DNA of 64,000 bases from Gnetum montanum (GCA_015680685.1 MNCI01003248.1:62001-126000); one strand, 5' to 3'; shown: positions 1-64,000, counted from the stretch's first letter. The notes: generated from the letters alone by a model not told the origin. Numbers and translations: made by a program.

Positions 1-547
1 AGAAATGGTCAAAATTAATCTTTGTTCGAAAGAATATAATGTATACAGTCCTGCTAACAATCCTTAACTTGCTTAACTGAAACCGGTCCCGGGTGTTTTC
101 AGGGGAGGAAGGTTATTAGATCTTGCACAGACTGCTGTTTTTTCCACATCATTTCACCTGCTGTTTCATTTGCGACAGTGACAGGTTAGATAACTAGGCA
201 TGTTTTCAGCATGGCCGGAATTTTTGGAATTCATCTGAGCCAACTGCACATAGAAGCAGGGGAGTTTCAATTTGTTGTTTACGATCGGATAAATGATATA
301 AGCCATTTAACTCATCTTATTTCTTTCTATAAAGGCCGGCTAAATGTGTATGAATGACACTGAGATGGGTTGTATATGAAAATTGCAATCAATTTTAATA
401 TCGGATTTAATAATCGATGGAGGTGATGTATATTTCATGGCTTTTGGTGAAAGCCATGTTCCATGGAATGCATATATTGTGTTAGCTAAAGGAAAAAGGA
501 GTCTGCATTATTCAACCGTTGACACTGTTTTTTGAAATGTTGTACAG

Positions 548-711
548 AAGCTTTCTGGCCGATGGACCTGCAACATAATGAAGGCATGGATCCAGGAAGT
601 GGACCTTTCCCAGAGAGACCTGGAGAGCCTGATTGTACATATTATATGCGCACAGGTCATTGCGGCTATGGTGTGAATTGCCGCTATAATCACCCTCCTA
701 ATAGGAAGCAG
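548..711 (+). CDS. CCCH zinc finger gene exon (finger 1)
   Basis: Acceptor TACAG|AA at 547/548; [30 protein letters not shown]...NRKQ; donor CAG|GTTC at 711/712. An in-frame ATG at 562 is a possible alternative start. Confidence 0.88.
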
Positions 712-3700
712 GTTCTTCATTTCCCATCCTAAACATCTTTGATGCGTTATGTAAAGTGGCTCGTTCTTTGGCCTTTTTTAATGTTTTAGCTGTATCTTAG
801 TATGAGGATCGATAATTATTTTTTAGCTTTGAGAATTTGGTATTCTGGGATTTTGTGGGGAATGCACTGCAAGTGTAATACATTCCTGTAGCTTTGTATA
901 TTACAGCTTAAACTTTTCTGTGCCTTAACACATCTATTTGGGCTATAGCTTGTTTTTATCTGATTGGTGGTTGTCTGTTCCAAGGTGAAGTCTTGGTTAC
1001 TCTCAATCCGTTATGTGTCCATTGTTCTTTTCCTACGTAATTGTTTGGTTTACCTCAACTTCCCTGTATGTCATTGGTGACTTGGACACTTTGTATATCC
1101 ACATTGATGAATTTTGATCTCCGCTACCTATCTGGACTATTTTTTTATCCAAATGCACGTTCTCTTCTTATGCATGCAATTGTTTTGTGTGCACTGATGA
1201 GCACCCACATTTAGTAGTGTTATTATGCAAAAAAAGAAAAAAGGGGGAAAACGCAATCTATATGCAGTACAATGTTATCATGCTTTTAAGTTTCAAGGGT
1301 CAATTTGTTGCGCTGAGTTTCTTTTTTCTTAAATTTACAGGCTGCAGCAGCTTCTAGGAATAGAGGTGACTATCCCGAGAGAGTCGGTCAACCTGAATGT
1401 CAGGTATCTGTTAGAAATGTCTATTTGAGATTTGCAAGCCGGTTCCCCTTATGTGAGATCAAAATCAACAAGTCATAAATTTTTGATGCAAGAAAAAGAT
1501 GTCTTCTCTCTTTCTTACAGGTTATATAATTTGATAAAAATCAACAAGTTATATAATTTGATATATTGTTATTGCTATGTTTTAACGTTTTCTTTTTTTA
1601 AAAATCCTTTTGGCATATTTTTATGCATAGCAGGCCATTTAAAAGCATTATTAATTTTATTTGAACTCTTAATATTTCTGAATACTTACCATAATATCCA
1701 TGGACATGATTTATGCAGTATTACCTGAAGACTGGAACTTGCAAATTTGGTGCTACGTGCAAGTTTCATCACCCGAGAGACAAAGCAGGCACTGCAGGAA
1801 AGGTTCCTGTGAATGTTCTTGGCTATCCAATACGCCCGGTTTGTGATTGATTTTGTTTACATGATTGTTCAAATAGAACAATTTTGTACATATTTGTTAT
1901 TACAGAATTTTTATTCTTAAACTGTGAGATTGAACCTCAAAGGTCAAATCTCAGCGTTCTCAATATTTGATATTTTTCTTTGAGTTATGCATTTCAAGTG
2001 GCATACATGTAGCTGGCTTTCTTCATAATTTGTGCCTTACGAAATTGTTCTTCGTTACTTTTTTAGCTTTGTGAGCTTCTAATTATGCCAAGGAAATTGG
2101 TTTATTTTTAAAGTTTAGGGTTTCTCTGAAGACCGTGTGTTATGAACTCCGTTGCAGAATGAAAAGGAATGTGCATATTATTTAAGAACTGGACACTGCA
2201 AATTCGGTAATACTTGTAAATTTCATCATCCACCGCCAGTTGGAACAATAGTCCCAGTGCGTGGATCTTCAATATTCACACCTGTACATTCTCCTACAAC
2301 CCCTGGTCCTCAGCCATACCCAGGGGGCCTTCCAACATGGCCCATGCCAAGGCCATCTTTTATTCAAAGTCCTCGTTTTCAAGGGCCTTCTAGTTTTACG
2401 CAAGTGATAGTTCCTCAAGGAATAGTATCTGTTCCAGGCTGGAGCACATATCCTCCTGTAAGTATTCAGCATTGTCTCACATGTCTGCCACTTTGTCATG
2501 AAAAAATCATACCTAATTATATAATGCAATGTGACAGATCTAATTCTCTACTTGAAGTTCTTTTTAAAAAGCTGTCGAGGTCAGGGTCAAGGGTAGTACA
2601 TCTTTTAGATTTGTTGTAAGTTGCAAATAAATAAGGATCTAGCACTTACCCTATTTTGTTGGGACAAGGCTAGGATGGTGACGATGTAAGTTTAATGAAC
2701 TCTTATGGCTAGGTTTGCTACTCTAGAGGTTTGGTCATTCTAAAATTCTTCAGTTTGGGGAGTCTAACTTTAATAGTGGTGCAATGTTTTTAGTGTGTTA
2801 ACTTTAGACATCAAAATGCATGGAATATTTTGACAAGTTCTAAAGTAATTATAATTTTTTCTTCTATAATTTGTCAGCAAGGGCAGGTGGGTTCAATATC
2901 ATCTCCAGATGGACAACAACAGGCACTCGGACCTGGGGTTGTTTATGGACATTCGCATCAGACGGATCCATCAGTTGCTGGAATTCAAGGAACCTTCTCT
3001 CCATTTCCTCCTGGGTCTCCTGGCTTGGGTCTTCCAACGTTGCAGTTGCCATCTAGTGTAACACGGGAAGCCACGTTTCCAGAAAGGCTTGGACAGCCAG
3101 AATGCCAGTTTTATATGAAGACAGGTGACTGCAAATTTGGCATGACTTGTAGGTTCCATCATCCAAAAGACAGAATTGTTCCAGCACCAAATTGTGTTCT
3201 GAACAGACTTGGACTACCTATACGACCTGTAAGATCTTTCGTTTTCAGTCTTTATCGGTTTATCTCAAGATTTGTTTTGGAAATAATCAGCAATTAGCAA
3301 TTGCCCATTTCTTAAGCAACTGCAAAGGATACTTAAATAAGCCTCTTAAAAATTGTTTGTGGCGATACTCTTAATGTGTGTTTTTGCACTGGAATCATTT
3401 AGAGAGCTGTCAGTTTCTTTAATATTAGTACAGCAAAATCAGTTAAAAATTTCTTTTAAATACAGGGAAAGACAGCCCTTCTTGAGCGTTGAAACTGAGT
3501 AGTTTACTTACTGGATTGATAAGCATGGAAGATAACCGTCATATTTCATATTGATTAGTTTCAATGTTGCCATATGCATTTTCGGTACCAGGACAGTTCT
3601 TTTGAACAACTAGAGAATTTATAAGCAGATGCTTAATTCTTAAAGGTGTGCCTTACGTTCACAACGGTTAAGCTCAATAATGGTGCAAACTGCAGTGAGA

Positions 3701-4154
3701 TTCATTTCCATATATTATTGTTAGACGTTATGCTTGTTGTCGTCTTTTAAGATTCTCTTTCACCTGTAAATATAATATATTCACTTGAAGCCTGTTTTCT
3801 TACTCAGTTTAGTAGTCTCTTTTACTCCAAATCTTTCTGAATATAATCTCAATGAATATGCAGGGTGCCCCAGCATGTAAATTCTTTACTCAGTATGGAG
3901 TCTGCAAGTTTGGACAGACTTGCAAGTTTGATCATTCTATTTCACCAGTGAGCTTCGGTCAGTCAATTTCATCGCCAGTTGATATTTCTGTTTCTCGTCA
4001 TCAAATTATGTCTGTGTCAACTGCCCAGACATCAGTTTCTTTGTCTCCAGAGTCAGCAGGAGAGCCTGGTGGAGGAATAACTGCTGAACACACTTCTTCA
4101 TCAGAATCTCGGCAGCAACCATCTGGTGTTGAAAGTTTAGGAGCAGATGCCTAG
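548..4154 (+). CDS. CCCH-type zinc finger protein, ZFN1/C3H33-like (five C-x8-C-x5-C-x3-H fingers); join(548..711,1341..1403,1719..1838,2158..2457,2878..3228,3864..4154); probably 5'-partial
   Basis: Six GT-AG bounded exons join in frame. Fingers: [109 protein letters not shown]/PERxGQPEC and LGxPIRP linkers match the plant ZFN family; TAG stop at 4152-4154. Confidence 0.93.
1341..1403 (+). CDS. CCCH zinc finger gene exon (63 nt, not in the ORF track)
   Basis: TTTACAG|GCT; [21 protein letters not shown]; CAG|GTATCT. Confidence 0.9.
1719..1838 (+). CDS. CCCH zinc finger gene exon (finger 2)
   Basis: ATGCAG|TAT; [40 protein letters not shown]; CCG|GTTTG. Confidence 0.92.
2158..2457 (+). CDS. 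CCCH zinc finger gene exon (finger 3 and Pro/Ser-rich linker)
   Basis: TTGCAG|AAT; [14 protein letters not shown]...PGWSTYPP; CCT|GTAAGT. Confidence 0.92.
2623..2684 (+). mobile_element. Extremely 5'-truncated RTE-clade LINE/SINE 3' tail in intron
   Basis: ...CCCTATTTTGTTGGGACAAGGCTAGGATGGTGACGATG resembles plant RTE 3' ends with a GAT-type tail; flanked by direct repeat TGTAAGTT (2615-2622 and 2685-2692); inverted homolog at 7573-7614. Confidence 0.5.
2878..3228 (+). CDS. CCCH zinc finger gene exon (finger 4)
   Basis: TGTCAG|CAA; ...[19 protein letters not shown]...LGLPIRP; CCT|GTAAGA. Confidence 0.9.
3864..4154 (+). CDS. CCCH zinc finger gene terminal exon (finger 5)
   Basis: ATGCAG|GGT; [24 protein letters not shown]...LGADA*. 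Confidence 0.92.
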   Translation, partial: GAPACKFFTQYGVCKFGQTCKFDHSISPVSFGQSISSPVDISVSRHQIMSVSTAQTSVSLSPESAGEPGGGITAEHTSSSESRQQPSGVESLGADA

Positions 4155-6271
4155 CATGCTCAAATTAAAAGCAGGCTCTGCTTTCATTTTTTTGAAGTTT
4201 GCGGACTTCTGGTTTGAATATGAAGCACGCGTCTGTCCTGTTCACTGGCATGTCAATGCCAGGCTAACTTTGTATGTTCAGGTTTCCAACAAAAAATAAA
4301 CATAACTTTTTTGCTGATAGATGCAACCAAGGTTGTTGGAAGGATCAACAATTCAAGCTTTGTAGAGTCTATGATGCCTTGTCTTGGTAGGACCTCGATG
4401 AATTTTGGCATAACTCAAAATTCATTAGGATCTATCGCAGCCTCAGAAGTTCAGCCATATCCATGTTATGGGAACTCCATATGTCTTGATTTGCATTTGA
4501 TACCACAGGCTCCATGGTCTGCCATCGAAATTGTATTCACAGAAGAAGCCTCCCAAGTCTGACCATGACTTTCTAATGAAGTCTGCTTGAGCTGTTAATT
4601 ACTTTATTCGTGATTATCCATTCCCTGCATCTGTAAGAAGTATCCTAAAGCTGTTAGGTCCCATGTAATCATTATATTATCCTATAGTCTCTCATTGGTC
4701 TGGTTAGCGGATATGCAATTTGTGTATCAGCCATAGTTTTTATATTTTTTAATTTATTTGTTATATTGCATTCTGTAAGTACTAGAATCAACGTATAGCA
4801 GTCATCTGTAATATATATAGAAGAAGCCCTAGCTGGTACACTGGCCTTAAAAGTTGTAAGTTTTTTTCATCTAGTGTCATGCCAACCCCACAAAACTCCT
4901 GGAAATGCGAGTTTATTTTAAGCCTGGAATGAAACCAGTTTCTCTTAGATCAAGAAATCTTGATCTGAGATCAGATTGATCTTTAAATGCAACTCGGAGA
5001 CAGCTTTGGTAAGTTCTGTGGAACCAGGAATATGTGCCAAAGCTCATGTTTCAGACAGAATAACACTGCCATAATTATGGCAATGGTTTGAATTGGTTTA
5101 ATTAAGCCAATATAAAATTCAAAAGACTATGTTATGTCAAATTCTTGTCCCTGAAGATGCAGGAGGCTAGTATATCTCAAAGTTTATTGGCATTTGAAAT
5201 TAAGATACTAAATTGTATTTAAAGTGTTTATACTCATTTGGATCTTAAAACGAAACATGTTGAAAGTGACCATTATCATTGTTATTAATTTAGTGCATTT
5301 TGTTGTACAATTTTTTATGTATATTTAGAGAGCTGGGATATATGAGTTAGTACCTCCAAATGTGCGTCATCTTGGAATCTATCTGTAATTTGTCTAGTAA
5401 CGGTTTATGAAGTTGAAACGTGCAAGTTGCTTGCTGTTCTTCTACCAGCCTGTATTTATTATTTTTTTTTGTAGAAATGCAATGTGAAATGGGCCTTTTT
5501 GAAATCCTGTGGCAGGAAGGGATGGTTTATATTTTCTAAGAAAAAAGGGCTAGAACTAGAACTGGAAAAGAAATTGTGAACTTTAATGTGTTTTGCAGTT
5601 TTGTTTTGATCAACCCAAATGATTGTGGTATTCTTGAAATATGAGGATTTGGATGTATATTTTGGGAACTTCCTGATAGCATGCTGCGATGTTTGCTCTG
5701 CTCAGCACTGTGAGCTTTTTTGAACTTAGAAAGTGGAGATGATGGAACTGCTGGCGTTGGCCTTCGGTTTAATTCTTTGGTGGGAATTTTCTTCCTGTAC
5801 TTTACCTAAAATTCTATATGTTTAAATTGCATGAACAGATCTTAAAAGATGTGAATCTTGTTGATTGGAATGAAGAATTTTTGATATTAATTATTCGGTA
5901 TTTATTTTCAATAAAATATAATTGGTAAGATTTATGTTTAACTTCAATTTGTGTGGTGTGCTGTAAATGACTTAAAGTAAAATGCCTTGTCCTTGTTGTT
6001 ATGGATAATGGCCAAGAGCTTCCATGGTTATTTTTCTGCCCAAGAGAGAGGTGCTTCTAGTGATGCTCCGAGAGTTGGAGAATATATCAATATGGCCAAG
6101 TTCTTTATCAACTTAGGAGAATATGTCAATTTGGCCCTTGGAGTTGATAAAGAACTTGGCCGATATCTGAGTTGTGTTGGGACTCCTTGGATCAACCTCG
6201 AAGTATGAGAATGGAACTTTGATAGTGAATACAAGCTAATCTGGTGGCTACTTGTGCATAGTTTTGAATAC

Positions 6272-6478
6272 TGACATGATATAATAGTGGAATTGATTTT
6301 ACTCGTTTTCTAGCTACCTGGGAGGCTAGGTGTGCATGGTCTTGAATGCAGAGATGACATAACAGTGGAATTGATTTTGCTCGTTTTCTGCAAAAAGGGT
6401 TACGATATGATGGGTGTCTGAGTGCTTAGAAGTTTTAAAAAAATGATATAAAGTGGAAGCGATCTCACCTTTTTTCTA
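6272..6478. repeat. Three degenerate copies of a ~38-bp unit
   Basis: ATGAYATAAYAGTGGAATTGATTTT(A/G)CTCGTTTTCT at ~6275 and ~6353, more diverged copy at ~6443. Confidence 0.6.
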
Positions 6479-6647
6479 GAAAAATACTATGAAAGACTCC
6501 AATTTTCAAGCCTAGTGGAAGGGGAGGGGCTGGGATTAGAAGGATATGTTCTTGTATCATGATATGTTCCGAAAATTAAGGTGGAATGGTGCCTTTTTAA
6601 GTGTGGTCTGACGCAGATTCATAATTTGAGAAATCTTGAGGGTGCTC

Positions 6648-7118
6648 GATGTTAATGCAGATTGACTTCTTAATGAAAGATGATTGATTACTGGGTTGAC
6701 TTACATTTTTAATTAATGTTTTTATATTTTTAAACTTTTCTTCTAAGAAAAGGTTAAAGGCATTGCCGTTCTGGATGTTAATGCAGATTGACTTCTTAAT
6801 GAGAGATTGACTTCTTAATGAGAGATGATCGATTGCTGGGTTGAATTACATTTTTTAATTAATGTTTATATATTTTTAAACTTTTCTTCTAAGAAAAAGT
6901 TAAAGGCATTGCGGTTTTGTCGTTATCTTGTAGGCACAAGTGTATAATGTTAATGAAGGTAGACCTCTTAATAAAAAATGATGCAAGTGGTTAGTTCATT
7001 GTAAGACCATAGGTTATTAGTTTCAATTAGACATTTTAATTAATATCTATATATTTTTTAACTTCTCTTCTAAGAAAATATTAGAGGCATTGTTGGTTTT
7101 GTTGTTGTATTGTAGGCA
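6648..7118. repeat. Tandem repeat, three copies of ~125-175 bp
   Basis: Units begin (G/A)ATGTTAATG(C/A)AG at ~6648, ~6774, ~6947 and share ACATTTT(T)AATTAAT...CTTCTAAGAAAA...GGCATTG. Confidence 0.8.
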
Positions 7119-7572
7119 TGGCCTATTTTGTGGTTGCCTTATTGCCCAAACCATAAAATCAAAAGGAAAAAAAAAATTGAACGATGACATATAAAGTCAA
7201 AAATTTTTTATCTTTCAAAGTTGTAATTGATAAGTAGCAATAACACTAATGCCATCCAAGAAAGGTACACATGCTTCTTTTTATTTTGCAAGAATTGTGT
7301 TTGGCTTGAAATTTGAACTTTGTGAAGTGTTGATGCTAATGCTTGCAATGAAAAACCAGAAAAACATGGAAAATGACAATGAAAAGAAAAAAATTGAGCT
7401 TATGACCTCTAATTTCTTTGAAAGGATTTCAAATTGTTAAGTCAAAATCAGATTTGTGAGTATTTACATTTGATTTAGTGAGGAGTTGTTAATTGCATCA
7501 TAGCTGAAGGTTGGTTGAAAGGATTAATTGAAGAAGCAATCCAGGTTGGGCTATTCTTTGTTATATTCTTCT

Positions 7573-7614
7573 ATCATCATCATTGTCATCCTAGCCATGT
7601 CCCAACAAAATGGG
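7573..7614 (-). mobile_element. RTE-type LINE/SINE 3' tail fragment
   Basis: Reverse complement CCCATTTTGTTGGGACATGGCTAGGATGACAATGATGATGAT is nearly identical to the intronic copy at 2649-2686. Confidence 0.45.
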
Positions 7615-10019
7615 AAGACGTGATGATAAAGAGGATTTATAATGAAGTAGAACATTAGAGCAAAGCCAACAGTAATTGATGTGAAGTAATTTGTAGTTAC
7701 AAAGAAGAAAAGACTAGCAAACGCAAAGGAAACATCATAGAAGGTTAAAGTTTACAGCCATAGCTATAAATTAGAGGAAGAATGAAATTAAAGTAAAAAA
7801 GGATTTCATATTAAAGAATAAGACTTTCACCTGAGGTGCATGAGGAGCAAGTCACCTTAGTTCGAAAACATGTAAATGAAGACTTGTATCTATATTACAA
7901 AATTTGTTTAAGTCTTTGTACATGATATTTGACAAATATAAAGAAATTTGTTATGGTAATTTTCTCATCTTTTTATGTTTAAAGATGGTTGTAAACCATA
8001 ATGGGGATAATTATATTACATTCAATGTACAACAAAGTTGGTATACGTGTTCAAGAAAATGACTGAGGTATGTTGTTAGAAGTGTGAAAAAATGAATTAA
8101 ATTAATAATTGTAATGCTTTGCATTTTTTCATGAGGGTTCAACCACTAAACAATATGAGAAGGCACTTTTAGTTTTTAATGGCTATTAGCAAATAACAAC
8201 TTGTAGGGCTTTTCTTGTCTTGACATTCCAATTTGAACTGCAGGTTGACAATTAAGGAGACCTATCTTAAGTTAATGAGTTATGAACTAGTTGTTATTTG
8301 ATTAATTAAATTGAAATTGAAATTTTATGAAGTATACCCTTTGTTCCATTGGATAGCAAAAAACATCATTAAAAAAATCACCAAGTGATTTTAGTAACAT
8401 TTGGAATAAACCAGTAAAATTTGCAACTTTAATATTTTATCTATGGCTAATACACATAAATATGCAATCCTTCCCTTTTGCTTCAAGTTAGAATTTCTTG
8501 TTACATCGAAACTTTGAAAATTTCTTGTTGCATCGAAACTTTGAGAGCACCTTCTGCTACTAAGTTTTTTATGCATTATATAGAATCACCTAACAATTCA
8601 TGAACTTGAATGTTTTATTTATAGCGCTTCATGAACTCTTAATATTATGAAATTACAAACTAAAAACAAAAATGAAAAATGTTAAAAAATATAAGTTAAA
8701 TTTAGAAATTTTAAAAGTTTTTGTTATAGCTCTAGTGTAATAGGTGTTCTAGTCCAATTGTAATAGCTAGGTCTTGATATATCTAGCCATATATATTTTG
8801 AAGTCTAAAGTATCTAGTAGGAATGCTTTTTATCAAAACCTGCCAAAAGTAGTCAAGTAGTCTCTTTATAAGATAAGCTTTTCTAAATCAATGAAAATTA
8901 TATGTAAATTATTCATTTTATATCTAAATTTCTATGTTCATTGTCTTAGTAAGAGAATGGCTTCCATGGTTAATTTGGTGGGCATGAAACCAAATTGATC
9001 TTTAAAAAATGTTGCTTCTTGCTTTTTGTTCAATAACTCTTTCCTATGTTGCAGTTTATAATGATGGTGATGACTTTATTGGATTCAGAAGTACTGGACA
9101 AAATCAATGCACAACAGAGTTTGCATACGTTAAGAAAATGACCAAGCTGTGCTGCTTGAAGTCGGAAAAAAACAATGAAATTAGCAGCTATAACGCTCTG
9201 TTTTTTGGTTCGACAACATAATAATAAAAAGCAATTTTCGTTTTCAAAGGCTATTGAAAAATAACAATGATTAAGTTAATTCTAATTAAGGTCTATCATT
9301 TTATATAAAATTCTCCTCCACAGTACATCGCCAGCGTTGTGTGTTCTCTGCAAAGCATTTCCAGCGATACCTTGCAATGTTTCAGCAGAAATGACAAAGC
9401 GTTCCATGAAACCTGGCGAAAAGGTACAAAGAAAGTTTAGCTGTATTATACAAAATAAGTTAATTAAGTTATAACACTACAATTTAGAGCGTTTAAAATA
9501 ACGACGCACGTTCAATTAATATTGATTTAACTACAGGACAAAATCCTTGTCGGCCAGAAGAAGTTGGGTGATCTCAGATATTGACCCTTGCACTAGTGCA
9601 CACCGGTCAAAATTTGCATGTTTACTTGAAAAAAATAAATGCCCAAGGTTGCTAATGATTAGCAGCTAGCGCACACTTTATACTTTGACTTAAAATTATA
9701 AACGTAGAGAAGAAGATGTATTTTTTATATTTAGTTTTACTTTTTACTTATCTTTTGTTTTTGATGTGATTTGTGTTCCTTCACCTGTTGGGTAAGTGTA
9801 TCCTTTTATCCTTTCTTTATATGTTAGAGTTTTTATTTCATTATGCAACGAGATTTTATTGGAGAACTACTATGCTTACATAGTCCAAAACCATTTGGTT
9901 GACATGAAATTGACGGTCTACATTTTATTTTAGAGAATTTCAAGTGTGATATGGTTAGAGAATTTCAAGTGTGATATGCTTGGAACAATATCTTTAGGTT
10001 GGCATCTTTGAGGTGCTGA

Positions 10020-10085
10020 TACTAGGTTTTGAACTCAACACCTTTGGGTGCAAGGCATACAAACTAACTAATTGGTCTATGGCCT
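10020..10085 (-). mobile_element. Degenerate tRNA-derived (SINE-head-like) sequence
   Basis: Minus strand GGCCATAGACCAATTAGTTAG...TTGCA...AGGTGTTGAGTTCAAAACC has A-box-like and B-box-like motifs at tRNA spacing but no intact cloverleaf. Confidence 0.35.
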
Positions 10086-10692
10086 AAGCTCAAGTTTAGT
10101 GCTTGCATTATAAATAAAGCTCAGTTTGATTTTGCATAAATTTTCTTAGTGTGTTTTAATTATAAAACTATAAAAAATATGAATGTTATTAAGAATTCCT
10201 GTGGACTAGAAACTCACAATGACATCTTAAATTAATTAATTCAATATTGTAATAAAGTTCTATGGAGCTTGTGATGATTCTGCTTTAATTGAGAGGGCCA
10301 CATTGTTTGGTATAGTATTGGGTCATTGAGGATGTGATTGAGGAGATTGATCTATTTTTGTGTGATGGTGTCACACTTATTTTGTAAGGATTGCAACATG
10401 TGTATTTAATTTGTTTTAATTTTTTAGTGTGAATGTTTTGCTTGTTTGGTTAAGGATTGTGATGCGATTATATGCATTTAATTTATTCTTTTGTCTAAAA
10501 ATCTTATAAACATATTAAAATTATAAAAAGTATAAAAACTTATTTCTTCACTATGGAAACATAATTATATTACATTTATTATAACTTTCTTTATTCTTTG
10601 CATACAAGGATAGAAATAAGCAAACTATATGATTTCATCATCTTTCAAAGATATGATTGGTTTGTTACATAAAGTGATACATTATTGGTAGT

Positions 10693-12240
10693 TGATGAGC
10701 GGTGAAGTAATCCAACACCCAACCATACGAGATACGAGTGTTCACGCGTAGCTTGGTTGAATTTTGTAGATAAGGGAATGTGATTACGCTAATAAATGGT
10801 TTGAGTTCATGATTGTTGATAGGACGTGATATCACATGGTCGCGATATCGCGGTCCGCCGCCAAGTTTATAAATAAGAGGCAGCTCTCCCTTGTTTTCTT
10901 ATCTAGATCTAGCCCTTAGGGAAACTCTGGTAGTTTTACCTCTCCAGAGATAGAATATTTTCCATGTGCCCGTAGTAGGAGCTCCAAAGTGAACGGATCT
11001 TTATTTGAGCAAACATTGTACCTGAACACATATTTGCGTATGGAAATAAAGACGAACTTCTTGGATAAACCTTGCAGTGCATGGAATAGGCTAATTAGGA
11101 CTTTATTTACTGTTATNNNNNNNNNNNNNNNNNNNNNNNNNNNNNNNNNNNNNNNNNNNNNNNNNNNNNNNNNNNNNNNNNNNNNNNGTTAGAGTTAGTA
11201 ATTAGTGTCTTCAACCCTTCACCTCACTAGCATAGGAGATAAAACAGAAAAAGATATAAAAATCATATACCTGAGACTTACTTAACCATACACTATGACA
11301 AATACAAGTAAGTCTGGGAAGACAACGAATAATTAACCTTAAGTGTTCCATGAGGCGTGTAGGCACTTAGTCTGCGGAGTTCGACTGGATCACGCGTGTT
11401 ACGCTCGTATTCGTATGGTTGAGTGTAGGGGTACCTCGCCACTCATCAATTGTTGTCTTCCCACGTGAGCTAGTAAAATCAATGCGTATGGTTTAACTCA
11501 CAGTGCAGTGTATGATAACTGATGTTGCTTTGGCCATTTTACTCCTAGTAAACATAAGGTAAATGAGAGTGGTTTGTAAGTCTACATGAACAACAAATGA
11601 ATCTAATCTAGCCTAGGCGATGGACATCTATTCCTGACTCTCCACACATGTCTTGGACTTGTGTAATTGTTATTGGGATTACCAAGCACCTCACTATTGG
11701 GTGAACCAAGCAATAATACTATTGGGTTACCAAATGATCACACTTTATGCTCCGAATCAATTGTATCCATTCTGCTTAACAACAGTAAAAGTAAAGTTCA
11801 TAGAAAAGTAAATAGTAATTAAGAAAATAGTAATAAGTAAACTAAGTGAAAATAGTAAACATTATTCTAAGTAAATAGTAAAGAACTAAGTGGATGCTAC
11901 AATGGTGAAAAGTAATCTCGATCATTATTACTGTTCACACTTGTGTTGAAGTACATGATGCTTGAATAAAGACTCTGTACAATCACTTCACACCACATTG
12001 CAGGCAGGCGCTGTTAAGTGCTAAGTACTAAAATCAAGAAAACAAACTGATAGAGTTTCGCTAAGGTGGAATGAAAATTGTTGTTCGGACCATGCGCCTA
12101 AGTGTCATATTTATAGGCTTGCACGTGTCTATGATATTGGATATCTGACATCGTAGCTTGTGCCCCAATATCGAGGATCCAATATTGTGGCTTCAATATC
12201 GAATGCCTAATATTGTCGATGTGAAAAAATTGATTTATCA
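10693..12240 (-). mobile_element. LTR D: 3' LTR of an Athila-like Ty3/gypsy element (~910 bp after removing nested solo LTR E)
   Basis: Starts TGATGAG (10693), ends TTATCA (12240); homologous to LTR 12395-13297; followed by PPT-like TGCCCCC and conserved AAAACTCATCCTC motif (12241-12272). Confidence 0.75.
10817..11448 (+). mobile_element. Solo LTR E (same LTR family as A/D, opposite orientation; contains an N gap)
   Basis: TGAT...CTCATCA termini, perfect 5-bp TSD ATTGT (10812-10816 / 11449-11453), TATAAATA at 10868; inverted homology to 12395-13110. Confidence 0.85.
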
Positions 12241-12394
12241 TGCCCCCATGACTGATTGAAAACTCATCCTCAAGTTAAAACAAAATGAGGATGGAGTTCC
12301 TTATAAAATTGGGAGGTAGATTTACATGATACTAACTACTATGTACATGACTCTTAATTGCCGCAGTGGTGTTTACAAAATGATACAAGATATG

Positions 12395-13297
12395 TGATGA
12401 GCAGTGAGTATACCTATGCTCAACCATACGAATCACTAGCATTCACTCAGCAATTCGGTCGAATTCTAAAGACATTAGGTTTTTAAGTACATTGCTTCTA
12501 GGAGGTGAAACTAATTGTTGCAATTGTTGTCTTCCTAGTTCCACTTGTGAAGTTCAAGGGTATGGTTAAGTGTAACTGAGATATATGATTTTTATCATTT
12601 TATCTATTTTATGAATTAAGTTGCCTAAGAATCAAGAATAAAGGATAAAGAATTTAATTACTAAATTAATTTAACAATTAGCTAACTCTTAACTAATCCT
12701 AACATAAGCATATGTTCCCACTTGTTGTACACATCATGAACATGTATAACACTACTGAGTTACCAAACATTAAGTGTTATTGGGATTACCAAGCATTAGA
12801 TGTATGCTTGAAGTGGTTGTACTTATGTGTGCTGTTTAATCTATATTAATTAATTAATTACTTAAAAAAATTAAAGGAAATTGAATGCATAAGTAAACAA
12901 TTAATCTAGTCCAAGTGCTACAAGGTTTATCAGAAAAGCTCATCTTTATTGTTGCACACACTGAAGTGCTCAGGTACAATAGTGCTTGAATAAAGATTTN
13001 GCACACACTGAAGTGCTCAGGTACAATAGTGCTTGAATAAAGATTTGTACACTTTTTAACTACTATTGCGGGCACTCAGAAAATATTCTAACTTTTGAGT
13101 GGAAAAATTGCTAGAGCTTCATTACAACTATGAGACTTATACCAAAAATGCAGCGGAAGGCACACATTCATAGGTGGAAATAGGGTACCCCATCGACAAG
13201 TACACATCAATGGGTCAAACCTTATGTTGAAGGGATCACATTGATGAGGTCACATCGACAGCATCTTGTCGACGTGGACAAACCATGTGACTCATCA
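12395..13297 (-). mobile_element. 3' LTR of Athila-like element A
   Basis: TGATGAG...CTCATCA terminal inverted repeats; PPT (minus GTGGGGGTA) at 13298-13306. Confidence 0.85.
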
Positions 13298-13526
13298 TAC
13301 CCCCACAAATGAATGAAAACTCATCCTCGAGTTATTTACAAAATTTGGGAAGGTATGGGATTATTGACATACAAAACAAACACACAAACAACACAACAAA
13401 AAATTGAGTTACCAAGAGTACAGTTTACAATCATTTAAAATTTTGGTGTTTAGAACAACAAAATTGAACACTAGGAGAAAACTAACAAACATAATTCCTC
13501 TGATGGCATGAACACAATGAAGAAGA

Positions 13527-16316
13527 TTAAACAGTCCTACGCGATGAAATCTCCGAAGGTTTCGAAGAACCTTCTCCTACTTTGGGCACACATGGTGGTT
13601 GAGGTAGTTGTGATTGTCTTGTGACAGTTGCAACTTTTGGCAAAAGACAGAAGGCATCCAACAGTGCCTTTATCTTCTCCTCCTTACTTTGAGGATCATT
13701 CACAGTCCATGTTGCATGACCAATGTGGGCTAGAATGGGAATATCCCACGGACAAGGCATTATAGGGAACAACTCCACATTTACGAATTAGGCAACAAAC
13801 TATTTGCATTCATTGTTGAATGCTTTGAGTGCATCTACAACTCATGGTAATTGTTTATCCTTTTGGCTAGGTTTTCACTTATTGATTGTTGATCAGTGAA
13901 CTTCGCCTTGAGAACCTCGAGTTCTGCATTTGCAATCTCAAGCTTTTGCTTGGTGTCTTTATGGTGCTTGAACTTTGCCTCATACAACAAGTACGAGTTG
14001 GCAACTTGTTTTCCAATTCATACTATGGTCTTCTGGCAATTTGCATTACTAGGTTTATGTACCAAAGATTAGCAAGCTTCATGTACTCTATCATCTCCTT
14101 GATCTACAACTCCTTCATGTAAATTTTTGTCTTGTTGTATGCATTCAGCCCATGAAAGATAGGTTGCCAAACATCACCTCCTTGTTGAGGCTACTGGAGG
14201 ACCCCATTCACTTTTGCCTTTACTAATTGGATATGTTTCTCATTAACTTCTTTCTATAGGCCAACCTAATCTTTGTAATGGTTCTTGACTCTCTTAAATT
14301 TGAGAGCATCATTCTTCCAGGCAATTATCTCTATTGTAGATTTTTGGTGAAGGGCATAGACTTCCTCCATGGAGAGGTTTCTATTTTTTGCTATTAATCT
14401 CCTTAATTCATTGTTCACACTAGCTAATTACTCTTGCTATTAATGGACAAAATATTCCTTTTGTTGCTTCTACACATCAACATTTCGTAGGCAATGATTT
14501 TCTATGATTAAGATCTCATTCTCTTGATGAGTTTGAACTAAGTCCTTTTGGATGTCTTACGTTGTGGCATTAACTAAGGACTAGTCAAAGACTATTGACT
14601 CCTTGGCATCCTCAACCTCTTTGAGTCTTTTCTAAAGCTATTGGAAAGCTTCACTGTGTGTGATTGCTTGGTTGAGAAACACAAGATCATCAAGGTAGGC
14701 TCTTAAATTAGTAGCTTCCATAGCTAAGCGTTGGTTTTGTGATATGGCTATTTCAAGTTGTCCTTTCAAGATAATGCATTTGCCCCTTACTTCAAGTATA
14801 TTTGACTGGGTTATAGTGATGGTATCTGAAAGATCAAAGACATCCAAAATTGGTTGACCGGTTCCCACTATTTGATCTAGCAATTTCTCATGCTGGGTTG
14901 CACTCAATCTGTTGCTAACGGTTCCTGTGGACATTTGCACATATCTATGTGTAGAAATGTCTAGAATAGACAACATAGGTGCATTCAATGCTTTAATAAT
15001 TTTGTTAGTAACTACTTCAGCTATTTTCTCCTGCCCATGGTGTTACATCATCAAGATGGATGCCTCCTCACCCTCCTCCAGATGCACTGAAAAGGTAGCA
15101 GTGTTCCTAGAGATGTCTGGGAGTTGCTACTATTGCGAGAGAGATACTGTTACCTCTTGGGCACTAGGATTTAACCTTGTGCACACTTGCATTCTTTGGG
15201 TTGAGGAAACTGCCTCCCCACCTTCCATCTGACTTATAGCTTGGGCTACTTCATTGAGGTGGTTCATTGCTGGTTGGTACATAGATGGGTCACCACCACT
15301 CGTTCTTGCTTACCACTGCTACTGTTGCAAGAGCTACTCTCGAAGTTCACACATGCACTCAAGGACAGTGATGGACTCCAGCGTTGTTTCATGAGTGGCT
15401 AGTGAAGGTGGTTGTTATTGCTCTTCTTCTTGAATGACTTTGGTAGATACCTTGTCCTTTATCATTTTTTTCCAAGAGGTAGTTAGAGCATGTCGAACAT
15501 CATCATTTGTGTAGTGTGTTATGCCTCCCCTCTTGCATAACTTTTGATGAGACACGGAAAAGGGAGTGTCTTCCTTCCATGTTCATTCTCTTTGAAGTAT
15601 TTTTCTATCTCTAGATAGATCAGCTGTGAAAGGTTGACTAGGAATTTACTGCTTAGAGTGGCACACGCCTATGCAGAGAAGGTTATGATCTTGCTTGGCC
15701 TCACCAATGGATTGAGGTGAAAGGTTGCAATCTTGTAATATACATGTTCCACCATGGTGAGTGCACCAAACTCCTTATGGTCAACTCCATAACACCGATA
15801 CATCCATTCTTTCTTGACACTAGGATCTGCTTGCATTAGAATCTTTGCAAGATTTACCCCAGTTTTTAGTAACCCAAGCCTGTTAATTGTTCCAAAATAG
15901 GTACATCTCTCCCATGCACCACTCCACACTAGAAGTGATGGTGGGCTACATGGGAGATTCATGTAATTGTGCTTGGACTTCTAGAGGCACAAACTCAAGA
16001 AAGATCCAAAGTTAAACTCTTGAAGCATGGATTTATAGACCTCCTTGTTTGGAATTTGCTTGAGGCAAGCCTCCATCAAGGTGACCTCAAGGTTCGATCT
16101 TGGTTTGGATGCCTTATCTCAATGAGATTATTTTGTCGTGGCCACTTCAAGAATTTGTTAGATAGATTCCACTTCTGACACCTCCTGAAGAGGTCCTGTT
16201 GCATGGGTCTCTGCTTCTTGCACATGGGGCTATTCTTGGCCCCTTCTAGATCATGGTCATTTGTCCCTTGGTTGGGATGGTTCTTTCTCTTGCATGTGCT
16301 TTTCCTTAGGTGCCAT
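13527..16316 (-). pseudogene. Degenerate extra sense ORF 3' of pol in element A (Athila env-like position, coiled-coil-like C-terminus)
   Basis: Starts ATG GCA CCT AAG (MAPKEKH...) at 16316; collinear ORF remnants 15669-15962, 14638-14988, 13527-13778 between integrase and PPT; many stops. Confidence 0.6.
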
Positions 16317-18469
16317 ATGTGATCATAACATAACTAAGGATTAACATATAATGTGTAACTTATAACCTTTAAGTACCTTATCTCGTTGAACAGTTACACT
16401 TAGGCTAAGTTATGACTAGGGTAGATTGATTATTTTGATATTAATTTAATATTATTTCATTTTTAATGTTACTAGAGCTTGTTGGAAGGGTTTAACTTTA
16501 AAAAAAATTGATGTTTTAAAGTTAGTTCCTTAGTTAAACCGTCGTGGAAGTTAAAATAAATTTCCAAAAATTTTCTATCAAAAACTTAAGGTTTATGGCC
16601 TGCATGACAAAGAGCTAAGCTTTGGTAGCTATAGAATTGAAGAATAGAGTGAATTGGATAAACAGTTAGGAAGTTGTTGCTCTTGGAAGGTTCTGGGCTC
16701 TGAAAAGCTCAAAAACTTCCCCCTTGTTTTGGCTCAAATGTGAAAATTTGCTAAGCATTCATGCATATTTATAAACTTTTTATGCTGTGTTGATGGGGTC
16801 TCATATACACAGTTAGCTCTATAAATGGGCTTCCATTGATGGAGTTGTTGGAGAAAAGTTTTCACTTTGAATATTTCAAAAAATACAAGGAGTTTAAGCA
16901 TGAATTTGGGGTCTTGGAGAGCCAAAAAAGCTATGAACACAAATGAAAAGCATGAAGAGGGCTTATTAATGCACAAAAAGAAGATATTTGATTGGGAGAA
17001 TGAAATTTTGATGGAGAAAAATGCCATTAAGGAGCGCACAGTTGGATGCAACTGATGGGGGATGTGGAAGATTTGATTGCCAAAATGCCTAAGAATAAGG
17101 TACTTAATAAGCCCAACTAAGAGAGATGTAAGTGGGTCCTCCCCATAGTAGGTTCATGCACTTTTTGCCCTTGCATATCCTCAAATTAGGAGTCCATGGA
17201 CCCCACAGTTGATTAATGGTTATGAAAAGTTAAGGACCTAATTCGGAAGAATCTACCTAATAATTTTAACATATCAAACTAAGACATTAAACAAGACATG
17301 GAAAATCAGCAATGAGGTGAATGGCAGGAAGCATTGGTGGAAGAAAGAGAAAAATTGAAATTGAGTTCCATCTCATGGTCACATGAAGTCCCTTGTGGAT
17401 TCGATGGTTAAATGACCTAATAAAGTCCATCCTTAGTTAGATCAAAACCAACCACTTTTTAGTGACTTTGCATTGACACTCTAAGACTAGTTTGCCCCCT
17501 TCAAGACATAGGAATGCTCCCATAGATCAATCACTATTCCTTATTTAAGAAGAAAAGAGAAGTAAGAAGTGAGAAAGGGCCTTACTTAGAGGGGACCTTC
17601 AGGCATGGGCAACATGTCTTTCTAGTTCCATAACTAGTGCTTGTAGCTCATTATTTTATCTAAGGGGTATGCTTTGAATTTTCATTATTTTTTTGGAATT
17701 TTATGTTTTTATAGATTTTTGGATGGGAACCACACCATGCAAAGACTTAAATTCTTGTTATTGGTCTATAGTGGAACTATAAGAAATCCATGAAAGCACT
17801 CATGCACTCAAGTGAGTAAAAAAGAACAAAGAGCATTGAGTCCCCTTAAATTCATACCCTTATCAATCCATTCAATCTTTCCTAAGTTTGGAAACTACTA
17901 AGGTTACAAGTTCGTTAAAGTTTCACTAATGAAAAAGGGACCTCAAATTTTCAAAACTGGGAACACCATAGATTGTTGTGGATGGGTGGATGATGTAGAT
18001 TCACTGCCTATTCCATGAAAAAGAAACTTTGTCTTGGTTATTAATATCAAACATCAAAAATAGAAACTAGACATTAATAATAAAAAACATTAATTATAAA
18101 TCACCATTAGTAAACAACTACAACATCAATGTGTCTTGTTGGCAATAAAGCAATTTATTAGAAAACATAAGAAAAATGCATACCAAAATAAAGTAAAATA
18201 TAAAAGAAATTGTAAAATATTCAACAAAGATAAAACATACTAACGATGTTGTAAAACAAAAATGTGAAAAATAACAAAGTGTAAAAACAAAAAGGTGTAA
18301 AATCAAAGAAAGTGTAAAATAAAAAAGTGTAAATCAAAAAGCACAAAAATTGAAGAGCCACTTGATTAGTTAGCATGGATGGCCATCTCCCCCATGATTG
18401 AGTTGAAAAGAGGAAATTTGAAAGATTGAGCATGATCATCCATCTGATGACGTGTTGCTTGAACTAGCT

Positions 18470-20204
18470 CACTTAGACTCATGGAAAGGTTTTATTTGCT
18501 ACATGTTGACCAGTTATTTATTATTTGGGCTCTTAGGTTTGTAGATCAACATGGCCCCAAAAGGAAAGGTTTCATAGATGATATAGGGCCCTTCCCACAA
18601 TGTTTGGAACTTAGTTCGTTATGGCACATGTGTGGGATTCTAGTAAAGGACCTTATATCTAGGTTAAAATTTTACTTTTCTTATTATAAGGTCATGGTTT
18701 TTTTTGTTGAATGCTTTGTGCACTTCATTCAAGGACAAGACCACCAATCAATTCTCATCTAGCATTTTAAGGTTGATCAATCTTTCTTTTTGTGCAAGGA
18801 TAAGGTCAATATCAAGGTCATAGGCTATTGATAGTCTATGGAGCTTGGATTGAATAGGAAGAGTTGGTAATTTCCTATACACTAGCTCATAGGGAGAATA
18901 GCCTATAGGGAGTTTCCAGGTTGAGCATTAAGCCCAAAGGGCATCATTGAGTTTTGTGCTCCAGTCTCTCCTATATGTGCTAAATATTCTTGTTAGGATC
19001 TTTGTGATATCCCTATTAGTAACCTTAGCTTGATCATTGGCTTGGGGGTGGTAAGGTGTTGTTAATTTATGTTTGACCCCTAGGCATTACATGAGCTTTT
19101 GAAAGGTGGTGCTTGTAAAATGAGTACCATTGTCAGAAATTGGTGCACATGGCACCCCAAACCTATTTATAACATTCTATTGTACAAATTGAGTAGTAGT
19201 AGAAGATGTAGAATTGGTGATGGGTGATGCTTTTGCCCATTTTGTACAATAGTCAATAGTGACTCTGATGTACATATTTCTATTTGACATGGGTGTGATG
19301 GGATCCATAAAGTCTATGCCCTAGATGTTAAAGGATTCTAGTGGTTGGATCCACTATTGAGGCTCCTCCATTTACATAGTCATCCCACTAATGTGTTGAT
19401 AGTGTTCATAAGAGCGTACAAAGTTGTAAGTGTCCCTAAAGAGTGTTGGCCAATAATACCCTACTATTAGGATCTTAATGGTTGTGCATCTCCCAGCATA
19501 GTGGCCCCCACAAGGGCCCTCATGAGTGTCCTGGAGAATGCATATTTGGTTAGCATTAGGAACACACCAATGAACCAGGCCATTGGCACACACCTTGTAA
19601 AAGTGTCTATTAATATCTATGAAGTGTTTGGCCTGATGAAGAAACTATTGTTTATTTGTAAAGTCTAACTCTTTCGGTGTTTCCTGAGTGAGAAGATAAG
19701 TGAGGATATCATCATACCACTTAGGTTTAGTGGGCACTTATTCATTTATCGCACTAGCAAAGAGGAGTTCATTAGAAAACTAATCAGAAAGTGGGCTTTC
19801 CTTCTCTTTGTTGTTCCATCACAACTGAGACAAGTGGTCGGCAACCACATTCTCAGTTAACTTTCGATCTACCATTATAAGATCAAAGTCCTAAAAGATC
19901 AGAAGCCACCATATGACATGAGGGCTCATCATTGATTTGTTCATCACAAAGTGGATTGCACTATGGTCTATGTGCACAAACACATTGTATTGAAGCACAT
20001 GATGCTTGAACTTCTCTAAGGCATACACCACTACCATCAACTCTTTCTCTATTATGGTGTAGAGTAGTTGTGCACCCGCAATGCTTTGGCTCACATAGTG
20101 GATGTAGTATGGATGTTTTTGATTATCCAACCAAGTGAGCATGCCTTCTAAGGCATAGTTCAATGCAACAATCATATTGTGAGATAGTCAGAACCAGTTA
20201 GGTA
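18470..20204 (-). pseudogene. Element A pol: RNase H and integrase (degenerate)
   Basis: YTIIEKELMVVVYALEKF (RH); HEGPCGGHYAG...GYYWPTLFRD (HHCC zinc region); GIDFMDP, ISDNGTHF, YHPQAN integrase core. Confidence 0.9.
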
Positions 20205-22147
20205 TGTTGCGACTGAAAATCTCAATTTCTAGAATGATAACCAAAAATCCTCAGCATAGGCAGTTTCTCAATCCTAAAACCCTAGGGGCTTTGCAATGAA
20301 AATGGGATTTAGGGCACCCTTGCTAGTTTAGCAGATCAATTAGGGACTTGAGTAATGAAAAACATGAAAATATAAATAGATCTGGATAATGCACAAATAA
20401 TAACTTTAATTCTATTGAACACAAAACTTAAAACTTAAAACTTTATTGGGAAGAGAATAAAGAATAAGTTAGAGAAATGTGTACAAAAAATGGTGCCTGG
20501 ATAAGCAAAAAGAAGGTCCACTTGTACAAGAGTTCAAAGCTCATTGAAGCTGAGATGATTTGCACCATGATTCGAATGCCAAGCCACTCTTGATGCTATA
20601 GGACCTTCCTTCATTGTTGCAACATTGGATCTACAATTTCAAGGCCTTAATGCTTCCATGATGGGGTTTAAGAGACTACAAGTGTAGGAACTTGCAAGAG
20701 CTCTTAAGTGCCTAAAATTGCCCCAGGCGTGGAGTCGTGTGCATGTAAATTATTGTTGAAAATTGCTTATAAGTGTTGAATTTTGGCTAAAAATGCTAAA
20801 TGTCCTTCCAAAAATTTTAAACCAATTGCTCTCTGGTTGCTTAAAATTGTTGAAAAATGCTAAATGTGAGAGAAATTTCTGGAACATGTAAGTGGTGTTG
20901 GAGTTTGTCTTTTATAGAGTTTTTGGGCCATGAATGGGCTGCAAATTGGCTATGATTGGACTACAAAATGGCTGCAAATTTGATGTAATTTTACAATGAA
21001 TTGGCTGCCAAATTCAGGTGAAATGGGCACCCAAATTTGGAGGGTTACTAAAAATAGTAAGTGCTTCCCCCATGGCCATTCGTTTACTAAAAATAGTAAC
21101 CGAGGTACCCCTTCCATGCTGGAAATGAATCTTCCACATTGAGCTCTCCACCATGCTTGTCAAAGTGGCTAGTTAATGTTGAAGTGCATGACTTGATGAA
21201 TTTTGCTTCTTATGGTTTCGACGTTGGGGGTTTGAGTCTTCTACCTTGGGGGAAACTTTCTAGGCTTGGAGGGGGGAGGTGGGGGGAAGGAGTGAGAGAG
21301 AGAGAGAGAGAGAGAGAGGAGGAACTTTTCAGGCTAGGNNNNNNNNNNNNNNNNNNNNNNNNNNNNNNNNNNNNNNNNNNNNNNNNNNNNNNNNNNNNNN
21401 NNNNNNNNNNNNNNNNNNNNNNNNNNNNNNNNNNNNNNNNNNNNNNNNNNNNNNNNNNNNNNNNNNNNNNNNNNNNNNNNNNNNNNNNNNNNNNNNNNNN
21501 NNNNNNNNNNNNNNNNNNNNNNNNNNNNNNNNNNNNNNNNNNNNNNNNNNNNNNNNNNNNNNNNNNNNNNNNNNNNNNNNNNNNNNNNNNNNNNNNNNNN
21601 NNNNNNNNNNNNNNNNNNNNNNNNNNNNNNNNNNNNNNNNNNNNNNNNNNNNNNNNNNNNNNNNNNNNNNNNNNNNNNNNNNNNNNNNNNNNNNNNNNNN
21701 NNNNNNNNNNNNNNNNNNNNNNNNNNNNNNNNNNNNNNNNNNNNNNNNNNNNNNNNNNNNNNNNNNNNNNNNNNNNNNGGGGGGGGAGTTTTCAAACCCC
21801 ACATCCTTCCATGTTGGGGGTAGGTGAGATCTACCCCCCTGCATGTGCTTTTAGCATAGAAAATTGTCTACCCCCCATAAAACCCATTAAACTACCTATT
21901 TTGGCACTCCAGAAGGCATTTTGACCCCCTAAGCCCAAATATAGATACTAGGTGATGTTTTTGACTTGGGGAATAAGGCTTTGATCACTTATGAGGCATT
22001 TTTTAGCCCCAAAAGTATAAAGTATGTGAAATTGCCTATTGTGGATTATAATTTTCACATTTACAATGAAGTTTTTCCTTAGGTTCCATGGGGTGAAAGC
22101 TACATGACAAAGATTGGTTATAACATGCAAAGTTTTGTGGTGTTTTA
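20205..22147 (-). repeat. 3' LTR of element B (contains (GA)n and an N gap)
   Basis: TGTTGCGACTGAAAA...GTGGTGTTTTA; direct repeat of 58480-60112; PPT (minus AAAGAGGGGCCAT) at 22148-22160. Confidence 0.9.
21339..21778. other. Assembly gap (other gaps at 11117-11187 and 57809-57901)
   Basis: Runs of N. Confidence 0.98.
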
Positions 22148-22427
22148 ATGGCCCCTCTTTGTTGATGTTTGGAGGATTGACTTGAGAGGCACTGACAAAG
22201 AATACAAAACACCACTGCATCTTATAACATTATAATGCATAAAGGCTATATGAGAAGTAGGCTATCCAAGTCATTAATGTTGCTAGTTTAAGGTTGCGGT
22301 GGGCCATGGTACCAGTTTAAGGCCATGGTAGTCCTTGTTGCCAGTTTAAGGTCGTAGCAGATCATGTTGCTAGTTTAAGGTTGTAGTGGACCATTAAAAG
22401 TAGGTTTTCTTGTTGATGATCCATTAG

Positions 22428-25400
22428 CTACATGCAGTATGGATTTAGATAGGAATGATCGAGCATATTGACCAGCTCATTGCTATCCATGTTAGTTATT
22501 TTAAATGCTCCATTTCCATAGGCTTTGGTGACAAGGAAGGCCCCTTTCTAGTTGGTTGAGAATTTGTCCGCATGCTCACAGATGACCTTGAGGATGAAGG
22601 TCCTCCTCCTTGATCTTGGGCATGATTAGGTTATGGTGATGTTGGTGCTTCTGCCTCTCTTGATAGTGCTCGATGTGAGCAAGCACTTACATATACCAGC
22701 TCATTGCCATCCATGTTAGTTATTTTAAATGCTCCATTTCCATAGGCTTTGGTGACAAGGAAGGCCCCTTTCTAGTTGGTTGAGAATTTGTTCGCATGCT
22801 CACAGATGACCTTGAGGATGAAGGTCCTCCTCCTTGATCTTGGGCATGATTAGGTATGGTGATGTTGGTGCTTCTGCCTCTCTTGATAGTGCTCGATGTG
22901 AGCAAGCACTTACATATACCACTCTTCCATTGAATCTAGCACTACTATTTGTAATTCCTTACTTTGCTCATCATTGATGAAGTCGGTCAAGGCTACTTGG
23001 AGCAATGGTACCTACAATTTAAGAGGTGAAATAGCTTCAAAACCATAAATAAATAAGGTAATAAGAGGTCATGTTGGTTGCTGTGTAATAGGTTGTTCTA
23101 TATGCCCATAGTGCATGGACAAGCCACTCATGCCACTTTCGCTTGTTGTTGTTGAGCATCTTCTTGAGCAAGTTGATGATGGCCTTGTTGCTTGCTTGTT
23201 CTTGTCCATTGGCTTAAGGGTAGTAAGGTGATGAGAGAGAATGCTTAATGCCTAGGTTGTGACAAAAATCCTTGGTTTCTTGGCTATTGAATTGAGGTCC
23301 ATTGTTTATAACTATGGTTATGGGTATGCCAAAATGAGCTACAATGTTGTTCAGGATAAACTTACAAACTTGTTCAGATGTGGTCTTCCTTAGGGGAATA
23401 GCTTCAACCCACTTGGTAAAGTATTTAGTTGTAGTGATGATGAAGCTATGCCCTATGGTGATTTAGGCATTATGGGTCCAACGATATCCAACCCCCATCA
23501 TTGAAATGGCCATGTTATCTATGTCGTATGCAATTCAATTGGTGATACATGTATTAAGTTACTATATCATTAGCATGTGTTGCATCGCTTAACCTTTTGC
23601 AGGTAGTCACTTTCCATATGGCGCCAATAGTACCCTAACAATTGAATCTTAGCAGCCATGGCTCTAGGTCCTATATGTCCACCACAAATACCCTCATGAA
23701 CCTCCTCTAGGATTGTTTTGGCTTTTATATTGCCTAAGTAGTTTAGGAGTATGCCATCATAGGACCATCAACATAATGTGTTATCACCCATGATGACATA
23801 TTGCTTTGACTGCTTACATATGGTATCTTTTTAAGAAGTAGTAAGGCCCTGTGAGGATTCACCATGAATAAGGTAAAATTTGATATTGTCATACCACTCC
23901 TTAGAAGGGGCAGTATGAATGATGACCACAAAGGTATCCTCAATGTTTTGGATGATGGAAGTAGTGCAGTTCATAGTTAAGGTGGGTAACTTGCAAAACA
24001 CATAAAGTGTCACACTCAGGGCTAATGTTGCAATTGCGTTAGCTATGGAATTTTCATTTTGAGGTATGTGTTGCATATCAATGTTTATGAATTATTATAA
24101 CAATTGCTTTCCTAGGTCACAGTAAGGTTGTAAGTGCTTAGCTTTGCATGCATAGACTTTGGTTACTTGGTTAACTACAAGTTGTGAATCATCTTTGATG
24201 GCTAGGCATCTAATTCCAAGGTCATGAGCTACCATCATGCCTCTAATGAAACCCTAATATTCTGCTATGTTGTTGATACACAAGAACCCAAAACGATAGG
24301 CAAAAGCTTGGATTTCACCAAATGGGAATGTTATGATGGCAGCGACATTGGCCCCATGGGTAGTTGAAGCTTTGTCGAAGTTCATGACTACCTCATAACC
24401 CTTGGGCACTTGGCTAATTGTGTTAATGTGTTCATTAGGGAACTCAGGATCTATGGCTGCTTGGTCATCAACAAGCAAAACTATGAGTTGTACAACTATA
24501 GCTTGACCTTTTGTTGAGGACTGAGAGATATAATGGATGTTGAACTTTATGGTTATGGCTTTTCATTGGGCTATATAGATACTTTTGTAGATGCTGGTCA
24601 TTATGGCTTTGAGTATGTTGTCCTTGCAAATTACAGTGAGTTGGCTTATAAAGAGGTAGTGTCTTCATTTCTTCAAAGAGAAGACTAGTGCTAGACAATG
24701 CTTCTCCACTTTAGTGTATCAGGTTTTGTGGGCTACTAACGCATGGCTAAGGTAGTGCATAGGCATTTCTACTCTATCATCACATTTCTGATAGAGTAGA
24801 GAGGTAATGGATGTATCAGAGATGGCAAGATAAATGTAAAATGGTTTAACCTCTTGTGGAGGATAGGCCATTGGCAGTTGTGTCAAATCTTGCTTAAGGT
24901 TTTCAAAGGATTCTGGGCATTGAGCCATCCACTCATAGTCAACTCCTTTCTTAAGAAAGTGGTGCATGGGCTGTAACTTATTTGTAAGTCTAGCGATAAA
25001 CCTATGAATAAACTATAGTATACTTTGTAATCCTTGAAGCTCTTTAAGGTTGGTAGGTGTTGCCAATTTGGACATGACCTTAACCTTATCAGGATCTACA
25101 TGTATCCCTGCCTTAGAGACTACAAAGCCAAGCATCTTATCTATCTTGACACTAAAGATACACTTATTGGGATTGAGCCTAAGCTCATATTTAAAGCATC
25201 ATTTAAGTAGCAGATCTAGGTCATTGGCATGGTCATTGGCTATCTTAGACTTCATAACTATGTCATCTACGTAATCATTAAGTAAACCTAACATGTAATT
25301 GTTGAGGATATAGGTCAAGGCTCTCTGGTATGTTACTCTGGCATTTTTGAGGCTAAAGGGCATCATGGTATAACAAAAAGTACCCCATGGGGTCGTAAAG

Positions 25401-26179
25401 GTTGTGCTGAGCTGGTGCTCAAGGTTGATACTAATTTGGTTATATCTTGAGAATCCATCCATAAAGGACAACAAGGCATGTCTAGTTGTAGTATTGATAA
25501 GTTGATTAATACTAGGCAAAGGAAAATCATCCTTGATGGTGGCTTTATTTAGGTCTTGAAAATCAATGCAAGTACAGATACTTCCATTTTTCTTAAGGAC
25601 TACCACTATGTTGGATACCCATTCTGCATAATCAATAGTCCTAATGAAACCTTCTCGGTAGATTTTTGACATTTCATTACGAACTACCAAGGCCAAATTA
25701 GGTCTAATCTTGTGCACTTTTTACTTAACTAGTCTAATGCTAGGATCTAGTATGATATTGTGCTAGACTAGACGTGGGTCTAAGCCTAGCATATCTTCAT
25801 ATGACCAGTCAAATGTTTTAATGTTGTTTTGTAAGACTTTAGTCATATCTTGGGCACATTGAGGCTCTAATGAGGAACTTAATTTAAGGGTTTTCTCCTC
25901 ACCATTGTGTGTTGCAATAGGAACCTCAACTAAAGGGTCTTTAGTTATGTCTCCTGCTTCTAAGTCAAGGGTTTTGGCTAGGTGTTCAAGCCATTCTAGA
26001 GGTTTCTCTATTGAGGCTGTGTGGTCTATAAGACTCTTAGGTTTAATATCTAGGTAATCAAAGTCAATACACTATTTAATATCACCATGAGGCTCATGTA
26101 GGCATAAAGGCAAACTGATTTGCTCCCAGGTACTCATACTTTGATCCTGTACATCAACCAAAAGCATATTAAGTGACAC
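22428..26179 (-). pseudogene. Element B pol: RT, RNase H, archaeal-type RNase H (aRH), integrase (degenerate)
   Basis: KDDFPLPSINQL, FMDGFSRYNQI, NDYVDDIV; aRH MNFDKAS...NNIAEY...DDSQLVVNQV; VHEGICGGH...GYYW integrase. Confidence 0.92.
22471..22920. repeat. Near-identical 224-bp tandem duplication of the integrase C-terminus of B
   Basis: Units start ACCAGCTCATTG at 22471 and 22695; about three differences. Confidence 0.9.
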
Positions 26180-26839
26180 CTATTTAAAAGTGAATAAATA
26201 ATGTTAATATGCCATAAAACATATGCAAATCTAATGCAATCAAGGCCATCCAATGGCATTAATGAGATGAGGTCAATTTGAAAAAGTGAAATAGAGGCGA
26301 ACAAGGGTTACAGAAAGGTCAAATAAGGGGAAATATAAGGAATAAGGCTACAGATGATTAATAAAGGCCACAGTTTTGCTAGTTTTAGGCCTTAGTGGGT
26401 TGTGATGCTAGTTTATAGTCTTAGTGGACTATGATGCTAGTTTAAGGCCTTAGCGGGCCATGGTCATATGGTGTCAAACGATGGTCAGGGAAGGTCAAAC
26501 CCCACTATTTGATACCATTTAAAGGCTATAAAAGGGTAAATAGAGCTATAATAAGATAACCAAAGAACATATAGAGCTATATAGAGGCCATAGAAGGTCA
26601 ACCATGTTCATAAGGTAATATAAGTCTAAAAAACAAGCCAAAACATTACATAATAAGTCAAAAATCAAGCAAAATAGGCCATATATGATAAAATTTGGTT
26701 AATATAGGCCAAAATGGCTAGGTTTTTGCTAGCTTTAGGCATTAGTGGGCCATGTTTGGAGGCTATAGGACTATTAACTAAGTTCAGGCATTAATCTGGG
26801 CTATTTTTGGATCGTCCAAACCCAAAAATCAAGTTTTTT

Positions 26840-29337
26840 GAGGCTTCCATGTTAGGCTCAATGTGGAAATAGGGACCGTTAGTATGGAGACTAAGGAAAA
26901 TATGTTTTAGGATGTTTAGAAATCCAAAATTGAGGTTCTGAGACCTTCCCAATGTATTGTAAGGTAAAATCCTTCAAAATTGGACTCGATGGAGGTCTAT
27001 AAAGGCCAAAAAGCAAGTTCTAAGGTCTTCCCCCTTTATTTTAACACTAGCTAGTGTGGGGAACCAACATCCAAATAAAAATGAGGTCAATCATGGTCAA
27101 ATAGGTGGCTGGCATTTAAATTTGGAACTTACGCACCTCTCGGCTTCGTTTTGAGGCAATTTGAGGCCATTTTGAGGGTCAATAGGTGTTAAAATAACTT
27201 CCTCCCTTTAACATTGGGTACAGTATCCCCAACGTGGAAAAATAGGAGGACACTTATTTGATGGATTCAGAGTGATTTTATGGCACTTTCACAAAGTTTC
27301 TAGGCCCCTAAGGTCGCAAACTTCAATTCTGCAAGTTTCTGGCTAATTTTGGGCATGTTTTAAGGTTTTTAAAGGGTATTGAAGGTCTTCCTCTTTGTTT
27401 CCACACTAGGGGAGTTACTATAGCATGGAAGAATGGGGAGGAATGGATTTTAGAGATTGAAATGAGGTCAAACAAGTGAGATCTTGAGGTTGTGAGGTCC
27501 TAGGCTTCTCTGGCAAAGATCTTTTGTTTTCGAGAGTGTTACCTTGATTCCAAAAGTGGAAAAGTAACTTCCCCCCTTTTCTCCACATTGGGGAGGTTAC
27601 TTGAGCATGGAAGAAGTAAGAATCATAGATCTAGATCAATTTGGACAACAATTGATCATGCATATTACCTCTCGGGGTTACTAGGATCAAGGGCTATGGA
27701 TATATGTCATAATTTGATAGTTTTGGACATCCTTAAGTGTTTGGATTTTTCCCTTTCTTCCACGTTGAGTCTTTTATGGTTAGCATGGAAAATAAGGGAG
27801 AGTGGATTTTTGACCCATTTTTTCCTCAATCGACTTTGCATGTTAGCCCCTAGGGCTACTAGGGTCAAGGGCTGAAGTTTGGTCTTTAGTTTTGACAATT
27901 TTGGGCATTCCCAGGTGGTTTTTTTGGCTTTCTGCCTCTTCCATGTTGAGGCTTCCATGCTCAACATGGAAAATAAAGGGGAGAGGATTTTTAATCCATT
28001 TTTCCCTTAATCGACTTTGCCTGTCAGCCCTTAGGGCTACCAGGGTCAAGGACAAAGGTTTGGTCTCAAGTTTTGGCAATTTTGGGCATTCCCAAGTGGT
28101 TTATTTTTCTTTTTCCCTTTCTTCCACATTGAGGCTTCCATGGTCAGCATGGAAAACAAGGGGGAGTGGATTTTTGACCCATTTTTCCATCAATCAACTT
28201 TGCATGTTAGCCCCTAGGGCTACTAAGGATAAGGACTTGGGTTTGGTCTCAAGTTTTGGCATTCCCAAGTTGTTTTTTGGATTTCCAACTTTCTTCCACA
28301 TTGAGGCTTCCGTGCTTAGCATGGAAAATAAGGGGAACTGGAGTTTTGACCCATTTCGCCCTCAATTGACTTTGCACTACTGGGGTTGAGGATAAAGGTT
28401 TGGTCTCATGTTTTGATAATTTTGGGCATTCCCATTTGGTTTTTTGGCTTTCCTCTTTCTTCCACACTAAGGCTTCCATGCTCAACATGGAAAAAAAGGG
28501 GGAGTGGATTTTTGACCCATTTTGCCCTCAATCGACTTTGCATGTAAGCCCCAGGGGCTATCGTGGTTGAGGACTCAGGTTTGGTCTCCAGTTTTGATAA
28601 TTTTGGAGATTCCCAAGTAGTTTTTTGGCTGCCCCACTTTTTTCCATGTTGAGGCTTCCATGCTTAACATGGAAAATAAGGGGTAGTGGATGTTTGATCC
28701 ATTTTGCCCTGAATTGACTTTGCATGTTATCCCTTGGGGCTATTGAGGTTGAGGACTTGGGTATGGAGTCAAAATTGGTCATTTTAGAGGTTTTTAAGAA
28801 TTTCTTGGATTTCACCCCCTTTTTCCATGCTAGGGCTTCCACACTTAGCGTGAAAAATTAGGGGAAAAGCTTTTTGACACTTTATGACTACTTTTGGTTA
28901 TGCATGCAGGCTTCTAAGGTTGCTAGTAATGACTGTTGCTATTGATGTTAAAATTTCATTGTTTCATGGTTGACAAGACATTTTTTGGACTTTCCTCCCT
29001 TTTTACACATTGGGGCTTCCAAGCTTAGCATGGAAAATTGGGAGGAAAGCTTTTTGATCACTTTTGGCCACTATCGAGCATGCATGCAGGCTTCTTAGAT
29101 TGCCAGTGATGATGGCTACTACTTGATGTCACAGTTTCATTGTTTCAAGGTTGAAAAGGAATTTTTTGGACTTCCACCCATTTGCCCATGTTGTGGCTTC
29201 CAAGCCCAGCATGGAAAATTAGGAGGGAAAGCTTTTTGGTCACTTTTGACCACTTTTTGAATATGCATGCAAGCCCCTAGGTTGCCAGTGTTGCCTACTA
29301 TCATTTGACTCCAAAATTTGACTATCTTGAGGATCAT
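26840..29337. repeat. ~180-bp tandem array in the B spacer, each unit with a TTCCAYGYTRRG-N9-CYYARCRTGGAA inverted repeat (left part)
   Basis: Well-conserved units ~27700-29337, e.g. perfect stem TTCCATGTTGAG/CTCAACATGGAA at 27939-27971; array resumes after C at 49467. Confidence 0.85.
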
Positions 29338-30998
29338 TGTAGTAGCTGAAAATATCGAAGGCTATAATGAGACACGAAGAGGTCCATGGTCGTGCAATCT
29401 TAACCCTACTCTTATGTGAGAGCTTATTGGAAAGCGAAAGTGGGATTCCTAGGATGGTCTTATCGATCGAACTAGGACTTATGGGTGTTACAATGAAATG
29501 AGTGTTAAATGGAATGTAGTGTTTTGCAATGTTTGCGGTGTCCATGGGTGTGAGCATAGCAGAGATTTCAAACGCAAGAACAAGGATGTAAATGTGCAAA
29601 TACATGCGTGAATAGTGCAAAGTGAGTAAAATGCTAAAAAATTAAGTAAAAATGCAAAAAATGCATGGAATGTGAGTAAGAGAGAAAGACATTGTTCCAA
29701 ACTAGGTAGCATAGTTAATTGCAAAGGAAAGTTTAGGAGGTACACAATGCACAACAGATGTAGTAGGCGAGCATAGTCACAGTCTTAGGGTATTTAGCTA
29801 TGAAGAACTAACATCCACCATGAAGTCTGAGCCTACAAGGTTGGCTACTGCGGTGTCCTTCAAGTTGTGGTGGTGTATAGTGTGTTAGGCAATGTACAAT
29901 GGTGTTGCAACAGTATGCAATGGTGTTCAATGGTGTCCCAAATTGTGTCAAGTTGCTAAGGATGCTTAGGTGTAAGAGTGTCTATGGTCAAAATGCCAAC
30001 TACTGAATGAAAATGTCAACCCCTAAAATGTGAAGTGCAGAGGTATTTATAGCATTAGGGTTAGCATGAATCGTGGATCAAGCACCACGTGGTAGAGGGG
30101 TAGTTAGGACTACACTTATCCTAACTATGCTCCATTGAGGCAACATGGTGTTCTGTTGATGTGCTTCAATGGACCTTGTGAGACTGCCAGACTATAACCA
30201 TGTTGCCAAGACTACATGTGTGAATGTTAAACAAACTAAAAGTGCCTAGAAATAGTGCAAATTTTGAGACTATGCTTTGGGGTTGTGCTACCCACTTTCA
30301 GGAGTGGGTTGGGTGTAGGTAAAACTTTGGGGTGAATGGGGGGTGCAAAAGAAGTGCAAATTGCTAATCTTGCTTGCCAAAGAAATGTTGGAGTTGAGAT
30401 GTAGGCCAGTGCTGAGTTCTGGAAGCTTCTAAAGGTAATTATGGTAGACTACGCTAACTACGCTCTAGAGCGTACCCTAAGAGGTTAGGAAAATCTTGCC
30501 TAGAAAATGATGCTCTATGCAGGCTATGTTAGCTATGCTCTAGAGCATAGTATCAGAGGTGTGAGTGTAGCCCTGACACTTGGAAAAAAAACTAGCAAAG
30601 ATGATGTGCCAATGCAGACTACGCTAACTATGCTATAGAGCATAGTAGGGAGCATAGTGCTAGAAGTTAGAAAATCTACCAAACTATTTTTTCTATTCCA
30701 TACATGCTCAACAACCTCTAACTTTACACTTAGGTAAATTTGCAAAACTAGTCATTCCAAGGCTAACTATGCTGACTACGCTCTAGAGCGTAGTCTTGGC
30801 AGGGTGAGCGTAGTTAGGACACAGGAAAAGTTGCAGTTGTTGATACTTAGAAGAATTTTGCAAATATGGACTAATAGTGTCAACTACATTGACTAAACTT
30901 TAGAGCATAGTCCTAAAACTTAGACAAAATTTGCCAAGTTTTAACACTTAGCCAAATTTGCAGTTGAGACTTGAGAGTCCAAATTTGGTGGTATTTTA
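29338..30998 (-). repeat. 3' LTR of element C
   Basis: TGTAGTAGCTGAAAA...GTGGTATTTTA; minus-strand TATAAATA at 30044-30051. Confidence 0.9.
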
Positions 30999-32527
30999 TT
31001 GGTCCCTCTTTGTTAACATCTGGAGGAGTGGGTTGAGAGACATTGACAAAGAACACAAAACAACACAACAGACCCAACACTAACATTGCTCATCAGTACC
31101 TAACCGAATGTCGCTTCATCATGCTTAAGAGTGCTAGGGGTAATGATATGCCAGGGATAAGGAATCTAAGGAGTGTGCTAAGGGATAATAAGGGAATGAG
31201 ATGCAAATAATAGTTGCCACTGCAAGATGCAGGGTTAACATAACTAATAGGAATCATGGCACTCAGGCATCTTATCATCAAAATAGTAACCTCTCATCAA
31301 AGTGCTTGTGAGAGAGTTTGTGTCCATGGCACCAGAATGGTTTGCCCCTAAAATTGTGACCTCTCATTAGAGTAGTTGTAAGATGGTTGATGTAGATTTA
31401 GGGTTGGACTGGTTGCAAAATTGTAGCTCTGTTAATTTTGCTTGGGGACTTATTTTGCCCCCCCTTTTTTGACTAGGTGGTGAACCTACCTTGGGTTCTA
31501 CACATTGTAAGATGCTAGCTGTAGGATGCTTTTTGTCAAGTTGGCTACATGCCACCTAACAAGCCTTACTTTAATGCAATCATGTTGCATTTGTAGGATA
31601 GGTGTTTCCTTCCCGAGATGAGTTGCATTACATTTTCTTGGGCTTTGACCATACCACAGAGGCTTCCCATAGGACGAGTTACATTACATTCACTATGGGT
31701 TTTATGGTTGACATAAAGAGGGTGCCATGTGTATTGGAGCGGTTGTAAGCTCAGTGATGTAGAGTAAAGTAAGGAAATGCAAGGTGAAAGGGGTAAATGT
31801 AAACATACTAAAGTGGGGTAATAGGGATGTGCACTCTTGAGCACTTCAGCTAGCCTAATCATGCATATTAGAGTGATATGGCATCTTGTTGTTGCGATGA
31901 GATGTGTCTTTGCATGATTGCCTTTGGGGATTCATCCTACAAACACAACACAAAATAAGTAAAATAACCATACAACATGAGATGAGAGGAAATTGCTGAC
32001 TGCAAGGATGCTACAAGTGCTGCGAGTGCTAGACTAGTTGTAAGAGCTTATAGTGCCAGCATAAGAAAACTAGTGCAGGTGTTAAAGCGAGAAAACTGCA
32101 AAAGCTCCAGTAGCCACACTAGAGGCAAGTACTTGAGCAATGACAAGAGCTCGATAGAGTAGGCAAGATGACTAGGGCCCTAATGTTGCCACTTCTCCAA
32201 AGGGTTGTGTTGGCCATGAGAGCTCCGAGTAATAATGAATTACCTAGGGCCAGTAATGCTGTTGGTGTAGCCTGGGGTTGATATTTCTAGCGATTGTGGT
32301 AGGAGGTTCGGAAGGGTAGCAAAATGCCCAAAGGTATTTTTGAAGGATCAGCAAAATGCTAAGGGAAATAATGTCGCAAATGTTCTAGAGGCCTCTCTTG
32401 ACAATGTGAACTCTATTTTGGAACTGCAGTGCCTACCCTGCCTTGCCCACGAGGTGTGGGTAGATGATGGAAGATTAGAAGTATCTGCGCTAGCTTATCT
32501 GCAAAACTATGTGTGTTAAGCTGCGAA

Positions 32528-33275
32528 CCTAGTTTAAGGTCTTGGTAGATCGCATGCTATGCTAGGTTAGGATCCTAGTAGATCATGGGCCTAGTCTAAG
32601 GTCTTGGTAGATCATGATGTGCTAGTTTATAATCCTAGCAGACTGTTGTATGTTAGTTTAACATTGTAATGGACAGTAGATGTTGTGCTAGTTTAACGTC
32701 ATGATGCAAGTATGAGCTGTGCCAGTTTAAGCATCATGGTAGACAAATGCTATGGGTTATAGTTTTAGCATCATGGCCCAAGGATGATTTGTGCCAGTTT
32801 ATAGTCATAAAGGACTACTACTATGCTAGTTTAGCATCATATCAGATGTGCTGTGCCAGTTTATAGTCGTAGTAGACTATGCTATGGATGCTAGTTTTAG
32901 TGTCATGGCCCAAGGATGATCTGTGCCAGTTTATAGTCGTAGTAGAATATGCTATGGATGCTAGTTTTAGTGTCATGGCCCAAGGATGATCTGTGCCAGT
33001 TTATAGTCATAGTGTACTCTTGTTGTGCCATCATAGTAGACATGCTGTGCTAGTTTGTAGTCATAGCAGACTATGCTATGGGTGCTAGTTTTAGCATCAT
33101 GGCCTAAGGATGATGTATGCTAGTTTATAGTCATAACGGACTCTTGCTATGCCAGTTTAGCATCATAGTGGATATGCTGTGCTAGTTTATAGTCATAGTG
33201 GACTATGTTGTGGGTGCTAGTTTTAGCGTTATGGCCTAAGGATGATTTGTGCTAGTTTATAGTCATAGTAGACTC
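32528..33275. repeat. C 3'UTR tandem array of the ~25-35 bp GCYAGTTT... unit with higher-order repeats
   Basis: More than 20 copies of TGCYAGTTT(T)A...TC(A/G)T(A/G)G; near-exact ~70-bp duplication at ~32851-32990. Confidence 0.85.
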
Positions 33276-33313
33276 TTGTTTACCTTGTTTCATCATTGAT
33301 GAAGCGTTGCATA

Positions 33314-36300
33314 CTAGGCATAGTACGAATTTAGGTATGAGTGGTTTATTGGATTGGAAAATTCATTACCATCATGGTCAACAAGCTTAAATGCTTCGTT
33401 GCCAAGCCTTGACGACTAAGAAAAATCCTTCCTAGTTGGCTGAGAATTTATTTGCGGGTTTGTGAATGGCCTTGAGGAACAAGTCCTTCTCCTTGATTTG
33501 GCATTGATGCTAACTGTGATGGTGCTTTTGCTGGTATTACTTGATTTGACCAAGCATCTACATGCACTCCTACTCTATCGAGTCGAGGTCGATGGTTCTC
33601 AACCCATCATTTTGAGCCTCGTCTATGAAGCTTGAGAGGATTACACAGAGTAATGAAACTTGCAATTGAATAAGTAAGATGGATTCAAACCTTAAACTAG
33701 ATTGTATGGCATCTTACCTGATGTAGTTCTTTGTGTCATGCGGTAGGCCTAGAGTTTGTAGATTAGCTACTCATGCCATTGTCATTTGTTGCTGTGAAGC
33801 ATTTTCTTTAAAATATTGATGATGATTTTGTTTGTGGCCTCTACTTGGCCATTCATCTATGGGTAGTAAGGTGACAAAAAGGAATGTTTGATTTCAAGGT
33901 GCTCGCAAAAGGCATTGGTTTTAGCATTGCTAAATTGTGGCTCATTGTTTATGAATATGGTCATAGGTAAATCAAAATGGGACATTATGTTATCGAGTAT
34001 GAATTTGTAGATTTTTTGTGATGTGGTCCTCCTAAGGGGAATAGCCTTGAACCACTTCATAAAGTACTTAGTGGTAGTTATGATGAAACTATGCCTTGCA
34101 CAGAACATAGGAATTATTGGTCCTATGATGTCCAACCCCCAATGTTGGAATGACCACATGATTTATGTTGTATGTAGTTCAGTGGGAGGAGGGTGCATTA
34201 AGTTACCATGTTGTTGATAGGTGTCGCATGTCTTGATCTTGGAGATGCAATCACGCTCCATGTAAGGACAATAGTAGCCTAAGCGTTTGATCTTTGCTGC
34301 CATTACCCTGGGTGCTATGTTTCCTTTGTAGAGTCCCTTGTGGACTTGTTCCATGATCGCTTATGCTTCGCTGTGACTAATGTAGGTTAATAGTATGCCA
34401 TCATATTAGTGGTGACATAGTGTGCTATTACCCACGATGATGTACTACCTCGATCACTTTTGCACTACATCCTTTTGGACAATGGTTAGATGTTGCAGAG
34501 GTTCACCCTGTAGAAGGTATGACTTATTATTGTTGTACCACTCTACTGCATGGGTCATGCTTACTGTAGCTATGGATGCAATGTCGGTTGCTTGTGTGAT
34601 AGGCACAATGCAATTTGCCATCGGTGGACAATGCATGAAACATTTTAGGTGTAATGCTTAAGGCTAATGTAGCTAATGCATTGGTACTAGAGTTTTCATT
34701 ACAAAGGATATGATAGACATTAATGGTTGCAAATTTCTTGAGTAGGTGCTTTGCCAAGTCATAATGAGGCTTCAAGTGTTGGGCTTTGTAAGCATAAACC
34801 TGTGTGACTTGGTTGATGACTAGTTGTGAGTCTCCTTGGATCGCTAGGTTTTGTATTTTTAGGTCACAAGTTGCTAAGATACCTCTTAGGAGACCCTCAT
34901 ACTTTGCCATGTTGTTAGTGCATGGAAATGCAAAATGATATACGAAGGATCAGATCTCCCTAGAGGGGAGCATGATTACGGTAGTGGCACTATCCCCTTG
35001 AGAGGTTGAAGTGCCATCAAAGTGTAAAAGTGCCTTGAAGTTGTTAGGCATTAGGCTTATGCCACTGACATGCTCATCCAGAAATTTTAGATCTATCATT
35101 ACTTGGTCATTAATTGGGGAAGTTGTAAGTTATGTCGTTATTGTCTAACCTTTGGTTGATGCTTGCACAATGTAATGTAGATTAAACTCTACAGTTATTA
35201 CTTTCCAACATGTAATGTGATTGCTCTTGTAGATATTCATTATAATAGCTTGGAGTACATTGCTCTTGCAGATGATATTTACTTGGCCATAGAAAAGGTA
35301 ATGCCTCCACTTGTTAAGTGTAAAGACTAAGTTGAGGCAAGTCTTTTCCACATCAGTGTACTTTGCTTTGTAGGCTACTAATGCATGGCTGAGGTAGTAC
35401 ACGAGGACCTTGGTACCATCGTCTCACTCTTGGTAAAGCAAAGAAGTGATGGACGCGTTAGAGGTAGCAAGGTAGATGTAGAATGGTTTATCTCATTGTG
35501 GAGGGTAGAACATTGGAAGTTGAGCTAGTCCTTATTTAAGGTTGTTGAATGTCGTTTGGCACTAAGCTGTCCCCTCAAAGTGAACTCCCTTTTTGAGCAA
35601 GTGTCTCATTGGCTGCAACTTGTTAATCAACCGTGCGATAAACTATCATATGAATTATAATTTTCCTTATAACCCTTGGAGCTCCTTAAGGTTGGTCGGT
35701 GGTGCTAAGTTGATAATGGCCTTAACCTTATCAGGGTCTATGTGTATGCCTACTTTGGATACTACGAAACCTAGCATGTAGCCTATTTTAACGTTGAAGA
35801 TACATTTCTTAGGATTTAGCCTAAGTTCATACTTTAGGTAGCATTTGAGAACAAGGTCTAAGTCATTGCATGATTGTGTAATGCATTGGATTTAACCGCT
35901 ATATCATCAATGTAATCATTGAGTAGACCTAACAAGTAATCACTAAAGATGTACATCATAGCTTGTTGATAAGTTGTTCCTACATTCTTGATTCCAAAAG
36001 GCATCATGGTGTAGCAAAACGTGCCCCAAGGGATCATGAAGGTAGTACTGAGCTAGTGCTCGAGGTTGATCTGAATCTGGTTGTGCCTCGAAAACCCATC
36101 CATGAAGGACAACAAGGCATGACCAACTGTAGTATTGACCAGTTGATCAATACTAGGCAATGGGAAATCATCTTTGATGGTCTTCTTGTTGAGGTCTCAG
36201 AAGTCTATGAAAATGCATATACTTCTATTTTTCTTAGGGACAACAATGATGTTGGAGATCCTGTTTGCGTAGTCAATGGCCTAGATGAAACTAGCTTTTG

Positions 36301-36829
36301 TAGACCTTGGTGATTTCATTGCAAACTGCTAATGCCACCTTAGGCCTAATCTTGTGGGATTTCTGCTTGATTGGTTTCATGCTGGGATCAAGGATTATGT
36401 TGTGTTGCACTATGCGAAGATCTAGGCCTAGTCTTTGTAAGACCATGTGAATGCCTTGATGTTTTCATTAAGTGTTTTTGTGATGTTTTGGACATGTTAA
36501 GGCCCTAACAAAGAACTAAGTTTCAATGTTTTTACCTTGCCACTAGATGTTTCTATGGGAACCTCAATGAGGGGATCCTTGGTGACATCACCTACCTCTA
36601 GATCTAGAGTCTTAACTAGATGGTTTGGCCAATTTAGCGATGCCTCTATGGATGTTATGTATTCATTGTAGGCTACAGGCTTAAGGTATAGGCATTGAGA
36701 ATCGATGCATTGTGTAAGATTGCCTTGTGGCCTAATGAGGACTAGAGGTGAATGAAGATGCTTGTACATAGTCATGTTGTGAATCTTGCAATAATCCTAC
36801 AAAAATAACCAAAAAATTTCGAGCCACAC
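33314..36829 (-). pseudogene. Element C pol: RT, RNase H, aRH, integrase (degenerate)
   Basis: NDYIDDIA; MYYLSHALVAYKAKYTDVEKTCL; HFDG...NNMAKYEGLLRG...GDSQLVINQV (aRH); WGLDIIGPI integrase. Confidence 0.92.
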
Positions 36830-37622
36830 CTATCTTAATGAGGGCAATATGCATAGTTAAAGAAAAAAATGCAATGAAAATTTTGCCTACATCTATAAAT
36901 GTGATTGCAAAAGCAAAGGATGTGTGGGCTAGTTTTAGGCCTCGATAAGCCATGGGATTGCCAGTTTAAGGTCTTAGTGGACTGTTGGATGTGAGTTTAA
37001 TGTCATAGCTAATGGTTAGATGAAATGCCAATTTAACATCATAGTGGATGAATGAAATTCTAGTTTAACGTCATGGAAGATGGGTAAATTGCCAATTTAA
37101 CATTGTGGTGAATGATTAGGTCACTAGTTTAATATCATAGCAGTTGATTAGTTTAACACTGTGGTAGATAGATGAAATGCCAGTTTAATGTCATGGAAAA
37201 TGGATGAATCGCCAGTTTAACGTCTTGGCGAATGGTTAGATCACCAGTTTAACGTTGTAGCGGATGGTTAGATGCTAATTTAATGTTGTGGCATATGGTA
37301 ATATGTACTAAATGCATTATTGAGGCACGACTAGGGATGTTGGAAAAGCAAAATTGGCTTGGGCGCCAACTGGGTAACATGAAAAATTTAAAACTTTGCT
37401 AAGTCCAAAGACTACTAGAAAAATTAATTTTTTTTAAACTCTGGTGACTATGCTCACATTTGGCTACACTTGGTAATGTTGAGCGTAGTAATGGGTAGGT
37501 AAAACTTTAAGTGATCCCCAGGGATATATAAGTGCATTTTACCCTTAGAAAATTTTTCATTGTCAAAAGGTAAAAATGAACTTTGCAGAGCATAACACAA
37601 TTGCCAAAGCATAGTTGCCAAC

Positions 37623-40600
37623 ATGTCACACCGACATGGATATCAGCACCTTGGCCTAGCCAACATGGAGGAGGGAGAGCGAGTCTTGGAGTGCCTACCA
37701 TGGGCATGCGTGGAGGAGAGGAGAGCATCATTGATTGCTAGGTATGCTTGACTATGCTCACCTTCCTTTTTGTGTTTTCTACATTTGGGTGTTGGAGCTT
37801 GGGTTTTTGTAGGCAATGCCCTTCCTTGGTAGGGGTCACTGTTGCTATGGCCATTGTGGCTATCACAGTAGGGGAAAAGAGCATGTGCATGAAAATTAAG
37901 GGTTGTTGTAGTGGAGATCTTGTTACTGTGCATGAGGTTTTGAGGGTAATGTGTGACTATTTTTCCTACAATTTTTTTGTTAGGTTTTTTGCACAGAAGG
38001 CAAGGAATCTGGGTTTTGGGTAATGGCTGCCAAGAGTTACCGCTCGGGGGGTTGAGGTTGTGGTAGAGGGTTTTTTCCATTTTCATTTTTTCTCTTTTTT
38101 TTTTCATTTTAAGTGCAGTGGGCAAGGGTAAAGCAAGGATTGGTAGCGGTGGCTAGGGATGGTTAGATGGACACAGAGGGTTTTGACAAGGAGTTTTGCA
38201 GAAATTTTTGCTTTCTGTCATGACGCAAGTCAAGGGTTTAGGGTTTTGGCAGCAGCGTGAGGCTACCACATGCAGGACAGAGGTGTGGTAGAGGGTTTAC
38301 CCTCTGATTTTGATTCTTGAGTTATGAAAAATGCAAGTGTGATATGGTTCAGGGCCATGGGGATTATGGGGACATCATGCCCTACGATAGTAAGGGGACT
38401 ATGCAAGAGATGAAACACCTAAGGATGCATTTTTTGGATAATGTTTTTTTCTTTTTTTTGGCTAGATGAGCTAGGCAAGCAGTGTGGCATGTGGTAGCAC
38501 CGTTGGTGTGGCCATGGGGGCTACGATCATGGTTGGCACTTAGTGTGTGAGACATGACGAGAGTGGCCAGTTAATTTTTTTTCTTGAACTTTTGTTGAAG
38601 TTTTTTGGAGGCTATGCTCGTAGGGAGCGTAGCTAGTAGTTAGATTTTTTTTCTTGCAAAGTTGAGGGCTACACTCCTTGGAGAACATAGTTGGTAGTTA
38701 GAAAAGTTTTTGTGTTCCTGGACTACATTCCTAGAGGTAGCCTAGAGTTAGAATTTTTTTTGGGACTCTCTGGACTACGTTGCCCAGAGTTAGAAAAAAT
38801 TTTGCTTAATGTAAACAATGCTAAAAACTGTGATAATGTCAATCTTGCAAATCGAAACAATGCCAAACTGCTAAAGCATGCAAATTGAGACAATGCAAGG
38901 CATGCACACATCTGGAACAAAATTCTAATGCTATGCTAAGATGTTGTACCCCAATGAGTAACAAGTGGGTTAAATGTTTATGTTAACGATCCATACTGGC
39001 AAGCTCCAGGGGGGTCCTAGGATAAATATTTTTTAAGTTATGCTATGTCATGGTAATTTTTGCTAAATTTTGTTAAGTGTAAATTAATGTGTTTTTGCCA
39101 AAATGTATCTAATGTGTACTAATGCTATGTTTCTTTGTGTGATTGTAGGGGGTTGCTAAAGTCAATCTTGGTGGTTGTGGAGCTGGTTGGCATCCTTTGT
39201 TGCATGAGAAAGCCTGTGCCCAACACACTTGCCTTAGATATAAAGTTGGGTCATTAGGTGATATGGTTTTAGCTAGGGGCATTTGAGTTCTTGGCATTCC
39301 TACTACAACAGTTTAGTGTGATCATGTGGTCACACTTAGTGGTAGAGGCTGCGATTGCCATCATTGATACATTAATACCTGAGGCTAATTAAGACATATT
39401 GAGGTTTATGTCCAATAAGCCCATGAACATTGATGATAGAGCAGGTGGTCTAAGGTAAGGCCCTAGGGACTCTTGTCCCTTATCCAGGATCTAGAAGATG
39501 CTAGAGTTTTCTTGTTATTATAGGAGCAACACCCTTTTCGTTGCTCTACATGTGCATACTATGTTCTAGAACCCACTTGGAACTGTATACTATGTTGAAG
39601 GGTAAGTGCTCTTATGATTTGGTGTTGTATTGCTTGCTACTGGCCATGCTAAATTTGTTAACTGGTAAGTGCTCATGCCTAATGCTAGATTTAAAGTTAA
39701 TGATCAAGGGCTCCACGATGATCCACACTGCCTTAGAGGTATTCTGCTCTAATACAAACTTTTGGGAGGCAGTGCTCAAGCAGGTGGGAGAAGACTTAAA
39801 GAAATAATCCACTTGGTATTTGAAGGCATTCAAGCGATGTAAGATCCTCACTTGGGTTGATGAGGGGGGTAGGGAGAGGGGTGGGGGGGTGGGGAGCACT
39901 AGTGGCTTAACCTTTAGGAGTCAATTGCATTTCCACCACCACCGTGCACACCATTTGTTCTACGCAAGCATTTTTTGTTTAGCTTTTAAGCTTGCTCACA
40001 TGCACTAGTTGATTTGCCCTTGCAGAATGCTAACATTAAATTTGCCTATGTTACAGTTGTAGTGGCTTCAAGAGAGGTGACGATGGTCACTACTAGCCGT
40101 AGTGAGGCCACCCTCATAATGAAGTACGGTGATGTAGAGGGGACATAGCATTGGTTGTGTCATTGGGCCTTAGAGGCGTTAACCAGTCGGCTTACACATG
40201 CTAGTTTGATGGACCTTTTCTTGGCCCTTAGCCCAAGCATTCTGGTAGTTGAGATGGTTACCATTATAGATTCTTTCAACAATGATGCCCATCACTTTGT
40301 CATCTGCATGCACAGGGTGAGGGTAGTTCTGGACCTTAGCAATACCTTCTTTGCTGAGCTCTTTGGCCTCCCCTCTAAGGGCCTGTTGGTCATTGACAAG
40401 GCTAATAGGGAGGTGTACTACAAAGGAGAGATCCAGGAGTGGCTAGGAACCACCTAATCGCACAAAGGCATCATGGTTAAAGATGTGCATGTGCTTGATA
40501 TTTGGAAGATCTACCCTTTTTTTCGTGTCCATGTATTTTCAAAGCTGCTCTCCTAAGAAAAAATCCTTGGAGTGGAGCAAGCATGGGCGATGAGGGAGGT

Positions 40601-42754
40601 ATTGGAGGAGGGCACAAGGTTTAACTGGGCCTCCTTTCTCACTGCTAGATTGCAAGCTGAGATCACCAGACTTCACTACAACCTCCAGGCAAGGTCTCAC
40701 TTGCACTTTGCATTCTTCGCAGTGTATCTGTGAAGGTTCTTAGAGTTCTTGGTGGTTTGAGATAGTGGGCATTGGGTAGTATAGGATTGCGAATAGCTAT
40801 CCAAGCCTTGGGTCAAACACTTGTCCACCACCACTCACCGTAGGACCTCCTAGAAGGGATCGATAAGTTGTACTTAGTTATGACCAAAGCCCATTTGGGG
40901 TAGTCACGGTCACACTACTCCAATGATAATGCTGGTAAGTGTCCCCCAAACATTATTGGGGATGCAAATAAGGCTAACTGTTACATCGCAAAAATGGTGG
41001 GCCCCTTCAAGATGAAGATCAAGAGGCCATGCCTAGCAGAGAAGGCTTCCCCTACGTTGGACAGGTAGGCGTTAAGAAGATCCACCTCAAGATACCCACC
41101 TTGCATGCAAATATTATAGGTTAGTTCATGTGTAGATGTATTTTTTTTTAAAATTTTCTATGTTCATGATTTTTTATGTTTTTTCTTGTTATGTTACACT
41201 AATGTTACCATGCTATTTTTGTGAGTTAGGTGAGAGGGTTGCTGAAGTAGCGGTAGAGACAACCACTCCTCAAATTGAGCAGGAGGTGCCTAGGGAGGAC
41301 CTACATGAGGCCACGAATGCCTTCTAGCAGTTTGATGCATAGGGGCTACTCCACCTTGATGAGGGTGATTTTGCCAACCTTTTTGATGGTGTGCAGCTAG
41401 GAGATCCCCCTACTCTCACACTTGAGGGCTTACTTGGTAAGCGCTTTGAGTTGCCATCTATTTTGATTTTTTGCTTTTGCATCTTTGGATATTTAGTTTT
41501 TGCGAAATATTACATCATGTTGGGTTATAACCTTGGATGTTTTTGCCAACGATTCACCACCCGCACTTGCCCATTGCATGAAGCCATGGGTTAAGAGACC
41601 AGATAAATTCACCTTCATGGAAGCCATAGTTGAGGACATGGTGGACCACATATAGTAGTTGGATCTTGAGCTTAGTATGCATGTTATTTTGTTTTCATTG
41701 CTTTATTGATTTTATGCTTAGTTTGTGGCTAATGTTGATTTTTTGTTGCATGCCAATAGGTTCTAAGCTCCACTAGGATCTGAACTGGGTGGTCAAAGTG
41801 GATGCTATCCCCAAGTACCCTTCTGAAGTTGAGCAAGTACCTTGTTGCATGTATGAGGTAGCTAGCAAATGCATGCTTTCCAGTGTAAAAAAGTTATGGA
41901 GTTGTAGGCACTCGAATGAGCACTTGTGGAAATGCATGAGCGATATTCATGAGATAGTGGTGAGTTAGAACGAGAAGATCAGGGACCTTTAGTCCCAATA
42001 TGATTCCTTGGTGTCTTGAGTAGGGGGAGATAGTACCTGGTGGACCATAGAGATCAACTATGTCAGGTATTGGTCAGCAATCTGGGGTAAGATTGAGGCC
42101 ACCCGGGAGGTCATCGAGTAGAGGCTATAGATGGACCTGCTTGCCTAGAAGGGCCAGGAGTGGAAGAGCTTTAGTGCTAAGGTGTGTAAGTGGGGGCACA
42201 CATAGAAGGACCACAAGCACCACTATAAGCATGAGTGAGATGCATACATGTAGCAACTCAAAGAGGATTCCATGAAAGCCCACCGCCTTGAGTTGTTCGT
42301 TGAGGTGATTAGCGGGAGTTGGGCCTTTGAGATATTTGCTCATCACACAATGGTTAGTGGTTCTCCTAAGTGGGAGATCGCCATGCCGTTAGGGGAGACC
42401 TTGTTTGCCACATTTTTGATGTAGCCACTTACATGGACCACCGTGGACAAAGACAAGACCATTGTAGGTGTTGACTTTGGCCAAGAATACTAGATGCAGC
42501 TGTTAGAGCCCAAGATCCTCCCATGCTTAGATGAGGGTCTTGATAGAATACCTTCAAACATGGTCGATGTGGGACCCTCTTAGGTTAGTTTGTTTGTGTC
42601 TTTATGCCTTTTTCTATTAGTTGTATATCATACACTTGCTTATGATTTTCTATTTTGATGTTGCTATTGTTGATAGACACTAGAAAATGCTATAGTCCCT
42701 AGTGGCACAGTAGAGGAAGAGGAGCCTTCACCCCCACCTAGCACCACTAGTTAA
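37623..42754 (+). pseudogene. Multi-exon antisense accessory gene of element C (about 7 exons)
   Basis: TATATAA 37525; ATG 37623; GT-AG introns 37742-39148, 41120-41229, 41675-41759, 42584-42676; further acceptor at 40056 and donor at 41437; U-rich introns with CTAA(T/C) branch motifs; exon 2 homologous to the B gene. Confidence 0.7.
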
Positions 42755-43559
42755 GTAGATCTTGATGTAGCCCTGTCATTGGAGATTTTTGAATTTTTGT
42801 GTATTTTGTTGTATGATATAGAGGATGCGATGGGTTATACATTTTTCATGAAATGGTGTAGAAATTTTGTCATGCAGAGTGTATGATGAGTAGACTTTTG
42901 CATTTATTTGCTATGTGTTGTGCGAATGATGTGATAAATAATGCAATTGCTAGTTCTAGGCCATTTCAGGCTACATGTGTGGATAATGCTTCGAGAGTTT
43001 TAGGCTGTTTTAAGCCTCACTGATAAGGGAAATTTGATTGTCAGTTTTAGGCCATGGTAGGCTATGCATTAGTTTAAAGCCTTTTTAGGCCATGTGACAC
43101 AAGAGAGATTACTAATTTTAGGCCATGGCAGGCTGTATAGTAGTTTAAGGCCATTTTAGGCCATAGATTGCAAGTTTAAGGCCATGGTGAGTCGTGCTTT
43201 ACTAGTTTAAGGCTGTAGTGGGCCATGCTTGGTAGTTCTGGGCCATTCCGAGCCATGCAAAAAAGGAAGGAAAGGTTGCCATTTTTAGGCCTTAGCAGGC
43301 AATGACATTTTTGAATCTTTGAACCTAATGATTTTTATGTGTTTTGCTATTTTTTATATGTTAACTAACTACCAAAAGGTAATTAACTGGAAGTGTAAAC
43401 CTAGTGAAAATGCACAAGTAGAAAAAATGAACATATGTAAAATAAATAATGCAAAGAATGCTAACCAAGTGGATGTAAAATGCAATCAAAATGCAAAGAA
43501 GAAAAGCATGCAGAAATGGGGTAGGCATTGACCTAGTGCCTATTGGACCAAGGAAATGC

Positions 43560-46500
43560 CTTAGTTGAGTAGTTGTTTCTTAATTTGGTGTGGTTTAGGA
43601 GGCATGTAAAGCCTGGAGGGTACGATATGGTACTCACCCTAGTCTTTGTTAGCTATGTTGAAGGGAAATTCTGCCCACAAAGCATATTTCGAAGGGTCAG
43701 GGGCTCCTATTGGCTTTTCAAGTTGGTCTACTTCACATTTTTTGCCTTTGTCTTTTGTAGGAGGCATGTCATCAGGGAACTCCATCTCTGATTCCTGTTC
43801 AGCATCGATGTTGCTAATGGTTAGAGGGGAAGCATTGTCACCATGTATGATAATCTCTCCACCTTTGTTTCTTGATGGATTGGGGAGGAGAGGGCTCGCA
43901 GTTGGGCTAACCAGACCCTACCTAAGATCAAGTTGAAACCTAGCATCTCCTCAATCACTATGAATTCAACAGTGGTGGGGAATTTCTTCCCTACCATGAA
44001 AGCTATCATGATAGTTCCCCTTATAACAACATTCAACTCATTGAAGGACTTTAGGCATGTTATTTTTGTTGGTTGGATCTGATCAACAAGAATGAGCTTA
44101 TCAACAACCGTGTATGAGATGACATTGGCTGTCATCAACATGCACCCTACAGATTTTGCATTCTTCCATGTGGATGGTGATGAACATTAGCACAGTAATA
44201 ACTTGATCCTTCTTAGGGTCCATCTTGATTGCTTCATTGCAAAATGCCAAGGGTGTTGAACTTGATTCTTGTAAAGGGGGAGACAACATCATAGCATGAA
44301 TGGACCATTCATCCATTGGGATGTCCTTTGTGATAGGAATGGAGGTCAACATGCATACTAACGCTTCACAATGGACAAAGGAGGTCATTACCAAGTCATG
44401 TAGGCTTAACATTATGTTTTTCTATTTTAAAGCTTGCTTAACTTGGGCCAATTCATCAAGGAAGTCTTTGCCATTGTCTGTTGCTTTATTGTTGGTGGTC
44501 CTCATCTCCTCCATGTGGCCCAAGAGATGAATCTCTTGTGAAGGGGATTTAGTCCTTGCTTATTTTGTTTGCTTTGGAGCTTTAGTGCGTCATAGTGAGT
44601 TGCTTATTGTTGGAGCCTTTGTGCTCCAGTGTTGGTGGCTAGTTGTTGTAGCCTCTTCAGTTGGTTGGACCATTGGTACAGAGGACAAGGGGACAAGCTT
44701 AGGTGGGCCTAGTGCCCTTTACCCCTGGTGTTTCCTAAGCATTAAATTAACAAGATGCTTGTCAAGCCTTTTGGTTTGCCATCTTGGTTGTCTGTTGGTG
44801 TCACTTACAGGACAAGGTCTTGGGTGAGTAGGGGGTCGATGCATTGCCCACCATCAAACTTCCAATAGGTAGGGAGTTCACACATTGTGGCATCCTTATG
44901 ACAAAGGGTATTTAGGTTATTGTAGTTGCAACATGTTGTAGGGCCCTAATCACAAAGGGTATTATGGGTGCCCAAGGTGGTGCTCTGATGACAAAATGGA
45001 TCCTTGAATTAGTTGCTGTTAAGGAGGGCCCAATGTTACCAGAGGGCACACAAATCATGAATGGGTGCTGTGCTGGTTCTGTATCATCATTAATGTTGAT
45101 GGCATTGATGATGTACCCTAGATTGCTTGTGTTGAATGGGTGCTGATAAACCGCCATTGATTGGTTTTGGGGGTGCACTAGGTTGGTAGCATCAAGAACC
45201 AACTCATCCTTGGTAATTATGCATTGGATGTTGTCTTGCAAAGCCATGCAAAAGTCTATGTCATGACCTTGCAATTGGTGATACTAGCAAAATTGGTCTA
45301 ATTTGAAATGCTTAGGGACCAGGGGCTTGTTAGGCATTGCAGCTAAAGGGTTTCTGAGGAGCTCGTAATATTGATCATGCCACTTGTGAGCATCATTGGA
45401 TATTTGCTTATACTGGATGCATCCAACATGAAGCAATTGGTCTAATAGCTCTAACCACTTGATGGGCAATAGTGTATACTTCGAGTGATCATTGTGCTTG
45501 AAGTTAGGCCTTGTGGTAGTTGGTACCATGGCCACCGATGATGCAGACTGGTTATTTATCATTGGGCTAGGGCCAGTTTCCTTGTTGTTGTTGGCTAGAG
45601 CCTTGAGTGGCTTAGTCATTAATTTGGCATTGCCCAGCTTAACCTTGTTGGCCACAGTTGCAATAGTTGTGGTTGCTTACTTGCCTTTGTTCTTGTCTTT
45701 TGCCTTTTTGCATGCAAGTTTTTGTAGGCCACATAGACTGAATCCTTGTTGGCCTTTGCTACATCCTGAATGCTCTTAGTTTGAGCAAATGCTTGACTCA
45801 CGGATTGCGGGGCAAGGTAGCATAGTTTCAACTTAATGAAGTTGTTTACTGCACCTTTGTATATGGGTAGTAGGTGTGTCTCTGTGATAGGCTCGCAAAT
45901 CTTGTTGAGTGACGTGCTCCATTGTTGGATGAATTTTTGCATGGGCTCTAAGTGGCCCTACTTTACTTGCATTAGTTGGTCTACGATCATCTCAAGCTTC
46001 AAGTTGTACTTGAAGCAAGTGATGAATTGGATAAGCAATCCCTCTACAGAAGTGATGGAGGCCCTAGGGAGCACATGGCACTAATCTAGTGCCTTGTCGA
46101 TCAGGGACATGATGAACACGTGGATGATGGCATTTGGCCATGCCTATAGTAGGAGGCATTCTAATCGAAAGGTTACTAGATGGGCATTATGGTTCCCTTC
46201 ACCATTGTATTTGGTGAACTATGGGAGTGGGACCCCAGTGGACAATGCCAGTGGTGGAACTACAAGATTGATTGGATCATCTTGGTAGAAGTCCATCACA
46301 TGGATGGTTTCTAAGGAGGTGACCTTAAGTCACTTGACTTCTCTAGTAAGGATTTGGATCAGTTGGAATTCTTGATCCAGGCCAAGTGTGGTTGTAGTGG
46401 CGTGCTGTGAGGGTTGTGTTACCCATTACGGTTATTGGGTGGCCCATGACTCAACTCTAGGTTGTGTAACCACGTGCGATGCTTGTTGCATGGGCTGCAT

Positions 46501-47336
46501 CATGGGCCCCACCATGGGTTTGTGGACTTGGCCATTGTAAAGGATGTCGATAGGATGGGTAGGACGAATGATACTTGAGTCATGTATGGTGGGGAAGGAA
46601 TGTGCATGGTGTGCATGCAGGGTTGCATAGGCACAACGGTTATTGCTATGGAAGGATGGATGACCTGAACATGCTGAATGGGTTGAATAGGTTACAAAGG
46701 CTATGATGGGATGATGAAAGACACACTGAAGGGAGGACTAAAAGGAAAAGTAGCATCCTAGTGTATCTACAGCATCTGGTGGGTAGGCACCACAGGTGTT
46801 GACCTGGGTAGTGACGTCAAGTTGCAGGACTGCAGAGGAACGAAAGTAGAGGTTGTCTACTGGAATAAGGCGTGGAATAGGTTCTCATGCTCGGATTGAG
46901 CCTTGAACTCTTCTAGCTCCTCCTAGAGGGGCTCCTCATAGTTAGTCCCTCCCTTATGACTCATGTTGTGGATAAGGTGGTCTAGCATCCATTGATAATC
47001 TTCTATGTGTGGGACAAAGTCAAAATCGGAAGGAAGTCATTCCCTTCCGTCACAATACATGATCTCATAACTGCATTTGGCTTTCATTTCTTGGTGGTCT
47101 AAGGGTAAATCCACCTGGAGTTTCACACAAATAAAGTTATACTACTCTTCATTGAGCACCATGACCTTGGGAGGTAGGTTGTGCTACCTAAGAGATTATC
47201 TTTGTGCAGGGACAGGGCCCCCAACCCTAGGAAGGTCAATCTATATTTCTTGTTGAATGAGTTGGATAACAACTACACTTGAAGTGAAGGTCGAAGGCTA
47301 TTTAGGGTTCATGGTGTAAGGGAGAATGCCAAGCAT
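43560..47336 (-). pseudogene. Element C gag-protease (degenerate)
   Basis: MDFYQDDPINL; FC*YHQLQGHDIDFC CHHC knuckle; ICRVHVDDS; FNLILGRVWL protease tail. Confidence 0.85.
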
Positions 47337-47354
47337 TGCTTATGCAAAATAGGA

Positions 47355-47555
47355 AGAAAAATGGCTAAGTGCTAAAATGTAGAAAATAGCCAAGTGTGCA
47401 ACTGCTAAAAAATTGACTAAGTATAAAAATGTAGAAAATAGCTAAGTGTGCAACCACTAAAAAATAGCTAAGTGTAAAAATGCAAAAAAATGGCTAAGTC
47501 TATAGTCACTAAAAAATGGGTAAGTGTAAAAATGCAAAAAAATAGCTAAGTCCGG
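47355..47555. repeat. ~26-bp tandem repeat in the C 5'UTR
   Basis: About eight copies of AAAAAT(A/G)GCTAAGT... Confidence 0.8.
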
Positions 47556-47762
47556 GACTATGCTCAGAGCTTGCTATGCTCACTACGCTAGAGGTAGCTA
47601 CACTTTGTTAAGAACCTAGAATTTGTTCGAGTGCTAGTTATTCACTTTGGTGTTGTTTAGAGAGGTCCTAGGGGAACTGAAAATGGGGGTCCAATCTACA
47701 CTAATGGTGCAGAGAGTACGGAAGGTAATAATCAAGGGATGGTCGAAAAAGAAAATGGCAAA

Positions 47763-47781
47763 GGCCCTCCTTTTAGCACCA
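47763..47781 (-). promoter_or_regulatory. Primer binding site of C (tRNA-Asn type)
   Basis: GGCCCTCCTTTTAGCACCA, 6 nt from the 5' LTR; same PBS type as B. Confidence 0.75.
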
Positions 47782-47787
47782 AAAAAC

Positions 47788-49466
47788 TATAGTGACTAAA
47801 AATGTTAGAGGCTAGAATGGGACATCGAGAGGTCTACGGTTGCATAATCTTGACCTTGCTCCTGTGTGAGGGCTTGCTGGAAAGTGGAAGCAGGGTGCCT
47901 AGGATGGTCTTATTGATTGAACTAGGACTTACGGGTGTTACGATGAAGCGAGTGTTAAAGGGGACACAATGTTTTATGATGTCCGTCGTGTCTTTGGGTG
48001 TGAGTAGAGATTTTGAATGTAAGAACAAGGATGTAAATTGGCAAATACATGCTTGAATAGTGCAAAGTATGAGTAAAATGCTAAAAACTTAAGAAAAAAT
48101 GCATGGAATGTGAGTAAGAGAGAAAGGCACCACCCCAAATGGGGGAGCATAGTTAATTGTAAAGGAAAGTTTAGGAGGTATGCGGTGTACAACAGACACA
48201 ATAGTTGAGCATAGTCATAGTCTTAGGGTGTTTGGCCATGAAGAACTAATGTCCACCATGAAGTCTGAGCCTATCGAGTTAACTGTCGTGGTGTCCTACA
48301 AGCTATGGTGGTATACAGTGTGCCAGGTAGTGTACAATAGTGTCGCAGTGGTGTGCAATGGTGTTCCATGGTGGCCCAAAATTTGTCAAGTTGCTAAGGC
48401 TGCTCATGTGTAAGAGTGTCTATGCCCAAAATGCTAATTGCTAAATGAAAAGGCCAGCCCCTAAAACGTGAAGCACAAGGGTATTTATAGGGTTAGGGTT
48501 AGCATGAATCACGGATCAAGTGCCATGTGGTGGAGGGATAGCTGGGACTACGCTCACCCCAACTACGTTCCCACTAAAGCAACATGGTGTTCTCCTGGTG
48601 TGCTCCAATGGACCCTGTGCGATTGCCAGATTGTGACTATGCTGCCAAGACTACATGTGTGAATGTCAAATAGATCACAAAGTGCCTAAAAACAATGAAA
48701 ATAGTGTAATTTGGAGATTATGCTTTGGGGCTACGTTGCCCACTCTCTCTAGTGGGGTTAAATGTAAGTACAATTTTGGGGCAAATGAAGGGTGCAAAAG
48801 AAGTGCAAATTACTGATCTTGCTTGTCGAAGAAATGTTGGAGATGAGATGCAAGTTGGTGCTAAGTTCTAGAAGCTTTTGAAGGTAGTTTCAGTAGACTA
48901 TGCCGACTATGCTCTAGAGGGTAGCCTAAGGAGTTAGGCAAATCTTGCCAGAAAATGATGCTTTGTGCAGGCTATGCTAGCTATGCTCTAGAGCATAGTC
49001 CTAGAGGTGTGAGCATAGACTTAACACTTGGAAAAGAAACTGGTGAAGATGACGTGTCAATGGAGACTATGCTAACTATGCTGTAGAGCATAGTAGGGAG
49101 CATAGTGCTATAAGTTAGAAAATCTACGAAACTATTTTTTCAATCCCATACATGCTTAGTAGTCTCTAACCTAACACTTAGGAAAATTTGAAAAATTGGT
49201 TGTTCCAAGGCTGACTACGCTGACTACACTTTAGAGCATAGTCCTAGTAGGGTGAGTGTAGTTAGGACACTTAGGAAAATTTGCAGTTGCTATTGACACT
49301 TAAATTTTTTTTGCAAATATGGACTATTAGTATCAACTATGTTGACTATGCTCCCCACTATTGGGACTATGCTCCAGAGTTTCAACACTTAGATAAAATT
49401 TGCCAAGTTTTAACACTTAGCCAAATTTGCAATTGAGACCTGGAGCCCAAATTTAGTGGTGTTTTA
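47788..49466 (-). repeat. 5' LTR of element C
   Basis: TATAGTGACTAAAAA...GTGGTGTTTTA; aligns with 29338-30998; minus-strand TATA at 48482-48489. Confidence 0.9.
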
Positions 49467-50430
49467 GTCATAAGCTATTTTTTGGACTTCTCCACCTTTT
49501 TCCATGTTGGGGCTTCCATGCTCAGTGTGAAAACTTAGGGGGGAAAGCTTTTTGGTCATTTTTGATCAATTTGGCCATGCATGAGTGCTTGCAGGATTGC
49601 TAGCATTGGTCATTAGTGCCTGAGGTCAAGATCTAGTTGTGTTGGGGGTTATGAGGGGGGTTTTTAGGCTTCCCACTTTTTTTCCATGCTAGGGATGGAA
49701 GGCTCAGTGTGGAAGAGGTTCCTTGAATCTAGAAAGGTAGATCTAGGCCAGATTTGCAGTTGATTGACCAAGCATGTTGACCTTTGAGGTTGCCCATGTA
49801 ATGGTCAATGTTGGATGTTAATATTTGATAGTTTGGAGGCTTCTAAGTGGCTCATGAAACTTTCCCTCTTTCTTCCACGCTAGGAATGGTGGCCTCAGCA
49901 TGGATGAGAGGGAGATAATAGATTTGTGCCATTTTTAATGCATTTTGGGGCTTCTTAAAGCTTTGGAGGGTTTTGATAGGGTCTAGGGATCATCATGCAT
50001 CAAGAAATGATCATTATGTCACCAATTTAAGTCATTCTTGGCTTCCCCCCCTATAGAGCCTTCCCTAGCATGGAAAACACTAAATCCTAGGTTTTGACTA
50101 GTTTTGGTTGGGTTTGGTAAGGTTCCAAGGCTACCAGAGATGCTTGGAGGAGTTTTGGGTCATGTGGGATCCACTTTGGGGTTAAATTTGTGTTAGATGA
50201 GTGCTTGGGAGGTACGAGTGAGTGTTACCCCCCTTCTTCCACATTGGGCACTATTGGCCCAATGTGGAAATCCATTGTTCTTAGCCATTCTCATGTTTTA
50301 TCCAAATTTGAAAACCTAGGGTTGAAAAAGGTAAGTTTGGGTTACTAAAAATAGAAATATATTGTAATGTTAATAAATTTAAAAATGATAAACATGTTTC
50401 CACGTTGGGCATGGTATTCTCAGTGTGGAT
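49467..50430. repeat. Continuation of the B ~180-bp palindrome-bearing array, right of insertion C
   Basis: Palindromic sites at ~49500, ~49683, ~49873, ~50237, ~50398. Confidence 0.75.
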
Positions 50431-50839
50431 GCATCGAGGGAAGGTTGCCATAATGTTTTAAGCATTAAAATTGTTATGTTTGGTAAAAAAGGAAAGGCTC
50501 TAGGTGGGGCCCACAAGCCAAAAATTTAAAAGTTTGGAAAGTGAAGTTGTTTCCCCCCTTAAAACCAATGTAAAATAAAATTCCCCCCTTTTGCTTCATT
50601 GCACTTGTAGTCATGGTGCACTAAATTAGCAGCTGAGGTTTTCTTTAGGTTTTGATGTGTTTTATAAGTCAAAATTTGTAAATTTTGCTCATAACTGTCA
50701 TTCTTCAGCAATAGCACATTGGAGGAGAGCTTTGGTAGAGATTCTTGTGGTAGCCACAACTAATCTTCAGTATGGAAGACTTCCATATCCCTTGTAGCTA
50801 GTGTAGAACTCTCATCTTCTCCCAAACATTAAGCTTATC

Positions 50840-53179
50840 ATGGTGCCAAAATAGAGAGAAGGAAAGAGCAAGAATCCCACAATCTAGAGGATGGATGAGT
50901 GCTCCAGGAAGTTTTTTGAGGTTCTAAGGTCTATCTCAATTTGGGTCCCATCTGTCATTGCTCCAAGGTAGGCAATTCTACCTAATTTTTCCTTTGTTTG
51001 CATGGTTTCATTCTAGTTTTTTGTCTTCCAAGTGTTAGGGCCGTTTTTTCAAATCTATTCTGTTTGGGAGATTATGTCAAAATTCTGACAAAATCTCACC
51101 TCCTATTTTGGTTACTTCCATGTAGATCTATGATTATTTTATTGCTTTAGCTTCTTGTAGATTTGATTTTGAAAACAAGCCTTGTTGTTTTGTGTTTTTT
51201 TTTCCAAAATCTTGGGGTATGTCTTTTGTTTAGATCTAGGCCTTAGGATTTGTTGAAATTAAATTTCAACAAAATCCTACCCCATTATTTTGATGTGAAT
51301 TTAAATAGGTTGTAAGGGTTTTGGCTATTTGAACTGTTTTAATGGCTATATGAAATTTGGGCTTTGGGATTTTTCAAGTTTTGGTACAAAAAAGCAAGCC
51401 AAGTTGTGTATTTTTTTCTCAATAAAATAGTTGCATATTTATGAAATCCAAGCTTATGGCTTTGTAGCTCTTTATTTAAGCTTCATGATGGTTTTTGTCT
51501 CATTTAATTTGGCTTTGAAATGAGGGAGCTATGGCTATTTTCCTAAAGTTGTGCAGTTAGGTTATTTGTGGTGCTATTGTGATTCAACGTAGATTTATGA
51601 AATTTGCACAAAAAAATGACAAACGTTTCTGCTATTTTCTAGGCATGGGTGTGTAGAATTTGGCTTCAACTTTCCAATGGAGGTGGAATCACTTTGATTG
51701 GGCTTAAAACAAATTTTTCATGAATTTTTGCTAAGGTTATGGTGCATTACCCAACATAGAAGTGGTTGATTTCTTGCTTTTTCTAGGAGAGTAAAAGCTT
51801 TTTCTATTTTAAGTAAGTTTTTGTTATGGTTTCATGGATTTTTCTAAGTTTATCATGATTTTTCTAAATTTGTGCATAGTTTAGATGTTTTTTTTCCCAA
51901 ATTTATGCTTGCTTTGTATAATGTTAGATACTTTTTCTAAACTTATGCTTGCTTTTTTCCAAATTTATGCATAATTTAGGCGCTTTTTCTAAAGTTATGC
52001 ATAATTTAGACTAAGACATAGTTTTGGCCATAATGTTTTTGGTTATAAAGGCTATAAAATATGGTATGAATGATTTTATAGAATTTCTCAAGCTAATTTA
52101 GATAAACACCTAAGAGCTTTTATAGAAGCTAATCTCACCTCTAACTTAGGAAGTTTTCTCTAAAGTTGGAAAGAAATACCAATTAGTCATAATGCAATAT
52201 TGTGATGAAATTACTTAGGAAAATTTAGATAAACACCTTAGAGCTTTTTGTAGAGGCTAATTTCACCTCCAACTAGATGTTTTATGTAAATTTGTAAAGA
52301 AATTCCAATTGGTTATAATGCAAGGTTGTGATAAAATTACTTAGGAAAATTCAGATAAACACCTTAGAGCTTTTTATAGAGGCTAATTTCACCTTTGACT
52401 AGATGTTTTGTCTAAATTTGCTAAGTAATTCTAATAGGCCATCATGCTTTTGGGTGGAATTTCTTAAGCATATTAGATAAAAACCTTAAAGCTTTTTACA
52501 AAGGCTAATTTCACCTCTGACTAGCATGTTTTCCAGACTTGTCTAATTAGTCACAATGTTTTTGCTTTGGAAGGTTGTAATAGTACATTTTTATGGAATT
52601 TCTTAAGCTTATTAGATAAACATCTAAGAGCTTCTTCAAGAAGCTAATTGCATCTTTGACTTAGGAATTTTTCTAAACTTGTTAAGAAATTCTAATTGGT
52701 CTCAATGTTTTTGCTTTGTTTTGTGCATGGTCTTCTTGGGGCCTGTTCTCATTATAGTGGAGTTGGTAGGAATTTTATGCTACATTGGTCATCCCAAGAC
52801 CAATACTCCACCACATGACATACCTCTTGGGAAGCTTTTGTTGTGGTTTTGGCCTAGGGCAAGGGACTTCCTTGCCTACCTCCTCAAGAACTTTAGTGTG
52901 ATGCTGTGGTCACACTTGTCCATAGATGTAGCCGGGGTTGTTGTGGAGAATGGCCTTCCACATTTACCCTTGGAAGTTATGGAGCTAGAATATCCCTAGG
53001 TTTTATATATTCTATGATTTAGTCTATGTTTTGAGTCATGATTTTGGCTATTGGTTACTAATTGGCTATATGTCATTGCGTCTTAGGTCTTAGGAGACAT
53101 TGGCGGCCCTAGCGGTGAGGGTGGGAATGACCCACCACCTCCTCCTCTAGATGATACTCAGTAGCCTCCTTCAGTTTAG
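50840..53179 (+). pseudogene. Spliced antisense accessory gene of element B; exons 50840-50967, 52729-52999, 53087-53179
   Basis: TATAA at 50663; ATG 50840; donor AAG|GTAGGC; exon 2 VFLGPVLIIVELVGILC...FSVMLWSHL is homologous to C exon 2; acceptor decayed to TGCAT; in-frame TAGs consistent with CAG>TAG decay. Confidence 0.65.
52095..52700. repeat. ~125-bp tandem repeat, about five copies, inside intron 1 of the B antisense gene
   Basis: TAGATAAACACCTTAGAGCTTTT...GCTAATTTCACCT at ~52098, ~52225, ~52351, ~52473, ~52612. Confidence 0.8.
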
Positions 53180-53879
53180 CTTGTTGGATATTTGTTTTTG
53201 TTTTTATGTTGATGGCTATGGTTAGCCAAAACTATGTTATGAATGGTTATTCTTTGGCATCACTGCTACACATTTTGGTTATGGCTATATGTTATGGACA
53301 TTTAATTTTGAATTTGAATACTTGGTTTCATTTTTGGCTATGTGCATCTATGTAGTAAATGTTGTAAATGACTCTATTGATGTTTTTTGGTTGCAAAACC
53401 AAATGGCTAATTAATGTAATAGTAGGCCAAGTATGAGAGATATGGCAATAAAAGGAATGTTTGTTAGTTTTAGGCCATCACGGGCACATGTTATATTGCG
53501 TAATTATGGCTATATTACTAGTTTAGCGTCTTAGCAGACAAGAATGCCAGTTTAAGGTCATAGCAGACCATAGTGTCATTTTTAGGCCTCAGTAGGCCAG
53601 AGTTCTAGTTTATGTCTTAGCAGATAGAAATGTTAGTTTAAGGTCATAGTAGATCCTAACACCAGTTAAAAGTCATAGCGAACCGTAACACTAGTTTAAT
53701 GTCATAATAGACTGTGTCTAAAAGAGGTGCTTCTTTAATGTTTAAAATACAAAGAACAATGCAAATATTTTTGTGGCTACATGCATTAGGCGATGTGCAT
53801 GATAAAGATATCATAAATTGCAAAAGAAAAAATTAGGCTATTTGGCTATCATGGCATCTGATCATATAGATATAGGAAG

Positions 53880-56800
53880 GCTAAGGTAAATTTTACTTAT
53901 GCAAACTCATCTTAATCTTTGCAAGATTAGGGAGTGAGTAAGGTCTACTTTGCACAAGCTTGTATTCACCATCCCCCTTGCTTAAAATGCTAAAAGGGAG
54001 TTCATCTCATAACATATTTCATTGCTTCTCATTGTCATCTTTGGTTGTCTTGGATTCTTGTTCTTCATGGCTCGGAGTTTCTTCTTGAAGTTCCACTTTA
54101 GATCCCTATTCTATGCCCACATTGTTGATAGTTAGGAGAATTGTGTTGTACCATGAATGATGATCTCACCTCCCTTATAAGAAAGATAAATTTCTTGATC
54201 GATGGATGAGAAGGTAGCATGTAATTAAGTTAACCAAGGTTTCCCTAGGATTAGGTTGAACCTTGATGTCTCTTCTACCACCAAGAAGTTTGTAGTTGTA
54301 GGAAATTGTTCTTTGGCTACAAAATCCAAGGAGATAGACTACTTGATAGCAACTCTTAATCCATTAAAGGACTTAAGAGCTATGGTAGTCATAGGTTGTA
54401 CCTACTTAGTTAAGCCCAAGCATTCAATGATGGTGCATGGGATGACATTGGTTGTTGCTCCATCATCAACATGCACCCGATGTATTTTAAATTGTCCTAT
54501 GGGTATGGTTATGAATAGAGGGGCTGTTGTCACCTCATCATTATGGGGATTAACCTTAACTTTGTTATTCTGAAATGTTAAAGGTGTTGATTTCTCCTCC
54601 CCTAGTGAGTGAGGAATCATTACTACATGAATGGCTTCCTTGTTAGTAGGAATATCCTCACAAATAGGTATGGAGGTAAGCATTTTGACTAGAACCTCGT
54701 GATGTGTGGAAGAAGTTATGATTAGGTCATATAAGCTTAAGGTGGTATTTTTCTATTTCAGGGATTACTTAACTTGGTCCATTGCACTGAGGACATTTTT
54801 TTTGGCCATTGGCTTGTCACCTTCGTTGTGCTTTACTTCCTCCATACGTTCCAAAAGGCATACTTTAGTCTTATATTGTGGTTGTTGTGGATCCTTTTGA
54901 TTGTTTTGGTTATGGGCTTTAGCATCCTCTTGTAGCTTATTGGTTGAAGAAGATGGGGTAGAGGAGGTCATTCGTATTGTTGAAATGGGAGTGGGCTTTG
55001 GTGTGTCCACTTCCTTTTGTGCCTTCATTTTCTTATCTTCCTTGTTGTTAGGATTTTGCTTACACTTCCTCTGGTTGGCTAAAATTTTTTGATTATCAGC
55101 CATTGGTTGTAAGGAAGAGGTAGTAACATTGGCCATCACAGGGGATCATTGTGTAGTTGGTTGGCCTATAGTTGTTTAGGTTGTATTGGGTTGGGGAACC
55201 TTGATGATAAAAGGTTTCTTTGGAGGCATTTGTGATGATACCCTCATAATGAAAGGAGGTCTTGAGCTATGGGAAGCTAAAGAAGCTCTCTCATTGGAAA
55301 GGGGTATTTGGATCACAAATGGTTCTTTGGTAGGTCTATGGTTGTCATTGATGTTGAATGCTAAGATAACATAAGGGCTATCATTAGCATTCAATGGATC
55401 TTTATAGACTTGCATTGACTGGTTTTGTGGTAGAATAAGATTAGAAGCATCTAAGACTAGTTCCCNTTGGTTTTGTGGTAGAATAAGATTAGAAGCATCT
55501 AAGACTAGTTCCCCTCTATCTATCATGCTTTATAGGTCATCCTTCAATGTAAGCAGAAGTCTGTATCATGACTAGGAAGTTGATCATAATGGAAAAAGTG
55601 GTCTAGCTTGAAGTACCTAGGTAATGGGAGATCATCTTTCATTACTCGAGAGGGATGTTTGCAATTTGACATAGTCGCTCATGTTTCTTTTAAGAAGCTT
55701 TGGTCATTTGCTTATGTTGCATGCGCCCACTTCTCAATAGTTGATCAAGCAACTCAAATGGTTTCAATGGCAAGTCAGTGTACTTAGACTTGTCCTTCCT
55801 TTTGAAATTAGGTTTGTTTGTTGTTGATGTATTAGTCCTAGAAGTTGACGGTTGGTTACTATGGTCATTAGTGAGGACCTTTGGTGGGTTGACCTTTGGC
55901 CCTTGGTTCATGGTCTTAGCCTCCTTGGTCATAATTACTATGATAGTGTTGCTTTTTTTGCTCTTTTCTTTGTCTTTTCGAGCATGTTGCTTTTTATATG
56001 ATATATAGGCTAGATCATGGTTGGTCTCTACAAGATCCTCTATGTTTTTAATTTGTGAGAATGCTTGGCTAAGAGATCATGGATCAAAGCAGTAAATTTT
56101 TGACTTGATGAAGTCATTAACTACTCCCTTGAATATGGCTAACAAGTGGGCTTTGGCTATGGGTTTTGGTATTTTATTCAATAGTCCATTCCACTACTGA
56201 ATGAATTTTTGCATAGGTTCCAAGGATCCTTACTTGGCCTTCATGAATTGGTCAAGCATTATGTCAGGCTTTAAGTTATATTTGAAATGGTTGACAAACT
56301 CAGCTACTAAGTCTTCCAAAGAGGATATAGATCCTCTGGGTAATGCGTGATACCAATTGAGTGCTTTCTAAGTCAAAGACATAGGGAAAATCCTTATGAT
56401 GGTATGAGGCCCTGGCTGTAAGAGCAAACATTTAGATCGAAAGGTAATAAGGTGAGAATTAGGGTTACCTTCTTTGTTATATTTGCTAAATTGTGGAATG
56501 GAGACACCGGGAGGAAGTGTCAAGGGTGGGACTATAGGACTTATGGGATCGTCTTGGTAGAAGTCCATAATCTTGACGGTTTATGTGGTAGAGGCTTTAA
56601 GCCTCTTCAATTCCTCTGTTAAGTCATCGATCATTTGGAAGGGTTGATTTAAGCCTTGCAATGGTCCCATAGTCTATGAGGTATACACATAATGTTATGG
56701 AATTTGTTGTGAGGCTTGTGGCCTTGTTATGAACTACATGATGGAGGGAAAAGGTTGCGCTATGTTCATGACTTATAGGCCAAACAAAGAAAAAGACGTT

Positions 56801-57573
56801 TGTTCCAGTAATTAAGGCACAAATGGGACAAACATAGTGTGTGACCCTTGTGTTGCAAGGGGTCTCATGATGGATCCTATGTGAGTAGTTATCAGATTTG
56901 TGGTGGTAAAAGCCACCATTGATGGTTTTGTATTTCATGGTTATGTTGCAAATTACATTGATATGTTATAATTTCTTGTTTGTGGCATTGATTGCATGTG
57001 ATGTGTTGCTACAGTTGGTGTGGGGTTTGTTGTAGTAGGGCCTAGAGGAGTGGAAGATGGTGGCACCATGCCCATGGAGAAAAAAAAAGCATTAGGGGAA
57101 GGTTCCATGACATTATGGGATGTTTGGTTGACTAGCCCTCCAAGGATGTTTTCAGGCTCAGATTCCACCCTAAATTCATCCTCTTCTTCCTATTATTCTA
57201 TAAAGGTAGGTTGGTCACATTCCTCCTCTATAGCAATCAATTAGGCTAGAATAATAGAATAGACATCATTAAGGGAAATTTCTTCATATGGGAAAGGGAT
57301 GTATTCTTTCCCATCCTAGTGTATGAGCTCAAACTCTCTCTTGGCTTTAGCTTCAATTCAAGGAATTATCATGCCTACCTAAATTTTGGCATAAATGAAG
57401 TTATAGCGATCTTCATGTATGGATGCAAAATCAAGACTCTCCCCTCTAACTCTCAAAGATCACCTAGACTTAATGACTATAGGGTCTTTGGGATCATACA
57501 CCCTCATGACTTGTTGGTTATTATCCTTGCCAATGAAGGTGAAGGGCAATTTGATGGATTTTCTAAAAGACAT
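53880..57573 (-). pseudogene. Element B gag-protease (degenerate)
   Basis: MDFYQDDPISP...PQFSKYNKEGNPNSHLITFRSKC (gag core); decayed CHHC knuckle FHYDQLPSHDTDFC; IHRVHVDDGATTNVIP protease site. Confidence 0.85.
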
Positions 57574-58452
57574 GGCTATAATTTTGAGTATTGCTTGAAC
57601 AAAATAGGCTACAAATGTTAAAAAAAGAGTAAATTCCAATGAATGGAATTCAAAAATTCTTAGAGAAAATGAAAATGACAAAAAATAATATACTTATTTG
57701 CCAGAAATAGAATATTGGCAACGTTGGCTCTAAACCTCCTCCAAGTTGGCTTCCCAAGTGCCTTTACGCTGGGTATGGCAGGGGAAAAAAGAGGGGGGGG
57801 GGGGGGGGNNNNNNNNNNNNNNNNNNNNNNNNNNNNNNNNNNNNNNNNNNNNNNNNNNNNNNNNNNNNNNNNNNNNNNNNNNNNNNNNNNNNNNNNNNNN
57901 NAAGATGAAAATGGAAACTTAGCAGTTTCCAAAGATGGTTTTGGTAGGTTTCCAACTTTCACCAAAAAGAGGGATAAGTGGGCTTGGTTGGTATGGAAAC
58001 CAATGTTGGTTTAGTGAGAAATATTATGGCAACCAAAATTAAATATTTACTACAGCTTTCACACTAGCTTTGCTCTAGGAGTTCACAACAAATGTTGTGA
58101 AATTCCAGCACCCAAACCACATGTAGCTTTCACATTAAGGTTTCTACCATAGGGGGGTATGGCAATGTTGATTTCCTTGGTAGTTTTGGCTAAAAATAAT
58201 TGCTTTCAACTTGTAATAGTAGCAAATCTGGTCATAAAATTGGTTTTAGATTTTACCAATGTTGGCCTCCCAACTACTTCCATACTAGGATTGGGTGGGG
58301 TCGGGGGGGCCATCGTGTGGGGTGGTGGTGGGGGGGAAAGGAAGGGGGAGAAGACCAATGTTGATTTTTCAATGGTCTTGGCTACAAAAATTGAAGGAAA
58401 AACTTGCAAATGGATATGAAAATAATAGATTTGGCTATAGAATTTGGGTGAA

Positions 58453-58471
58453 GGCCCTTCTTCTAGTGCCA
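58453..58471 (-). promoter_or_regulatory. Primer binding site of B (tRNA-Asn type)
   Basis: GGCCCTTCTTCTAGTGCCA matches the plant tRNA-Asn(GTT) 3' end GCCCTCCTTCTAGCG-CCA with two C>T changes; lies next to the 5' LTR. Confidence 0.75.
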
Positions 58472-58479
58472 AGAAAAAC

Positions 58480-60112
58480 TATTGTGACCGAAAACCTTGA
58501 TTGCTAGAATAGGAATCAAGGATCCTTGGTGTAGGCAGTTCCTTAACGTTGAACCCCTAGGGCCTTTACAATGAAAATGGGATTCAGGGTGCCTTGGTTG
58601 GTCTGGTAGATCAACCAGGGACTTGAGTAATGGAAAATGTGAAAATATAAATAGATCTAAATAATGCACAAATAATAAGTTTAATTCTATTGAACATAAA
58701 ACTCAAAATTTAGAACTTTATTGAGAAGAGAATAAAGAATAAGTCAGAGGAATGTGTATAAAAAATGATGCTTGGATGAGCAAAAGTAGGTCCACTTATA
58801 CAAGCGTTCAAAGCCCATTGAAGCTAAGATGATCTGCTCCACAATTCTGATGCCAAACCACTCTTGATGCTATAGGACCTCCCTTCACTGCTATAACCTT
58901 GGATCTGCAATTTCAAGGCCTTAATGCTTCCACACTGGAGTTTAAGAGATTGCAAGTGTGAGAACTTGCAAGAGCTCTTGAGTGCCTAAAAATGCCCCAG
59001 GCGTGGAGTCGTGTGTATGCAAATTTTTGCTGAAACTTGCTTGAAAGTGTTGAATTTTGGCCAAAAATGCTAAATGTCCTTCCAAAAATTTGGAACCAAT
59101 TACTCTCTTTTTGCTTAGAATTACTACAAAATGTTGAATGTGAGAAAAATTTCTAGAACCTGTAAATGGTGTTAGAGTTTGAATTTTATAGAGTTTTTGG
59201 CCCATGAATGGGGCTACAAATTGGCTATGATTGGGCTAAAAATTTAATGTAATTTTGCTGCAAATTGGCTGCCAAATTCAAGTGAAATGGGGGTCCAAAT
59301 TTGGGGGGTTACCAAAAATAGTAAGTGCTTCCCCCCATGGCCATTCCATTTACTAAAAATAGTAATCGAGGTACCCCTTTCACATTGAAGATGAATCTTC
59401 CACACTGAGGTCTCCACCATGCTTGTTGGTCAACATTGAAGTGCATGACTTGATGAATTTTGCTTCTTGTGGCTTCTGAACTAGGTGTTTGAATTTTTCA
59501 TGTTGGGGGAAAACTTTCTAGGTTGGGGGGAAGTTTCCAAGTTGGGGGTGGGGGAACTTTCCAAGCTAGGGGAAAAGCTTCCAAAATGTACCTTTAGTCT
59601 CCACATTGAAGGGGGGAAACTTTCCAAGCTAGGGGAAAAGTTTCCAAGTTGGGGGAGACTTTCTGGTTTGAGGGGAAAGTTTACAAAATGAATCTTTAGT
59701 CTCCATGTTGAAGGTGGGGGGGGGGGTTGGGGGGGTGTGTGGGTGGGTGGGGTGGGGGGTTGAAGTTCTTAGATCCCTCATCCTTCCATGCTAGGAGTAG
59801 GTGAGATCTACCCCCTACATGTGTTCTTAGCATAGAAAATTGTTTATCACCCCCCCATAAAGTCCATCAAATTGCCTATTTTGGCACTCTAAAAGGCATT
59901 TTTAAACCCCCCCAGCCCCAGCCCAAATATAGATACTAGGTGACTTTTTTCACTTGAGGAATGAGGCTTTAACCACTTATGAGGCATTTTTTAGCCCCAA
60001 AAGTATAGGGTTACAATTTTCATGTTTACAATGAAGTTTTATCTTGGGTTTCATGGAGTGAAAGCTACATGACAAAGATTACTTATAACATGCAAAATTT
60101 TGTGGTGTTTCA
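58480..60112 (-). repeat. 5' LTR of element B
   Basis: TATTGTGACCGAAAA...GTGGTGTTTCA; aligns with 20205-22147. Confidence 0.9.
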
Positions 60113-61780
60113 AGTTGCTCATAGAATTGGAGTTTCTATAAGCTTATCTTAGAATTGCTGGAATGCCTTTCACTTTCCTTGGTCCATACGAATAGGGCAT
60201 CTTTCCTTATCAACTCTACCAATGATTTAGCAATTTTAGAGGAATTCTCTATGAATCATTGGTAGTAGCTAGTGTGTCTGAGGAATGACTAGACATCTTT
60301 AATTATTTCTAGTTAATGGGTGATTCCTTAGATGACCTTAATCTTTTTAGGGTCCACCTCAATCCTTACTTGTGAGATTCTATGCCCCAACACAATGCCC
60401 TCCTAGACCATAAAATGACTCTTTTTTGCTAATTGAGTCGAAGATTAGTCTCCACACACCTTTTAAGTACTTGCTCAAGGTGGTCCAAGGCTTGCTCAAA
60501 TGTAGTACCATAGGTGGAGAAATCATCCATGAAGACTTCCAATCTACTACTAATTTGTTGTTGAAAAGTGCTAAGGGCAAGGCGTTGGAAGGTTGTAGGG
60601 GCATTGCATAGACTAGAAAACATCTTTTTGTATGCAAAAGTCCCCCAAGGACTTGTGAATATAGTTTTAGCTTGATCCTTAGGTGTTAATTGAATCTGGT
60701 TATAACCACTATAATAATCTAGAATGCTATAAAAGCAATGCCTAGAGATAGTGTCGAACACCTGGTCCACAAATGATAATGGAAAATGATCTTTGTAGGT
60801 CACCATGTTCAACAGCCTAAAGTTAATATAGATCCTTCACTTATCACCTTTCTTTGGCATGATCACAAGTGGGCTAATCCACTTGCTATTTGCACACTGC
60901 CTTGAGGAGTTGTTCAATCTTCTTCTTGATGATCTTCTTCAACTTGGGGTTCAATCGCTGTTGTAGTTGCCTCTTAGGCTTTATGGAAGGATCAATGTAG
61001 ATGCAATGTTGGCATATTATAGGATCAATCCTAGCAAGTTCAGGATATGACCAAGCAAAGGTTGTTGGCCACTTATTGACCATCATCAACAACATCTCTT
61101 TTTGTTTAGGAGAAAGATTGGCATTGATTATCATCAACTTGCCATTTTTCAGAGAAGCATACTCCATGTTAGTAGGTAGAAATTTCAACTCTAAGGGCTT
61201 ATGTTTAAAATTTTGAGGGATTTCTAAGTCTACCCAATAAGTGTCATTAGGTTCATCATTGAAGAATTGGCAATGAATGTGCTCCAATTCATCCATGCCT
61301 TTAACATAGGAACTTGTTAAGCTCTTAGTTGATTCCATACAAAGTATGCTATTTTAGGATTAGGTGTTAGCCACTAGGTGTCCTCCTATTTTATGGTTGT
61401 TGCATACAAGAACCTTTGTATTTTAGACTTTTCTGTACATTATCTACATGTTGTGATTGATGTACTTTTTATGGTCTATAGTTTTTGAACACAGTTGCAC
61501 CCTGTATCATTGTATGCGATGCATGGAACTCTTTTCTTCTTAATCTTTCCAAATGAAGTTTCCTTGGAAATCTCCAAGGAAAGGTCTTTGATGCTCAACT
61601 ATGCATCAATGGTACTTAGCCAAGCCCTTCACATGATGATTGGGAAGTTCCCTTTGTAATTATTAACATGAATCATTAGGAAGTCAGTAGGATAGGACCA
61701 ATCACATATGGTGGTCATAATGTCTTCCACTAGTCCTAAAGGAATAGTGATTCACTAGTATGCAAACTCAAGATGGATGT
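60113..61780 (-). pseudogene. Element A pol: protease C-terminus and reverse transcriptase (degenerate)
   Basis: KDHFPLSFVDQ, LDYYSGYNQI, KTIFTSPWGTFAY, LCNAPTTFQR, EVFMDDF; IPLGLVEDI...YPTDFLMI protease tail. Confidence 0.9.
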
Positions 61781-62011
61781 AAAAAAAAAGGTAATAATAT
61801 TTAATTATTTTCCAGTTTTCTTTAATTTTTATAGTTTACTAGCATTTACATTACCTAGTCTTCTCATTTTATGAGCTAATCCTTCCATAGAACATTTCAA
61901 TAAAAAATTCTTCCCCTTGCCCCTAATTAACCAATTATCCATCATTTTATTTTAAGAAGACAACGAGCTTCACATTTACCAAACTCCATCTCAAGATGGA
62001 TTCGAACTAGG

Positions 62012-63280
62012 ATGACAACCAATCCACCTTGAGCTCCCTTGGTTAGCAATTCCTTTAATAACACAAACTATCATAATATTCCAAAGCCCCTACAAAAAAT
62101 TAATTTGTTCCTTGACCCTACATCTTATATTAGTGATGCACAACAACATGTAAAATGCTTTGAAATTTTGCTAGGCATCTATAACATCACTAAAAATGAC
62201 AGCATGTAGAGTCTTTGTAACTACTTTTAGAAGTAAAGACACATAATGGTTTTTAATACTCCTTAATGTTTATTAATTTATGGCTAGACTTTAAAAATAA
62301 ATTTCTACTCCAGTTTGATAACTTCACTATTCCTGCCTTAGCCTCAAGTAAATTTACAAGTCTAAGAAAGCTACTTGGGGAAAACATTCATGATTATAAT
62401 TTAAGATTTCTACATCAACTAGCTTATGTGTGAAATGAGATGCATCCGTAGCCTAATGGTATCCTTAATTTTTACCTCTCCATCATTGATCCATTCTTTT
62501 CCTAAGCCATCAAATCTAATCACAACATAATAGAATTACAAGAAGCAATGACTAAAGTTGTTGAGCTAGAATAAATTACCTTAATGAATAGCTTTCAAAA
62601 TCAATTTGGAATGATTAGTATTAGCAATCCTATGCAATCTGCTCCCTTACCATCATAGAATTTCCTAATGAATAATACTATGTTTCAAACCCCAACTCCC
62701 CTCCAAATTCTTTAACCTACAAATAATTATTTTCAAAGTCCAACATCTTCTTTGTTTTTACCATCAAACACCAGTTTGAATGATGATGAATCAAAAGCCT
62801 TAATCCAATCCATCATAAACCAAAATGGAATATCTAATGGATCTACTAATCAAACAGAAAATGAAATGATCCAAATATTAACTTCCCTTCAAAAATTTTC
62901 AAATGAAGTTGTTAAACTAAAGTGAAATAATAACAAAGTTAATATATAATATGAAAAGTCAAGCACATTAATTAATGATGATTATTGTTACCTTCATACA
63001 ACTAGTGAACATTTTGAGAAAAATTGTCCTCAATTTTTAGCATTATATGGTGACAATGCCCAAAATTAAAAAAACGGCAAAGCCCTAATTATGGTCCTTA
63101 ACATACCTCATGAAAGAGAAAATGAAGAAGTTACCTCATGTGAACAAGTCATCGTATGTGATCCTAACCCACATAACACTCACTACCATAGACTTAATGA
63201 CATTATGAATACCACTCAATAGAAAAACTAGGAATAACTCTTATACTCCTCCCAACAAAAGAGTTCCTAGTCAAAATAAT
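62012..63280 (+). pseudogene. Degenerate retrotransposon gag, inverted relative to the adjacent A pol
   Basis: HVKCFE...ACRVFVTTF...WF...WLDFKNKFLLQF...GENIHDYNLRF gag core; CYLHTTSEHFEKNC CHHC knuckle at 62986-63027; end coordinate approximate. Confidence 0.75.
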
Positions 63281-64000
63281 GCAGGGGATGGGAATACCCA
63301 AAACAAACCCACATTAAGTTGAAGTCTCATCCCCTTTGAAATTGTTAAGGAAATATTTGTTTAGCTTTGTGGCAATCATAAACCATTGGAGTCCAATGAT
63401 GGGTTGTTGAAGTTGCTACATTCTCAAGACATCAAGGAAGAATCTCAGATTAGGTGAAGTCTCCCTTGTAGTCTTCATGAATTGTGCATGTATTCATGAC
63501 TACAATTTGATTTAAGCATAAATATTAATTCCTGAACTTGTGATTAGAAGTTAGGATAAAGATGCATGTTTTTACTTATAAGTGATAGTCATAAGTGTGG
63601 ACTTGGTTTGGATTCAATCTTAATTTTTTTATGTCCTAATTATTCTTTTGACTTTTGAACCATTCCTCCATGAGATACAACTCGTGGGTTAGTCATAGAC
63701 AAGGTGACTTCTCTACAAGGAAAGAAAGACAATAATTAAAGGTATTTAGCATTGAATCTTGCTAAGCTCGCCAATTTGGCACTATTGTTGAGCAGGCTAG
63801 CAGAGTTAATCATCATCAAGAGTTCTGTATGTTTTACTTTCATTTTGTAATTTTATATTTTAGGTACATTTTATTTTATTTTATTTTATATTTCTTTCAT
63901 TTAAGTAATTTGAGAAATGGTTTATTTTACTTGTTTTTCTTACATTGAAAAATCCAAAAATAAGGAAAAGTCCCAGGAATCAGCTCCTCTTATTGTACAA

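Follow-up and report, generated by a model that had tools for sequence, protein, structure and literature searches.

Can a plant LTR retrotransposon house, between its protease (PR) and reverse transcriptase (RT) regions, a second gene that is read in the opposite direction to gag-pol and is interrupted by introns? The question is raised by two decayed Ogre-like Ty3/gypsy elements, here termed B and C, in the window (the whole stretch of DNA analysed, 64,000 nt), for which the initial annotation had proposed a five-exon antisense gene conserved in both. What stands of that proposal is one island of about 80 codons, while the exon model drawn around it could not be confirmed; within the window the evidence extends no further than a single selected exon, present in two dead copies. 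The coordinates of the features are collected in Table 1.

Element C is inserted within the tandem array of B. By self-blastn, the LTRs of C were placed at 29340-30998 and 47790-49466 (79.5% identical), and the LTR pieces of B at 20207-21273 and 21779-22148 against 58482-59530 and 59754-60113 (79-83% identical). The two elements are collinear by tblastx across integrase (INT), RNase H (RH), RT, PR and gag, and share on the minus strand the order gag-PR, a gap of 7-8 kb, and RT-RNaseH-aRNaseH-INT. The protease and gag of C are 45-54% identical to their B counterparts (54192-56655).

Table 1. Features of the two elements and of the proposed antisense gene (positions in the window)
Feature	Position	Strand	Basis or remark
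Element B, outer decayed Ogre-like element	20207-60113	-	self-blastn; tblastx collinearity with C
Element C, decayed Ogre-like Ty3/gypsy retrotransposon	29340-49466	-	self-blastn; domain order
C pol, every domain broken by stops	33860-36796	-	Pfam matches
C rve	33860-34162	-	Pfam
C integrase zinc finger (Integrase_H2C2)	34166-34360	-	Pfam
C archaeal-type RNase H (RVT_3, aRH)	34530-34949	-	Pfam, E = 8.6e-13
C RT_RNaseH	35148-35423	-	Pfam
C RT	up to ~36796	-	piece listing
C PR-RT spacer, about 7 kb	36800-43820	.	
Array of ~30-nt motif AGTTTAA(G/C)G(C/T)CAT, RT-side end of C spacer	36931-37304	+	B counterpart 26377-26453
Proposed exon 1 of C, 39 codons ending AG|GT	37623-37741	+	support no better than chance
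Conserved antisense coding island, C copy	39144-39389	+	tblastx, codon statistics
C-only stretch, same frame as island	39951-40775	+	as open as C pol
Proposed exons 3-5 of C	41230-42754	+	GT-AG borders, many stops
Array of same motif, PR-side end of C spacer	42945-43309	+	B counterpart 53437-53711
C protease	43824-44186	-	position and similarity to B; no Pfam match
C gag	44915-45957	-	position and similarity to B; no Pfam match
Conserved antisense coding island, B copy	52679-52999	+	open 106-codon frame; conserved part 52724-52960

The layout is close to that of Ogre elements, which Macas & Neumann in 2007 and Steinbauerova et al. in 2008 are said to have treated, and which reportedly form lineage IV/V of Tat. 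In the Ogre elements of pea and Medicago, the gap between gag-PR and RT is a spliced intron. As in Ogre, gag is fused to the protease and followed by a noncoding gap and then RT-RH-INT; RH is followed by an archaeal-type RNase H and then by INT, the mark of Tat/Ogre elements in the REXdb definition, which was found in C; and element size is very large (~20 kb), with arrays of tandem repeats. The protease of C ends at about 43824 and its RT starts at about 36796, and the same order is seen in B. The length of the gap differs: it measures ~7 kb in C and, once the nested C is removed, ~7.9 kb in B, in comparison with the short intron, averaging 274 bp, that fills the PR-RT gap of Ogre and is spliced out of a fraction of the transcripts (PMC6317226). 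A second difference is the lack of a visible 5' sense ORF1/plant mobile domain (PMD) gene in B or C, the interval from the 5' LTR to gag spanning just ~1 kb in C and 1.5 kb in B with no long ORF and no sense PMD extra ORF; such an ORF 5' of gag is found in 57% of Ogre elements and is not obligatory for the clade by the REXdb definition. Likewise, no plus-strand ORF of at least 80 aa was found 3' of INT in C. The third difference is that the gap of B and C holds a selected antisense coding island, flanked by conserved arrays of a 30-nt motif.

This island of 237 nt (39144-39380 against 52724-52960) is the only significant match between the spacers of B and C, and tblastx gave it 84 bits, with 35 of 79 residues identical. 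Chance similarity was ruled out as its source, the runner-up among 43,461 diagonals of 79 residues holding 22 identities. Nucleotide identity on either side falls to 25-29%, which is the random level. Both peptides quoted in the initial annotation are present, from 39150 in C and from 52730 in B, and its claim of protein-level conservation implying past selection is borne out: in the plus frame, mismatches by codon position amount to 34/19/54 (chi-square p = 1.4e-7), and pN is 0.352 against a pS of 0.756. In each of the other five frames pS is lower, with pN/pS of at least 0.62. For the same pair of elements, the pN and pS values are 0.327 and 0.691 in PR, and 0.336 and 0.923 in gag. At the level of codon statistics, these results demonstrate that purifying selection acted on a protein-coding sequence of the plus (antisense) strand in the PR-RT gap during the divergence of the B and C families, and that the strength of this selection matches that on PR and gag. 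A 26-nt core of the island is identical at 24 positions between B and C, third codon positions included, and folds into a hairpin of 8-9 bp on either strand of both elements. The frame of the C copy is interrupted by two stops, at 39255 and at 39270, before it closes at a TAA at 39390. A T-rich tract lies 5' of the island in both elements, followed in C by TGTAG|G.

The island is probably the remnant of a selected antisense accessory gene in the PR-RT gap of an Ogre-related lineage. Such a gene would have been read opposite to gag-pol while housed in the long interval that separates protease from RT, leaving its remains in two old dead copies. It may have been transcribed from its own promoter within the spacer, and its product could have aided the propagation or self-regulation of the element, as has likewise been proposed for other antisense extra ORFs of the Tat lineage. 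The island itself would be an internal exon, entered via the T-rich 3' splice site, which reads TGTAG|G in C and would have been damaged to TGCATG|G in B, and the frame of the C family would once have run on into at least 39951-40775. Introns on the antisense strand would have been inherited through retrotransposition, because they are not removed from the sense genomic RNA. Against a larger gene stands the finding that just ~80 codons are common to B and C, the rest having no counterpart in B.

The exons proposed around the island were not supported in the window. All four introns proposed for C have GT..AG borders in a plausible context, and the proposed exon 2 (39149-41119) holds about 25 in-frame stops. 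This exon had been described as starting in identical register in the two elements; at the corresponding site (52727-52728) B has AT and not AG, so that an ATG stands in B where C has AGG. A shared exon 1 could not be upheld, since its similarity is limited to S-[LV]-I-A-x-R and tblastx at E<=1 finds none. In the 2 kb upstream, mini-exons that start with ATG and end at AG|GT in phase 2 number two in C and one in B, which is about the chance expectation. Similarly, the TATA box of the supposed shared promoter is not visible 5' of the candidate exon 1 of B. For exons 3-5 of C, B offers no counterpart and the databases no homologue. A mini-intron of 32 nt at 39456-39487 was considered and rejected, being too short for a plant intron. 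Beyond the island, stop density in the C frame is random over 39390-39950, and within exon 2 only 39951-40775 is as poor in stops as the decayed pol of C, showing 3-4 per 200 codons where about 13 would be expected. This stretch, which gave no family match, may also have coded for part of the antisense gene product.

RNA evidence was drawn from four RNA runs with the same species label, three of them oligo-dT, at a likeness of at least 85%. None of the proposed junctions was confirmed: 0 splice joints were found in the four runs, which at such very low depth is a weak negative. Almost no reads were found at the C locus in the four runs, giving no transcription support for this copy. RNA reads of related copies are continuous over 41686-41775, across the proposed acceptor at 41759/41760 (intron 41675-41759). 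Reads labelled X11 at 40058-40254, 41634-41830 and 42028-42224 are 85-95% alike, and their first mate is nearly all minus; this suggests that they are plus-strand RNA from related copies, as such an orientation means in most stranded libraries.

Domain, homologue and structure searches were carried out on the spliced model exon by exon. In Pfam, 30 pieces from both strands returned only the expected pol domains, and the spacer gave no match; no Transposase_28 domain was detected in the antisense material. By eye, the island resembles motifs I and II of the FCP1/NIF-type HAD phosphatases, with VELVG (VELVGIL) in place of DLDxT and with FSVxxWS(H), the catalytic Asp residues being replaced. The corresponding family PF03031 gave no Pfam match at E <= 10, and the AlphaFold model of the B ORF (pLDDT 59) lacks the HAD-like beta-alpha pattern. 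A PMD identity for 40149-40730 was also considered and rejected, as no search tool supports it. By hmmscan, plus-strand pieces of at least 45 aa in 39990-42421 showed no PMD (PF10536), DUF1985 or Transposase_32 at E <= 1, a search that took the decayed copy in pieces and that a remote relation could escape. No match was obtained by phmmer with 40149-40454 against 1.84 billion protein representatives, nor by a word-indexed protein search with the B ORF, which covered a length window of 58-184 aa only. The PDB search with the sequence and with a profile of B and C gave noise only. In the ESM Atlas the B ORF had no usable match, and the C piece drew only bacterial clusters of low recognition, either unnamed or PAS-like. 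Viral contigs, when scanned, yielded no match. A 1.3-kb metagenome contig from a degenerate-motif scan was discarded, as it shares only FSVMLWSHL, a likeness judged to be chance.

The ATG of B lies exactly at the proposed acceptor, a position that agrees equally well with a stand-alone small ORF. The island would then be an antisense ORF of ~80-90 codons, started from the ATG seen in B (AGG in C) and encoding a hydrophobic two-helix peptide. From the ATG at 52727 to the stop at 52997-52999, the B frame counts 90 codons, and the C frame aligned to it (39147-39389) counts 81 codons before the TAA; the random similarity at both flanks and the lack of a conserved downstream part in B agree with such a short product. 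AlphaFold of the B ORF and C pieces gave two long helices (3-35 and 49-89), although the model is of low confidence, with a pLDDT of 59. However, the T-rich tract and TGTAG|G of C resemble a plant 3' splice site, and the same C frame is unusually open 600-1600 nt downstream, features by which the small ORF appears unlikely.

Another explanation is debris that plays no part for the retrotransposon, in the form of a host-gene fragment or another transposon that the spacer captured or that nested in it, with the C-only 3.5 kb (39390-42940) as a secondary insertion. This would account for the absence from B of everything that C has downstream of the island, for a stop density near random over most of the C gene model and for the lack of expression at the C locus at very low RNA depth. 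Yet pN lies well below pS between families that are only ~50% identical in gag and PR, which implies selection during element replication and not just decay after one capture. Moreover, the C-only segment is unlike any transposase or other family, and neither terminal inverted repeats nor long direct repeats bound it; for want of terminal repeats, a nested DNA transposon was rejected as its source. Debris is judged quite improbable. It is very unlikely that the island is a nucleic-acid element (e.g., a hairpin) or, on the sense (minus) strand, a coding exon of the retrotransposon's own transcript and not an antisense protein, a reading which draws on the 26-nt core and its hairpin and on one minus frame where the third position would be the most variable (19/34/54) and pS is 0.61 against a pN of 0.38, but which is opposed by a coding signature that survives removal of the core unchanged (33/19/53, p = 1e-7), by 3 stops in 59 codons in the best minus frame of both elements while the B plus frame is fully open, and by hairpin z-scores that are weak (-2.6 and -0.5) and without covariation.

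A selected antisense accessory gene, the preferred reading, invites comparison with the antisense extra ORFs of Tat/Retand elements, such as Grande gene23, RIRE2, Retand and PvRetro13, and with the PMD-coding antisense extra ORF of Tat lineages III and V. For plant Tat elements, antisense extra genes have to our knowledge been on record for 25 years and are still without an assigned function; among plant LTR retrotransposons, only two introns are well documented, that of Ogre being one of them. The island shares with the Tat/Retand ORFs a coding sequence antisense to gag-pol that is conserved between families (for the island only), a carrier of the Tat lineage and a role presumed to be regulatory. 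It differs in that the B and C copies have no detectable PMD, Transposase_28 or other domain and no uninterrupted long ORF, and above all in its place between protease and RT, whereas the known antisense ORFs are found downstream of pol and before the 3' LTR (PMC7264820, PMC4408406) and the extra ORF of Ogre lies 5' of gag (PMC7264820, PMC4408406, PMC6317226). In the literature surveyed, no Tat or Ogre element is described with an antisense gene in the PR-RT gap, and the published surveys consulted would miss such a gene. In MAIL3-type proteins, a plant mobile domain is fused to a PP7-type phosphatase domain (PMC7156037). A likeness to these proteins, seen by eye only, is that the antisense gene may pair phosphatase-like and PMD-like modules, neither of which was confirmed by tools, with the difference that the phosphatase would be FCP1/NIF-like HAD, apparently inactive, and not PPP.

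If true, a selected antisense gene inside an Ogre-type intron would link the antisense extra genes with the Ogre intron. Retrotransposons would also be shown able to carry genes that are spliced, because introns on the antisense strand are not cut out of the genomic RNA, and an annotation blind spot would be exposed, because REXdb-type surveys seek only uninterrupted ORFs outside the polyprotein. In its fullest form, which is possible but doubtful, an Ogre-related lineage would keep an intron-containing antisense gene, perhaps an inactive FCP1/NIF-like module with a PMD-like module after it, inside the very long gag-protease/pol intron; the cassette would have moved from a 3' position by template switching, and would have been kept as its protein or antisense RNA controls splicing, silencing or replication. 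A move from the usual 3' position is suggested because the cassette is bracketed by the 30-nt arrays, which are also present 3' of the integrase. As for the host elements, a search with an RT piece found the nearest short proteins, only ~54% identical, in Taxus, Victoria and ENA contigs.

The protein-level conservation between the outer decayed Ogre-like Ty3/gypsy retrotransposon (element B) and the one nested in it (element C), which the initial annotation had taken to imply past selection, is borne out for one plus-strand, antisense stretch of the spacer between protease (PR) and reverse transcriptase (RT), here called the island. Comparison of the C spacer with the rest of the window by tblastx gave a single match inside the spacers, 39144-39380 against 52724-52960 in B, in the plus frame, with 35/79 residues identical and 84 bits; when all 43,461 plus-frame diagonals were scanned, the runner-up had 22 identical residues. 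The peptides quoted for the proposed gene were also located in both elements. Nucleotide identity is 55% within the island and 25-29%, which is random, over 150 nt on each side. Between these two decayed copies, with frames unrepaired, the plus-frame mismatches at codon positions 1/2/3 are 34/19/54 (chi-square p = 1.4e-7) and the Nei-Gojobori proportions are pN 0.352 and pS 0.756, the same pair giving 0.327/0.691 for PR and 0.336/0.923 for one gag block. In all five other frames pS is lower and pN/pS is at least 0.62. B has 106 codons free of stops in the plus frame, where C has two stops, and the best minus frame carries three stops per 59 codons in both. The codon-position bias, the pN/pS values and the open frame of B thus establish an antisense protein-level conservation equal in strength to that of the elements' own protease and gag.

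The window consists of plant-like repeat DNA with a GC content of 30-44%, in which C was inserted into the 180-bp tandem array of B (27740-29290, resuming at 49477-49583 directly past the LTR of C). B is collinear with C, with amino-acid identities of 58-69% for RT, 60% for integrase (INT), 47% for PR and 45-54% for gag, and stops occur in every coding block, as expected from an LTR divergence of ~20%. A short second B-C similarity on the sense strand, 43565-43687 against 53897-54019 (EFPFNI..GEY..V.SR.Y), directly downstream of PR, probably represents the tail of the gag-PR frame, conserved at the C terminus, just before the sense-strand gap. B is flanked by pieces of further gypsy-type pol (integrase, RNase H, RT-like) at 18838-19281, 19891-20175 and 60501-60890, so the neighbourhood is a stack of retrotransposons.

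Features of the two nested elements, in window positions
Feature	Coordinates	Strand	Remark
B and C, reading direction		minus, both	
C LTR pair	29340-30998 / 47790-49466		79.5% identical, self-comparison
B LTR pair	20207-22148 / 58482-60113		79-83% identical, self-comparison
C gag	44915-45957	-	
C protease	43824-44186	-	
C RT	up to 36796	-	beyond gap after protease
C RT_RNaseH	35148-35423	-	
C archaeal-type RNase H (RVT_3)	34530-34949	-	between RH and INT
C integrase zinc finger + core	33860-34360	-	
C ~30-nt motif arrays	36931-37304, 42945-43309, 32686-33280		
B ~30-nt motif arrays	26377-26453, 53437-53711, 22304-22380		

Both elements resemble the Ogre type of the Tat clade in the archaeal-type RNase H between RNase H (RH) and INT and in the split of gag-PR from pol (PMC6317226, PMC4408406), but the PR-RT gap, which averages 274 bp in Ogre (PMC6317226), reaches ~7 kb in C and ~7.9 kb in B after removal of C. 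The antisense extra ORFs of Grande, RIRE2, Retand and PvRetro13, and the ORFs of lineages III and V that code for a plant mobile domain (PMD), are located downstream of pol, ahead of the 3' LTR (PMC7264820, PMC4408406), whereas the island lies between PR and RT; the Ogre PMD ORF is sense and 5' of gag, and in Ogre a short intron fills the PR-RT gap (PMC6317226). A literature search found no description of coding sequence, on either strand, inside the PR-RT gap, and the REXdb survey could not detect any there. The initial annotation had called a multi-intron gene in this location a different architecture, with Tat antisense ORFs 3' of pol and the Ogre ORF 5' of gag, and as regards the location the literature bears this out. 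Since the known antisense ORFs are 3' of pol and the Ogre gap is short, an antisense exon under selection within 7-8 kb between PR and RT is a novel form of two features already known.

Instead of an exon, the island may be a stand-alone small ORF, which is judged unlikely. Exon 2 had been described as starting in identical register in both elements, and B departs from this, reading TGCATG/G against TGTAG/G in C, with ATG where C has AGG. This ATG, at the acceptor site, could be where a 90-codon ORF truly starts; equally, TGCATG/G could be an acceptor that decayed in a dead copy, the upstream T-rich tract being common to both. Captured debris without function is a more doubtful reading still. 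A nucleic-acid element or sense exon is the least probable, as the codon-position signal is unchanged after removal of a near-invariant 26-nt core. On the preferred reading, an antisense exon, transcription would start at an internal promoter and run opposite to the element, and any introns on that strand are proposed to be copied faithfully at each retrotransposition because they are unrecognised in the sense genomic RNA. Selection across the divergence of the families implies that the element gained from the product or from its RNA; the product may act as a protein, such as a phosphatase-like binding module, and double-stranded RNA may also play a part.

The exon 1 supposedly shared by both elements was not recovered, the B and C candidates having in common only S-[LV]-IA-x-R, with no tblastx match at E <= 1, and the TATA box claimed for B was not seen before its candidate exon. 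ATG-started, phase-2, AG/GT-ended mini-exons in the 2 kb upstream number two in C and one in B, among 8-9 AGGT sites each, so that one per element is the chance expectation. Exon 2 of C (39149-41119) does not hold up as proposed, with ~25 in-frame stops. Stop density is random over 39390-39950, and 39951-40775, in the same frame, has 3-4 stops per 200 codons against ~13 expected, as few as the genuine pol of C; this is a suggestive further coding signal, only marginally significant after correction for the number of windows. Exons 3-5 of C (41230-42754) do have the canonical GT-AG borders, while a counterpart in B and other support are absent. On the sense strand, a 169-codon open stretch (37646-38152, minus) lies ~0.9 kb upstream of RT; with several frames there stop-poor and neither a Pfam match nor a counterpart in B, its openness is probably compositional.

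DNA runs of one species label contained 56-59% of the window's words, and those of three related labels 37-43%. From the 56-59% label, four RNA runs, three of them oligo-dT RNA-seq, were mapped to 37300-43200 at a likeness of at least 85%, yielding 20-134 reads per run, nearly all below 90% identity and partly aligned, and 0 joints in all four. Such few, divergent and partial reads without joints indicate that the C copy is silent in these samples. The partial reads of run X11 cluster at 40058-40254, 41634-41830 and 42028-42224, and probably derive from related copies; in nearly all of them the first mate maps to the minus strand, which in most stranded libraries corresponds to plus-strand RNA. 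They carry variants at 41686-41775 and therefore pass through the proposed intron 41675-41759 and over its acceptor, which speaks weakly against the intron. At 42029-42062, reads of an expressed but unrelated transcript match 34 nt in each of the three oligo-dT runs; since their loose ends on either side do not differ from run to run, the match reflects a short similarity, by chance or through a repeat, and is no sign of expression of the locus.

Exons were searched one piece at a time. Pfam gave no match at E up to 1-10 for all plus-strand and several minus-strand pieces, PDB none for the sequence or for a profile built from B and C, phmmer none among 1.84 billion cluster representatives, the word-indexed protein search none within a length window that would hide longer relatives, and ESM Atlas none that was usable. 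For B's ORF, AlphaFold gave an all-helical model of low confidence. None of the tools recognised any piece, and a PMD-like identity of 40155-40730 was likewise unsupported. By eye, the island resembles FCP1/NIF-type HAD phosphatases over their N-terminal half, with VELVGIL standing for DLDxTL and FLxxLLxxFSVxxWSH for EFLxxxxxxFExxxxTAS, the catalytic aspartates being lost; none of the searches confirmed this resemblance, which may serve as a lead.

Arrays of a ~30-nt motif (..GCCAGTTTAAGGCCATAG..) share one orientation and occupy three places, just within the PR-RT spacer at each of its ends and 3' of integrase. They were kept in both elements despite only ~50% protein identity, and the motif is probably a conserved cis element; the arrays may have permitted template switching, by which a cassette would have reached the spacer from the 3' region. 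Within the island, the 26-nt core (39312-39337 / 52892-52917) is identical at 24/26 positions, third codon positions included, and folds as an 8-9 bp hairpin (AGUGUGAU...AUCACACU) with weak z-scores of -2.6 and -0.5, no covariation being possible. The B spacer also holds a 126-bp array, 52095-52718, which ends right at the island.
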